A DNA stretch of 64,000 bases, from NCBI GenBank assembly GCA_051362555.1, contig CM120646.1, forward strand, positions 1,426,001 to 1,490,000, given 5' to 3'. Positions 1 through 64,000 of the stretch are shown here, piece after piece. Numbering within the stretch: the stretch's first letter is position 1; every line of letters begins with the position of its first letter. Both the position numbers and the translations under genes were made by a program. The DNA comes from Lingula anatina (lineage: Eukaryota > Animalia > Brachiopoda). The notes below the pieces were generated by a model. That model saw only the letters and a program-made list of their open reading frames with translations. It was not told the DNA's origin and did not search any database.

Positions 1-882
1 ACTTGAACCAAGATCTGTACTATAGCTACCAAGACGTACATGCATCAAGTTGGGTCTGCTGGGGGAGGGGAGCATTTAAATGATAAACGAGGAAGTCTAC
101 CTGCAAAAGCAGCAGCAGTGGTTTAAATAATCGCTATCTAGACTCCTTTTTCTTTGACAGCAACATAAAAAGTGTTTAGGGAGAAAGTCACACAAAGACC
201 CGACGTTGTTTTGTCTTCAGCATTTCCTCTTCCTTGTTATCTGCAATTACTATCGTCAATTAATGAAATCGAGAAAGCAATTAAGTGACGGCACATTGAA
301 TATAGTCACTAGGTGCATTTCGCTGAGTGTTTACAAGATCTAGCGACACATTTTATCGCCACGCGTTCTAGTTTGATTAGTTTAGATAATTAAACAGTTA
401 CTCTGTCGGCTCTCCGTCATTGCTATGAATCTGACATCGAATTTAGTCCAAAATATTAGTAAATTCAGAATTATTAGCTAAAACGTAAATTGCCCTAATT
501 TGTCAGATAATCAAAAATGCCGGTGATCCACGCGGAGGGTACGCTTTCCTGAAGGTAGCGGCGACGAACGGCGACGATATTTTTCTGAAAAGTGAACCTT
601 TATTAGTTACGAAAAGCCCCCTTTTCAACAGGCGCGTTTTATTAATTACTTCATGTCACAAAGTTAATTTATACAGGCAAAACTTTATTTTAAGGAAATA
701 GTTTCACGAAATGAACGAGAGTAAAATATTAGTCGGCACAAATATAAGGCATACAACAATGAGTCATGTTATGGATCATGTTATGGGCCATGTCGGATTA
801 TAATGGCATACCTTGATGCAAAACAGTCTATCGTTTCTTCCACCGCGAGTCCCTTTATTTAATGTAATGTATTACTCATTAC

Positions 883-1025
883 CCGTTTCATTTGACACTC
901 TCTCTTTTTATCTCCCTTCCCCTTTCTCTTGTTAGAAGGAGGGTACATAAGTAAGCACTCAAAATCTGCACCACCAATCTTCAGAAAAACAGAAGTCAAC
1001 GAACCAGTGGGCTGATCCACAACAT
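883..1025 (-). other. Possible internal exon of a gene or transposon continuing left of the window
   Basis: tgtgtcag acceptor, open frame DVVDQPTG..KRKGKGDKKRECQMKR, CGG|gtaatg donor; no family recognised. Confidence 0.25.
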
Positions 1026-2929
1026 CTGACACAGCAGAATGAATCAAATAACAGCTAGCACAAATTTATATGCAGTTAGCTATAGTGCCACTACATGTAC
1101 ATACATAATCAGCTGCACGCGCGAAGCTGTTGAACAAAAGGATAGTTCGCTACGGGAGACCGTTTGTTTACGTAAGTACTCTAAGGGGGCGTGGCTACCC
1201 AGGCGACCAAGGGATTAGGCTAGTTACTATATGCCGTCAACAATCGTTTAGCGACCCTATCATTATACACTCTCTCTATTGTATTTTCCACCGCATTAAT
1301 CGCAGTGTAATCTTCAAATGGTCCACGGGGTAAATGTACACATTCTTAATCCGAGTACGGTATGATTCACTCACTTTCTTTTTTCTCTTTCTGTTCAAAC
1401 ATAAGCGATGACATAAGTTATACAATTAACCATTTGTTTTTCCTCTAGCCATTTTTTTATGAACAAAACTACTTTGGATTTTCCGTCAAAGGGGTTTTCG
1501 CAAAGGAGTGGGAGTGTGCTTAAATAACCTTATCTTAAATGTGGATTTTGTAGCCTCATCCGCCAATAAAATTATAGCAATTATGTATTCTAAATTACCT
1601 CTATTTTTGTGAATTCAGAATTCATATGTACAGTGTATACTAGTAAGTCTATATACCTATATTTTTAATTAACATCTATACCCAATGCTCTCCACTATAT
1701 ACATGTAGGTGGTTTACTGATTGAAAATTTAAGTTTGTATGCCAACATATTAAATAAAATAATAACAAACATTTTTTTTCTGTGAAAGGAACACTTAAAG
1801 GGCCCTTAGTGCTTCCACCCACCTTAGGCTTACAGATATAGTGTGTGGGTTTTGTAATACAAACCTAATTGCTCTATACTCGAAATTGCATTTTCAAACA
1901 GCGAGTGCTTGTTCGTACATGTTTATGCCGGCTAAACTGTCCCATTGTCGGAGATACAATTTTCCACTGGTACCTTTCAGTCACCAGCTGATGACCTGCA
2001 TGGTATTAGTCAGCTGGCGACCTCAAGGGTGATCGAATCCTCAAAGAATGATAGTCAGACTCTCACTCTGTGGTGTTGTTTTTTGTGTTAATAAATAGCT
2101 GCTGTCTGTTGTGATAAATGGACTTTAACCCTGTTATGTAGCTTATTCCTATGCTAACACACGGTCCTATTTGATGGAATTTTTGAAATACCGGAATCTT
2201 ATATTTGCATTTTTCTTTTTTTATTCATTAATGATAATTTTGGACGGACTATCAACGAATTCTTGATGATTTAACTGTCTAGTGAATGAATCACATTCTG
2301 TTTTACTGTTTGTTTGTTTGTTTTTTTTTCTTCATATTTTCCTTTGGCAGACTATAACTTCGGTGACGTTGTTAGCACCAAACGCTAATGAGAGACTGTA
2401 CTGGAATCCACTTTATTCATTTACGAAAAGGGGTTTTGAGTTTGTACATGAACAAAAATGTATTTATAAATTGCTCCTTTCAAATAAAAGTGAGGGGGAA
2501 TGTTGTTAGCGCGCAGTTACGGTAAGTACTTCGCACACTAGGTGGAGAGCCCAACTTCCTCGCCTGATCCCTTATAATTAAGTACATATATCACAGCTAC
2601 CGTGCAGACGTGTACTCTAACAGAGACGACAATTGACAGAATTGTGACGCAATATACAGCGTGCTACCATGTTACTCCGTGACTACTTTTCAACTCGATC
2701 ACAGTAAGAACACGAAAGATGTGCACTCTCTACCAGGGTGGCAGATATTGTAGGGAAAGTTCAAAAAGCCAGAGAATCGAATGGCCGTACATCTCTATTT
2801 ATCTTAAGACACATCTGTGAAAATCTTGTGAAAAATCATTCAATCTGTTAGAGGGTAGAAATGTTGGATTGTTCCAGTGGTTTTTAAACAATGAAGTTTA
2901 GCCTGTGGATTTCATACTGCCCCTCTCCT

Positions 2930-3690
2930 TCAGACTAAAACACAACCCTTAGATAGGGGACAAGATTATTGCTAGTCTGTGTTGTTGTTGTTATCATTCC
3001 CTATCCCGTTACACACACATACCAGCTGCATATACTTGAGAAGGGATAGTATTACTCAAGATAATGAAAGAAAACAACTTCTTGGTTAGTATATTGCTAT
3101 ATATCCATTGCTATTTATCTATCCCAGTATCTAATCACGCACTCATTGCGTGTAAAGTAATGCCAGCCAACCAAACTTCTCAGTAAAATGTATTGGTGTA
3201 AATACATTGGTGTAAATCTGTCCATGAAATACCTAAAAGCTCACACCTGCAAATTGTCAAAAGCTAGGACTGACCTATAATCTGATGAGGAGAAAAAGTA
3301 ATCTGTGACAGGCATGACACATTATTTGAACAGCTGCTCAAAAGCACTAAATCTAACGTCTTTAGACTAAAACACAGTCCAGACTAAAACCAACCCTAAG
3401 ATAGAGGTCAAGATTATTGCTAACCTGTCTTGCTGTTATCATTCCCTATCCCGTTACACACGCATACCTACTGCAAATACTTGAGAAGGGATAATATTAC
3501 TCAAGATAAAAAAAGAAAACAACGTCTTGGTTAGTATTTTTCTATATATCCATTGCTTTTTGTCTATGCCAGTATCTATTATGAGTAAAGTATGCCAGCC
3601 AACCAAACCTCTGGGAAAAATGGTAATATTGCGGTTAATCTGTGCACTTCATTGTAATAGCTAATAGCTCGCACCTGTATATTATCAAAA
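2930..3690 (+). repeat. Local tandem duplication, ~450-bp period
   Basis: cagactaaaac..gattattgcta..ccctatcccgttacacac..ccagccaaccaaac at 2931 and 3380. Confidence 0.85.
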
Positions 3691-5644
3691 TGAAGTAAAC
3701 CATTAATACTATTGACAGTCTTCTAAATTTGTATATATGAGACATGCATATTTGTTTGAGTTTTAATTATTCAAATATATATAGGCCTGGCATGTTAGAG
3801 AAGTTCATTTAAAATGTTAATCAAGATATTATTTAAAAGTATCTACAATAAAGTTTTAATGTAGGAAAACGCAGGAAACAAGCAAAGAAGATGTACTGTT
3901 ATTGTCCAATTTTCTCGCATTATGTGGGAAGTAATGAAAAAAAAAAAAAAAAACAACAGAGTATGGCAACGGAAACGTATCTATTGAAACCATGATAAGC
4001 AGCATTCAGATGTGGTGGGGCAGAGAAGCACACTGGATGATGATAGTTGTGATGAACAGACTGCAACATGGAAAGAAGTGAGAGAGGGCAGCAATGATGT
4101 GATGATCAGCGTTGTTGCTGAAAAACCTACGGAAGATGAGATGCCGAAATTCCCTGGTGCCGAGATGCTTCAGCTCCCCGATGGAAACAACGATTATGTG
4201 GTCAGTGATGTTTCTGACAAAGTAAAATCTCCCGAAGTTGAGAATTGAAAACCCTTATGACCAGTGGTGATGCTGATGTATTAAAGTTCCCGGATACAGG
4301 TGTGTTGCCGTTTCCTGATGAAGAGAGATTGTCATCCAGTGATGTCGAATCGTTGAAGTGCAGTGAGGCAGATTTTTTAATTACTTGTTTTTCAAACAAT
4401 TTTTATTTTTGTCAGAGGTCGGAGGCCGGAAAAAAAAATATTTTTTCAAAAATTGACTTTTTGGTCACTCATTTTCAAAACTACATAAGACAATGGTAAA
4501 TACTGGTTTTAACACAGTATAGCAATGTTTGGATAAAAACAGCAATGTTTTATTTATCTAAATGAATGTCAATTCTACAAATCAGTCTTGTAAATTACAA
4601 AACAATAAAAAGCACAGTTTGCCTTTCTATGCACTCATGATGTCAGTGGACAAAAAAGTTTTTGTCAATATTGATGCAATATTATGTATGATTTAATGAT
4701 TAAGTGGAAAATCATCAGCAAATGTAACATGCCCATCCAGAAACAATATGGCTTTATGCCCATGTGAGTTCCAAGTCCCACACAGAAAGCACCAATGCAT
4801 GTATGTGAAAATTGAACATTTCACAAAAACAACATTACTTCCATAAAAAGAATCCAACCAGGCTATATTTCAGACCTTTGAATATTTCAGTAAGTTTGAA
4901 AATCATCTTGTTAAATGGCCTTCGTAAAATGGTCGCTATGGCAGCTGCACTAAGCTAGCCAGTCTCTCTCTGCATATGGGCTTCTATACCACAGCTCCAC
5001 TTTCAGTGTCTCTGCTATGCGTTTTCCAAGATTTTTGGCCTGTCCAGCCCAAAAACCAACATTGAAGTCTTTCAGTACTTGCGAGATGGAATTATACATT
5101 GTCTGCCTTGCATTACTTGGGGATTCACTGAAAAAAAATCAGATAAGTTAACAGATGTGTGCCTTCTGTTAGCTGCATGGGGATTGTACAAGTCAAAAGA
5201 CAGCAAACAATTGCTTAGCCAAATTGTTGGAAATACAAAACCAGCAAGGGTAATATGGCCTGTTATGGAAACGTGGTCTTAAATTTTATTAAATCTAAAT
5301 GGCAGCAAAAATTTAATTATTTAATAAAAAAGGTTAATTAACAAAATAAATAATGATAAAACTTAACTGCCGGGCCTCATGTCCATCGACAAGGAGTTTT
5401 GAATGATTTGAACGAACCACCCTTTTTATCAGGAAAAGGTCTGCTCTGGGTGAAAATTTATCTAGGTGCATAAAGATTTTATGGTAAATGGCCCACTTTT
5501 TCAGAAAAAGAACCCTATTTTGAAATTGCTGGATACGGGCCTGGTTAACCTTAATATCTAAATACGCATTAAAAACTTGGTGGAAAACTGTACTATGAAT
5601 TCATGAGTCGATATGGTTTACATCAAGGTTCAAGGCAAATAGGA

Positions 5645-6655
5645 AAAATGCAGCAAATGCCAACATTTGCCTAGGAGATGTTCTTATAAAACTATCAAGT
5701 TCTGTAAAAGATCTGGGAGTTACCCTCGATGAAAGAAATGGGGAAGCGTGTATCTGAAGTGTGTAAATCAGCATCTTATGCACTATGGCGCATTGGAAAA
5801 ATAAGGAAAGTGTTAGATAACAAAACGACTGAAAAATTAGTACATGCATTTATATCATCAAAATTAGATTACTGCAATAGTCCCCTCTTTGCACCCTGAG
5901 CTTCAGAGATAACTTGACACTAACCTCTTCACTATAGCCTATCTTCATCGTGTCAAGTTACCTCTGACCACATTCGATTGCCTCCGCCGCCCGCCAATCA
6001 AATTTAAAGCCCGCACTCAATGACTCATTGAACGATCTAGCCAATGAACGCGAACGAGTCAAAGCGCGCTTTGTTCAAATCCGGACCAATCAAAGATAAG
6101 GCTGAATATCAGGGACTTGTCGTAACCTGTGGGCAGCACGCAAAATACATCATCCCTCAGTAGATAATTATGCAGGGCATCAAACTGCTCTGGTTTCAAT
6201 TCCGATATACTCCATGCTTTCTTTGTGTACGGTTATCCACTCGGAACTTCTCGGATGTCTCCGCACTCGACAATAACTATGTTGTTAGTATGGAGCTTGC
6301 GGAATCAGCCGAGGATTGCCGATTGACGGTCAACCAATCAGCGTTTTCACCAAACTTTGGTGAAAAATTTTGAAACATGGATTCGATTGGCTTATATAAA
6401 CTAGGTCAAACTATTTTCGTCAGAGGTAACTTGACACGATGAAGATAGGCTATAGTGAAGAGGTTAGTGTCAAGTTATCTCTGAAGCTCAGGGTGCCTCT
6501 TTGGTATTTGTGACCATCAGATTAAAAAGTTGCAAGTTATTCAAAACTCAGCTGCAAGACTGGCTTGTCAAGTAAAGCGCAATAGTACACACCTTATCAC
6601 TCCCATTCTGAAAGAATTACACTGGTTGCCTGTGAAGCAGAGGATTATTTTAAAG
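5645..6655 (+). mobile_element. L2/CR1-clade LINE RT fragment (unit 1 copy), interrupted by a MITE
   Basis: Near-identical to 26240-26645 but split at 5892-6495. Confidence 0.85.
5892..6495. mobile_element. 604-bp non-autonomous DNA transposon (hAT- or P-like MITE)
   Basis: Perfect 77-bp TIRs (CACCCTGAGCTTCAGAG...), 8-bp TSD CCTCTTTG (5884-5891, 6496-6503); empty site at ~26478 in unit 2. Confidence 0.95.
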
Positions 6656-6959
6656 TACTTTGTATTATTTCTTAGGCGATCCATTCACAAGGACCATTAT
6701 ATTTATCTGATCTTATCTGTTGTAACTTCTCTTAAGTTATACTGTTTGAAACTACATGAATATGCTGGCATTAGGTCGGCTTTTCTTGCAAAAATTTATT
6801 TCATATGCATCTTTAAAGGCCTTTGCTTTATTTTAGGAAAAGACAAAAGTTGTAATGAAAACATCAAGGAATCGGTAATGGGTCTGCCTTGTTATGATGT
6901 TTAAAAGTTAAAGCGATATAGATTTTTGTTATACTCTGACCCCTACTTAATTATTAAGC

Positions 6960-7245
6960 CCCCATGCACACCCTGATGATGGGTATACTAATCACCATAG
7001 TTTCAACTTCCTACCTGCAATGGTCTAGGAGCAGATAGCAGATATTACAATGTGAAAAGAATTTAGAATCAACCACCCCCCGAGGAAAGCCCAACATCCT
7101 GTGGCACTAAAATTCCAAAGTGCAGATGCACATCCCTGATGATGGGTCTACCAATTCCAAAAGTTTCAGTTTCCTATCTGCAATGGTCTAAGAGGAGATA
7201 GTGAAAATTACAATGTCAAAAGAATTTAGAATCAACCAGCCCCCG
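6960..7245 (+). repeat. Two ~165-bp satellite-like units (also 26950-27235)
   Basis: ccctgatgatgggt..agtttca..ctgcaatggtcta..gaatttagaatcaacca repeated twice. Confidence 0.8.
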
Positions 7246-8728
7246 GAAATACCGTTACTTTGCATTTTCGAACGCGTCTAATGCATGAAGAATCATGTCA
7301 TAATTTGTGCTTAATGGCACTGTAAGAACCAAATTGCACTATAAGCACTAAGTATAAGCACTAAGTTTTAGGGGCAATTACATTTGGTTAAATAATTCCC
7401 ATGATAATAAGTTTATAATGTTAAATAAATAATTAATGTGAGAGATATTATCATAATCCCTGCTTCTTGTTTCATATACATTGTACTAAAATAATTTGTA
7501 ACGCTCATCTTAGATATACATATGCAACATGTTCTGGGAAAACGGTTCCATGACATTAAAATGGTTGTTACACCTTCTTTAAATAAATCACTATCTTGTC
7601 TTTATTGATTGTCCTTCAGGAGCATCTATAAAATTCCATTAAACGTGTGCATATCTCTTTTTTCCGACACTCGGCAATGGTTGCAATGGTGATGGTAATC
7701 TGTGATTAGTGTACAACACTGAGATGTAGTCTAAATAACACTGCCAATACCGGTAGGTAATGTATATTTAACCACTCAAAATGGTGTGTGGTACAGTGAA
7801 AGTGACACGTTATAACAATATACATCTACTTGTAGCAGCAAATACAACCGTGGTCCGCACCCTTAACATATCCTGCAGTTGACTTTGGCCTAATTGTCAG
7901 AGTGTTGTATCTGTCCAATTGATTTGCTTTATTATCAGATATTTTACCTCATACATGCAACACTCTTATAACAAGACATACGATATGGGTGATTTTTACT
8001 TATCAATTTTTATTCTACCCTTCAATATATTACATTACCCATTATTTCCATAAACAGGTCGAAAATAAAGAATTCTGCTATTCGAATATTGGGCTTTTCC
8101 CTGTCCATTTTATCAAATTTGAAACATTCACACTGGTATCTGATTGATATATTACTATTAAGGAATATTGTTGGTTGATACTCCATAGCATATGATATAC
8201 ATTTATTTTGTGATATAGAGGACGATTTCCTGGGAGGATTTCTTTTATTAAAGTATGGGTTGAAAATATCAATGGATAGTGTAGAAATATCAACTGTCCA
8301 AAATATTTAAACATTGTGATTATTGTTGCTACACTCCCAAAGCACAACTGAACTCTTGTCACACCTACCACAATTCACCACCATGGCAACTCATGATGTA
8401 TTGTATTGATTAAATATTATTCTCCAGTGCCGACATAGTACTTTTAATTACAATAAAGCCATTAAAGATTTTATTGGGTAACTAAATAATCATCCCTTGA
8501 ATACATCTTTAGAAGATACCGATTATATTGAAGAGAAATGCAAAGTTGGGGAAGCGTCATCCCTTTTCTCGTGCAAGTGTCTTTTGACTGTCCATCGCCA
8601 GACAGTCGACCGTCTTTCCAGGTTGTAGTTCACTGTTGTGTTTCTATAAGCTGATGATTTATGAGACTGATCTGCATTGTTCCCCGCCGTGTCTTGGCAA
8701 TTTAAAGTCACCTCCGATAGAATATATA

Positions 8729-10387
8729 CAGACTTGACATTTAATATGGAATATTTCAGTTTCGAATGTACGCCTAGGTGAAAATGCGTTTTTTTTTCAC
8801 AAACTCCGATCTCATAGATGATATGTGAATGGAGAAGTGTGTAGTCAGGTGTGTCGCTACCAATTAAGTGATTACCAGGTTTGTTGCGCTGCTGCATTAT
8901 GTAATATGCAGTGATATGATTGGGTAGTGCTCCTTTGGGCAGTTCAAAGCTAGGCTTTGGCAAAGCATGGTTCTGTCAAAAAAGTATCCATATGTCGGCA
9001 ACTACTGCATAGAAAAATTTGAAATTTTGCAAGCAAGTCGTCGGGTTTGCAGTGTGTAAAATGAGCTATGCAGTGCTCTACAAATATGTTAATCTGTGGC
9101 AGAATGGCGGGGAAAAGACAGGCATTGCCAGGCAGGCAATTGCGCCAAACGAAACGGTCCGCACTGTTTTACAGAGTAATGCCCAGACTGATGTACCTAC
9201 ACAGAGGCCACACCCAATGTATTGAAATCTTACCACCAGGGTACAGGACCCACTGTCTTTCGGGATGTGCTGTTGCAAATAAACAAAAACCACCAAGTCC
9301 GTTCAGAATGAGGGGTAAATTACCACCAAAACGCATTTTTCAAGGCCCTTAGCGAACACCAAACTGGTTTTAGCAGGTTTGAATACCAGACGACCTCCGA
9401 GGAACCCACTGTAAACAGCAAAACATCGTTGTATGTTTCTCTATTGAATTGAGGACCTTGGCTGTTTCTGGGTTGAACACTGAAATCTCGTGGCTTTCTT
9501 TATTGAGGTCAGATTTCACCTGTACCGCTCAACAGTCAAAACAGAGTTTACAGACATCCAGAAGAGGCCAACGACGAAGCGTGTGCCGCGTCTAAAGTGA
9601 CTAAGGTCATTAACAGCGTCAGTATTTGGAGTGGATACCACATTGGTGCCAAAACACCAATGGTAGTCATTGACGAAAACCTGAACCAGATCGATTAAAG
9701 AAATAATCTGGGAACCACTTGGCTATCATTTGATAGGGGACAACTTAGGAACAATTTTAGGTTGCATGGTGAGATTGCCGGTTCACACAGAGCACTTTTA
9801 ATAGCAGTTTACTTACAGAACCAAGGGAATGAGCAGCTACCTTGGTCATCAAAATCGCCATATTTGAACCACAGAGACAATATGTTGGTAGGCCGTTACT
9901 CTCCGAATCAATGGCCTACATATCCTACAACAATATTGGACCAAATTGGGCAGAATTTGACCGATGCATGGAATGTTATTCCAGATTAAACTTTAAAAAC
10001 CTATCCCAAGGAATACCTTGCCACTTGAGAGCGCTAGTAGCAGCCAGAAGAAGTCAGGCGTAACAGCGACCGTTACTGTGACTAGAAACTGACATGAGGG
10101 TCTTTTGTGGAGCGTTTAACTCTTTTACAGACAATAATTTGGAAAATATGGAGGTCCAAAATATCCCTTTTAATGGTTGTCGTATGACATAGAATAGGCA
10201 ATGTGTTTTTGTTTGCTTTTCTGGCGAATTCCATTGATGAACTGATGTCACAATGACATCAAAGAGATAATTAAAAGTTATTAAAGCACGATTTTCATCC
10301 TTATTTTCATTTATCAGTCTGCAAAATAGGAAAAAACTGATGAAAAATGATTTGGAAAAAAATATTCCATATTAAATGTCAAGTCTG
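8729..10387 (+). mobile_element. Decayed Tc1/mariner transposon
   Basis: TIRs CAGACTTGACATTTAATATGGAATATTT, TA TSD, empty site at ~29066; transposase relics SVSIWSG..KTPMVVIDENLN, LPWSSKSPYLN, LTDAWNVIP. Confidence 0.9.
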
Positions 10388-10833
10388 TATAATACTTTAA
10401 TGAGCTCAATTAAATCGATTGGGGTTTTTATATTTTATTCTTTCAGAAAGTAACGTTACGTGGCTTATCCTCAAGTGGTGCGATGGTGTTGAGGCTATTT
10501 TCAGAGTCGGGTGCAGGGGAATGTCAGGGCCACTAACAACAATGGGTTACCATCTTTGATAGTCTTTTTAAATAGTCCTACATGTATTTAAAGCAAAGGC
10601 AATACTAAGCACTATTCTACAAATAAATTTTATGGAAAGTGTATTCAGTTCAAGTCGTCTAACTGAACGCAAGGAATACAATATGAGACATTTCACGAAA
10701 AAAATGTATTTTGAGTAACATTATTATTCACCATAATTGTAATAAGTAAATGGTTTCTTTTAAAATGAATCTCGCGCAGAGCGTTTTGATAACTAAACAA
10801 ATTATGTTTTTTTCAATTTTTTTTTCTTACCAG

Positions 10834-13094
10834 ATTGCTCAATGTTGTACATTAATAAGGCGAATATAGGCCCGACCACTTCAAACATGTGCAATTTTGA
10901 TTGTAATAGTCTCGACTCTGTACTTGCCGGGTGGTGTGGGAGTGGTGCGTTCCCCAGTAAGTAAAACGCTTTTTGATTTTAATAAATCTTGAATAAAAAG
11001 GCAATTTTTAAAATAAATGAATAAAACATCATGATGAATATAATGAAGTAAGAGGGTAGCGTAAGATAAATGTAATGTAGATATTCCGTAAATGAGTGAA
11101 ATGTTTGTGGTATTACCTGTAATCGTTGTTATTCTAACTCTCTTAGATCGAAAATACAGGCAAGAAAAATAGCAACCTCATTTCAAGGAGTGATGAAGGT
11201 TTATATAATAATTCATCACAGGTGAGCGTTTTAATATCTAAACTAATAATAAGAATAACAACCAATTTGTAGTGTTAAGATGATATGTTCCATTTAACTA
11301 AATGCTATTACTAGTATAGGTTCATACCAGTTTCGGACCAAAAACCATAAGTTGTATTCTTTGTTTGTAGCATCTACCACTACCGAATCAACATCCACCG
11401 ACACTACCACTGAGACTACGACCACCGATTCTACCACCACTGTGCCTACCACCACTGAGACTACGACCACCGATTCTACCACCACTGAGCCTACCACCAC
11501 TGAGACTACAACCACCGATTCTACCACCACTGAGACTACCACCACTGAGACTACAACCACCGATTCTACCACCACTGAGACTACAACCACTGAGACTACA
11601 ACCACCGATTCTACCACCACTGAGCCTACCACCACTGAGACTACAACCACCGATTCTACCACCACTGAGCCTACCACCACTGAGACTACAACCACTGAGA
11701 CTACAACCACCGATTCTACCACCACTGATCCTACCACAACTCAGACTACGACCACCGAGGCTACCACCACCGCCTCCACTACATGTGAGTCTTAACTCTT
11801 TTAAAGAAAGTAGTAAAATGTTTGAAAGTGTTGTATTGCATGCATTATTCAATGATACACAACACTTTGTGCATTCATCACTTTACAGTTGTACGTCGAC
11901 AGGAAACTCGAACTGCATTGTGGGGAAAAAAAGAGCGTGAACTCTTGGCGCGAAGGCTCTTGAACACAAAATAATAACTACCTGCAGTGTTTCAAGTTGC
12001 AGAAATGATAGAAGGTATCGAGAAAGGTAATTTCCTGTTAATTTTACAACTGCCAAGTTCAATCAATATGTCAATTCTCAATTTATTTATTTATTGTAAT
12101 TTATGTCGCGTCTCTCAATCATGGACCAGAGTGTGTGATCGTCGAGGTTATTATCCATTATTCGAATACTCGCTGTTTTTGTTTTGCTCTATTTTTTCCC
12201 CACAATGCAATTTTCAAGTAAGTATCTGTAAAGTGGCGAATGTTAATAAAAATTTACAGTAATGACTATGGCAATAAAAGCACTTTAAAACCACAGGTGC
12301 ATGTATAATGCGGTAGGTTATTCTTTCAACTGACAATTCAAAACAAAACTTAGTTACCGGTAGAATCCCTTGGTCTTTTTGTCTTGAAATTACTAATGTT
12401 GAACTTTGATGCATGTTTGATGATAATGCCATAAAATTTAATTGTAAGGCTACATTTAATTGGCTTTTAAACCTTACCAGCTTATCATTCGCTTTAACTA
12501 ATACTGCAGTAAGATATTTACTTGTTATAACGTGGCGATACTGCTTATGTTCAGCGCACCGTGTACATTTCCATGAGGTTTTTTTTACTTTATAACGCAC
12601 TATTTATCACTGCAACTTTCGTGTTTCTGTTCTTCAGTTAGGCATAATCTTTTTAGTTACTGTATTTATAAACTTACAGTGAAAACATATTTTATATATT
12701 CATGTAAGGTTTAATTATTTTGGAAATCCGTGTTCTATTTTATTGTATTATTATTATTATTTTGAAATTACAATTATGCAGCTTCAAGGCATGTCATTTA
12801 TATATGAGACAAAATACAAAGGAATGCAGAGTGATCCGTCTTCATTTTGTTACAGTGTCCCCATCTATCTGCTCCTCGACTGCTAGCCTGGTAAAAGTCA
12901 GTTCAGTCACGGTGGCAGAGTATTTTGTCAGAGTGAATCCCTGCACAGCTTTGTGCAGCAGTACATATTCTACTGGCTTGCAATTAGAAAAAAACAAGAT
13001 GCACAAATGTTCTATTTTCTGCTGTTTTGCTCAATGTATAGATGCAGTCACCTTTTTGCAAATAATTCAAGGACAGAAAACATTCATTTTTTAG
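10834..13094 (+). pseudogene. 5'-truncated, internally deleted copy of the mucin/defensin-like gene (exon remnants 10834-10956, 11371-11784, 12856-13094)
   Basis: Alignable to 37172-41040. Lacks the ~7.6 kb (29245-36895 in unit 2) with promoter and exons 1-2; 38-nt deletion removes CxC of domain 1; 28-nt microexon acceptor deleted; ~265-nt deletion removes GCC/CxC of domain 2. Confidence 0.75.
11371..11784 (+). repeat. Coding 15-bp minisatellite (Thr-rich mucin repeat), copy 1
   Basis: Units such as GAGACTACAACCACC / GATTCTACCACCACT / GAGCCTACCACCACT. Confidence 0.95.
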
Positions 13095-13296
13095 TGTTTT
13101 GCATTGATATTTTATTTTTTGTCAACTATAATTAATTTACCGCGTTTTATTAGTACGCTGGCGGTACTCATGGTTTTAGTTCCGACCCGTCTTTTACGGT
13201 TCCGCCGTTACCGCTTCCTAGCCCCCAAGGACCTGTGTCCCCATCTCTTGGATTTAGGTCACATATAATCTCAACTTGAACCCCCTGTTTATATAT

Positions 13297-13335
<39 letters not shown>

Positions 13336-14825
13336 TTTTATTTTATTATTTTTTTTGGGGGGGGTTACACTCGTTGAAAGCACCCTTGTCAATTTTTTTG
13401 AGAATCAAATGCTAAATATCCCCCAAACCGAGAGGATTATGGGAAAAGTTACTAGAAGTCTGACGGAAAGTCTTATGTAAAGATTCCAAAATGCCCTTGG
13501 ATTTGATTTTTGACCTTTCTAAAAATGGGGATTTTCTGCAAAAAATGTTTGTTTGTGTCGATTATCAGAAACTACACAGACCTAACCTATAATATTAGTT
13601 AAATTTGTTACCCTAAGGGTATTCTTTTATATCCGTGTGTTTGGGGTCGATAGGTGCATTTTCACGGGAGAAACGACCGTTATATGCCGAAACTGAAAAC
13701 TCTCTCTCTAATTCTGGAACCGTTAATGTTAGAGATCTCTTGTTTTTCTTCTTTCTTTCTTTTTTTATTCATTTCATAGAGCTTGTCAAGCCCAACACGG
13801 AAGGTGGTGGCTATTTTATTCAATTGACCTTTGACCTTCTTTTCATGATGAACAGCAATTTTTCTTTCCTTTATACACTGTATCTACAAAACTGGATGAG
13901 ATGCGCCCGTGGTTACTATTGAACTTGGAAAGGAAGTCCTCACCCACCGTTTTATTCCGATATGAGTTGGCATGAATGGAATAAGGGGCAAATACCTAGA
14001 CTTTGAATACTTATGGATTTTCGGAATTATTTTTTTCAGGGCAGTTGCACTCTGATTAACTGATGAGATAAGAAGAAAAATTGACTGAAGTCGAAATTCC
14101 AATCAACAGTTATTTGCCGCTGACGGCAGACTGTTTCAGAGTAACAATACAAATGTAAATAAAAATACTAATTCTCGATATAAATTATAATCTCCGGGTC
14201 CATGACTTGTATAAACGGAGGAGAGGAACGAAAAATGTTTTTCATCATGTTGATAAAACGATCCATGTCCAGTTACTGAAAACACGTTCCTTTATAATCA
14301 TGAAGTTTATGATATGAAAACAAGCACAAACAGGGTGCACCGTTTCTATTGTCTATATACAAATTACGTGAGGCTTTTATTGGTCAAGTTTGAACGGACA
14401 CTATATACTGCTAGCACACTGGAAATGATAAAATTATTTTACGGTACGTTAAGTACCAATACATGTTAACCGACACACCAAGTGACGCTGGATTTATATC
14501 TTTAAATACATTGGACTAATGTGATATTTAAACCAGAAAAACTAGACATTTCTGCCATATGTCTTGAAAAGAAGCGATACATAAGTCAAATCATTTCACT
14601 CGGCAATACCAAAGTAACGGAAGTTGAAGGTGTGATATTTAAGGCGCAACATGTACCCGCTACTGCATAAATCCACTATACCTTTACACTGTAGTACAGT
14701 GTAGTAAAGCACTATACAATACAATACAATGCAATGCAAAACAATGCAATACAATACAATAATGTTGATAAAGCAGTCAAAACGACCATAACCTATTTTA
14801 ATTTGCTAAGAATCTCTTGTCAAAT

Positions 14826-17800
14826 CTATGGAGCAGTAGTGCGTGCAGTCATTATACATTGTGCTAGTAGGCTTGTGCCCCTCCTACTGAGGTGAAATCC
14901 ATCTTCCCTGTAGTAATCTGGGGAGCTTATCACCTCATTTACTGTGATGAAATGTGCTTTCTGATGGCCTGTGAATTCAGCCTCAACAGTGTCATTGTAC
15001 CGCTTTGCTCTCTCGTTGAAACTCTGGTTTTGTTGCCGATTCAGGATCCCCGTGAAATATATATCACAGTCAGGATATTTCATTCCTGCTGTCTCTCGCA
15101 GCTGGTGAAGCTCTGAGACGGTGTCTGCAACACTTTGGTGATCAATGCTGTTTGATCCTACAATGAAAGTCAAAGATTCTGGATTTCCCAGGTTTGATTT
15201 GATTATATAGTCGTGCGCGTCTGCAACAGTTTCATCTCTCAGTACTTTCACGTAGGATCTGCCCATCCTGTTGCCATCAAGGTCCTCTCCTATTGAGTCA
15301 GTCACTATGACATGCTTCCTTTGCATTGTGTTCTGTGTAGTGTATGGTATTTGGGGACTGTCCACCTTTCTTCTCGCTGCCGTCCCACGCTGGTCATTGC
15401 AAGCTGAGTGAGTTGTCCGTTTTGATTTTTCTTCGACTTTATCTTTCAAGGCGATTTTCAATAACCCCTTTCCAACTTCTTTTATTAGTTTAAAGGGACT
15501 GTTTGAGTCTTTTCGACAAAAGGCATCTACTGCTCCCCCGACTGCCCCCAAGACATTGTCTGAGTCATTTTCTGACGAGTCGATCAGTATATCTCTCATG
15601 TCTTTAAGCAAACCTCCTGGACCTTCACCCTCTGGTGATCTTGCCCGCGCCTGCTGTGTTTGACGCTCCTTCAGAATATCTCCAAAAGGGATTTTGGTCA
15701 AGTCAAGCACAGGACCCCAAGACGAACCAAAGCAATACGTTGCTTGGATTTCGTCGAGGATTGGTTTTGGATTGTGGCGGATTTCATGTAAAAGGTTAAC
15801 GTTTTCACTGACTAATTGTTCATCCATGTAATCTATCATGTTGTTTTCCGGTATGAAATAGTTTGGGATGCACTTCTTGGAGAGAAAATCAATCAAAAGG
15901 TCGAGAAAATCGTAAAAACGTTGCCCCAGCCTTTCTTCTGTCCAGTTGTCCTGTGGAATGCGCTCACATAACCAGAATAACGTTGTCTTAAGGTGGTAGG
16001 TAGAAAGGACGCCAAGGTTCCCCAGTCGGTGTTTGTGTATCAGTTTTATAATACGGTAAACATGGCGCTGAGCTTGATTTAACGACAAGGCAAGATGACG
16101 CTCTGCCAAAACAAAAGAGATCCTCCATTCGGTTCGGCAACCTTTATCACCAGGATTGGCAACTGGAACAAGATGACATCCAACTTCTGTCACGGCTCTG
16201 ACTTGCTCCGTACTAGGCCAACCGCTCGATCTCTTGCGACTAAGCCATTCGTCTGCTTCATGGGGAAACTTCTTCCAAGGCAACGATACAACCATATCGC
16301 AACTATAAACGTTGCTTTTGATACCAAAAATAGTGGGCAGTGTGAGTGATAACGCAGGACCATTAAAACTAATACAAAATGTTGTTAAAAGTTTTCCAAA
16401 CTCTGATATCTGGTTTTGGATCCAAAATTGCATGGATTTGTTGCTCAGATATTCATCCCCGGTTTGATCACGTTCCAAAATGCCTGGCACACGAAGCCAA
16501 TGCTGTTCGCCCTGGAACTTAAGTTTGACATAACCGGGATGACAGCCATGACCATCCACGAGCAACGCTGCCTCTGTTGTTGTCACTTGCTCTCTATGAG
16601 ACGTGACTGCCGGAAGAAATGGCGGCATGAGCACTAGCATGGCATCCATATCTGCTATTTCAAGTAGAACTTTAGGCTTCCAGTCATACAAATATGGGAT
16701 CCCAAGGCCGTCAACACAGCTACCCAGAAGCTTAAACCGAATGCTTTTGAGCACAAACGCAACCTCATCTTTCATCTCTGGAAAGAGACCCCCTAACTTG
16801 AGCATTATATTGTGGAATGCCTGTTCGGAATGTTCATAAGGCATATATTTATAAGGTCCGATGTTTGAAAACAGCATGTCAACAAAAACTGTCCACATAA
16901 GTGCAAGTTGTCCATTTTCTGATGTTTTATCTCCACCAATGGATCTGATAATTGCATCCTTGAGAATTTTACACATCTCTTTGCTTTTCTTTTCATCACG
17001 ACCTAAATCAATCCCAAATAGTTTTTTAATTATTACCTGCTCACTTGTTTGAGGTATCATCTCTGCTAAGTATTTTGAGAATTTTTCCATATCTTCATTA
17101 TTTTCAACGTTTCGTCTCGGTCGTCGTTCACACAGAGGATATCTAAAATTGAAAGTAAACATAAATAAAAAGGTATATATGTAAACTGACCCAGTTAAAA
17201 AAGCTTTATAAAAAGTTCCATGGAAGGACTTACCCTTGAAATAAACGTAGAATGGAGCCTCCATGGTAAATATGTCTGTGAATTTAGATGTTTATGTCTT
17301 TTTTTTTTTTTTTTTTGTTCAAAAATTTGAAAATTGTTTAAGAAAGGTCATCTACCGGGTAACTTTCATACCGGTACATTCCGTCAATTATCACGGACAA
17401 TAGAAAAGTCTAAAACATTAAAATATGGCGGTTTTTCGTTTATATCCACAATTCTTTCTGCTCATACACCTGTACGATCAGTAGATCCCGAGGTACGCTG
17501 ATGTACGTGGTCCCTGAAAACTCCCCTTCTTCTACCACTTTGCCGCAATCGTTCTTGGTCTGTCTTTCCAGTGGCCTATGAAATTCGAGACTGCATTTCC
17601 ATAAGCCCACTTGAGTAACTAAGGGGTAATTGGCTATCGTTAATCACCCACTAGCAGCTTCAGTAGGCGTGCCAGACAATTAAGCCTCTTACACTGAATG
17701 CAATTTAGCTAAACCCCTGCAAAGTTAATCGATTCAGATAGCACGATTGGTTTATGAGAACCTCCTTTAACCTCTGTAGAGGACACTGAAGATATAGGTA

Positions 17801-18021
17801 GGGCGCGGTGATTGTTTTTCACATTTTTAACCATTTCAATTAACGGAGGGTGAAGTACCTTTACCATTTTTTTAAACACTTTGCTGTTCCGAGGCCGATC
17901 ATTATTTCACCTGGGCTTTCGTCCCAAAAAGGTACTCGTCTAAATTTCCATAAATGTAACATGTACAATATACATAGTAAATACTTTCATAAGCTTACCT
18001 GTTATCTCTCCTTTTATCCAT
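14826..18021 (-). CDS. cGAS-like receptor (cGLR/Mab-21 NTase) with C-terminal SGNH-like domain, copy A; exons 18021-17999 and 17142-14826, ~779 aa
   Basis: 812-aa ORF containing GS(CVDGL)...ADMD...CDMV catalytic triad, WPS..VGCHLVP, EWRISF, STYHLKTTLFWLCE, CIPNYFIPENNM (Mab-21/cGAS motifs). Polypyrimidine+AG acceptor precedes 17142 (phase 2); 23-nt exon caccATGGATAAAAGGAGAGATAACAG|gtaagc (MDKRRDNR) joins in frame. C-terminus has TDS / GSN / DGFH SGNH blocks. Confidence 0.9.
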
Positions 18022-19802
18022 GGTGATAACTGGTGGAAATATTTTACTTCCTATTAGCCCTAAATAGCTATGTAGAAGACCCTAATGATTGCAGCTATCT
18101 TTCAATGTATGTTTGTTGTCCTATTTGTATGCGGGGATTTTTTTTTCTCTTGCGACATTCCATTATGAAGGACGTCAACAAGTATGTGATTATTGATCCA
18201 GTGTTTACCTTACCTTTAGGTGTTCATATGCTTAACATCTATTAAATGTTTGCGATATTAATTTTGTTTTAACAAACAATCAAAATAAAATCAAAGAAAA
18301 TACAACGGATTTAAATTTAAGGACTTGCGTCATACCGTCGGAATGGCCTGAACGGAGAATATTTTTCAGAAAACATGCCCAACTAACGATATCTTTATCA
18401 AAATACACGAAGTAAGAGCTCATTTAGTAAATTTTGGACTCTAAAAAACATCCTTTTTGCTTGGCCTGCGAGTTAATGAGCTACATGGTCACGTGGTCAG
18501 ATGACGAAAATCGTGCCACCGGCGGAGCTGTCAAACTCAGCTGAATTGTCTGCCTGTAAGATGACTTTTCTGGCTTCTGATAAAAGTTAATACTCATTCA
18601 CATCTCTTACCCTCTAAATCCTCGTGAAGCTGTGATTTGAATGACTTGAGGGTACTGTTGATTATTCCATATGAGCTCCATGTTCTTTGTGAAATTTGAT
18701 TTATTTTATTAAACCGCTGACACCCTGTCTTGCATACTTTTATTAAACTGAGGTAAACAATGTCTGTTACCTTTCCAAGTCCTATCTTGATCATCCATCT
18801 AACTGGAACTCCCTTTACCTCTTAATTAGAGGGTTAAATGGCATTCAATTATCCTTTAGCCTTTGTCTTGCACTCTTTATGGCGATATTTATCTCAGGTA
18901 AAAATCTACCAGTGCGCTAGTTTCAATGAGCAGCTCCCGCAGACCTGGGGGTACTAGTTAAAATCTGAACACCAGGTTTATTGAGGAGCTAGAGAAACAA
19001 AGGAAGAATTTTTCCTGCACAGCTTTATAGGAATTTTAGCACGGACATGATCCAGCTTAGACCTCCAAACTAACAGGGTGACATGGGCAATTTTCACATA
19101 CAAATAATAAAACTATATTTCAGTTAGCCTCCTTTTAAATAAATATACCGTTCTGGGTAAATTAGAAAATTTATTAAATCGCCAGAATATTTTTGACTTA
19201 AATGATGATTTTATTATTAATGGAAATAAAGCTACTATATGGGGCACATTTGCTGTGATTACGCTGTTCTTGATGTTTTGTGTTAGTCTACATTTTGCTG
19301 TGCGTGCTTGGAATTTTTTAATTTTTTATACTAACGTATGTAACTGCACAATTAGTAAACATTCAAGTAATGATTTTTCCCTGGCTACTTATAGCAAACA
19401 ATGCTCTTTTACCTTGATCTGCTACATGTTTTTGGGTTTGACAAAGCATACAAATTTGCAAAAAGTTTTGTGTACAGACGCAGAACTTGTATTTCAAGGT
19501 ATAAAAAGATAAATCTTTTTAATTATTTTATCATTCAGATGAAATAACCTTCAGATATGCAACTCAGTTGAGTCTCATAGACCTTTATCCTAATTGTCCT
19601 CACAGCACCACGTGACCCAGATATGTTGCTTTATTTATGCATATTGAGGCGAGGTTTACTAAAACGCCTTTTTTCTACTATTAGATTGTTTTTTTAGAAT
19701 TTTTAAATGGCGGGGATCGATTAAAACGTACCTCTAGTGTATAGATTGAGTGCTGAATCTTCAGAATTCGAGAAATGGACTTTTATGAGTCTTTTCTCCT
19801 TT

Positions 19803-20218
19803 AATAAACTCTTGTCTTGTATGAATGTTTTTCGGCTTGTGTTTGATAATTTTCACTTATGATCCAACTACCAAGCTAATGGACATTTTTGCTCAGACTC
19901 TTATATTATCTTATAAAAGTGCTTTAACCAACACCCAAATCGAGTACAATTCTTTAAGAAAAATTGACTTCGAAAAAATCGTTTGAACATTTGATTAGAA
20001 AGTCCACATTTAAAACGTCAAGTGTGTGTTCCTTCTGTAAAAGAAGAAATCGCTCAGGTGCCGGAAAGGCAAAAGCACAACTGATAAAGGAGCAGGATGT
20101 TCAACTAAGTGTGATTCACTCACTTTCTTTCTTCTCTTTCTGTTCAAACATAAGCGATGACATAAGTAATACAATTAACATTTATTTTTTCTCTAGTCAT
20201 TTTTTCTTTTCTTTTCTT

Positions 20219-20265
<47 letters not shown>

Positions 20266-20470
20266 ATGAACAAAACGACTTTGGATTTTCCATGTTTTTC
20301 GCCACAGGATTTCCGCTATGGGGGGGGGGGGGGGGTGTTGCTTTAATAATCTAATGCTAAATGTGCATTTTGGAGCCTTATCCGCCAAGAAAATGATAGC
20401 AATTATATATTCTACATTACCATCATTTTTGTAAATTCGGAATTCATATATACAGTGTATACTAGTACTA
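19803..20470 (+). repeat. Third copy of the unit-start segment
   Basis: Matches 22900-23525 (tatgaatgtttttcggcttgtgtttgataattttcact...) and, in part, 1363-1645. Confidence 0.85.
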
Positions 20471-20489
20471 TAGATGAACTGACAAAGTT

Positions 20490-21180
20490 TTAATTGAATC
20501 CGACAAAAAATTGCTGTTTCATGCACTAAAGATAAAAAAATACCTCTGTATTTTGTGTTTGTGTTTCATTTTTACAAGGAAAATGCTAATTTTCACAGTC
20601 GAACAGGAAAAAATACCGCACTGTTTAACTTAAAATGAACAAACAAACAAACAAACAAAAAAAAAAACGTCCCTGCACTAAAGAGAAAAGTACTTCTACA
20701 TTGGCGTTTCAATTTGATCGGGAGATTTCTGATTTCTGAACAGAAAATAATACTGCACTGTTTAACGTTAAACAGACAAAATAACTGTTGTTTATTGCGT
20801 TAAGGAGAACAAATATTTGTCATTTTCATTGGGCGATTTCTGAGTATTAAAGATGAACAGAAAAAATAAACTTCAATCAGCAAGTAAAACTGTTGTTTCA
20901 TGGACTAGAGATAAAAATACTTATGCATATTAGGTCGGATTTTCATTTTAACAAGGAAAAAACTGATTTTCACAGTCTAATAAGAAAAAGAATACTGTAT
21001 TGTTTATCCTTAAACAATCATAAAAATGTCGTTTCTTGCACTAAAGAGAAAAATATTTCTACAGAATACATATATGTTTCTGTTTCATTCGGATATTTTC
21101 TGATATTCAGAGTGAAACATACGTTTCATTTCAACATTAAAAAACAAAAGTGATTCATCTGAAGGAAAAATATTCAATCT
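20490..21180 (+). repeat. Degenerate tandem array, ~120-150-bp units
   Basis: Recurring tgcactaaaga(g/t)aaaa..tac..gaacag(a)aaaa..actg(c)actgtttaac. Confidence 0.7.
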
Positions 21181-22643
21181 TAAAAACGCGCAGAAAATTT
21201 TGTAATGTTTAGCTTTGGATCAGAAAAATGCTGAGATTTTTTGACTTAGAAGAAAACATACTCATATTTTTTAAAGATGAAGAGTAGAAATGTTTAGCTT
21301 TGAATTTAACAAATGTTGTGAAATGATGGTTGTGACTATAAAAGGCCCTGCTCTAAACAGGTTGTTTAAGGTCGTTTAAGTACATATAGGCCACCACAAC
21401 AGTTGCTTGACCAGCAAACAATACTGCTTTACTATATAACGTACTGTACCTGGCTCATATTATAATTCCGACATTCATTAAATGCTGGACGCTCTATCAT
21501 TCAAATATAAATTACTTCAAGAAAAATGCAAAGTCAATCTATGTGTATACGAAACACTCAACATCACAATACTCTAGGTATTTGGCTTGCATACCTCTCT
21601 TTGTGAATTGCACTAGTCTAACCTGTGTGTTAGCGGAGCCTCGTTTGTTTTACCTTTGTGCGACGCGTTCAACTAAACCGTGTACCACCTCTTTTTAATA
21701 TCAATAAAAATGCTTGTTCATCCAATTCAATGAAAAACTACAACAAACACCTATCTTTTCAAATCTTACGTATACAGCTACCATTTCAATCAATATAAGC
21801 ATCTTTTTCATAAATAAACAAACAAATAAATAAAAGAATGACTCTGTCACATTTTTAATAGCTCTGCCACTTTACTATGGCATTTTTAAATAGCTCTGTC
21901 ACTTTTTTACTACCTCATGCGTCCTTTTATTATTACTTCCAGTGGTGAATATTACAAATGTTAAAATGCACGCTTTTATTTATTTACAAGCCGCAGGCCA
22001 AAACACTGAGCTGTGTAAAAAAAAGAAGGAAGAGAGACAGGTTAATAAATCTCGGGTATAAGAAGAGAACCTTGACGTGTAATTTGATAAAGAACAAGTT
22101 CAACTTCCATCGAGAGGGAGCGGGTTTGATTCCAAGTGTAAACACATTGTATACATTGCCAAAGATAAAAAAATAACAGAAAGAGAGGGGGAGAAAAAAG
22201 AGAGAGAAAATGAGAGAGAGATTTTAATCATTTACAAAGAGATCACACCAGGTTTGCACTCGAGGCAACAATACCATTCTGTTACATGTATTACACATTT
22301 AAAATGTTTGACGGACCCCCACATTGAACAAAAAAAAATGTTCATAGGGAGAACTTTTTAGGGAGAGTAATTGGTGTCGCAGAGACAAGAGGTTTAGATA
22401 ACTCAAACTACCAACCTAGATACTTTGTCGAACAAATTCAATATTAAAGCAGTTTTTCTTATCTTTTCATACATTTTGCTGTCGATAGGGAAACCTTCCT
22501 TTTGGAAAACAACTTGGTTCACACAGACCAAGAGTTGTTCAAATAATTAACCTAGACAATATGTCAAATAAATTCAACTAACACCCCAGCTTGTCTCAAT
22601 TTCTCAAAATACTATATTAAAGAACATCTTAAAGCATGCTTAC

Positions 22644-22666
22644 CTTTTGCCATCTTCCTCATCCAT
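22644..22666 (-). CDS. Alternative or orphan 23-nt first coding exon for cGLR copy A (MDEEDGKR)
   Basis: ttaccATGGATGAGGAAGATGGCAAAAG|gtaagc: same length, Kozak context, phase 2 and ..AG|GT end as the exons at 18021 and 49374; splices in frame to 17142. Confidence 0.55.
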
Positions 22667-24030
22667 GGTAAAAACTAAATAAAACCTTTGAAGAGAAGTT
22701 GAAGAGAGAATTGTAGTGTGCAATAGCTGTATGCTGGAGTGGAAATGGCCACTTGTAACCGGTAAGCATGCCCTTTATACTTCAGCTTCTGTTTACTTTC
22801 TCTACTGCTACCGGTTCGAAACATTTCTATTTTCATTTAGGAATTTCTCTGACTCATCATCACATATATGTGAATTTCAATTTATACACCAATGACTAAA
22901 TAAACTCCTATCTCGTATGAATGTTTTTCGGCTTGTGTTTGATAATTTTCACTAAGAATCCAACTACCAAGCTAATGAACATTTTTGCTCAAACTCTTAT
23001 ATTATCTTATAAAAGCGTGTTAACCAGCAGCCAAAATTGAGCACAATTTTTGGAAAGAAAAATTGACTTCGAAAAAAAAAAACGATTGAGCATTTGATAA
23101 GTCCACATTTAAAACGTCAAGTGTGTGTTCCTTCCGTAAAAAAAGAAACCGCTCAAGAGACGGAAAAGCAAAAGCACAACTGATAAAGGAGCAGGATGTT
23201 CAACTAAATGTGATTCACTCACTTTCTTTTTTCTCTTTCTGTTCAAACATAAGCGATGACATAAGTTATACAATTTACCATTTATTTTTCCTCTAGCCAT
23301 TTTTTTTATTATTATTAATTTTTTTTTATTGAACAAAACTACTTTGGATTTTCCATGTTTCTCGCCAAAGGGGTTTTCGCAAAGGAGTGTGAATATGCTT
23401 AAATAATCTCTTAAATGTGGATTTTGTAGCCTCATCCGCCAATAAAATTATAGCAATTATATATTCTAAATTACCTCTATTTTTGTGAATTCAGAATTCA
23501 TATGTACAGTGTATGCTAGTAAGTCTATATACCTGTATTTTTATAATTATTAATGTAATAATTATATGTAATACCTAATAGCTCGCATCTGTATATTATC
23601 AAAATGTAATGAACCATTAATAGTATTGATAGTCTTCTAAATTTGCATACATGAGATATGCATATTTGTTTGAGTTTTAATTATTTAAATATATTTAGGC
23701 CTGGCATGTTAGAGAAGTTCATTTAAAATGTAAATCAAGATATTATTTAAATGTATCCACAATTAAGTTTTAATGTATATAGGCATTGCATGTTGCATGC
23801 CAGTTATGGAAATTCATTTAAAATGTAAATTAAGATAAGAGTGCAAAGCAGCGTCCGAGCCACAGAGGGGAGAGATAGACTGAGAGGTATAGAGAGATAT
23901 AGGAGAGACCTGAGTTGTACAGTCGATTGAATAAATCATGTAGCAGAAAACTACACCTGCCTGTCTTAGTTGTTTTACTGGTGAAAGTGATATCTAAGAA
24001 CCTGAATAACCAACCGGCTGGTTATTACAA

Positions 24031-27000
24031 ATGGCGAGCTCCCATTTTTCAACTTTAGCAACTGATACAGAAAGGCAGTTTATAGGCAAGATGCAAGACC
24101 CAGAAGTCTACGGCAGGCTGTTAGATTGTCTGGATAAAATCTGCAATCGTCTGAAAACCCAGGAAACAAGCAAAGAAGATGTACTTTTATTGTCCAATTC
24201 TCTTGCAAATATGTGGGAAGTAATGAAAAAAGAAACAACAGAGTATGGCAACGGAAACGTATCTATTGAAACCATGATAAGCAGCATTCAGATGGAAGTG
24301 GGGCAGAGAAGCACACTGGATGATGACAGCTGTGATGAAGAGACTGCAACATGGAAAGAAGTGAGAGAGGAGAGCAATGATGTTATGATCAGCGCTGTTG
24401 CTGACAAATCTCTATCCAGAAGATGAGATGTCGAAATTCCCTGGTGCCGAGATGTTGCAGCTCCCCGATGGAGGCAACGATGATGTGGTCAGTGATGTTT
24501 CTGACAAAGTAAAATGTCCCGAAGTTGAGATTTTATAACCCTCATGACCAGTGGTGATACTTATGTATTAAAATCCCCGGATACAGGTATGTTGCCTAGC
24601 TACTGCGCGTTTCCTCCAGTGATGCCGAATTGTTGAAGTCCAGTGAGGCAGATTTTTTAATTACTTGTTTTTCAAACAATCGTTATTTTGGTCAGAGGTC
24701 GGAGGGGGGGGAAATGTTTTTCAAAAAATTGACTTTTTGGTCACTCATTTTCAAAACTATATTAGACAATGGAAAATAGAGGGTTTAAACACAGTATAAC
24801 AATTTTTGGATAAAAACAGCAATTCCTTGTCAATGTTTTATTTATCTAAATAAATGTCAATTCTACGAATCAGTCTTGTAAATTACAAAACAATAAAAAG
24901 CACAGTTTGCATTTCTATGCACTCATGATGACAGTGCACAAAACAGTTTTTTGTCAATATTGATGTAGCATTATGTAGGATTTAATGATTGAGTGGAAAA
25001 TCATCAGCAAAATTAAATCATCTACTTCATGTAACAAGGCCATCCAGAAACAATATGGCTTCATGCCCATGTGAGTTCCAAGTCCCACAGAGAAAGCACC
25101 AATGCATGTATGTAAAAATTGAACATTTCACAAAAACAGCATTACTTCCATAAAAAGAATCTAATCAGGCTATATTTCAGACCTTTGAATCTTTCAGTAA
25201 GTTTGAAAATCATCTTGTTAAATGGCCTTCCTAAAATGGTAACTATGGCAGCTGCACTAATCTAGCCAGTCTTTCTCTGCATATGGGCTTCTATACCACG
25301 TACAGCTCTACTGTCAGTGTCTTTGCTATGCGTTTTCCAAGATTTTTGGCCTGCCCAGCCCAAAAACCAACATTGAAGTCTTTCACTACTTGCGAGATGG
25401 AATTATACATTGTCTGCCTTGCATTACTTGGGGATTCACTGAAAAAAATCAGATAAGTTAACAGAGTTGAGTGTGTGCCTTCTGTTATAGCTGCATAGGA
25501 ATTGTAGAAGTCAAAAGCCAGCAAACAATTGCTTAGCCAGATTGTTAGAAATACAAAAACCAGCAAGGGAAGTTTGGCGCCACAGTTTGAAATGTGTGCA
25601 CTATTTGTGTGGAATTATAACTTTAATGTAGATTCTTCTGGCGCACACATAATGTTTATATCATCTATCAACATAATTCAATGTTTATTAATAATACGCT
25701 TTATTTTTTTTTATTAATGGGACTTCCAATAAAAGCGGCCATCATCGGCCAAAATTCAAACATCACACTTGAGTTTGTTCCATTCTTTTAAAGGACGGAT
25801 CCTATTTCTTACATCGGCTTAGATCAAGGAGACATAAAGGGTAATATGGCCTGTTATGGAACCGTGGTCTTAATTTTCATTAATCTAAATGGCAGCAACA
25901 ACTTAATTTATTTGATAAAAAAAAGGTTCATTAACAAAATAATAAAAGATAAAACTGAACTGCCAGGTCACAGGTCCATAGCCAAGGAGTTTTGAATGAT
26001 TTGAACGAACCACCCTTTTTATCAGGAAAAGGTCTGCTCTGGGTGAAAATTGAACTAGGTGCATAAAGGTTTTATGGTAAATGGTCCACTTTTTTCAGAA
26101 AAAAAAACATATTTTGAAATTGCTGGCTACGGGCCTGGTTAACCTTAATATCTAAATACGCATTAAAAACTTGGTGGAAAACTGTACTATGAATTCATGA
26201 GTCGATATGGTTTACATCAAGGTTCAAGGCAAATAGGAAAAATGCAGCAAATGCCAACATTTGCCTAGGAGATGTTCTTATAAAACTATCAAGTTCTGTA
26301 AAAGATCTGGGAGTTACCCTCGATGAAAGAAATGGGGAAGCGTGTATCTGAAGTGTGTAAATCAGCATCTTATGCACTATGGCGCATTGGAAAAATAAGG
26401 AAAGTGTTAGATAACAAAACGACTGAAAAATTAGTACATGCATTTATATCATCAAAATTAGATTACTGCAATAGTCCCCTCTTTGGTATTTGTGACCATC
26501 AGATTAAAAAGTTACAAGTTATTCAAAACTCAGCTGCAAGACTGGCTTGTCAAATAAAGCGCAATAGTACACACCTTATCACTCCCATTCTGAAAGAATT
26601 ACAGGTACACTGGTTGCCTGTGAATCAGAGGATTATTTTAAAGTACTTTGTATTATTTTTTAGGCGATCCATTCACAAGGACCATTATATTTATCTGATC
26701 TTATCTGTTGTAACTTCTCTCAAGTTATACTGTTTGAAACTACATGAATATGCTGGCATTAGGTCGGCTTTTCTTGCAAAAATTTATTTCATATGCATCT
26801 TTAAAGGCCTTTGCTTTATTTTAGGAAAAGACAAAAGTTGTAATGAAAACATCAAGGAATCGGTAATGGGTCTGCCTTGTTATGATGTTTAAAAGTTAAG
26901 GCGATATAGATTTTTGTTATACTCTGACCCCTACTTAATTATTAAGTCCCCATGCACATCCCTGATGATGGGTATACTAATCACCATAGTTTCAACTTCC

Positions 27001-27610
27001 TACCTGCAATGGTCTAGGAGCAGATAGCAGATATTACAATGTGAAAAGAATTTAGAATCAACCACCCCCCGAGGAAAGCCCAACACCCTGTGGCACTAAA
27101 ATTCCAAAGTGCAGATGCACATCCCTGATGATGGGTCTACCAATTCCAAAAGTTTCAGTTTCCTATCTGCAATGGTCTAAGAGGAGATAGTGAAAATTAC
27201 AATGTCATAAGAATTTAGAATCAACCAGCCCCGGGGGACAGCCCAAGCCCCTTTTTTTTAAATTAAAATACCTTTGGATGAAGCAGTGATGTGTGTGTAT
27301 GTGTGCGTACGTGTGTATGTACGTGCGTGTGCTAAGTGGTCCCTAGGGGTGAGGTGCTCTTGATGATATGGGGAAGTGCGGGGATATGGGATGGCTACCT
27401 ATCGATACCATCTAGTTTCTCTCTGTGGAAGCCATTGAGCAGCACTGTGCAGAGGAGGTGCGCAAAGTGTGTGAAATGACCGTGGAAGTTCCTGTACGTG
27501 AAAAACAGTGGATTTGGGATCCAAAAAGAAAAGAAGACGGAAACAACAGGAAGCTTGAAGCGTTGAGGAAATACCGTTACTTTGCAGACGGCATTTTCGA
27601 ACTCGTCTAA
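24031..27610 (+). pseudogene. Decayed multi-exon gene of unknown family (duplicate remnant at ~3865-7280)
   Basis: 131-aa ORF continuing through frameshifts into acidic KFPD/E-type repeats; spliceable pieces (donor ~25070, 16-nt microexon 25181-25196, YGLLYHVQLYCQCL..WGFTEK at ~25280-25450, terminal VEAIEQHC..YFADGIFELV* 27425-27610). Family not recognised. Confidence 0.35.
26240..26645 (+). mobile_element. L2/CR1-clade LINE reverse-transcriptase C-terminal fragment
   Basis: SSVKDLGVTLD ... LVHAFISSKLDYCNS ... KLQVIQNSAARL ... ITPILKEL.HWLPV.QRI, typical of L2-clade ORF2. Confidence 0.85.
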
Positions 27611-30600
27611 TGCATGAAGAATCATTTCATAATGTATAAGTTGTGCTTAATGGCACTGTAATAACCAAATTGCACTATAAGCACTAAGTATAAGAACTAA
27701 GTTTTAGGGGCAATTACATTTGGTTAAATAATTCCCATGATAATAAGTTTATAATGTTAAATAAATAATTTATGTGAGAGATATTATCATAATCCCTACT
27801 TCTTGTTTCATATACATTGTACTAAAATAATTTGTAACGCTCATCTTAGATATACATATGCAACATGTTCTGGGAAAACGGTTTCATGACATTAAAATGG
27901 ATGTTGCACCTTCTTTATATAAATCACTATCTTGTCTTTATTGATTGTCCTTCAGGAGCATCTATAAAATTCCATTAAATGTGTGCATATCTCTTTTTTT
28001 TCCGACACTCAGCAATGGTTGCAATGGTGATGATAATCTGTAATTAGTGTACAACATTGAGATATAGTCTAAATAACACTGCCAATACCGGTAGGTAATG
28101 CATATTTAACCACTCAAAATTGTGTGTGGTACAGTGAAAGTGACACGTTATAACAATATACAACTACTTGTAGCAGCAAATACAACCGTGGTCCGCACCC
28201 TTAACATATCCTGCAGTTGACTTTGGCCTAATTGTCAGAGTTTTGTATCTGTCCAATTGATTTGCTTTATTATCAGATATTTTGCCTCATACATGCAACA
28301 CTCTTATTACAAGACAAACGATATGTGATTTTTTATTTATCAATTTTTTATTCTACCCATCACAATATTACTTTACCCATAATTTCCATAAACAGGTCGA
28401 AAATAAAGAATTCTGCTATTCGAATATTGGGCTTTTCCCTGTCCATTTTATCAAACTTGAAACAATCAAACTGGTATGTGATTCATATATTACTTTTAGG
28501 GAATATGGTTGGTTGATACTCCATAGTATATGATAAACGTTTATTTTGTGATATAGAGGACGATTTCCTGGGAGGAATTCTTTTATTAAAGTATGGATTA
28601 GTGCAGAAATATCAACTGTCCAAAATATTTAGACATTGTGATTATTGTTGCTACACTCCCAAAGCACAATGGAACTCTTGTCACACCTACCAGAATTCAC
28701 TACTTTGACCACTCATGATGTATTGTATTGATTAAATATTATTCTCCAATGGCGCCATAGTACTTTTTTAAAATTAAAATTAAAATTACAATAAAGCCAT
28801 TAAAGATTTTATTGGGCAACTAAATAATCATCCCTTGAGTACATCTTAAGAAGATACCGATTATATTGAAGAGAAATCCAAAGTTGGGGACGCGTTATCC
28901 CTTTTCTCGAGCAAGTGTCTTTTCACTGTCCATTACCAGATTGTCGACCGTCTTTCCAGGTTGTAGTTCACTGTTGTGTTTCTATAAGCTGATGATTGAT
29001 GAGACTGATCCGCACTGTTCCCCGCCGTGTCTGGGCAATTTAAAGTCACCTCCGATACAATATGTATAATACTTAAATGAGCTCAATGAAATTGATTAGG
29101 GTTTTTATATTTTATTCTTTCGGAAAGTAACGTTACGTGGCTTATCCTCAAGTGGTGCATTGGTGTTGAGGCTATTTACAGTGGCGGGTGTCAGGGCCAC
29201 TAACAACAATGGGTTACCATCTTTGATAGTCTTTTTAAATAGTCATATGTGGATTACAGTAGGAGTGCTTTCATGTGAAAGGGGGTGGATTGTCTTATTA
29301 TTAAAACATTTTTGTGTTTCAAAACATTGCTGTGTATTTTAAACTTTTTAATTCTTAGCCGAAAATGAAATTAAAACAATGCCAAAATGTGGGACACAGA
29401 CATACAAGTCAGAAAAGTATTGTCATGTTTTTTGTAATCCCAGAGATCATTTACGGCACGCACGCTAGAAAAATAAACAAAAATTGCTCTTCGTCGCAAC
29501 TTTTGATGGGTGAAGAAAACGGGTTGTTGTCCGTTACTATCGTTTCCGTTTTCAGCTTTAGTTCAGGTGTACAAAGTATCTCCCAATCACGTGAACTATA
29601 CAGATCGTTCAATTTCGGGATTTAAATACTTGAAATACACTCTGCTTTTCATAAAACAACAATGTTTAAGGAAATCCTGTCATCTGAGGGTGTAATCACA
29701 GATGTTATGACCCAATCCTGTTTTATTTCCTTCAGACTCGCACGACAGCGAAACCACAGCTAGTGTGTAGTTTCTTTTCTCAATAGTGTTTGCTAAATAG
29801 TGGAAATTTCCACTGATGACGTAATGACCCGGTCACATAAATATTAAATACGACTTATTAAATAAGTTATATCCGGTCTCCACTTTTTGGCGTGAAAAAC
29901 GCTTTCATTTCATAGCTGTTCTGTTTAACGGGTGATTCAAGATCGCAGCGTGCTTTCCCAGCTCTGTGAAGTTACAGTTGCGCTTGTATTTTTCCCTGGT
30001 AATTTTTGTATGTGTTGAAAATGTCATTTTCCAAACTTTGTGACTATGAAGTAAAATAACATGTATTTTCTAAGCGGAAAGCGTGAACACAAGAGACGAT
30101 TTCATGTCATTGCTGTTTATTCGCCGATCAGGATCGCATGCAGCGTGCTTCCCCAACTCTCTGAAGTTAAGTGTACTTTTTCCTAATGATTTTTGTATGT
30201 GTTTAATGTAACATTTTTCACTATTTAGGAATGTTTAGTAAAATACTTTGCATAATATTCTAAGCGGTAAGCGTGCTCACAAGATCGGCGCCATGTTGTT
30301 ACCAGTATCGTGGAATTAAAGATGCGATGTTTCTTAAATTGAATCTGAAAATTTTACAAAGATATTGCATGTTGGCCGTGTGTGTATGTGTGTGTGTGTT
30401 TATTTTTATTTCTGACTGTGTAACCATCATTCTTATACTGAGTACTTTGGAAAACTGACTGGCCATCTTGGTTGCCCATTTTCTGGTTACTGCTTTCTTT
30501 TACTATTTTCATCGTAGTGAAAAGCAAGTAATAACTGGAGAAAGGAGAAATATTTTCTATTGTATTTTAACAATACTCAACAGGGGCATAAACATAACTG

Positions 30601-31489
30601 TAAAAACCACAATGAATGAGTTCATCGTTATAAAAGATCTCCTTACGTGTAAGTTTTCCAAACCAACTGAAGTGGTTTATGTTTTAGGGCTAAATTAAAA
30701 GAAGATCGTCGTGTATGGCCGTGATATTCGTGAAATATACAGAGTACCATTCTAGTTTTATGCAGTCGATAAAACTCCGCGCAGGTTGGAAACCATCCCT
30801 TATTGAATGAACTAAAACTAAGATTTTTACCTGGAACGCATGAGCGTGCTACAGAAATAAGGAACACGGAGAACACGACAAAGATTATAATAAGGACGCG
30901 AAGGAAACAGGATGGGCGTATATCTGTAGTTTTCTCGGAGAGGGGTATTTCTTGAGCTAAACCCTATAAATTAATAGTTTTGTGACCTGCCATGTTTCCA
31001 AAAGTGAATCTGCGGTCTCTCCTCATCTTTCGGACCTCGGTAGGGTGGACGAATAAAGGAAATAAATAAATAAAAGCGATGTTCTTGGAGCACAGGGTTA
31101 TTCTGCAATTTATCTTTTTTTTAATTTACGCTGTAAAATATCACCCAGTTAGCCTGTTGATCTTGCGGATCAACCAAATGACCGTTAATTTGGTTGCTAA
31201 ACTACACGTAACTAGCCTACATGTAACCCCCTTCCCCTGGACGTCGCACTAGCAGGTTTCCAAATAAAGACAGCTGAAAATTTTCAGGGCCAAAAGAGAG
31301 CCATTCAAGGACACGTTTTGGGAACACGTTTCATCGCGGCATGATGGACATTCACAGGCGCAGGACCAGAACAGAGCCTCCCAGAAACAATTTAGAGCTA
31401 AAGGACAGAATTTGATATGAGGACCAGAATGGAGACGTACGTTTGCAAAGATGCTGAATTGTTAACGAATAAACCTAAAACCAGTTTTA

Positions 31490-33760
31490 AGCTATTAAAA
31501 GGAAAATACCATTACAGATTAAACTATGTTTGTACATTTGTTATGGCTAAATGCGTCTTCTTTTTAAGCTCCTATTCACTGAATATAATTTGTTGCACAC
31601 ATCTTCTTGTGACAAGCCCACTTGAGGCAATCTGAAAATGATAAATGTTGGTAAAGTATGACACTAAGATGCACTTAACAAAAAACTGCACTAAATTAAC
31701 TCAACAGGAGTCGTTCCAGGGGCAAATTTTCAAACTTTTGGGGATACTTAGCCTAAAGGTTTAACACCCTTAAATTTACACAACAATAATGGCTAAGTAT
31801 TGTGAGCTGATCATACGTACACGTTATTATGAGGTCTGACACTGTAATCTTTCCTGACATGCTTATCTCCTTTTTTGAAAATAAAATGTGTTGTGACTGC
31901 CATATATTACATATCAATTCTGGTCTGTTATGTCGAGATATTTTAATGTGAATGGTGAATGTACCTGTATGCTGTCTATAGTTATTTGAAATACAATGAA
32001 AGTTTAAATTTGTAGGCTCTCTTTCGTTTATTTTAAAATCTTAATTAAGCCGAATAAAGTGAATACTGGGCTATGAGAGTAATTATAAAGAGCGCTTTCT
32101 CACGTTAAATCACGTAAAATAATCCAGAAGTATTTCTTCTACAAAACAACTATTAATAGTTGGGTAAATGTCTCCAACTAAGACGTCGAACTCTTTCTGC
32201 AGGACTTTTAGTCCCAGGAACTTGTTTCCGAGGACATGCTTTCCTAGGAACAGGGGACCTAGGACACGCATTCAAAGGACAAAGAATCCTGACCTCTGTT
32301 CCCTTCACACTGGGAAGGAAGCGGGTTTCTCTTCCTACATGTGTACATTGCATTTGCTTCAGTGTATATTTCCTATAAAATTCTATTCTGTCCTTTTTTT
32401 AATTTGTCGTTTACAAAAAAGGGGCGTGGTTTATTTCTGATAATCGTCTAAACGAAAATCTGAAAAATGTGCATATATACTAAGAACGACAAATTATTTT
32501 TGACCAAGTTCTATATGTGGTTCGAAACCTAAACATTATCTGTCTGGGCTAGATCTACGTATGCACTGATGCTGAATTAATATAACTTATTCATGACAAA
32601 TATACCCGAAAAATTATTAATCTAAAAGGAAAATATCATTGCAAGCTCATTTATTTGTGTATTTTAGCTAAATGCGTCTTTTTTTAAGCCCCCATTCAGT
32701 GAATGTGATTCCTCGCACACACCGTGTGGTAGGTCCACCTGAGGCAATAGAAATAGATAAATATTGGTAAAGAATGACACTTAGGTACACTTAACAAAAA
32801 AACTGTACTAAAATGGATTTAACAAATGCCTCTAAGAGGCAAACTTTCAAAATATTGTACGTAATATAATGGTTTAGTATTGTGAGCTGATGATAGGTTA
32901 CCGTATTGTCTGAAAGGTGTGAAAGGATCTGAACGTTTATAAATGCTCTCCACACATCGTTGGTCTATTTAAAAACTGTAATTTACTGTATCTGGCAGGC
33001 ATTAGACTTCATTTCTGTTCTGATAATAATCTAAACGATGCAATCCTCTGGTACGACTAGGCGTTGTGCACGTCGGTAGTTGCTTTAATAACTGTTATTA
33101 GGTACAAGCATTTAAAATGATTCTAACTTGATCTAATACATTGCAGGATATGTTAAAGAGACAGTCTTCTTTCGAACACGTTTCTACATTTCTCTAAATT
33201 AGTACATTTAATAATAGTTTTGTGCTTTGAAACCCGAAAATCTGTGATGTATGATTTAAAAATTGAGAAAAATGAATAAAATTGCATTATGTTAACTGTA
33301 TAATCTTGGTCATTTTTTATATATGATAATAATCAAGTTATAGCTTTATTTAAGCTCCTATACTGTGTGAGTGATTTCTCACACACAGCTTCTTGTGACA
33401 GACCAACGTGAGGCGATTTAAAATAGATAAATGTTGGTAAAGGATGCCAATAAGATGCACATTACATAAACTGTATGGTAGACCGACGCAACAGTTTTTT
33501 CACCTCAATCTTTGAATAAACATAATAATAATAACTTAGTATTGTGAGCTGATGATAGGCAATCGTATTGTTGAGTATGAAAGTTTATGCTCTCCTGACA
33601 TCGAGGACATGCTCATCTCTCCTTTGAAAAAAACAAACATAAAACGGTGAGTGACTGACGCATATTACAAATAGTTTCTGTTCTGATAATAATATAAAAG
33701 ATGCATTCCTTTGGTACAGATCGGCTTTATGAAATTTTCGCACATTGGTAATTGCTATCA
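31490..33760 (+). repeat. Three degenerate copies of a ~350-400-bp unit
   Basis: gaggc(a/g)at..ataaat(g/a)ttggtaaag..agtattgtgagctgat at ~31625, ~32740 and ~33410. Confidence 0.8.
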
Positions 33761-35188
33761 TTACTGTATTACTGTATCAATAGGGACATGCAATATAAAA
33801 GACTCAGGGGAGAGGAAAGGAGAGGCTGCATTATTTTCTCAAACTTGGTGGTAAAAATTGTCAGTTCAGGTCCACAACTTAGATCACCATGCATTTCATG
33901 TAGTGTCTATTTAAATATCTTACCTTAAATGCACCATAACGTAAAATGCTAGCTAAAATAACATTAGAAAGAAAGTACCAGTAACAAATAAAGTATAGAA
34001 GTTCTGGTACCCAAGTTTTTGTCTTTTTATGCATTCATATTTAAAGACCGGTGAGCAGTATGAGATTATCCCTGCATTGGCGAATCCCCTAATGCTGAGA
34101 TGCAATACTATACCTCATTGGGTAGCGATGGCGGGAAATTGTGTTAGCTGTGCAAAGTTAAAATTGCGTTTTAGGAGCCTATCAACCATTTCAGTGCCAA
34201 CATAGACAATATTTAACAATTCTCTTCAGTTAAATTTCAGATTTTAACACAGGTACTAGCCGCCACCCAACCCAACTCGTTCACAGTAATATGTTAATTA
34301 AAAAGTAAATATGATTGTGGAACGGGTGGGGAGAGTTTCCTATTTCTCAAGAAACGATATGTCTTGATCTTTTGATGAAAAATATGTGCAGAGTAAAACA
34401 TTAATGGAAAAATTGATATTTTAATAATTTGGGGGGGGGGGAGGTGGTAAAGCCCGTTCGATGTATTACATGTCCGCAAAAAAATCGGTCCAGTGGGTGT
34501 GCTGCCCTACCCGTGCCTGGTTCTCAGTTGTATTTATATGCAGCTGAGGCATATATCCCTGTCGGGCATAATTTATTGTAGAATAATCATACATCGCCCA
34601 GCCACATGATATATCTAGGTGTGTATAAAAGACTTCTTTAAAACTTGATTCTCTAAATTATTACTTGTAAAAATTCATTTCAAACGCCCAGTATCAGTGG
34701 TTTGTCTGCTATGCTTTATCATCTCGTGTCTCTTTTGCCAAATTGAGAAGATATATGTTTTTACAAGTTCTGGGTTTTGGCACAGGACAATATACATAAA
34801 ATTTGAGCAGTACGTGACATAAATAATTAGCAGCATGGTATTGTGATCTAATCACAGGTCTTCACATACCTAAATTTGTGTGTTCCTGTTCTACAAGCAA
34901 GCACAGCGTACTCATCTCACATTGAGAAAAGATGACGGAAATTGATGCAGTTTTCAGTTTTAATTTTATTTCTGTTCCGCGTGTAATCGATGCTGTAAAA
35001 TGCAAAAGTTGCTGTAAAGATATTTAGTCAGATGCAAGAAAAGAAATTCGTTTTATGATAAACTTTGCCCAGCCACGGTATAAATACTGTCAATAGCCAT
35101 GAAGTAATGCAACATACTAATGGAAAGAGGATCGGTAATAAATAAAATATAGAAGGTCGATGTGAATGTACCAATATATATATATATA

Positions 35189-35255
<67 letters not shown>

Positions 35256-35637
35256 CCTTTTTACGGCTTCATTGTGATTGTTTTTAAATATTCAAACGAA
35301 ATAATGTACACAATTATATATGTGTCCAAAACCAACGTTTCAGTTACGTGAATTAAACATCCAGTGGTAGCTAACTGCTCTTGAAATTGATATTCTTTCA
35401 ATGTCTATAACATATAAGTCGAATTCAAGTTCACACGACAGCAGCTGAAACTGTTCCAGTACTTAGCACAACTGATTAACTACCTATCACATTTTTGCTT
35501 ATTTTAAGCATCTGGTATTTCATAATCATCAAAAACCTTGTTTAAATACAGGAGTATATTTACGTAGATAAAACAGTGTTTTTATGAGTTACAGTTTCCA
35601 TGCTCCTTACAACTTTTTACATTTTTACCATCCTATC

Positions 35638-36166
35638 CAGGCCTACCCAACTACCAGACTCGGCACCTAAGGATCCTGAATTAACCGTTTTCAAGGTGTG
35701 TGTAAGATCGCATTTCGGAGTATCATACCCCAGAACAAATTTTGTAGCACGACTGCGGGCTCATCCACGCTCGGCTGAACAACCTTAAAATGTACTCTTA
35801 CTTTAGAGTACTCTATTTTATTGTCTCTATGGGGATATATGGGGACTTTACGACATTCGGTTTGAATGTTTTAACCACTTTTGATAGGGCTTTTTTGCAT
35901 TGTATTAGATTAATGTGGCAGTCTAAGGTTCATCTTAGTGGCTTTCAAATTTATGCACCCGGTTTTAAAATCATATAGCGATTTTACGACAATCGTTTAC
36001 TATCCAATCAAGGTGACAGCCGAGCAAGCCAGGGCTCATCCTGTCGGTGTTCTGACTGATACTCCGAAATGCGATCTGACACACACCTTGAAAACGGGTA
36101 GTGTGGTCCGATATACCGGTTAATTCAGGATCCTTAGGTGCCGAGTCTGGTAGTTGGGTAGGCCTG
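35638..36166. mobile_element. MITE with long TIRs and 5-bp TSD (hAT5-like)
   Basis: ~50-bp perfect TIR CAGGCCTACCCAACTACCAGACTCGGCACC... plus ~38-bp inner IR; CTATC on both flanks. Confidence 0.85.
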
Positions 36167-36281
36167 CTATCATTGGGGTATTTATTATACAGTTATCAGT
36201 GACAGACAGCTCACATCACAAAAGTAACGGGAAGATAGTATAATTTGTTACACCACATGCTACGTTCGTAAGCAACAAAGT

Positions 36282-36356
36282 GGGCGTGGACAGCAAATTA
36301 GATTCTGTATGGTGACAGGCTATATAAACGACCGGGGGTTTTCTACATGTTCATTC
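36282..36356 (+). promoter_or_regulatory. Core promoter of the mucin/defensin-like gene
   Basis: GGGCGTGG (Sp/KLF-type) at 36282, TATATAAA at 36321, Inr-like TCATTC at 36351 (~30 nt after TATA), ATGs at 36372/36399. Confidence 0.6.
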
Positions 36357-36398
36357 TGGACAGATTTAGTAATGTCTGCAACAGAACAACAACTTAGG

Positions 36399-37757
36399 AT
36401 GTGTTTGTCAGTGAAAGTGTTCGTGCATCTTGTCTTTACTTTGTACATTTCTGTAACGTTGGGTGAGTGCTTGGAATGGGAAGTAACAAATTGACGATAG
36501 CTATGTATTTTTTGTGGTTTTTTTTAAGATTTGTTGTAAAATGTAATTTTGCACTAAGTGTAAAAATGGTGTGGGAGATTAAATATAATCAAACAAACAG
36601 TAGTTAAACTGTTCTTTTCCAGCCCACATGTTTTTATTCAATTTTGATCACGGATATACTTGTATTTACCACTTTATTGTAAAACATCTAATGACCCAAT
36701 CTGTAGAGAAACATCCATAGAATATTCATGATAATTCACTCTTTCTTTCAGGTCCACCAACCACTGTACAAGGACAGACAGGTAATAACTCAACTTTTTA
36801 CTCTCTTACCACATCAGATATACATCAAAACACCGCAAATCCCATATATTTCACAATAGAGGAATTTTATATTTATTTTTGATTATTTTTTTTAGGTATT
36901 TAAAGCAAAGGCAATACTAAGCACTATTCTACTAATAAATTTTATGGAAAGTGTATTCAGTTTAAGTCGTCCAACTGAACGCAGGGAATACAAAATGAGA
37001 CATTTCACGAAAAAAAATGTATTTTGAGTAACAATTTTTTTTATGATTATTCACCAAAATTGTAATAAGTAAATGGTTTCTTTTAAAATGAATCTCGCGC
37101 TGAGCGTTTTCGTATCTAAACAAATTATGCTATTTTATTAAGTTTTTTTTTTTCAATTTTTTTCTTACTAGATTGCTCATGGTTGTACCTTGATGGGGCG
37201 CTTATAGGCCCGGTCTCTTCAAGCGGCTGCAGTTACGATTGTAATAATATCAGCCCTGAACTTGCCGGGTGCTGTGGGATTGGTGCGTTGGCCAGCAGGT
37301 GCATCTGCTACTTCAATTATTTACCTTCCCCAGTAAGTAAAACGCTTTTTGATTTTAATAAATCTTGAATAAAAAATATTAAAATAAATGAATAAAACAT
37401 CATGATGAATATAATGAAGTAAGAGGGTAGCGTAAGATAAATGTAATGTATAGATATTTCGTAAATCAGTGAAATAATTGTGGAAATTGATCGTTGTTAT
37501 CCTAACTCTCTTACAGTAGTAATAATAATTATGTTTCCGTTGTACAACGTTTTAAAAACGTTTGAAATGCTTTAATCCCTATCCTGTGAATAGAAGTGGC
37601 GGACAAACAATGGAGAGCCGTCTAAATCCCATCAAAATTCGGTATATCGGAAATACAAGCAAGGAAAATAGTAACCTCATTTCAAGGAGTGATGAAGATT
37701 TATATAATGATTTATTTACTTATTTATGCAGAGTAAGCAATAGAACTTTTTTGATGT

Positions 37758-37829
<72 letters not shown>

Positions 37830-40800
37830 TAAATGGTTTTTAAATAAAATCGTAATCATACATTCATAAAAAGTGAATAATTAAAAACCTTGGAAAACAT
37901 AAAACTTGCTTATTTAATTATTTAACAATTTAATTGAAGACATTACGATAACTAGCGCGGAGATATACCGGATTTGTTTCAGTGTTGTATTGCCTTATTC
38001 TTTCAGTGTACAGACGGCACAGCAACTACAACAGGTGGGCGTTTTCATATCTTAACTAATAATAAGAATATATAACAACCAAATTGTAATGTTAAGATGA
38101 TATTTTCCCTTTACCTAAGTGCTATTACTAGTATAGGTTCATACGAGTTTCGGACCAAAAATCATAACTGGTGTTCTTTGTTTATAGCATCTACCAATAC
38201 CGAATCAACATCCACCGACACTACCACTGAGTCAACCACCGCCGATCCTACCACCACTGTGCCTACCACCACTGAGACTACAACCACCGATTCTACCACC
38301 ACTGAGCCTACCACCACTGAGACTACAACCACCGATTCTACCACCACTGAGCCTACCACCACTGAGACTACAACCACCGATTCTACCACCACTGAGCCTA
38401 CCACCACTGAGCCTACCACCACTGAGCTTACCACCACTGAGCCTACCACCACTGAGACTACCACCACTGAGCCTACCACCACCGATTCTACCACCACTGA
38501 GCCTACCACCACTGAGACTACCACCACCGATTCTACCACCACTGAGCCTACCACTGAGACTACAACCACCGATTCTACCACCACTGAGCCTACCACCACT
38601 GAGACTACAACCACTGAGCCTACCACCACTGAGCCTACCACCACTGAGACTACCACCACCGAGGCAACCACCACCGCCCCCACTACATGTGAGTCTTAAC
38701 TCTTTTAAAGAAATTTAAGAGTTGTAAAATGCTTGAAAGTGTTGTATTGCATACATTTTTCAATGATACACAACACTTTGTGCATGTTTTAACATTAAAA
38801 TAAAAATTTACAGGAATTACTATGGTAATTAAAGCACTTTAAAACCACAGGTACATGTATAATGCGGCAGCTTATTCTTTCAACTGACAATTCAAAACAA
38901 AATTTAGTTGGAATCCCTTGGTCTTTTTGTCTTGAAATTACTAATGTTGAACTTTGATACATGTTTGATGTTAATGCCATAAAATTTAATTGTAAGGATA
39001 CATTTGCCTTTTAATTCTCACCAGCTTGCAATTCGCTTTAACTCTTACTGCAGTAAAGCCTCGGTCACAAGCGGCCGTACGGGCTCTTACGGGCTGTTTG
39101 CGTCCAAATTTTGCGCAGAATCTCACGTCCCACGCAAGTACTTCTTAAGAAATTTGGAGTTCGCAGACAGCCCGTAAGCATTTACGGAGGATGTTGGACA
39201 TGTCCAAAAGATTCTACGGATAGCCTGCGAACGGCGAGGCCGCAAGCGTAACTTGCTCCCCTTGCACGGAGTTAGCAAGAGAGACGCGCGTTGTGCAAGA
39301 CGCACGTCGCAAGCAATGAAAGAGCAAGTGCCCTTTGCGTGTTGAGTAAAGCCTAGGTCCCAACTACGTTTTGGACGCACGGTTTTTTAGTTCCTTGCGT
39401 CCGGCTAGGACGTAGCTAGATTGAACGTAGCGGCTGTTGATCATGTCGAAAAAATACTACGTGCTGTTTGCATCCTCCAAAAGTCGTACGATGGACGTGC
39501 TCCTCACGCACGAACTCCCAAGTTTTCCCCATTTATTTGGCCGTAGACCACACGTAGCAGCCCGTACGTTCGGTTGAGACCTAGGTTTAAGGCGCACGCC
39601 CTCACAACTAACGAACAAAGTCGAGAGCACACCGGAAATGCGTCGCACGTGCGTCACCCCCACTCCTGGTGTATAAAAGGCGTGCTCACGACGCACGCTC
39701 GTTTCTTTACAATGAACGTCGACTGTGTAAAGTGTACAACAATTTTCAAAATTTTCAAATTTTTTCTCAATATAGTTTCTAATATGCCTTCAAAAGGCAA
39801 TAGAAAGAAGCTAACATAGTAGGAAAAAAGGGAGGAGGAAGAAGAAAAAAGAGGAGAACAGGAAGCAAAACTGACGTACGCCGTCAGTACGTCACCACAA
39901 ACGTGTGAGGCAAGTGTGAAGCAAAACTGACGCAAAAGGGCACTACTTTCGCCGTGCGTTGTATTCCCTTCTTAAGTGGTGAGTCTTTGTCACGTACACA
40001 GGAAGCAATACCAACTCAAGAAATGAGTACAATTTCCACGGCCATCGCTCCTTGCATTTAGCGTCCCTGCTTGAAAGGACATCTCATGTGGCCCTTGCGA
40101 CTCGCAAGGCAGACTTTCCTCTACCTCTACGACCTCCACTGCCTCCGCAACACCCAAAAATCGCAGGGGACGTACGATTCTGAAATTCGTGCTTCCGGTT
40201 GTGACCAAGATAACATCGTTATATTTGTTATTACGTGGCGATGCTGATGATGTTCAGCGTACCGTGTACATTACCATGGGGTATTTTTACTTTATGACGA
40301 ACTATTTATCACTCCAACTTTTGTTTTTCTGTTCTTCAGCTAGGCATAATCTTTTTAATTACTGTACATATAAACTTACACTGAAAACATATTTTATATA
40401 TTCATGTAAGATTTAAGTATTTTGGTTGAAAATCCGTGTTCTCTTTTCTTGAAATTACAAATATGGAGCCTTAATGCATGTCATTTATATATAAGACAAA
40501 AGACAAAGGAATGCAGAATGATCCGTCTTCATTTTGTTACAGTGTCGCCATCTATCTGCTCCTCGACTGCTAGCGTGGTTAAAGTCAGTTCAGGCACGGT
40601 GGCAGAGTATAATGTCAGAGTGAATCCCTGCACAGCTTTGTGCAGCAGTGCATATTCTACTGGCTTTTGGTCCACTGCAAAGACATACAGAGGTTGCTGT
40701 GGTAACAACAAATGTTACTGCACTTTAACCACCGTTCTTTACTCGGTAAGTTATTTAACCTCTATCATTAACATTTAAAATCAAATGTGGTAGTAAAGGG

Positions 40801-41010
40801 ATAAGTTTATCTAAAAAGAACATCGACTCTTACTTTTTTTATAGAATCTATTGAGATGAATCTGAACATAAAAATTGATATTGATCAAACTATCCCTCTT
40901 TACATCTCCATCAGTGTCAACGGTTGAGTTGCAATTTAAAAAAAAAGATGCACAAATTTTCTATTTCCTGCTGTTTTGCTCAATATAAAGATGCAGTCAC
41001 ATTTTTGTAA
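36399..41010 (+). CDS. Secreted protein: signal peptide + CS-alpha-beta/defensin-like domain + Thr-rich mucin stalk + second defensin-like domain; exons 36399(or 36372)-36462, 36752-36781, 37172-37332, 38007-38034, 38188-38688, 40543-40745, 40915-41010 (~360 aa)
   Basis: All introns GT-AG with compatible phases (1,1,0,1,1,0); exon 1 MCLSVKVFVHLVFTLYISVTLG is signal-peptide-like; domains C..CSYDC..GCC..CIC..C and C..CTALC..GCC..CYC..C; 15-nt (E/D)xTTT repeat exon. End of the last exon is uncertain. Confidence 0.8.
38188..38688 (+). repeat. Coding 15-bp minisatellite (Thr-rich mucin repeat), copy 2
   Basis: Same units as copy 1, longer array (501 vs 414 nt exon), frame preserved. Confidence 0.95.
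39057..40211 (+). mobile_element. PIF/Harbinger-type non-autonomous element (MITE-B) in intron 5 of the mucin/defensin gene
   Basis: Ends AGCCTCGGTCACAA.CGG / CCGGTTGTGACC; preceded by TAA; absent at the homologous site ~12510 in unit 1; second copy at 50632-51542. Confidence 0.8.
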
Positions 41011-41094
41011 ATAATTCAAGGACGGAAAATATTCATTTTGTAGAAAAAAGTGTATTGTATTGATATGTTATTTTTTGTCAACGGTAATTTAATT

Positions 41095-41275
41095 AGCCGC
41101 GTTTTATTAGTACCACCAGCGCGTATGCTGGCGGTACTAATGGTTTTAGTTCCGACCCGTCTCGTACTGTTCCGACGTTACCGCTTCTCCTCTTAGCCCG
41201 CAAGAACCTGTGTCCCCGTCTCTTGGATTTAAGTCACATACAATCTCAACTTGAAGCCCCTGTTTTTTTTTGTTT

Positions 41276-41331
<56 letters not shown>

Positions 41332-41900
41332 GGGGGGGGTGACATTCGTTGAAAGCACCCTTGTCAAATTTTTTCAGAATTCAATGCTAAATATCCCCCA
41401 AACCGAAGGAATTATGGGAAAAATTACTAGAAGTCTGACGGAAAGTCTTACGTGAAGATTCCAAAATGCCCTTGGATTTGATTTTTGACCTTTATGGAAA
41501 GGTCAAACGGGAATTTTCTGCAAAAAAATATTTGTTTGTGCCGATTATCAGAAACTACACAGACCTAACCTATAATATTATTGACAGATGTTACCCTTAG
41601 GGTAATCTTTTATCTCCGTGAGTTTGGGGTCGATAGGTGCATTTTCTCGGGAGAAACGACCATTATATGCCGAAACTGAAAACTCTCTCTAATTCTGGAA
41701 CCGTTAATGTTAGAGAGTTCTTGTTTTTTTTTTTTATTTTTCTTTTTTTTCATTTCATAGAGCTTGTCAAGCCCAACACGGAAGGTGGTGTCTATTTTTT
41801 TCAATTGACCTTTGACCTGCTTTTCATGATGAACTGCACTTTGCAATTTTTCTTTCCCTTATATCTACAAAGCTGGCGGTGATGCGCCCGTGGTTACTAT
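41095..41900 (+). mobile_element. Helentron/HINE-like non-autonomous element (homolog at ~13135-13920)
   Basis: 5' hairpin ATTAGTACCACCAGC-GCGTAT-GCTGGCGGTACTAAT, motif GCTGGCGGT repeated near 41872, internal simple repeat. Confidence 0.4.
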
Positions 41901-44015
41901 TGAACTTGGATAGGAAGTCCTCACCTATCGTTTTATTTCAAAATGAGATGGTATGAATGGAATATGGGGCATCTACCTAGACTCTGAATACTTATGGATT
42001 TTCGGAATTATTTTTTTCAGAGCAGTTGCACCCTGATTAACTGATGAGATGAGAAGAAAAATTGAATGAAGTCGAAGAAAGACATTTGCTGAGTGCTGCT
42101 TTGCTGATAGATTCGGAACTTATAAATTTGATCAACAAGCCAAATGGACAAACTGAATAGACTTAGAGAGTTTCATTTAATTTAGTATATAGGACTCACT
42201 TATTTTATTGAACTTCCTGTTTTAATGTATTCCAAACTCTCTGTTTTCTTTTAGCAAGGATCTGCCCAAATTGAACATCGCTTCCACTTCTTATATAAAT
42301 AGATAAATACAATTTATAATGGAGTATAGTATAATTATAATGGAGTAAAGGTGTGCTAATATGTAAGAAGGGCTATTTCAACAACGGATTAAACATTTAT
42401 GGATTTTAGTTGTATATCGAACATTGAGCTATAATTAAAAAAATACTAATAAGTGATCTGTTATTTTGTGTTAATAGCCATCTTCGTAGCTTTTTTCTGT
42501 TTATTGCCTTTGTTTGTGAAACTTAATGCTGCAGAGGGTTTTGATTTGCCTGATGTTTTCCAAAATTTTAATTCCATTTGAATATACACCAAACCAAATG
42601 ATTATCATGGGAGATGATTATCATGGGAGACCTAAATCTAGATTTCCTCAAACCAAAGAACATTCCCATCTAATGGAACCAAATCATAAATGCTCTGAAC
42701 ATGAAGCAAATGATAAACCAAAATAAGGATTAATGGCAGTTCGCCCACTTTAAATGATCATATGTATGTCACAAATCCAGCACATATCAGAGCAACGAAA
42801 GTGCCACTTATCAGTATGTCCGACCACTTCCCAAATGCGTTGTGAACCGTCCAAAATGACATTCACTTTAATTTATAACTGTACTGAATTTCAGTGTATC
42901 AATTTCCATTAACGAATTAACTAATCTATGGGCTCCGACATGACTCCAGATTCGACTCAGTCTTTCACTTTACGTGCAAAGAGAAGCATAACAGTACAAC
43001 CTTACATCTTCAGTCTCAAGTCTAAAAGTGTCTTTATTATGTACAACATTCAAATTTTATACAGACTATCTACAGGGAATCTACGCGTACAAGTGGCTGC
43101 TACTTATTTACATACTAATTGTTGTGCAATATTAACAGCTGATATGCATCTGTCTCAGGCATAGGCCTACCTATGGGCCTCTACAGAAAATAATATTTAT
43201 GTATGCAGTACAGACGCAAACTAGATAAAAACATGTTGACTATTATGATTATACTATGTGGAATTGGTGCAGAATTCCACACGCCATCGCCTCTTTATAA
43301 AAAATAATGGTACATTATTTTAAAAATTACATCAACGTGAACAATAAATGTCCCGGGAATATAAAAAACATTTTCCTTAAACTCAATCATGTCATCTAAA
43401 CAGTTATGCCAAATTTTAATTTGTGATGCTTTATCCGTATGTATAAATGTATCCTTTGAACAAATTTTACATTTTTATCAGAGTTAAAATTTTATCATAT
43501 TCCTATCACATACCGTTACTACAACAATAATAATTACTATGAAATTAACTCCTAATTTCACCTAATTTCATAGTTCAAAAATTAATATAGGAGATTTTTT
43601 CTTTAAGAGATATTTTATCAAAAAAAATATATATGCACCAATACATGTTAACTGACACACAAAGTGACGCTGGATTTATATCTTTAAATACATTGGACTA
43701 ATGTGATATTTAAACCAGAAAAGCTTAAAATTGCTGCCATTCATTCTGTCTTGAAAAGAAGTGATACATAATTCAACTCATTTCACTCGGCAAGAACAAA
43801 GTAACGGAAGTTGTAGGTGTGATGTGGCACAACAAGTACCGTCTACTGCATAAATCCACTATATCTTTACACTACAGTGCAGCAAAGCATACTACAATAC
43901 GATACAATACAATACAATACAATACAATACAATACTGGGGCTAAAACGGTCAAAATGATCATGATCTCTTTTAATTTGCTAAGAATCTCTTGTCTAGTCT
44001 ATCCTGCTTTAAAAT

Positions 44016-47000
44016 TTATGGACGGTGGGTAGGAAATGGCGGTGGATCAGTAGTGCGCGAAGCCATTATGCACTGTGCTAGTAGGCTTGTGCCCCTCCTA
44101 CTGAGGTGAAATCCATCTTCCCTGTAGTGATCTGGGGAGTTAATTACCTCATTCACTGCGATGAAATGTGCTTTCTGATGACCTCTGAGTTCTGCCTCAA
44201 CAGTGTCATTGTACCGCTTTGCTCTCCTGTTAAAACTTTGATTATGTTGACGATCCAGGATCCCTGTGAAATATATTTCACAGTCTGGATATTTCATTTC
44301 TGCTGTTTCTCGCAGCTGGTGTAGCTCTGAGACGGTGTCTGCAACACTTTGGTGATCAATGCTGTTTGTCCCCACAATAAAAGTCAAAGATTCTGGATTT
44401 CCCAGGTTTGATTTGATTATATAGTCATGTGCGTCTGCAATAGTGTTTTCTCTCAGTACTTTCACGTAGAATCTGCCCATCCTGTTGCCATCAAGGTACT
44501 TTCCTATTGAGTCAGTCACTATGACATGCTTCCTTTGTGTTGTGGCCTGTGTAATGTTTGGTGTTTGGGGACTTTCCACCTTTCCTCTTGCTGACGTCCC
44601 ACGCTGGTCATTGCATGCTGAATGAATTGTCCGTTTTGATTTTTCTTCGACTTTATCTTTCAAGGCGATTTTCAGTAACCCCTTTCCAACTTCCTTTATT
44701 AGGTTAAAGGGACTGTCCGAGTCGTTCCGTGAAAAGGCGTCTGCCGCTCCCCCTATTGCCCCCATGGCACTGTCTGAGTCATTTTCCGACGAGTCGATCA
44801 GTATCTCTTTCATGGCCCTAAGCAAGCCTCCTGGGCCTTTACCCTCTGGTGATCCTGCACGCACCTTCTGTGTTTGAAGCTCCTTCAAAATATCCCCAAA
44901 AGGAGTTTTTGACATTAAGTAAAGCACAGGATCAAAATGGAGATCATACGTTTCTTGGATTTCTACGAGGATTGCTTTTGGATTGTGGTGGATTTCATGT
45001 AAAAGGTAAACGTTTTCACTGACTAATTGTTCATCCATGTAATCTATCATGTTGTTTTCCGGTATGAAATAATTGGGGATGCACTTCTTGGATAGAAATC
45101 TAAGCAAGAGATCGAGAAAGTCGTAAAAACGTTGTCCCAGCCTTTCATCCGTCCAGCTGTCCTGCGGAATGCGCTCACACAACCAGAATAACGTTGTCTT
45201 AAGGTGGTAGGTAGAGAGTACGCCGAGGTTCCCCAGTCGGTGTTTATGTATCAGTTTTATAATACGGTAAACATGGCGCTGAGCTTGATTTAACGACAAG
45301 GCAAGATGGCGCTCGGCTTCAGCAAAAGAAATCCTCCATTCAGTTCGGCAATCTCTATCACCAGGATTGGCAACTGGAACAAGATGGCAGCCAAGTTCTT
45401 TCACGGCTCTGACTTGCTCCATTGTAGGCCAACCACTCAATCTCTCACGACTAAGCCATTCATCTGCTTCATGAGGAAACTTCTTCCACGGAAATGACCC
45501 AACGATATCGCCTGTCAGAACAATGTTGCGTTTGACACCAGAAAATATGGGCAACTTGTATGATACCGCAGGACCATTAAAACTTACATTAAGCATTTTC
45601 CAAAGTATTATTAGTTTTTCAAACCCTGGCATCGGATTTTGGACGCAATATTGCATGATTTTGTTGCTCAGATATACATCCCCAGTTTGATCACGTTCCA
45701 AAACGCCTGGCACATCAAACATACGATTTTCGCCCTGGATCTTAAGTTTGACATAGCCGCGATGACAGCCAACGCCATCCACGAGCAACGCTGCCCCTGT
45801 TATTGCCACTTGTTCTCTACGAGACGTGACTGTTGGGAAAATTGGCGGTGTTAGTACTAGCATAACATCTGCATCTGATATTTCCAGGTGGGCTTTATGA
45901 TCCCTTCCAAACAAAATCGGGATCCCAAGACCGTCAAAGAAACTACCTAAAAACTTGTAACGCATGTTTGTGGCTGCGTCTTTCGTCGCTGGATAAAAAT
46001 GCCCACAGAATTTTTGAATTGCATCATTGCCAATCTTTTCCATGTATTCATAAGGGTACTGCTTATAACACATAAGGTTTGTGAGTATAAAGTCACCAAA
46101 ATATTTCCCCATAAGGACAGGAAGTCCATGTTTTGCCGCATTATTTCCACAACTGGTTTTAAGAATTGCATCTTTGAGAAATGTACACATCTTTTTTATT
46201 TTTCTTTCACCTCGAACTGAATGTATCCCAAATAGTTTTCTGATTATCTGATGAATCCATTTCATTGCAAACATCTCCTTTGGTAGCATCTCTGCTAAGT
46301 ATTTTGAGAAGTCTTTCATATCTTCTACCTTTTCATTATTTCGGCTCCTTCGCTTGCTTGAAGGAAATCTAAATTCAAAATAAAAATGTACATTAGAAAA
46401 CATAGGAACGTGTTGTCGTCACTTCGCGTCCGTCCTCTATGTGCCCCAAATCAGACCCCCACAGACACCACATACGAACTCCTATATTCAAATGTCTTAT
46501 CTTATGGACCGTTCCCAGACTTTATCGCAGTAACTGTGGATCGATCTGCCTCCGAGGGGATTCTTGCTTAATTTCAATCAACTAAAGTGGCTTAGATGTC
46601 TGTCACGCCTACTGAAGCTGCCATTTATCAACTTCGGTAGGCGTGCCAGACATCTACTAGTAAGCTGAAAGCAATTTAGCGAGAAACACCTCGAAGGTGG
46701 ATCGATCCTGTTAGATCGATCTAGGTATGGGAACCCAGTCTTAAGGCCACTAATAGTAAAAGGACCAAAGTCATAGAAACAAAGCCCTGGGCTTATAAGT
46801 TTTTATAAAAAATTAAAACAAACTTCCCAAAAGGCCAATTAAAGACGGGGATTAAGTACAGTGTCCAACGGATGACGCTCTGGCGCCAATTTGAGGGGAA
46901 AAATGCCGTTTTCGGTATTGGGATTTTCTCTATAACCAAGACAGCTATTCAAGTGATTCAAAAGGCCTCATAAAGCTGGGTGAAAGCACTACAGCGCGGT

Positions 47001-49374
47001 ACCAGGGAATTGTCTTAAACTATTTACTTTTGATTTTATCATCTTTTACGTTAAATCAGCCCATATTTCAATGGGTTATTCACTTCAAAAGGCGATAACT
47101 TTCAAACAAACAATTTCCTCTTAAGCCCCTGATATCATGCTGTAGTCCACATTCCTAACAACAATAGGTGCAACTTTTGTAACGATCGGTTGCTCAGATA
47201 GTGAGATATACTTGGCAGCGATTCACTTATCTCGTCAATATAGAAAGCTGTTAAAACAGCCAAAAACGTTCACAGGTTGGTTAACAGGGCTTATTAGTCA
47301 AATGCTTAGCTGGCAAATTTACCTGTTATCGGTTATACGATCAGATGGAACCATTGCTTATTGTCATCTAAAAATATTTTGTTTGGGTGCTTTGAAGGGG
47401 CAGAAAATCGTGCTTTTGTTACATTTTCCGACCACTCGTTAGGCATGTAAGCGTGCCGCCATTTTGATTGACAGCTCTGGAGAGGGCCCTAGCCTAGTGA
47501 TGCCCAGTAGGGTGTCAAGGATATGTAGAAGGAAGCGCTAACAAAGGCGATTACGTTTAACCGCAATTAAGAGGTGTGAAGTTGCATTTAAAAGTTTCAA
47601 TGGCTCTTCCTCGGCAAACGAGTAATTTTACCTGAGAGATTCCTTCTTTGTTATCGACAAAGTGATCAGATAAAACTGTCTGTCGAGAGCAAGTGGCCGT
47701 CACTTGTGTTAATAAGAGTTTTTTGACGGGTAACGCTGCAGGATTATTTTGCACGGCACTTGGTAATCGTCAGATCAACGGAAAAATCCAGTGATTACTT
47801 CAGAGCGGTCTCTCTCAAATGCCAGCTAAGATAAAGGGGAGACTCTCAGCTGCACAAGATTCAGCGGTAAAAGTGGCTGAGAGAAGGCTTTTGAATAAAT
47901 ATTTTATTTTTACACACATGACACTTAGACCCTATTTGCTTTTTACCTGCTAGTCTTGACTATTTTCGGTGTCTTTTTGTGATTTTCATTTTTGGATACA
48001 TTTTGAACTCTTTCTTCCCGCTTGATCCGTGATTTTGAAATTGTTTTTCTCCAAACATCGTAAAATGCAAAGCCGCTAACATGTGATTTTATTTTTATTG
48101 TTTTAATCATGCTGTCAACCCTTGCTTGGATTTCTCTCGTTTGGCCATTCACATCACAATTTTTCGCGTGTCTCTCAAGCTCCATGATATCATATCTTGG
48201 AGAATAAAATTTTATTTTGTCAACATTAAGTTTACCTTTTGCAAACGGCGACCAACAATCATTTCCGGTTTCGTAACGTGTCGCAGATACGCTCGCCGAT
48301 ATATATCGCAAAAGTTAAGAGCTAGGCTAAAAGTATCCTTTTTAGCATTTTTTTTAATTTATTTATCGATTTTCCTTTCATTTGTCAATTAATTTAGGTG
48401 ATTCGAACTCTTTCACCCATTTATTAGGTATACAGAAATCAGTTATCCGACTGAACAAATAGGGCCGGTTTTCCCCAACCGCCACGCATAGGCCCTACTC
48501 TCTTTCAAAATTTTCTTTCTTTCCTCTGGAAATGGACTTTTAACACGAACTTTTCTCTTCCCCATAGTATACTAGCTAGACTTCTTCGCTGCTAAGCTGA
48601 TGTAAGACTTATGACCTATTACCGCACACGTAATCGGCTTATAACTCATTAACTGTGCTCCGACCCCCTCATGGCAACGACCCTTAGTAACAGAGGCGTG
48701 GCTTAGTTGTCAGCCTGACTGGGGCGCGTGCCGGTTGAAAAACTCATCAAAAGACACATTTTGCGATGCAAATTCATAAAAGTTATTACATCCAACGTTA
48801 GATACTTTTTTGATTAATATAAACACACAAAAAACTCAAAAACATGATTTTAAGCGTATTTAACCCTATCACCGGCCTTAAAGGGGACGGTCCTGTTCTT
48901 CATTATTAACCGGTACATGCAAATATTTTAAGATTTTAATTACTTCAAATTGCAAATGACCGCTCGTATTATATAATTATGGCAGATAATAAATTGAGTC
49001 GCTTGAACATGCAAGCGACTTAATGAAAATTAATTTATAAGTCTAATGATTATTTCCCGACCTGTGCAATGATATCAAATCAATTTAAACGATTACCTAC
49101 GACAGTGCGGTCACGATTCATGTCCTGTTTTTAAATCATTTTAAACAGCTGAAAACTTTGTTGTTGTTGGGGAAGGGGAAAATATTTCTGTTTAAAGAAA
49201 AGTTATTGAATAAGCTTGGTTTAAAATAAACCATGTATGAAACAATTTAAGCTACCAGTTAACAACTTATGTCAAATTTTCCATGTATTCTTTCATACAT
49301 GATACCGGTTCACGACACGGATAATAATTCATAAAGCAGGCCTAAATGTACCTTTTGTATTCCCTTTTCTCCAT
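44016..49374 (-). CDS. cGAS-like receptor with C-terminal SGNH-like domain, copy B; exons 49374-49352 and 46368-44016, ~791 aa
   Basis: 795-aa ORF with GS(FFDGL)...SDAD...GDIV triad and the same Mab-21 motifs as copy A; acceptor ttttgaatttag before 46368; 23-nt exon accATGGAGAAAAGGGAATACAAAAG|gtacat (MEKREYKR) is homologous to copy A exon 1 and in frame; TDS / GTN / DGFH SGNH blocks. Confidence 0.9.
46503..46744. mobile_element. Palindromic ~240-bp MITE-A; relatives at ~17590-17770, ~50240-50348 and split 50356-50466/53170-53289
   Basis: Arms ..TTCCCAGA..GATCGATC..GCTTAATT / AATTTAGC..GATCGATC..TATGGGAA recur at all listed loci. Confidence 0.6.
46745..48877. mobile_element. Possible Kolobok-like non-autonomous element in cGLR-B intron
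   Basis: TTAA on both flanks; imperfect termini GGCCACTAATAG / rc GGCCGGTGATAG (9 of 12). No recognisable transposase. Confidence 0.4.
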
Positions 49375-50631
49375 GGTATAATGACCGTTCATTGGACAGG
49401 GAAGGAATCAGCAGCGGGAATAAAGGTGTCTTCGCACCAGTGTTGTATATTGCTCTGTGGTACTGTGGTATGGTATATTGGTGCCTGTTATCTAAAATTT
49501 GAATAAATGGACACTTTGAACAGTTAGTTGTGCCCTTAGTCACAATGTTTTCACAGTAAATTCAGTTAGAATTAGAACGTATACCCTTCTCCATGAACCT
49601 AAACGACAAGCATGGCACTACAATTATTAAATTATATATGAAAAATTTGATACAGGTAGGTTAACTGTTCAATCACCACAGTAACTGATATTGAGACAAT
49701 ATTGATTATGATTCATTTACATATAACCTGACACCAATCTCACTAAGATAAGACAGCACCTGTACAGATACAATGTATACATTCTATCAATAGACAGGCA
49801 CTGTATGTGTTTGTAAATTTTCTGAGCACTGTGTTTGTCCGTGATTTTGTTCTGAGGACCCCAGTGGAGCCTTCACAGACGTGAAATCTTCAACGAAGGC
49901 ACGGACAGACACAGCAATCAACATATCCAATGTATACAGATACATATACTGGGTATATCCGTATACATTGGATCTAAGATCTAATAAATGGTATATTAGA
50001 CCTAAGATTGGATAGAAGTAAGAATGAAAAGCCAGATCATGTTTTTATCAATGACAACGTCAAATAATTATTCTAATTAGTAAATTCTAATTATCAAAAA
50101 GCCCAGTAAGCTGTAATAAATGTTCAGCTAGCATGTTTTATCACAGCACAGACAGTCTAGACACCAATTCATGCGGCCTTAGATCGCCTAGAACCTGGTT
50201 CTGTTGTGCCAGTGTAAATGCTCTTTCTAGACGACCGTTCTAATCTTGCTAGGCATAGAGCCGATTAAGCTGACTGTAATTTAGCAAGAAACCCCTCGGA
50301 GATGGGTCGATCTTGTTAGATCGAATTAGGTATGGGAATGGGGCCTTAGACACGTAGGGTGCATTCCCAGAGATTGAGATCGATCCAGAGATTTATATTT
50401 AGATCGACCCAACTCCCTGGGGGGTTCGCGCTAAATACAGTAAGCCGAGCGCGCACCATAGTTAACAGAGAGCTTTCGCACCTGCACGTTTAGGCGACCG
50501 ACTACATTTAGCTATCCGTAACCGTAAAATGACCAACGTTTATTTTTTTCGTGATTTCGCAGAAAGACCCGGTTAGCCTTTACGGATAGTCGAATCGAAC
50601 AGTAGGCTGATACATGTTTCACATGCTGTAA

Positions 50632-51542
50632 AGCCTCGGTCACAACCGGACGCACAAATTTCAGGATCGTAGGTCCCCTGCGATTTTTGGGTGTTGCGGA
50701 GGCCATGAAGGTCGTAGAGGTAGAGGAAAGTCTGCCTTGCGAGTCGCAAGGCCCCATGAGATGTCCTTTCAGGCAGGGACGCTAATTGTAAGGAGCGATG
50801 GTCGTGGAAATTGTACTCTTATTTTGAGTTTGTCTTGCTTCCTGTGTACGTGGCACACACTCACCACTTACGAAGGGAATGCAACGCGAGGCGAAAGAAG
50901 TGCCCTTTTGCGTGAGTTTTGCTTCACATTTGCCTCACACGTTTGTGGTGACGTACTGACGGCGTTCGTCAGTTTTGCTTCCTGTTCTTCTCTTCTTTCT
51001 TCTTCCTCCTCTCTTTTTTCTACTATGTAATTTTCTTTCTCTTGCCTTTTGGAGGCATATTAGATACAAAATTGAGCAAGAAATTGAAATTTTTGAAAAT
51101 TGCTGTACACGTTACATAGTCGATGTTCATGTAAAGACACAAGCGTTCGTCGTGAGCACGCCTTTTATACACCAGGCGTGGGGTGACGCACGTGCGACGT
51201 ATTCCCGGTGTGCTCTCGACTTTGTTCGTTAGTTGTGAGGGCGTGCGCCTTACTCAACACGCAATGGGCACTTGCTCCTTCATTGTTTGGGACGTGCGTC
51301 TTGCACAACGTGCGTCTCTCTTGCTAACTCCGTGCGAGGGGAGCAAGTTACGCTTGCGGCCTGACTGTTCGCAGGCTATTCGTAGAAACTTTTGAACATG
51401 TCCAACATCCTCCGTACGTGCTTACGAGCTGTCTGCGAACTCGAAATTGCGTAAGAAGGCCTTGATTGGGACGTGGGATTCTGCGCAAATTTTGGACGCA
51501 AACAGCCCGTAAGAGCCCGTACGGCCAGTTGTGACCGAGACT
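50632..51542 (-). mobile_element. MITE-B second copy, inverted, with internal deletion
   Basis: Reverse complement of 39057-40211 lacking ~39350-39590; TIRs AGCCTCGGTCACAACCGG / CCAGTTGTGACCGAGACT. Confidence 0.85.
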
Positions 51543-51549
51543 TAGGCCT

Positions 51550-51894
51550 ATGCAGAGACGTCAAATTAGGTCATACGCCTTTGGAGATCCGGCTTACCCC
51601 GTTAAAAGTTATCTGTTGAGTCCCTTCAGAGGAGCAAATTTAAGTACCGAAGAAGAAGAATTCAACAGGAGAATGTCCTCTGTGCGGGAATGCGTCGAGT
51701 GGGAGTTCGGAAACTTATTGTGAAACTTTGCCTTTCTGGACTTTTGAAAGAATTAAAAAGTTCTGTTGTCTCCTGTAGCCAAGCAGTACTTGGTAGGTGG
51801 TCTTCTGGTCAACTGCCATACCTGTGTGTAGGGCAATCAGATGAGTCGGAACTTTAAACTAGATCCTCCCACCTTGGAGGACTATTTAGCATGA
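51550..51894 (+). pseudogene. DDE_Tnp_4 (Harbinger-type) transposase C-terminal relic
   Basis: FGDPAYPVKSYLLSPF..FNRRMSSVRECVEWEFG..FAFLDF..NCHTC..GNQ..PPTLEDYL with four internal stops. Confidence 0.85.
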
Positions 51895-52059
51895 ACTGTA
51901 CACGTGTACATTGTGCGTATGGGAAATTAAAGAGTAAAACGTAAAATTCATACCGCAAGCAAACATTTATTTAAATGTAATCTTGAATAAAAAACTAATG
52001 TTTTAACAAAGATTCAGCCCACGTGTATCTTGTAGGCAGCAAGAGCCTAGTATGTCAAT

Positions 52060-52261
52060 TCAGCTTTTCTTCTTAACCAAAGATTATGCGTAACCATCTC
52101 CATCATTTGTTTGTCTTTCTAAAATTGAGCTTCTCGCTCTTTCATTTCTAATTCAAAACGTTCTTTCTCGAAGGCCAACTTGTCTTTCAGGTAACTGACG
52201 TAATCTGCTGGTGAATCAGTACGGCGCTTCTTAGTTGCCTGCATGTTTTCGCATTTTTTAG
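52060..52261 (-). pseudogene. Last exon of putative Harbinger accessory (Myb/SANT-type ORF2) protein
   Basis: ttttttcag acceptor then KKRRTDSPADYVSYLKDKLAFEKERFELEMKEREAQF*KDKQMMEM (basic patch + coiled coil), convergent with the transposase inside the same TIRs. Confidence 0.5.
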
Positions 52262-52369
52262 CTGAAAAAAATAAGCGGGTCACCAATCAATGCAGCGTCA
52301 GTTTTTGTTACTGATATAATAAATATTAATCGATATTTGCTATTAGCAACAATTTCATGTAAAGAAAAA

Positions 52370-52660
52370 TGTGCCGTCTTTACTTTTATTTATAATTCAT
52401 TTATTCAAATACACACAACAGGACGCCATGTGACTTTCTAAACAAGGCTTCATAAAATTTGCATTAAAAGTCAAGGAGACGCCCTGTCAACTAAAGGAGA
52501 AAATCGAGCTACTAATGTGCTGTCCTTACTTTTATTTATAATTCATTTATTCAAATACACAAAACAGGACGCCATGTGACTTTCTAAACAAGGCTTCATA
52601 AAATTTGCAATAAAAGTCAAGGAGACGCCCTGTCAACTGAAGGAGAAAATCGAGCTACTA
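52370..52660 (+). repeat. 146-bp direct tandem duplication
   Basis: tacttttatttataattcatttattcaaatacac...aaggagaaaatcgagctacta twice, near identical. Confidence 0.95.
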
Positions 52661-53734
52661 GTAGTATCTTACTAAACGGCACTTACCTTACGGATATCCT
52701 GCTTGTTATGCGTCAAGTGCAGACGCCTAGTCTACAGACCACTTATAAAGGCATGTGTACTCGTAACAACTGCTCACAAAATGATGACCTAACAGTCTTA
52801 TAATACAATCAGTCACGCTTGCGGAAGGCCACTTCTGACTGCCTTGTGGTCAGTGGAAAATGCCTTTTTTGCGGGTATAACCTATATTTCAATAGTAACA
52901 AAAACATAGACACAAATAACAGAGACAACATGTTTGACATATATTGCAAAAATAAAATGTCCAATATGATTTTAGCAGAGAAACGATCAACTTTGAAAGG
53001 CTTGATTTCATAAAATTATGCTGATTTGTCAAACCGTTTTTCATTGACGGGTAGCAATCTAGCTGCGGATAATGTTCTCTCTAACCGTATGTGTACACGT
53101 CACTAGACAGCAAAATATTATGACCTAAACGTAGTCGTTCGCCTAAACGTACTGGTGCGAAAGCTCTCTAACAACCCTCTTACAGCTATTAGTAGGCAAG
53201 ACAGACGCTTAAGCCGGCTGAGCTGACAGTAATCTAGTGAGACTCCCCACAGGGATAGATCGATCAAAAATCTATGGGAATGGGGTCTAACAAATTGATA
53301 TCGTTATCAGCATACTGAACCTCCCTCGTGATAAATGAGTGTCAGATACCCTTCGCAAATAAACCTCTGGTCGGGTCGGCCGTATGCAAGTACATTTATA
53401 GGAAATAAACAATTAAAATCCCACTCTCTTTTTATTTTAATTTTCAAGCACATTGTTTGTAATGTGTGCTCAGAAGCATCCTTACTTATGTGAACTGAGC
53501 ACTTGATAATCACGATATCTGTGCTCAACTGTCAGACCCGCCTCTGTCTATAATATATTGAACTCTTATCAGTTTGATTGTGCAATGTAAATGTTTCCAC
53601 CCCCTCATAAGTCAACTCAACTGATCTCGCATACAATTTAAAATATGGCGCTCAATTTAAAGAATGACCCTTTAAGTCATACCATCCGAGTTAGAAACTG
53701 TCCCATAATCATCTTTTACGTCTGTATACATATA

Positions 53735-53905
53735 CCGGTGTAACGTGACAGAAAGTCCCCCCCTACCCCCATAACAGAGAGTCCGCTTCCCTTTCATTTG
53801 TACAGGTGAACCTCACCCTAGATTTTGACTCACGTAGGTCAAACTAACCCTAACCGTTATAACTACATGTATATGGAGGGCGGGCCCTCAGTTTCGTTAC
53901 ACCGG
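53735..53905. mobile_element. Short MITE
   Basis: TIRs CCGGTGTAACG.. / ..CGTTACACCGG. Confidence 0.55.
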
Positions 53906-54397
53906 CATCCTACAAAACTACTTCAAAATTTTTTTTAATTTGCATCTTAAAACACCTCCAATGAAAGGCGATGTCGATAATCCCTTCTGACAGGTACTTA
54001 CCTCAAGAATGTCAGAATACACTGTTAACACAACAGCAGTTTATGTTAAAAGAGCGACATTGCAGTATGATATAATGTTATTTAAAAATTACCTTACATG
54101 CACGACAAACGAAATAACTACAAAGACCGTCGTCGATCATGGTGGTTTAGGGGTTGATAGGCACGTCGTAGGTGGTAAATTCCAAGGTGCATGACGATAC
54201 TGCCCCGTCCCCCTGTGTTACATATATGCTGCAGAACATGTTTTGACTTAATCAAATATTTGGAAAATCAGATAGCCTATAATGAGCAGCCGATAGAGCG
54301 CAATGAGGTGTGTACTTTGTTTTAGTTTTATCAGTTAATAGACAGGCCCTGGCCACTTCCTCCACTGAGGCCATCATTTATAAATACATACACGTAA

Positions 54398-54622
54398 ACA
54401 CTCTGTACAATAAAGGTGTCACCCCTACTGAACAAATACTTTGGGAGAGATAAGTGACTATGGAATGATATGCTCCTGGCATCATTTTATTAACATCAAA
54501 TTTCACAAAAAGACCAACAATAAGATTCCATGGTACAGCGGTTTTATACTCATAGTCACATTATAAGTATAACTTTGATTTTTCTGATTCAGAGGGTGAC
54601 ACTTCTATTGTCCAGTTTGTGT
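54398..54622. mobile_element. Old Tc1-like MITE
   Basis: Imperfect IR ACAATAAAGGTGTCACCC / GGGTGACACTTCTATTGT. Confidence 0.4.
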
Positions 54623-55775
54623 ATCTACCCTAGTAGAAGGTTAATGTGAATTGGTTTTGATAACATGCACTCCACACCGCACCATTTTGTCAGAACACGA
54701 AATTGAAAATCAGTTGTGTCCACGGTGAAACAGCTGAAGTTATTTTAAAGTGCTGGTTTAACAGAACTTACCTTTAAGTATCTGTACATGAAAATGAATG
54801 ACCATCACAAAGAGAATACCACATACAATTATCATTTAGTAATAAGACATTATACTCCCATTCCCAAAACTTTAAATTGCACATGTGCTGTTTCTGCTTC
54901 TTTTTAAAATATTATTTAAAAAAAAATAATTTTGCATGTAAGACAATCGCCAAAATGAAAGACTGGTGGGTGGGGTGGGTGGGAGTGTAAGGAAGATGAG
55001 TTAATACGGCTGAAGACATCCGAGATTTGGCCTTGTTTTGTAGTTAAATACGCAGTTTTTCTTTATACTGTTAATGTTGCAGTTCTCATCCCGTCTTTTT
55101 AAGATGTTGCGGAGGAAATCAGATCAGTTATTGCGGTAGAGGAGAACAGCGAAAACAATGGCGGAGATCACGCCAGTTTTTTTTACTTGAGGCGTTAAAA
55201 ATACTATTTTACATGTAGTTATAACCTCACAAGTTCGATGAATAAAAAGGTTTTTAGTTTTACTTTATTCATTTACTTTTTGTGAATTTTTCTGTGAATT
55301 TACCTGATAAAGGCGGTCATGGATAGAGGTTAAGTATACTCTCAATTCGTTAACATACTGTATGTAAACTGATTTTAATTACATTTTTCCTAGTGGATAA
55401 AACCTTCGTCCCCTGAGAATAGATACGCCAGAACCGTAACAAATATTACCTTTATCGCTATGATATGTGCTAGACAGACTACGATATGATATGATATAAT
55501 ATAATATATAGTCAGGTTATGATACGCACTATTCAGCCTCAATTTCCAGTACACCATACACGTCAAATAGTGAATTAATTAAATAATTAAAATAAATGAA
55601 AATTAAATAAAATTAATAAAATAAAGATAAAAACAAATAATGGGAATTTTCTTTGATATGTTTTATTCCACAATGTATACAATTGCATAATGACTAAATT
55701 AAGTCTCTTGAGAATTGTTCACCCAAAAACTTCAGATCATATCTTCCTCAGGCTGGTATCAATTTGTATAGCTTA

Positions 55776-55778
<3 letters not shown>

Positions 55779-55834
<56 letters not shown>

Positions 55835-55857
55835 CGTGTGTGTGTGTGTGCGTGTGC

Positions 55858-55888
<31 letters not shown>

Positions 55889-55892
55889 TGCG
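55779..55892. repeat. Compound microsatellite (TC)n(TG)n(CG)n(TG)n
   Basis: Seen directly; other simple repeats: (TA)n 35174-35245 and 37762-37825, poly-T 20221-20264 and 41277-41326, (CAATA)n 14714-14760 and 43893-43936. Confidence 0.95.
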
Positions 55893-57439
55893 CCTTATCC
55901 GTCATCATGAGAACTGAAAACACAGTTCTCCACCCTGCTCTGTCTCTAGCAGCTGTCAGAAACTCAACCTCACCCAAATCCACGCACTTGCTCAAAACAT
56001 TATTGTGTCGCGAAGTATATACGTATACTGACTTAATTGTTTTTGTTTTTTTAATTTTGATGTTTATTATTTTGTAAGTCAAACATAATAATCTTTCCTT
56101 TTATTGCTACTTTGTATATCGACCTTTAGGCCATTTTACCAGGGAATACCAGTGTTTATCAGACGCATTGAAAGAAGTTTAATTTGATGTTGTTAACTCA
56201 CACATAATATTGTCTTCTCTACTTTTTCTTAAGCCCCACTTTAAATATACCAAATCACATAAGTGTGTCCTGCTGTAAATCGTGCAGATTTTAATATTAC
56301 TTCTTTTGCGTGCAAAACTCTATTTAAAGGTGAAACACCAAGATGCTTTGTTTTTGTGATAGTTTTTATGTAATGAATGTATGGAAAAAAACCCTGTGAA
56401 TACGCAATCTTGATCATGTTTTATTCAGAAAGTCATTTTGGAAACAAAGAGACATGGTAAATGGCAGACGACATTGGTATATTCGTGTCTCTCTGGAGGC
56501 TGAATTGCATTAACGGCTCTCTCAATCACTATTTACTCCACTGGCGCGCTATTTTCCAGGAGATTAGATTTAAATCTGTGACTCAATATCTAGTAATTTT
56601 AATTTTCCTAAACGTTATTTAAATCTTTAAAATAATTTTACATGAATGATCTTCCTCCTGGTCAGTGTACCTTTAAGAAAACTCATTTGTCGAATTAATA
56701 TAATTTGTGTGAATGCTTCACATGGGGAAGAACTTATTATCTTATTCATATGGTGAATGTTACATTTTTATAACAGATGAAGTTAAAATGCTGTTAAAAT
56801 GGCAAATTATCCTAAACAATGGAAAGCAAGCCAGTATAATTTTACAAAAAAAAGCCCACTGACCTTTTCGTCTTAAGTGAAGCGTGGGTAGACTATAAAT
56901 TTCGTGAGGTAAAATGAATGAATGAATAAAAGACTTAACCACAATTTATATAGTTGCACAATAATGCTTCATTATTATCACGCTTATCAAAATTAGTACA
57001 TCTTTCCCAGATTTTTTTCAATTTTAAGCCAGATTTTCTCTTCGTGTATGGATCAAAGAGCAGCCCCATTCAGCTAAAGAAAGGGAAACCGCTGTTCTCA
57101 TTGTCTCTGCGTCTTCTCTGCGCAACATGAAGAGTGCTTTAATCTTTTTGCACGCTTGCCAACACAATCAGATTTGACCTTCGAGCAATTTTTTTATTTG
57201 TTTTTGTACACACCGCAGAGCCAAACAACAACTACCCCCAGCATTCATTCTAGCAGTATGATGAATACAAAACCAACACCAACGCTGGGAACAGTGTAGT
57301 TCCATGGTGACGTTCTCGTCACCATTTTTCTCTTGTCACAAGGCAGTTGTTTCTTTGGAGCCACGTCTCCTAAGGACAATCAATATTGATGATTAAAATA
57401 ATATATATTTTAAAAGATTCATTGCGTAACCTTACCATC

Positions 57440-58200
57440 AAGGTTTAATGCATTGTCTTCATACAGGTTGATGGATGATCTTTCTAAAGTAGGAGACAGT
57501 GACAGCCCGACAGACTGGCTTGGTACTGCCGTGGTAAGGCACTGGTTTCACGTGACAATTAATGACTACAGGCAGCTTGCCACGTATTTTTTTCACACCT
57601 CCACAGTGAGATGTTTTACGGGTGAAACACTGGTCTGTCCGTTCAGTTATCTCGGTACACCTACCTGTAAGCCATTAGACTTATTTATTGGTAGAATCTA
57701 AGTCAAAAGCCAATGCCAGCAAGAGGTCGGTGCAGCCATTTGAAAACTTTCTCAATAAAGAAGATAGTTCTGTTGTAAATCGAGCACTTGTGCCACGCAA
57801 ATTCTCATTCTCCGTTTTTTATGTATTAAGCAAACAAAATAATCAAGACTGCTTATGGTTTAGTTTTAGTCAAGTTACTTGTTTTAATACAGTCCACGCG
57901 TTGGGGTGTTTTATGTCCATGAGCAAAGCACTTATTAACTCTAACTCCTTGAACTGTCCGTGGTAATGTGGAGAAGGTGGCCTTAGGTATTACTTTCACC
58001 AACTGCTCAATTTGGTATTCTGGTGTTTTGCGGCAAATAATTTATGCCTACAGGTGAACATTGAGTGAGACAGAACATTACCGATCTTCTCACGCAAACT
58101 TACCCATCCTATTAGCTTCAACATCATGTAATCGGTGTGGAAAGAGATACGTTCGTTTATAAAAGATGTGGGTGGAGCTATAGGTGTAGGGCTGAAGGGT
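57440..58200 (+). mobile_element. Highly decayed L1/Tx1-like LINE RT fragment
   Basis: Ordered relics MDDL ... CPFSYLGTP ... P...GEGGL, matching RT YxDD, FxYLG and downstream GGL motifs; many stops. Confidence 0.45.
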
Positions 58201-59142
58201 TTTCAAACCAACACAGGGCGACAAAGGTTTGAATTCGATTGAATCTTTCGAGCATACTTGTGAGCCAGTGCCTTCCCTCTGTCAGCCCATCCACCAATCC
58301 CCCCACCCACCCACCCACCCACCCGATTCCTGACTGGGCCTTTCAGTAGATAGTCTTACAAAGATCTTTGCCAAGACGGAGCTGGTCGCGACCCTTTTCA
58401 GCAATAGGTCTGGGACAGAGAAACTTGTGACGTGTCACAACGTCAAAACACAGTGATGTAAAGAGACATATAGTAGGTGTTACTGGATAAAACACGCAAT
58501 TTTTTTTTTTTTTTTGCACTGCTTGGAACGTTCTTAAAGGTAAAAGCAGCGATTTCATGGCACGTATACGTCAAATACGTCAAGTCAGCTGATCTCTTGG
58601 ATATTAGCATCATTACTCTTTTTGGCACAAACTGCAAAATTACCCATGGACCATCTTCATCAGTCGCTGAGTAACACAGGTGGCGTTGTTTCACATAGCT
58701 GGGAGTATTTGGCGCTGCCAACCCTCCTTCAGTGAAGCAGCTGGTCCATCTTAAAATCTCATGTAGTTTTAAACTTTGTGAAATTCACTTTTTTGAATTC
58801 ATTTTTGTTAAAAATGTTCATATTCTGTTTGATCGAAATGTAATGCTAGTTCAAGTTTTTTTTTTTTTTTTTTTTTTTGTGAGCCTGCATGGGTGATTAC
58901 GGTTTTCAATTATTTCTAAACACTAATGATGAAAATACAATGTCATTTTGTCAAATCTACTTTGTGACGCAAAAGTCGCCTGAATTTTTTACCTGTCCTT
59001 TAATCAGATATTCGCACGAGTGCGTGCGTGCAACGTCTCGGCGTGAACAATGATATATAAGTATTAGTAGACCGTTTCACCTTGTTGAACACATGATAAT
59101 GTATACCACGTAGCATGTAGATGCGAGAAGATCGTAGTTCTA

Positions 59143-59178
59143 CACATAAAGTCACACCACCTGCCTCTTGAGTCATTC
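59143..59178 (+). promoter_or_regulatory. Putative core promoter of the Asn/Gly-repeat gene
   Basis: CATAAA at 59145 and Inr-like TCATTC at 59173, ~20 nt before the ATG. Confidence 0.35.
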
Positions 59179-59194
59179 TTTCGGAGAGTAGTTA

Positions 59195-61817
59195 ATGATG
59201 CATGGGAAACTCTTAGCTCTGATTGCCTTCGTTGGATTTGCTGCCTTCACCAAGGTAATTGGTTGGTGTTTATCCAAATTTTACCATATTCTTTTATACC
59301 ATATCCAGTGTCTCTTGTGAGTCAAACGAATCTTTTTTTTTTTTTATTTTAAACGTTATCGTATAGGTAGTGCACATATTTTTGCAATTACTATTCATTG
59401 TAAAATGAACAAATCAACATATGGTATGAGATACCCTGAACACCTTAAACGACTTTTATCTTCATTATTAACGACTGACATACAGAATTATACAAATAGG
59501 TACTTATATCCCTATATTATCTCATGATAGCAGACTTAGACAATCTAAGGTAAGAACAGGCCTTAGCAGAACAGGTTATTGTTATGAAACCAGGTGATCT
59601 CGTTGATTGTTTTGCCAACGTGTGCCTTTATCCAGAAAATAAAGGTACAGTTTTATTGTAATGTAGAAAAATGAAAAGTTTAATCTTATGACAAGATCAA
59701 CAGACTACACAGATAAGTAAATTACCACCAGTATACACAGTATGCTTCAGATTTCAAACAGATCTCTGGCCCTTAAGAAACAGGTTTATCGGGCAGTTTA
59801 TTATATAAATCAACGCATTTTCATTTTCCCTTGAATCTAGGGCGTGGTGCCCATAGCGGGACAAGGCAGCCCACCTATGGTTTCAAACAACCTCCGAGTC
59901 CCCGTTAACCTTCTCAACTACCTTTTCGGTTTGACTAGTCGCAACAACAACAACGGCAATGGGCAGAGTGGAAGCAGCGGGAATAGTCAAAGCCGTGCCA
60001 GGAGCGTGACTGGCAATACCGCTGTAAGCACAGGGTCGGCAGGAGGAAGCGGCGGCACCGGGCAAAGCGCAGCCATAAGTCGATCTGGCGGAGGTTTCAC
60101 ACAAGGCAGTGCGTCTGGGGGTGCTCAATCTGGCAGCAGGCGACAAAACAACGGGAACGGCGATAATTTCCGTGACAACGGTAACGGGAATGGTTTCCGT
60201 GACAACGGAAATGGCAATGGTTTCCGTGACAACGGAAACGGGAATGGTAATAGTTTTGATAACGGCAACGGGCCGGTACGAGTAAGTGGTGCAAGTAGTC
60301 AAAGTAGAGCAAGTGGAGGGACAACTCGTGTTTCTAGCCCCACTCAGAGCCGGGGTGGTACCAGTGGGAGTAGTTTCCGTGATAACGGTAATGGCAATGG
60401 TTTCCGTGACAACGGCAATGGGAATGGCTTCCGTGACAACGGCAATGGTAATGGCCACGACAATGGTTTTGATAACGGAAACGGGCCTCTACCAGTAGCT
60501 GGCGCAAGCCAAAGTAGAACAAGTGGAGGGACAACTCGTGTTTCTAGTCCCACTCAGAGCCGGGGTGGTACCAGTGGGAGTGGTTTCCGTGACAACGGCA
60601 ATGGCAATGGCTTCCGTGACAACGGCAATGACAATGGCTTCCATGACAACGGAAATGGGAATGGCAACGACAATGGTTTTGATAACGGCAACGGACCTGT
60701 ACGAGTAGGTGTTGCAAGCCAAAGCAGAACAAGTGGAGGGACAACTCGTGTATCCAGCTCCACTCAAAGCCGGGGTGGTACCAGTAGGAGTGGTTTCCGT
60801 GACAACGGCAATGACAATGGCTTTCATGACAACGGAAATGGGAATGGCAACGACAATGGTTTTGATAACGGCAACGGACCTGTACGAGTAAGTGGGACAA
60901 GCCAAAGCAGAACAATTGGAGGGACAACTCGTGTATCCAGCTCCACTCAAAGCCGGGGTGGTACCAGTGGGAGTGGGTTTCGTGACAACGACAATGGAAA
61001 CCATGACAACGGAAATGGAAACCATGACAATGGTAATGGTTTCTTCCACTTCGATAACGACAATGGTAGTTCAGTTTTTTACGAGGCATTCTTGAACTTC
61101 TGTCTCTGTAGCTATGTGCGCCAGTTGTATCCCTGCTCCAACCGACTGCAGTTCCCAGTATTATGTGAGGTAAGCATGACATGGAAAACTACATATATCT
61201 TTGTTTCTTTCTGCGTTGGTGATAAATCAGATTTGTGGAAAACAAAATATGCATAACCCAAGATATCAATTAGAGTAAGCCCCGCCCCCCACCACCACCA
61301 CCTCCAACTGGGGAGACATGTAGCAAGTTATTTTTATATGATGAATATTAAATGATATTATCAAAAAAAAGGAGAAATACATATAGATAAATAAAAAATA
61401 TAAATAATAAATATGTAATATTTATTATGTATTACATATTTATTATGTATTACATGATGCTTTAAGAAATGTTAACACACATATTAATGACAATGAAATA
61501 AATATATATAAATATTTTTTCAAAGATACTTCATATCGATTCCATTCAATTGTAAACATTAAAAAAATGACTCATTTCTTAAATTGTCATGAATATCTGT
61601 GATTATCAAGTAAATTCCTTTGGTGCATAAACGAGGTCACCATAGGTCCTTGATCTGTTACATGAAATATAAAAGGAGCTGGTTAACTTGTGATAAAATC
61701 TTTATTTTTCAGGGTACCGTTGACTGCCCGCCAAGAGGCTACAAATGTGTCGGTCTGCCTTCTATGCTGACTGCCAGAGCGGCCGCAGCCTCGGGTAACG
61801 CGCAGGCTAGGCCCTGA
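59195..61817 (+). CDS. Secreted Asn/Gly/Ser-rich repeat protein with C-terminal 6-Cys domain; exons 59195-59254, 59841-61169, 61713-61817 (~497 aa); candidate biomineral/extracellular matrix protein
   Basis: Exon 1 MMHGKLLALIAFVGFAAFTK (signal peptide) |gtaatt; two phase-0 GT-AG introns; repeats GFRDNGNGN alternating with ASQSRTSGGTTRVSSPTQSRGGTSG; tail CLC..C..C|..C..C. Confidence 0.85.
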
Positions 61818-63164
61818 GTGAGCCAACGTCGACCCAGTGTCGTCCAATGTAGATCCATTGTCAGTGTCTCCCACTATTTGGCAATTCGTAATGAAATCTT
61901 GTTATCAGAGAAAGGTATCTTAGGTGAACATAACTTTATAAAGGGGCAAAAATATGATATCATCAAAAATACCATGAAATTCCACGTAATATTACGCCAA
62001 TTCGCGATATTTAAGTTAAAAGCGGGCGATCCCTCTTAAACCTTGCTTTTAAGATTAAAGACGAATCTCTTTTAAATGCAGCTTTTGTACATCATATAGC
62101 CTTAACTGTATCAGAGAAATGGTTTTCCGGAAAATAGTGAAATAAATTATAATACATGTATGTAGGCCATGCTATAATGAAATATCTTATTTAAGTATTT
62201 TAGTCCCCTAGCCCAAGATGTGTTGATGAGGTACCTTTTCACATAGCAAAGCAAAAGAAGTGGACTTGGAAATTTGAACTTTATGTTGACATTGTTCTTA
62301 ATCGCATCAAATAACCTATATTTATCTAATTGTCTGGAATTATAAAATAATATTTGGTGATATATATCTCATTTAGACGTAAATCATCTGTTAGCTTTTG
62401 CAAGTCAAATAAATGCATTGGATGTTAGTCCGTTCCTGTATTCCTTTTTATAGACACTCGTGCTAAAATGATGGCAATATGAGATATAGACTAATATACT
62501 TCAAATAATTACTTTCAAAACTTTCAGTAATAATTGTCACAAAAGCGTTTATAAACATGTCGTAATATAAACCACTTTAGAGTAACGAAAGTGGAATAGT
62601 GATAAATAGTAGGTTAGAGTTTTGTATCCTGTATATAACAAATAGGGGCAGAATGTCAGGGTTCGTGCGCACTCACGGCACAATCATATGCTTTGCTGTT
62701 TCAACGCAATTTTTTCGCCATATTTGAGAGTACTAGTTGCAATGCCTCGTCTTAAATAGATAATGAGAATAGTTTCCTACTTTCTAACATATTTTGTCAT
62801 TTCACTGAAATAAAGCACTGGGTGTTTGCTTAAAGAATAGTCGGTACATGTATCATGTCGCATGTGAAAGTGTCATATATTGTGTTAGAGAAGAGATGAC
62901 ACTAGTGCGGTAGTTGTGACAGTGAGACAGATAATACATCGTTCTTATCGCAATTATACTGAAACAAAATATAAACGCACGAAGATAACAGTGATTTATC
63001 ATTATGAAATTATCTACAATTTTGAACAATAATAGCAGTGTATTATCTTAAACAACTAAGCATTAATTTGTGGGCATAACAGTCAATTAAAAATCAATAA
63101 CCAACGTGTAATTGCATCAAGAGCACGTAGGTGGGTCTTATTGCGACTTCACAGAGGTTAGTGG

Positions 63165-63850
63165 CGAGTGTGCTCGCCATTGGTCTTACGTTAAGTGGTA
63201 CACAGATGGCACACGGACGTATTTGAGCATGTGGTTAATCATGTGCTGGGGTATGCTGTGCCCTTCATTCTGGAGTACCATACGAAGTTGGTAGATGATA
63301 ATAATAATAATAATAATAATAGATTTCTTAAAACCGCGCTACACGTGCGTCTCAGCTCTGTTTACATTTACATACTGTATAAAAACTAAAACAGCTGTGA
63401 TAAATCATGGATAAAATTCGTTCTCATGTCCAAGGATAAATTAAAATCTAACATTAAAGTACATGTAATAGATGTTTCCTTAAACTTGACTTTTTGCCTG
63501 ATACGGTGATCCAGAACATCCCAAATGGGTTCAATTGGTCAAAGTCGGGCCAATACTGAACCAAATTGAGCAAGTTTTGATCGATGTCTGGTATGTTATT
63601 CCAGATTAAACTAAAAAAAAATCCTATTCCGTGTGATGTCTTGCTGCTTGAGAGCCGTGGTAGCAGCCAGATGAGCTCAGATGCACAGAACTTTACCAGT
63701 CAGTCCATCGTAAGACAATATACCTTGAAGCTGGGCCGATTCTTCTTATCACCCCATCAATTCCCACTCTCCACAAGCACCGGCCGCCATTAAATTAAAA
63801 ACGACACGGCACGCGACTTACTTCGGAATGAACGTAGATCAGATTTGATG
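63165..63850 (-). mobile_element. Decayed Tc1 transposase fragment
   Basis: Minus-strand relics PDF.PIEPIWDVLD (63510-63552) and IPQHMINHML..GEHTRH* (63165-63260), typical Tc1 C-terminus. Confidence 0.6.
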
Positions 63851-64000
63851 ATTGTTGTTAGTCCAACTTTATCAGACACCGTCTACTCAAGGGGCGTATC
63901 AAAATCTTTGGCCACTTTTCAGACTAACTCGTAAATAGATCGTAAATTGAAAACATTTGTCCTTATATCTCATCTTCCAAGAAACCGTCAACAAGTTGTT

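What the first reader, a model, noticed from the sequence alone, without database searches (positions are those of the whole stretch)
14826..17142. cGAS-like receptor fused to an SGNH-hydrolase domain resembling LINE ORF1 esterase (copy A; same in copy B 44016-46368)
Seen: one uninterrupted 2.3-kb exon encodes a Mab-21/cGAS NTase with intact GS, DxD and third Asp, a linker, then ~150 aa (15316-14850) with HVIVTDS / FIVG(S/T)N / YREDGFHL. Established: these are SGNH blocks I, III and V; this compact form is typical of CR1/L2 LINE ORF1 esterases and of the Oskar OSK domain; cGLRs are innate sensors making cyclic dinucleotides. Ser, Asn, Asp and His are retained in both paralogs, whereas block I Gly (GDS to TDS) and block II Gly appear lost. 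Inference: a retrotransposon-derived domain was captured in frame and kept under selection, possibly as a ligand-binding/decoy module or a coupled (de)acylase. I do not know of this architecture among described cGLRs.
Basis: partly seen in the sequence, partly recalled or inferred. Interest (0 to 1): 0.9.

Follow-up and report, generated by a model that had tools for sequence, protein, structure and literature searches.

The report
Immune sensor with captured retrotransposon esterase
In the brachiopod Lingula, two tandem genes for a cGAS-like immune sensor end in an esterase-fold domain that was likely captured from a retrotransposon and is kept by selection, likely as a binding or regulatory module rather than a working enzyme.

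Summary
Both copies encode Mab-21 + Mab-21_C + an SGNH-fold domain in one exon, preceded by a 23-nt coding micro-exon in copy A (3 spliced reads). The window is Lingula or a close relative.

New here: the domain's closest relatives are ORF1 proteins of non-LTR retrotransposons (ORF2 downstream in 4 of 6 loci; 36% identity, same TDSIG motif). The two nearest Lingula cGLR paralogues lack it, which places the junction near 15443. It is under purifying selection (dN/dS 0.27, CI 0.13-0.53).

Against an intact or ORF1-like enzyme: block II Gly is lost in 4 of 4 copies, block III Asn is Ile in both RefSeq copies, and the domain is acidic (pI 5.4-6.5; relatives' median 9.1).

The RefSeq orthologue XP_013388617.1 is in Li et al. 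2023: the only SGNH row of Table S2, screened near full length, not among the 15 enzymes picked as active. The main text does not discuss it. No fusion was found outside Lingula. The function is untested.

The parts
17999..18021 (-). Copy A coding micro-exon 1 (MDKRRDN + 2 nt), GT donor at 17998
   Evidence: Matches the N-termini of RefSeq P0002 and P0087; 3 spliced reads in X7, net skip 856 nt
17143..17998 (-). Copy A phase-2 intron, 856 nt
   Evidence: GT..AG in the sequence; RNA joint
14826..17142 (-). Copy A exon 2: cGLR + helical extension + captured segment, 771 codons and stop
15774..17141 (-). Copy A cGLR core (N-terminal helices, NTase lobe with GS / DxD / third Asp, Mab-21_C bundle)
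   Evidence: Pfam; PDB sequence hits Sp-cGLR1 E 1e-22 and MB21D2; motifs
15444..15773 (-). Helical extension shared with SGNH-less paralogues; similarity ends at 'LKD', the inferred capture junction (about 15443)
   Evidence: BLASTP to P0087 E 1e-10, ending at its D610; alignment
15315..15443 (-). 43-aa basic linker without similarity to the paralogues; likely ORF1-derived
   Evidence: dN/dS 0.87 with a wide interval; origin inferred
14844..15314 (-). Copy A SGNH-fold domain from a non-LTR retrotransposon ORF1 (Ser 15296, Asn 15152, Asp 14903, His 14894)
14714..14761 (-). (ATTGT)n microsatellite just 3' of the stop; possibly a retrotransposon tail (unproven)
   Evidence: This unit was listed only behind the two genes among 53 tandem-repeat rows
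44016..46368 (-). Copy B exon 2, same architecture, 783 codons; 71% identical to copy A
44046..44531 (-). Copy B SGNH-fold domain (end approximate); junction near 44654
47323..47354 (-). Candidate micro-exon 1 of copy B (MVPSDRITDN + 2 nt); uncertain
   Evidence: One of 2 phase-compatible candidates; no RNA laid on copy B
43893..43935 (-). (ATTGT)n microsatellite 3' of copy B

Best explanation
This is a spliced Lingula cGAS-like receptor gene, present twice in tandem, whose tail was likely replaced in frame by the esterase domain of a non-LTR retrotransposon ORF1, and the captured domain likely now serves as a non-catalytic or weakly catalytic module that would gate the cyclic-dinucleotide synthase. 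Shown: the architecture, the SGNH fold (predicted with high confidence), the junction, the transposon context of the nearest relatives, purifying selection, erosion of the oxyanion hole and the acidic charge. Inferred: an element inserted into the long last exon, and read-through replaced the ancestral acidic tail. The variable N-terminal lobe would set ligand specificity. The conserved SGNH domain would do a constant job, most likely binding the core or a partner, or holding an acyl or lipid ligand in its pocket, and so restraining synthesis until a non-nucleic-acid cue arrives. Output through STING follows from established cGLR biology and was not tested. I put the capture at about 0.85 and selection on the domain at about 0.9. 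The confidence figure is for the whole statement, including the regulatory role.
For: Origin: 4 of 6 loci carrying close relatives have an endonuclease/RT ORF2 or its start downstream; the other 2 contigs end inside ORF1. L002 ORF1 is 36% identical with the same TDSIG motif. 0 of 20 other cGLR relatives, including the two closest Lingula paralogues, carry the domain. 0 of 81 other SGNH relatives carry Mab-21. Selection: dN/dS 0.27, CI 0.13-0.53, Fisher P 6e-5; the C-lobe is 0.18 and the N-terminal parts 0.60-0.74. A neutral segment would stay free of stops in 2.7% of simulations at the observed dS. Not an intact enzyme: block II Gly is D/E in 4 of 4 copies and block III Asn is Ile in 2 of 4, against Asn in 73 of 74 relative rows. 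Not an ORF1-like membrane binder: net charge -7, -2, -5, -7 against a median of +5 in 77 rows and +10, +11 in L002 and L003; ZfL2-1 esterase binds liposomes mainly by surface charge (PMC3905857). The paralogue tails it replaced are acidic, -15 and -27. The near-full-length orthologue has no 'active' note in the nucleic-acid screen.
Against: No binding partner or ligand is shown. The captured segment as a whole (basic linker plus acidic domain) is about neutral, -1 to +3, which weakens an acidic-lid reading. The Ser-Asp-His triad is kept in 4 of 4 copies, although 78% of the domain's columns are invariant anyway, so the chance of that is about 0.47. Block II Gly is also missing in 28 of 74 relative rows, and L006 ORF1 has net charge -1, so the donor may already have had these traits. 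The Lingula donor element was not found. The fusion sits on a long branch (0.93) and joins the clade holding the verified ORF1s with only 82/81 support. The blank in the screen could mean failed expression; Figure S3 was not seen. Expression is low, about 1-5x, from reads mostly 85-95% identical.
Confidence: 0.42

Rival explanations
1. Coupled enzyme: the domain is a slow (de)acylase or lysophospholipase, and turnover of an acylated substrate (lipid, O-acetylated glycan, acylated protein) triggers or tunes the synthase.
For: Ser, Asp and His are in 4 of 4 copies and Asn in both window copies. Block II contributes a main-chain nitrogen (PMC10792757 passages), so a non-Gly residue need not abolish activity. 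The ZfL2-1 esterase is active on p-nitrophenyl acetate. The closest folds include PAF acetylhydrolase, sialate O-acetylesterase and OatA.
Against: Asn is Ile in both RefSeq copies, whose genes are otherwise intact. Triad conservation among the copies is uninformative (about 0.47 by chance). The positions I map to ZfL2-1 H191 and S228, whose double mutation blocks activity, are Ile and Thr here.
Confidence: 0.2
2. Integrated bait for retrotransposons: the captured, acidic esterase co-assembles with the basic ORF1p of active elements and delivers their RNA or cDNA to the synthase.
For: The donor is a transposon ORF1. The ZfL2-1 esterase crystallises as a domain-swapped dimer. The fusion is acidic and the nearest ORF1 domains basic. 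ORF1 co-option has precedents (PMC4161310 listing; PMC12129022 abstract).
Against: ORF1p multimerises through its coiled coil, and the esterase is monomeric up to 75 uM. No coiled coil was captured. The domain is slow-evolving and far from all sampled ORF1s, unlike a bait that tracks a target.
Confidence: 0.12
3. Membrane or RNA targeting inherited from ORF1p (or like Oskar's OSK domain): the domain places the sensor on anionic membranes or RNA.
For: The ZfL2-1 esterase binds phosphatidic acid, phosphoinositides and liposomes. OSK is a non-catalytic RNA-binding SGNH fold.
Against: That binding is charge-driven (pI 10.8). The fusion domain has pI 5.4-6.5 and lacks many Lys/Arg found in the nearest ORF1s. 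Pfam OSK does not match it. Local basic patches were not examined on the model.
Confidence: 0.12
4. Tolerated passenger: the domain has no task, and selection only removes changes that would misfold it.
For: Restricted to Lingula. Low expression. Active-site erosion. Gene conversion between copies could mimic conservation, since the window pair and the RefSeq pair each group together.
Against: A stop before the domain would be free, yet 4 of 4 copies keep it. Neutral survival is 2.7% from substitutions alone. dN/dS 0.27 is close to that of the C-lobe.
Confidence: 0.14

Closest known systems
Lingula anatina XP_013388617.1 (LOC106157493) and XP_023933535.1 (LOC112042725); cGLR list of Li et al. 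2023 (PMC9980059)
   Same: Same architecture, 72-79% identical to the window copies. XP_013388617.1 is in Table S1, carries the only SGNH_hydrolase row of Table S2 (residues 659-777) and is sample 21 of the screen, 789 aa.
   Different: Their block III Asn is Ile. The preprint's main text has 0 hits for 'hydrolase' and 'Lingula', so origin, selection and role are not discussed there.
Invertebrate cGLRs such as Sp-cGLR1 (8GJY) and human MB21D2
   Same: Mab-21 NTase lobe and helical bundle with GS, DxD and third Asp.
   Different: 87% of cGLRs have no added domain, and the fusions described are ANK, TPR, death-domain or multi-cGLR. Here the appended domain has an enzyme fold and a transposon origin.
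Esterase-type ORF1p of non-LTR retrotransposons (ZfL2-1, PDB 4C1B; CR1, RTE, RTEX and Penelope-like clades per PMC3905857)
   Same: Compact SGNH fold, blocks I, III and V; the nearest sequence relatives sit upstream of endonuclease/RT ORF2s.
   Different: No coiled coil, no ORF2, acidic instead of basic, block II Gly lost, under host selection inside an immune gene.
Domesticated ORF1 genes: L1TD1 (PMC4161310) and Lyosin (PMC12129022)
   Same: ORF1 sequence co-opted into a host protein; purifying selection reported for Lyosin (abstract).
   Different: Those use the L1 RNA-binding ORF1p in vertebrates. This is the esterase class, constitutively fused to a pattern-recognition enzyme.
Oskar OSK domain
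   Same: An SGNH fold used as an accessory domain.
   Different: OSK lacks the Ser nucleophile and binds RNA. This domain keeps Ser and does not match Pfam OSK.

Membership tests
cGLR (criteria of PMC9980059) | Catalytic residues GS, [DE]h[DE] and third acidic residue | tested here: met
   LLGS / DMD / CDM in A and FLGS / DAD / GDI in B
cGLR (criteria of PMC9980059) | Literal motif h[QT]GS X8-20 [DE]h[DE]h X50-90 h[DE]h | tested here: inconclusive
   Leu at the Q/T position, spacers 22 and 113-117. The authors list the orthologue, which has the same spacing (22, 116), so the pattern is not a strict cut.
cGLR (criteria of PMC9980059) | [quoted passage not shown] | tested here: met
   Pfam Mab-21 and Mab-21_C above cut-off in both copies; B's Mab-21 only just, 24.4 against 24.1 bits
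cGLR (criteria of PMC9980059) | Predicted structural homology to cGLRs | tested here: met
   Tested on the orthologue P0002. Low-confidence model (mean pLDDT 49); best Foldseek hit Sp-cGLR1, E 5.6e-16, TM 0.64 by target.
cGLR (criteria of PMC9980059) | Cyclic dinucleotide synthesis | not testable with these tools
   The orthologue was screened and has no 'active' note; the figure was not seen
SGNH fold superfamily | Flavodoxin-like five-stranded SGNH fold | tested here: met
   pLDDT 95.3, five strands; TM 0.84 to 2HSJ
Catalytically complete SGNH hydrolase | Block I Ser and block V Asp-x-x-His | tested here: met
   4 of 4 copies
Catalytically complete SGNH hydrolase | Block II Gly | tested here: not met
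   Asp or Glu in 4 of 4 copies; I do not file it as a complete hydrolase
Catalytically complete SGNH hydrolase | Block III Asn | tested here: inconclusive
   Asn in both window copies, Ile in both RefSeq copies
Catalytically complete SGNH hydrolase | Ester hydrolysis | not testable with these tools
   Needs an assay
Non-LTR retrotransposon ORF1 esterase | Nearest relatives are ORF1s upstream of an endonuclease/RT ORF2 (origin) | tested here: met
   4 of 6 loci; 2 contigs too short
Non-LTR retrotransposon ORF1 esterase | ORF2 downstream in the same element | tested here: not met
   tblastn of the locus ORFs hits the window only at the two SGNH domains. It is derived from an ORF1 but is not one.
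Non-LTR retrotransposon ORF1 esterase | Basic surface; transposon-specific His191 and Ser228 | tested here: not met
   pI 5.4-6.5; Ile and Thr at the positions I map, which also vary among relatives
Non-LTR retrotransposon ORF1 esterase | Clade of the donor (CR1/L2 against RTEX) by RT phylogeny | not tested
   No reference RT set was at hand; an RTEX-like look of L002 and L003 is recalled, not tested
Oskar OSK | No Ser nucleophile; Pfam OSK match | tested here: not met
   Ser present; no OSK hit at E up to 1

The most novel reading that the evidence does not exclude
An animal cGAS-like receptor with an integrated retrotransposon-derived bait: the captured ORF1 esterase lets the sensor dock on esterase-type retrotransposon particles, or on the acylated lipids they use, and turn transposon activity into a cyclic-dinucleotide alarm.
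Probability: 0.12. Interest if true: 0.87.

Novelty: new variant of a known kind. Interest (0 to 1): 0.55.

Why it matters
cGLRs are thought to respond to unknown non-nucleic-acid ligands, and retrotransposons are a source of the nucleic acids such sensors detect. A cGLR that took a domain from a retrotransposon and kept it under selection is a tractable case of how innate sensors gain new inputs. The orthologue has already been put through E. coli expression and a screen, so a deletion comparison is a short experiment. It would also be a host co-option of the esterase class of ORF1p, whose role in transposition is unresolved. The limits: one genus, low expression, an architecture already visible in a supplementary table, and no function shown.

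Tried and rejected
No whole genome is held for this window, so the donor element and copy number in this assembly could not be searched.

Complex prediction of cGLR core with SGNH domain was not available, so docking is untested.

The full-length AlphaFold model (6-sequence alignment) failed on residues 492-791 and says nothing on domain packing.

The metagenome scan with P0013 found no locus. The 15-protein alignment A4 had no usable stretch.

No RNA run was listed as an indexed holder.

Pfam on 111 of 146 other window ORFs of 70 aa or more found nothing; the 35 left out were mostly repeat, low-complexity or overlapping frames. Rfam found nothing. Earlier findings of the scan: none.

Rejected: assembly chimera (four copies in two assemblies, RNA depth across the junction bin); chance ORF extension (fold, dN/dS); TDS as a fusion-specific loss; a still-mobile element (no ORF2); Oskar identity.

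The 3' UTR matched only the other copy, so the microsatellite-as-transposon-tail idea is unproven.

Paper searches: cGLR+SGNH 0; cGLR+esterase 1, unrelated; Lingula+cGAS+STING 16, of which 15 listed and none on this by title; DnaJ+ORF1+esterase+non-LTR 0. Subscription journals, including the journal version of Li et al., were not searched.

Full report
Observation. The window holds two minus-strand ORFs of 821 and 800 codons stop to stop, inside a tandem duplication (about 1.4-17.2 kb against 23-46.4 kb). Each has a splice acceptor just upstream of 17142 and 46368. Each encodes Mab-21 and Mab-21_C above Pfam cut-off and a weak C-terminal GDSL/SGNH match. The best solved relatives of the core are Sp-cGLR1 and MB21D2. 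The last 168 residues fold with pLDDT 95.3 and match SGNH hydrolases at TM up to 0.84; the ZfL2-1 ORF1 esterase is at E 1.5e-6. The ESM Atlas agrees (score 0.96 to a GDSL cluster).

Identity and gene model. The only close database relatives are Lingula anatina XP_023933535.1 and XP_013388617.1, 72-79% identical overall. The window is therefore Lingula or a close relative, not the RefSeq haplotype. The RefSeq N-terminus led to a 23-nt coding exon at 18021-17999. Three reads of run X7 join 17144 to 18005 with four letters between, a net 856 nt, which equals the predicted intron. Exon 2 has depth of about 1-5x. The bin holding the junction is covered in 4 of 4 runs, no joint inside the exon is listed, and in X3 all exon reads lie one way, as expected of minus-strand RNA in the usual stranded protocol. 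In one search, 3 of 4 runs had such low coverage and X4 none. Only 6-30% of each run was read, and most reads are 85-95% identical, so they cannot be assigned to copy A itself.

Where the fusion starts. A search with the cGLR core returned 21 proteins. An SGNH profile hit none of the 20 non-fusion ones, including the nearest Lingula paralogues LOC106157491 (longest contig of the same length as for the RefSeq pair, 203,703 bp, so probably the same contig) and LOC106165177. Similarity to the latter runs through a helical extension and stops at 'LKD', window position about 15443. The paralogues continue into acidic tails of net charge -15 and -27. The simplest reading is that the tail was replaced in one Lingula lineage (inference).

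Where the domain came from. A word-free search of 1.84 billion representatives gave 82 hits: the Lingula fusion and 81 others at 23-37% identity. None of the 81 carries Mab-21. Several carry DnaJ, NADAR or RNase-H1-N domains at the N-terminus and long low-complexity stretches. I aligned 6 of the 81, one close subfamily, and fetched 6 loci. In L002 the SGNH ORF is followed by endonuclease and RVT_1 (E 1.5e-8), and in L003 by Exo_endo_phos_2 (E 2.4e-10). L004 and L006 end in what reads as the first endonuclease motif (motif identity from recall and from likeness to L002 and L003). L001 and L005 end inside ORF1. L002 ORF1 aligns at 36% with the same TDSIG. In a tree of 76 domains (five duplicate or cluster-mate rows dropped), the four fusion copies form one clade (100/100) on a long branch of 0.93, joined to the clade with the verified ORF1s at only 82/81. 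The origin from a non-LTR ORF1 is well supported by context and sequence; the actual donor and its clade are unknown. PMC3905857 (parts 2-4 of 6 read) places such esterases in CR1, RTE, RTEX and Penelope-like elements; PMC5408684 (passages) agrees for L2, CR1 and RTEX.

Selection. Between copies A and B (Nei-Gojobori, 1000 bootstraps) dN/dS is 0.27 in the SGNH domain (CI 0.13-0.53, Fisher P 6e-5), 0.18 in the C-lobe, 0.74 in the NTase lobe, 0.60 at the N-terminus and 0.87 in the linker. A neutral 205-codon segment stayed open in 2.7% of simulations at dS 0.20 and 13% at 0.10. The window pair and the RefSeq pair each cluster in the C-terminal half, which points to gene conversion or independent duplication and limits what a pairwise ratio can show.

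What the domain has kept and lost. Ser, Asp and His are in 4 of 4 copies, but 122 of 157 columns are invariant anyway. Block II Gly is Asp or Glu in 4 of 4, against Gly in 46 of 74 relative rows and in all three verified ORF1s. Block III Asn is Ile in the two RefSeq copies, against Asn in 73 of 74. The Thr of TDS is inherited: 18 of 74 rows, and L002 and L003. Net charge is -7, -2, -5, -7 against a median of +5 in 77 rows (some duplicates); only 4 of 77 reach -3 or lower. The ZfL2-1 esterase has pI 10.8 and binds liposomes mainly through charge, independent of its active site. An ORF1-like membrane role and an Oskar-like RNA role (PMC10792757 passages) therefore look unlikely, though local patches were not examined.

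What is already known. PMC9980059 (passages, section 5 and supplement look-ups) lists XP_013388617.1 in Table S1 and gives it the only SGNH_hydrolase row in Table S2. It was screened as sample 21 (789 aa) with pooled nucleic acids. Its note cell is empty, whereas the enzymes picked as active carry labels. Figure S3 was not visible to me, so failed expression, inactivity and unselected activity cannot be told apart. The main text has no 'hydrolase' or 'Lingula'. It states that 87% of cGLRs have no added domain, that nucleic-acid sensors have pI above 8.5, and that acidic ones may sense other ligands. Core pI here is 6.8 (A), 9.1 (B) and 8.0 (RefSeq P0002). The same table counts 13 cGLR and 2 STING genes for L. 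anatina. My searches found no paper on cGLR with SGNH or esterase. Precedents for ORF1 co-option are L1TD1 (search listing only) and Lyosin (abstract).

Mechanism. Shown: a spliced cGLR gene with its catalytic acidic residues, a captured and conserved SGNH fold, an eroded oxyanion hole and an acidic charge. Inferred: the variable N-lobe sets ligand specificity, and the conserved domain does a constant job, most likely gating the synthase by binding the core, a partner or an acyl ligand (0.42). Rivals: coupled deacylase (0.20), passenger (0.14), transposon bait (0.12), membrane or RNA targeting (0.12).

Verdict. Real, Lingula-restricted in the collections searched, and a new variant of a known kind. 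The architecture was on record in a table; the transposon origin, junction, selection and active-site erosion are new here as far as my searches reach. Interest 0.55.

Noticed in passing
window 16281-17141 against 45490-46367 (approximate): The N-terminal helices and NTase lobe of the two tandem copies are only 42% and 58% identical, against 90% in the C-lobe, and dS there (0.71, 0.35) far exceeds the flanks (0.05-0.11 in locally aligned stretches). This suggests exchange among paralogues or diversifying selection on the sensing half.
   Followed up: partly
P0011, P0013, P0043, P0053, P0084, P0085, P0009, P0014, P0066: ORF1-like proteins with an N-terminal DnaJ, NADAR or RNase-H1-N domain ahead of the SGNH domain. 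A paper search for DnaJ with esterase ORF1 found nothing. Their DNA context was not obtained.
   Followed up: partly
L003 about 900-940: An upstream element ends in AATAAA plus (TTGA)n directly before the next element's ORF1 region, a tandem arrangement.
   Followed up: no
window 11298-11795 and 38076-38699 (+): Thr-rich 15-nt-repeat ORFs, mucin-like, one in each duplicated unit, convergent with the cGLR genes.
   Followed up: no
window 59841-61256 (+): 471-codon Gly/Asn/Asp-rich ORF built of 27-nt and about 210-nt repeats; no Pfam match.
   Followed up: no
window 26302-26892 (+): ORF that resembles the C-terminal part of a CR1/L2-type ORF2 (recalled motif; no Pfam match).
   Followed up: partly
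window 13153-13938 and 17516-17783: Short repeats with high RNA depth from divergent copies elsewhere in the transcriptome; the second lies in the copy A intron.
   Followed up: no
L002 1-243: Fragment that looks like a DIRS-type RNase H upstream of the ORF1 (recalled resemblance; no Pfam match).
   Followed up: no
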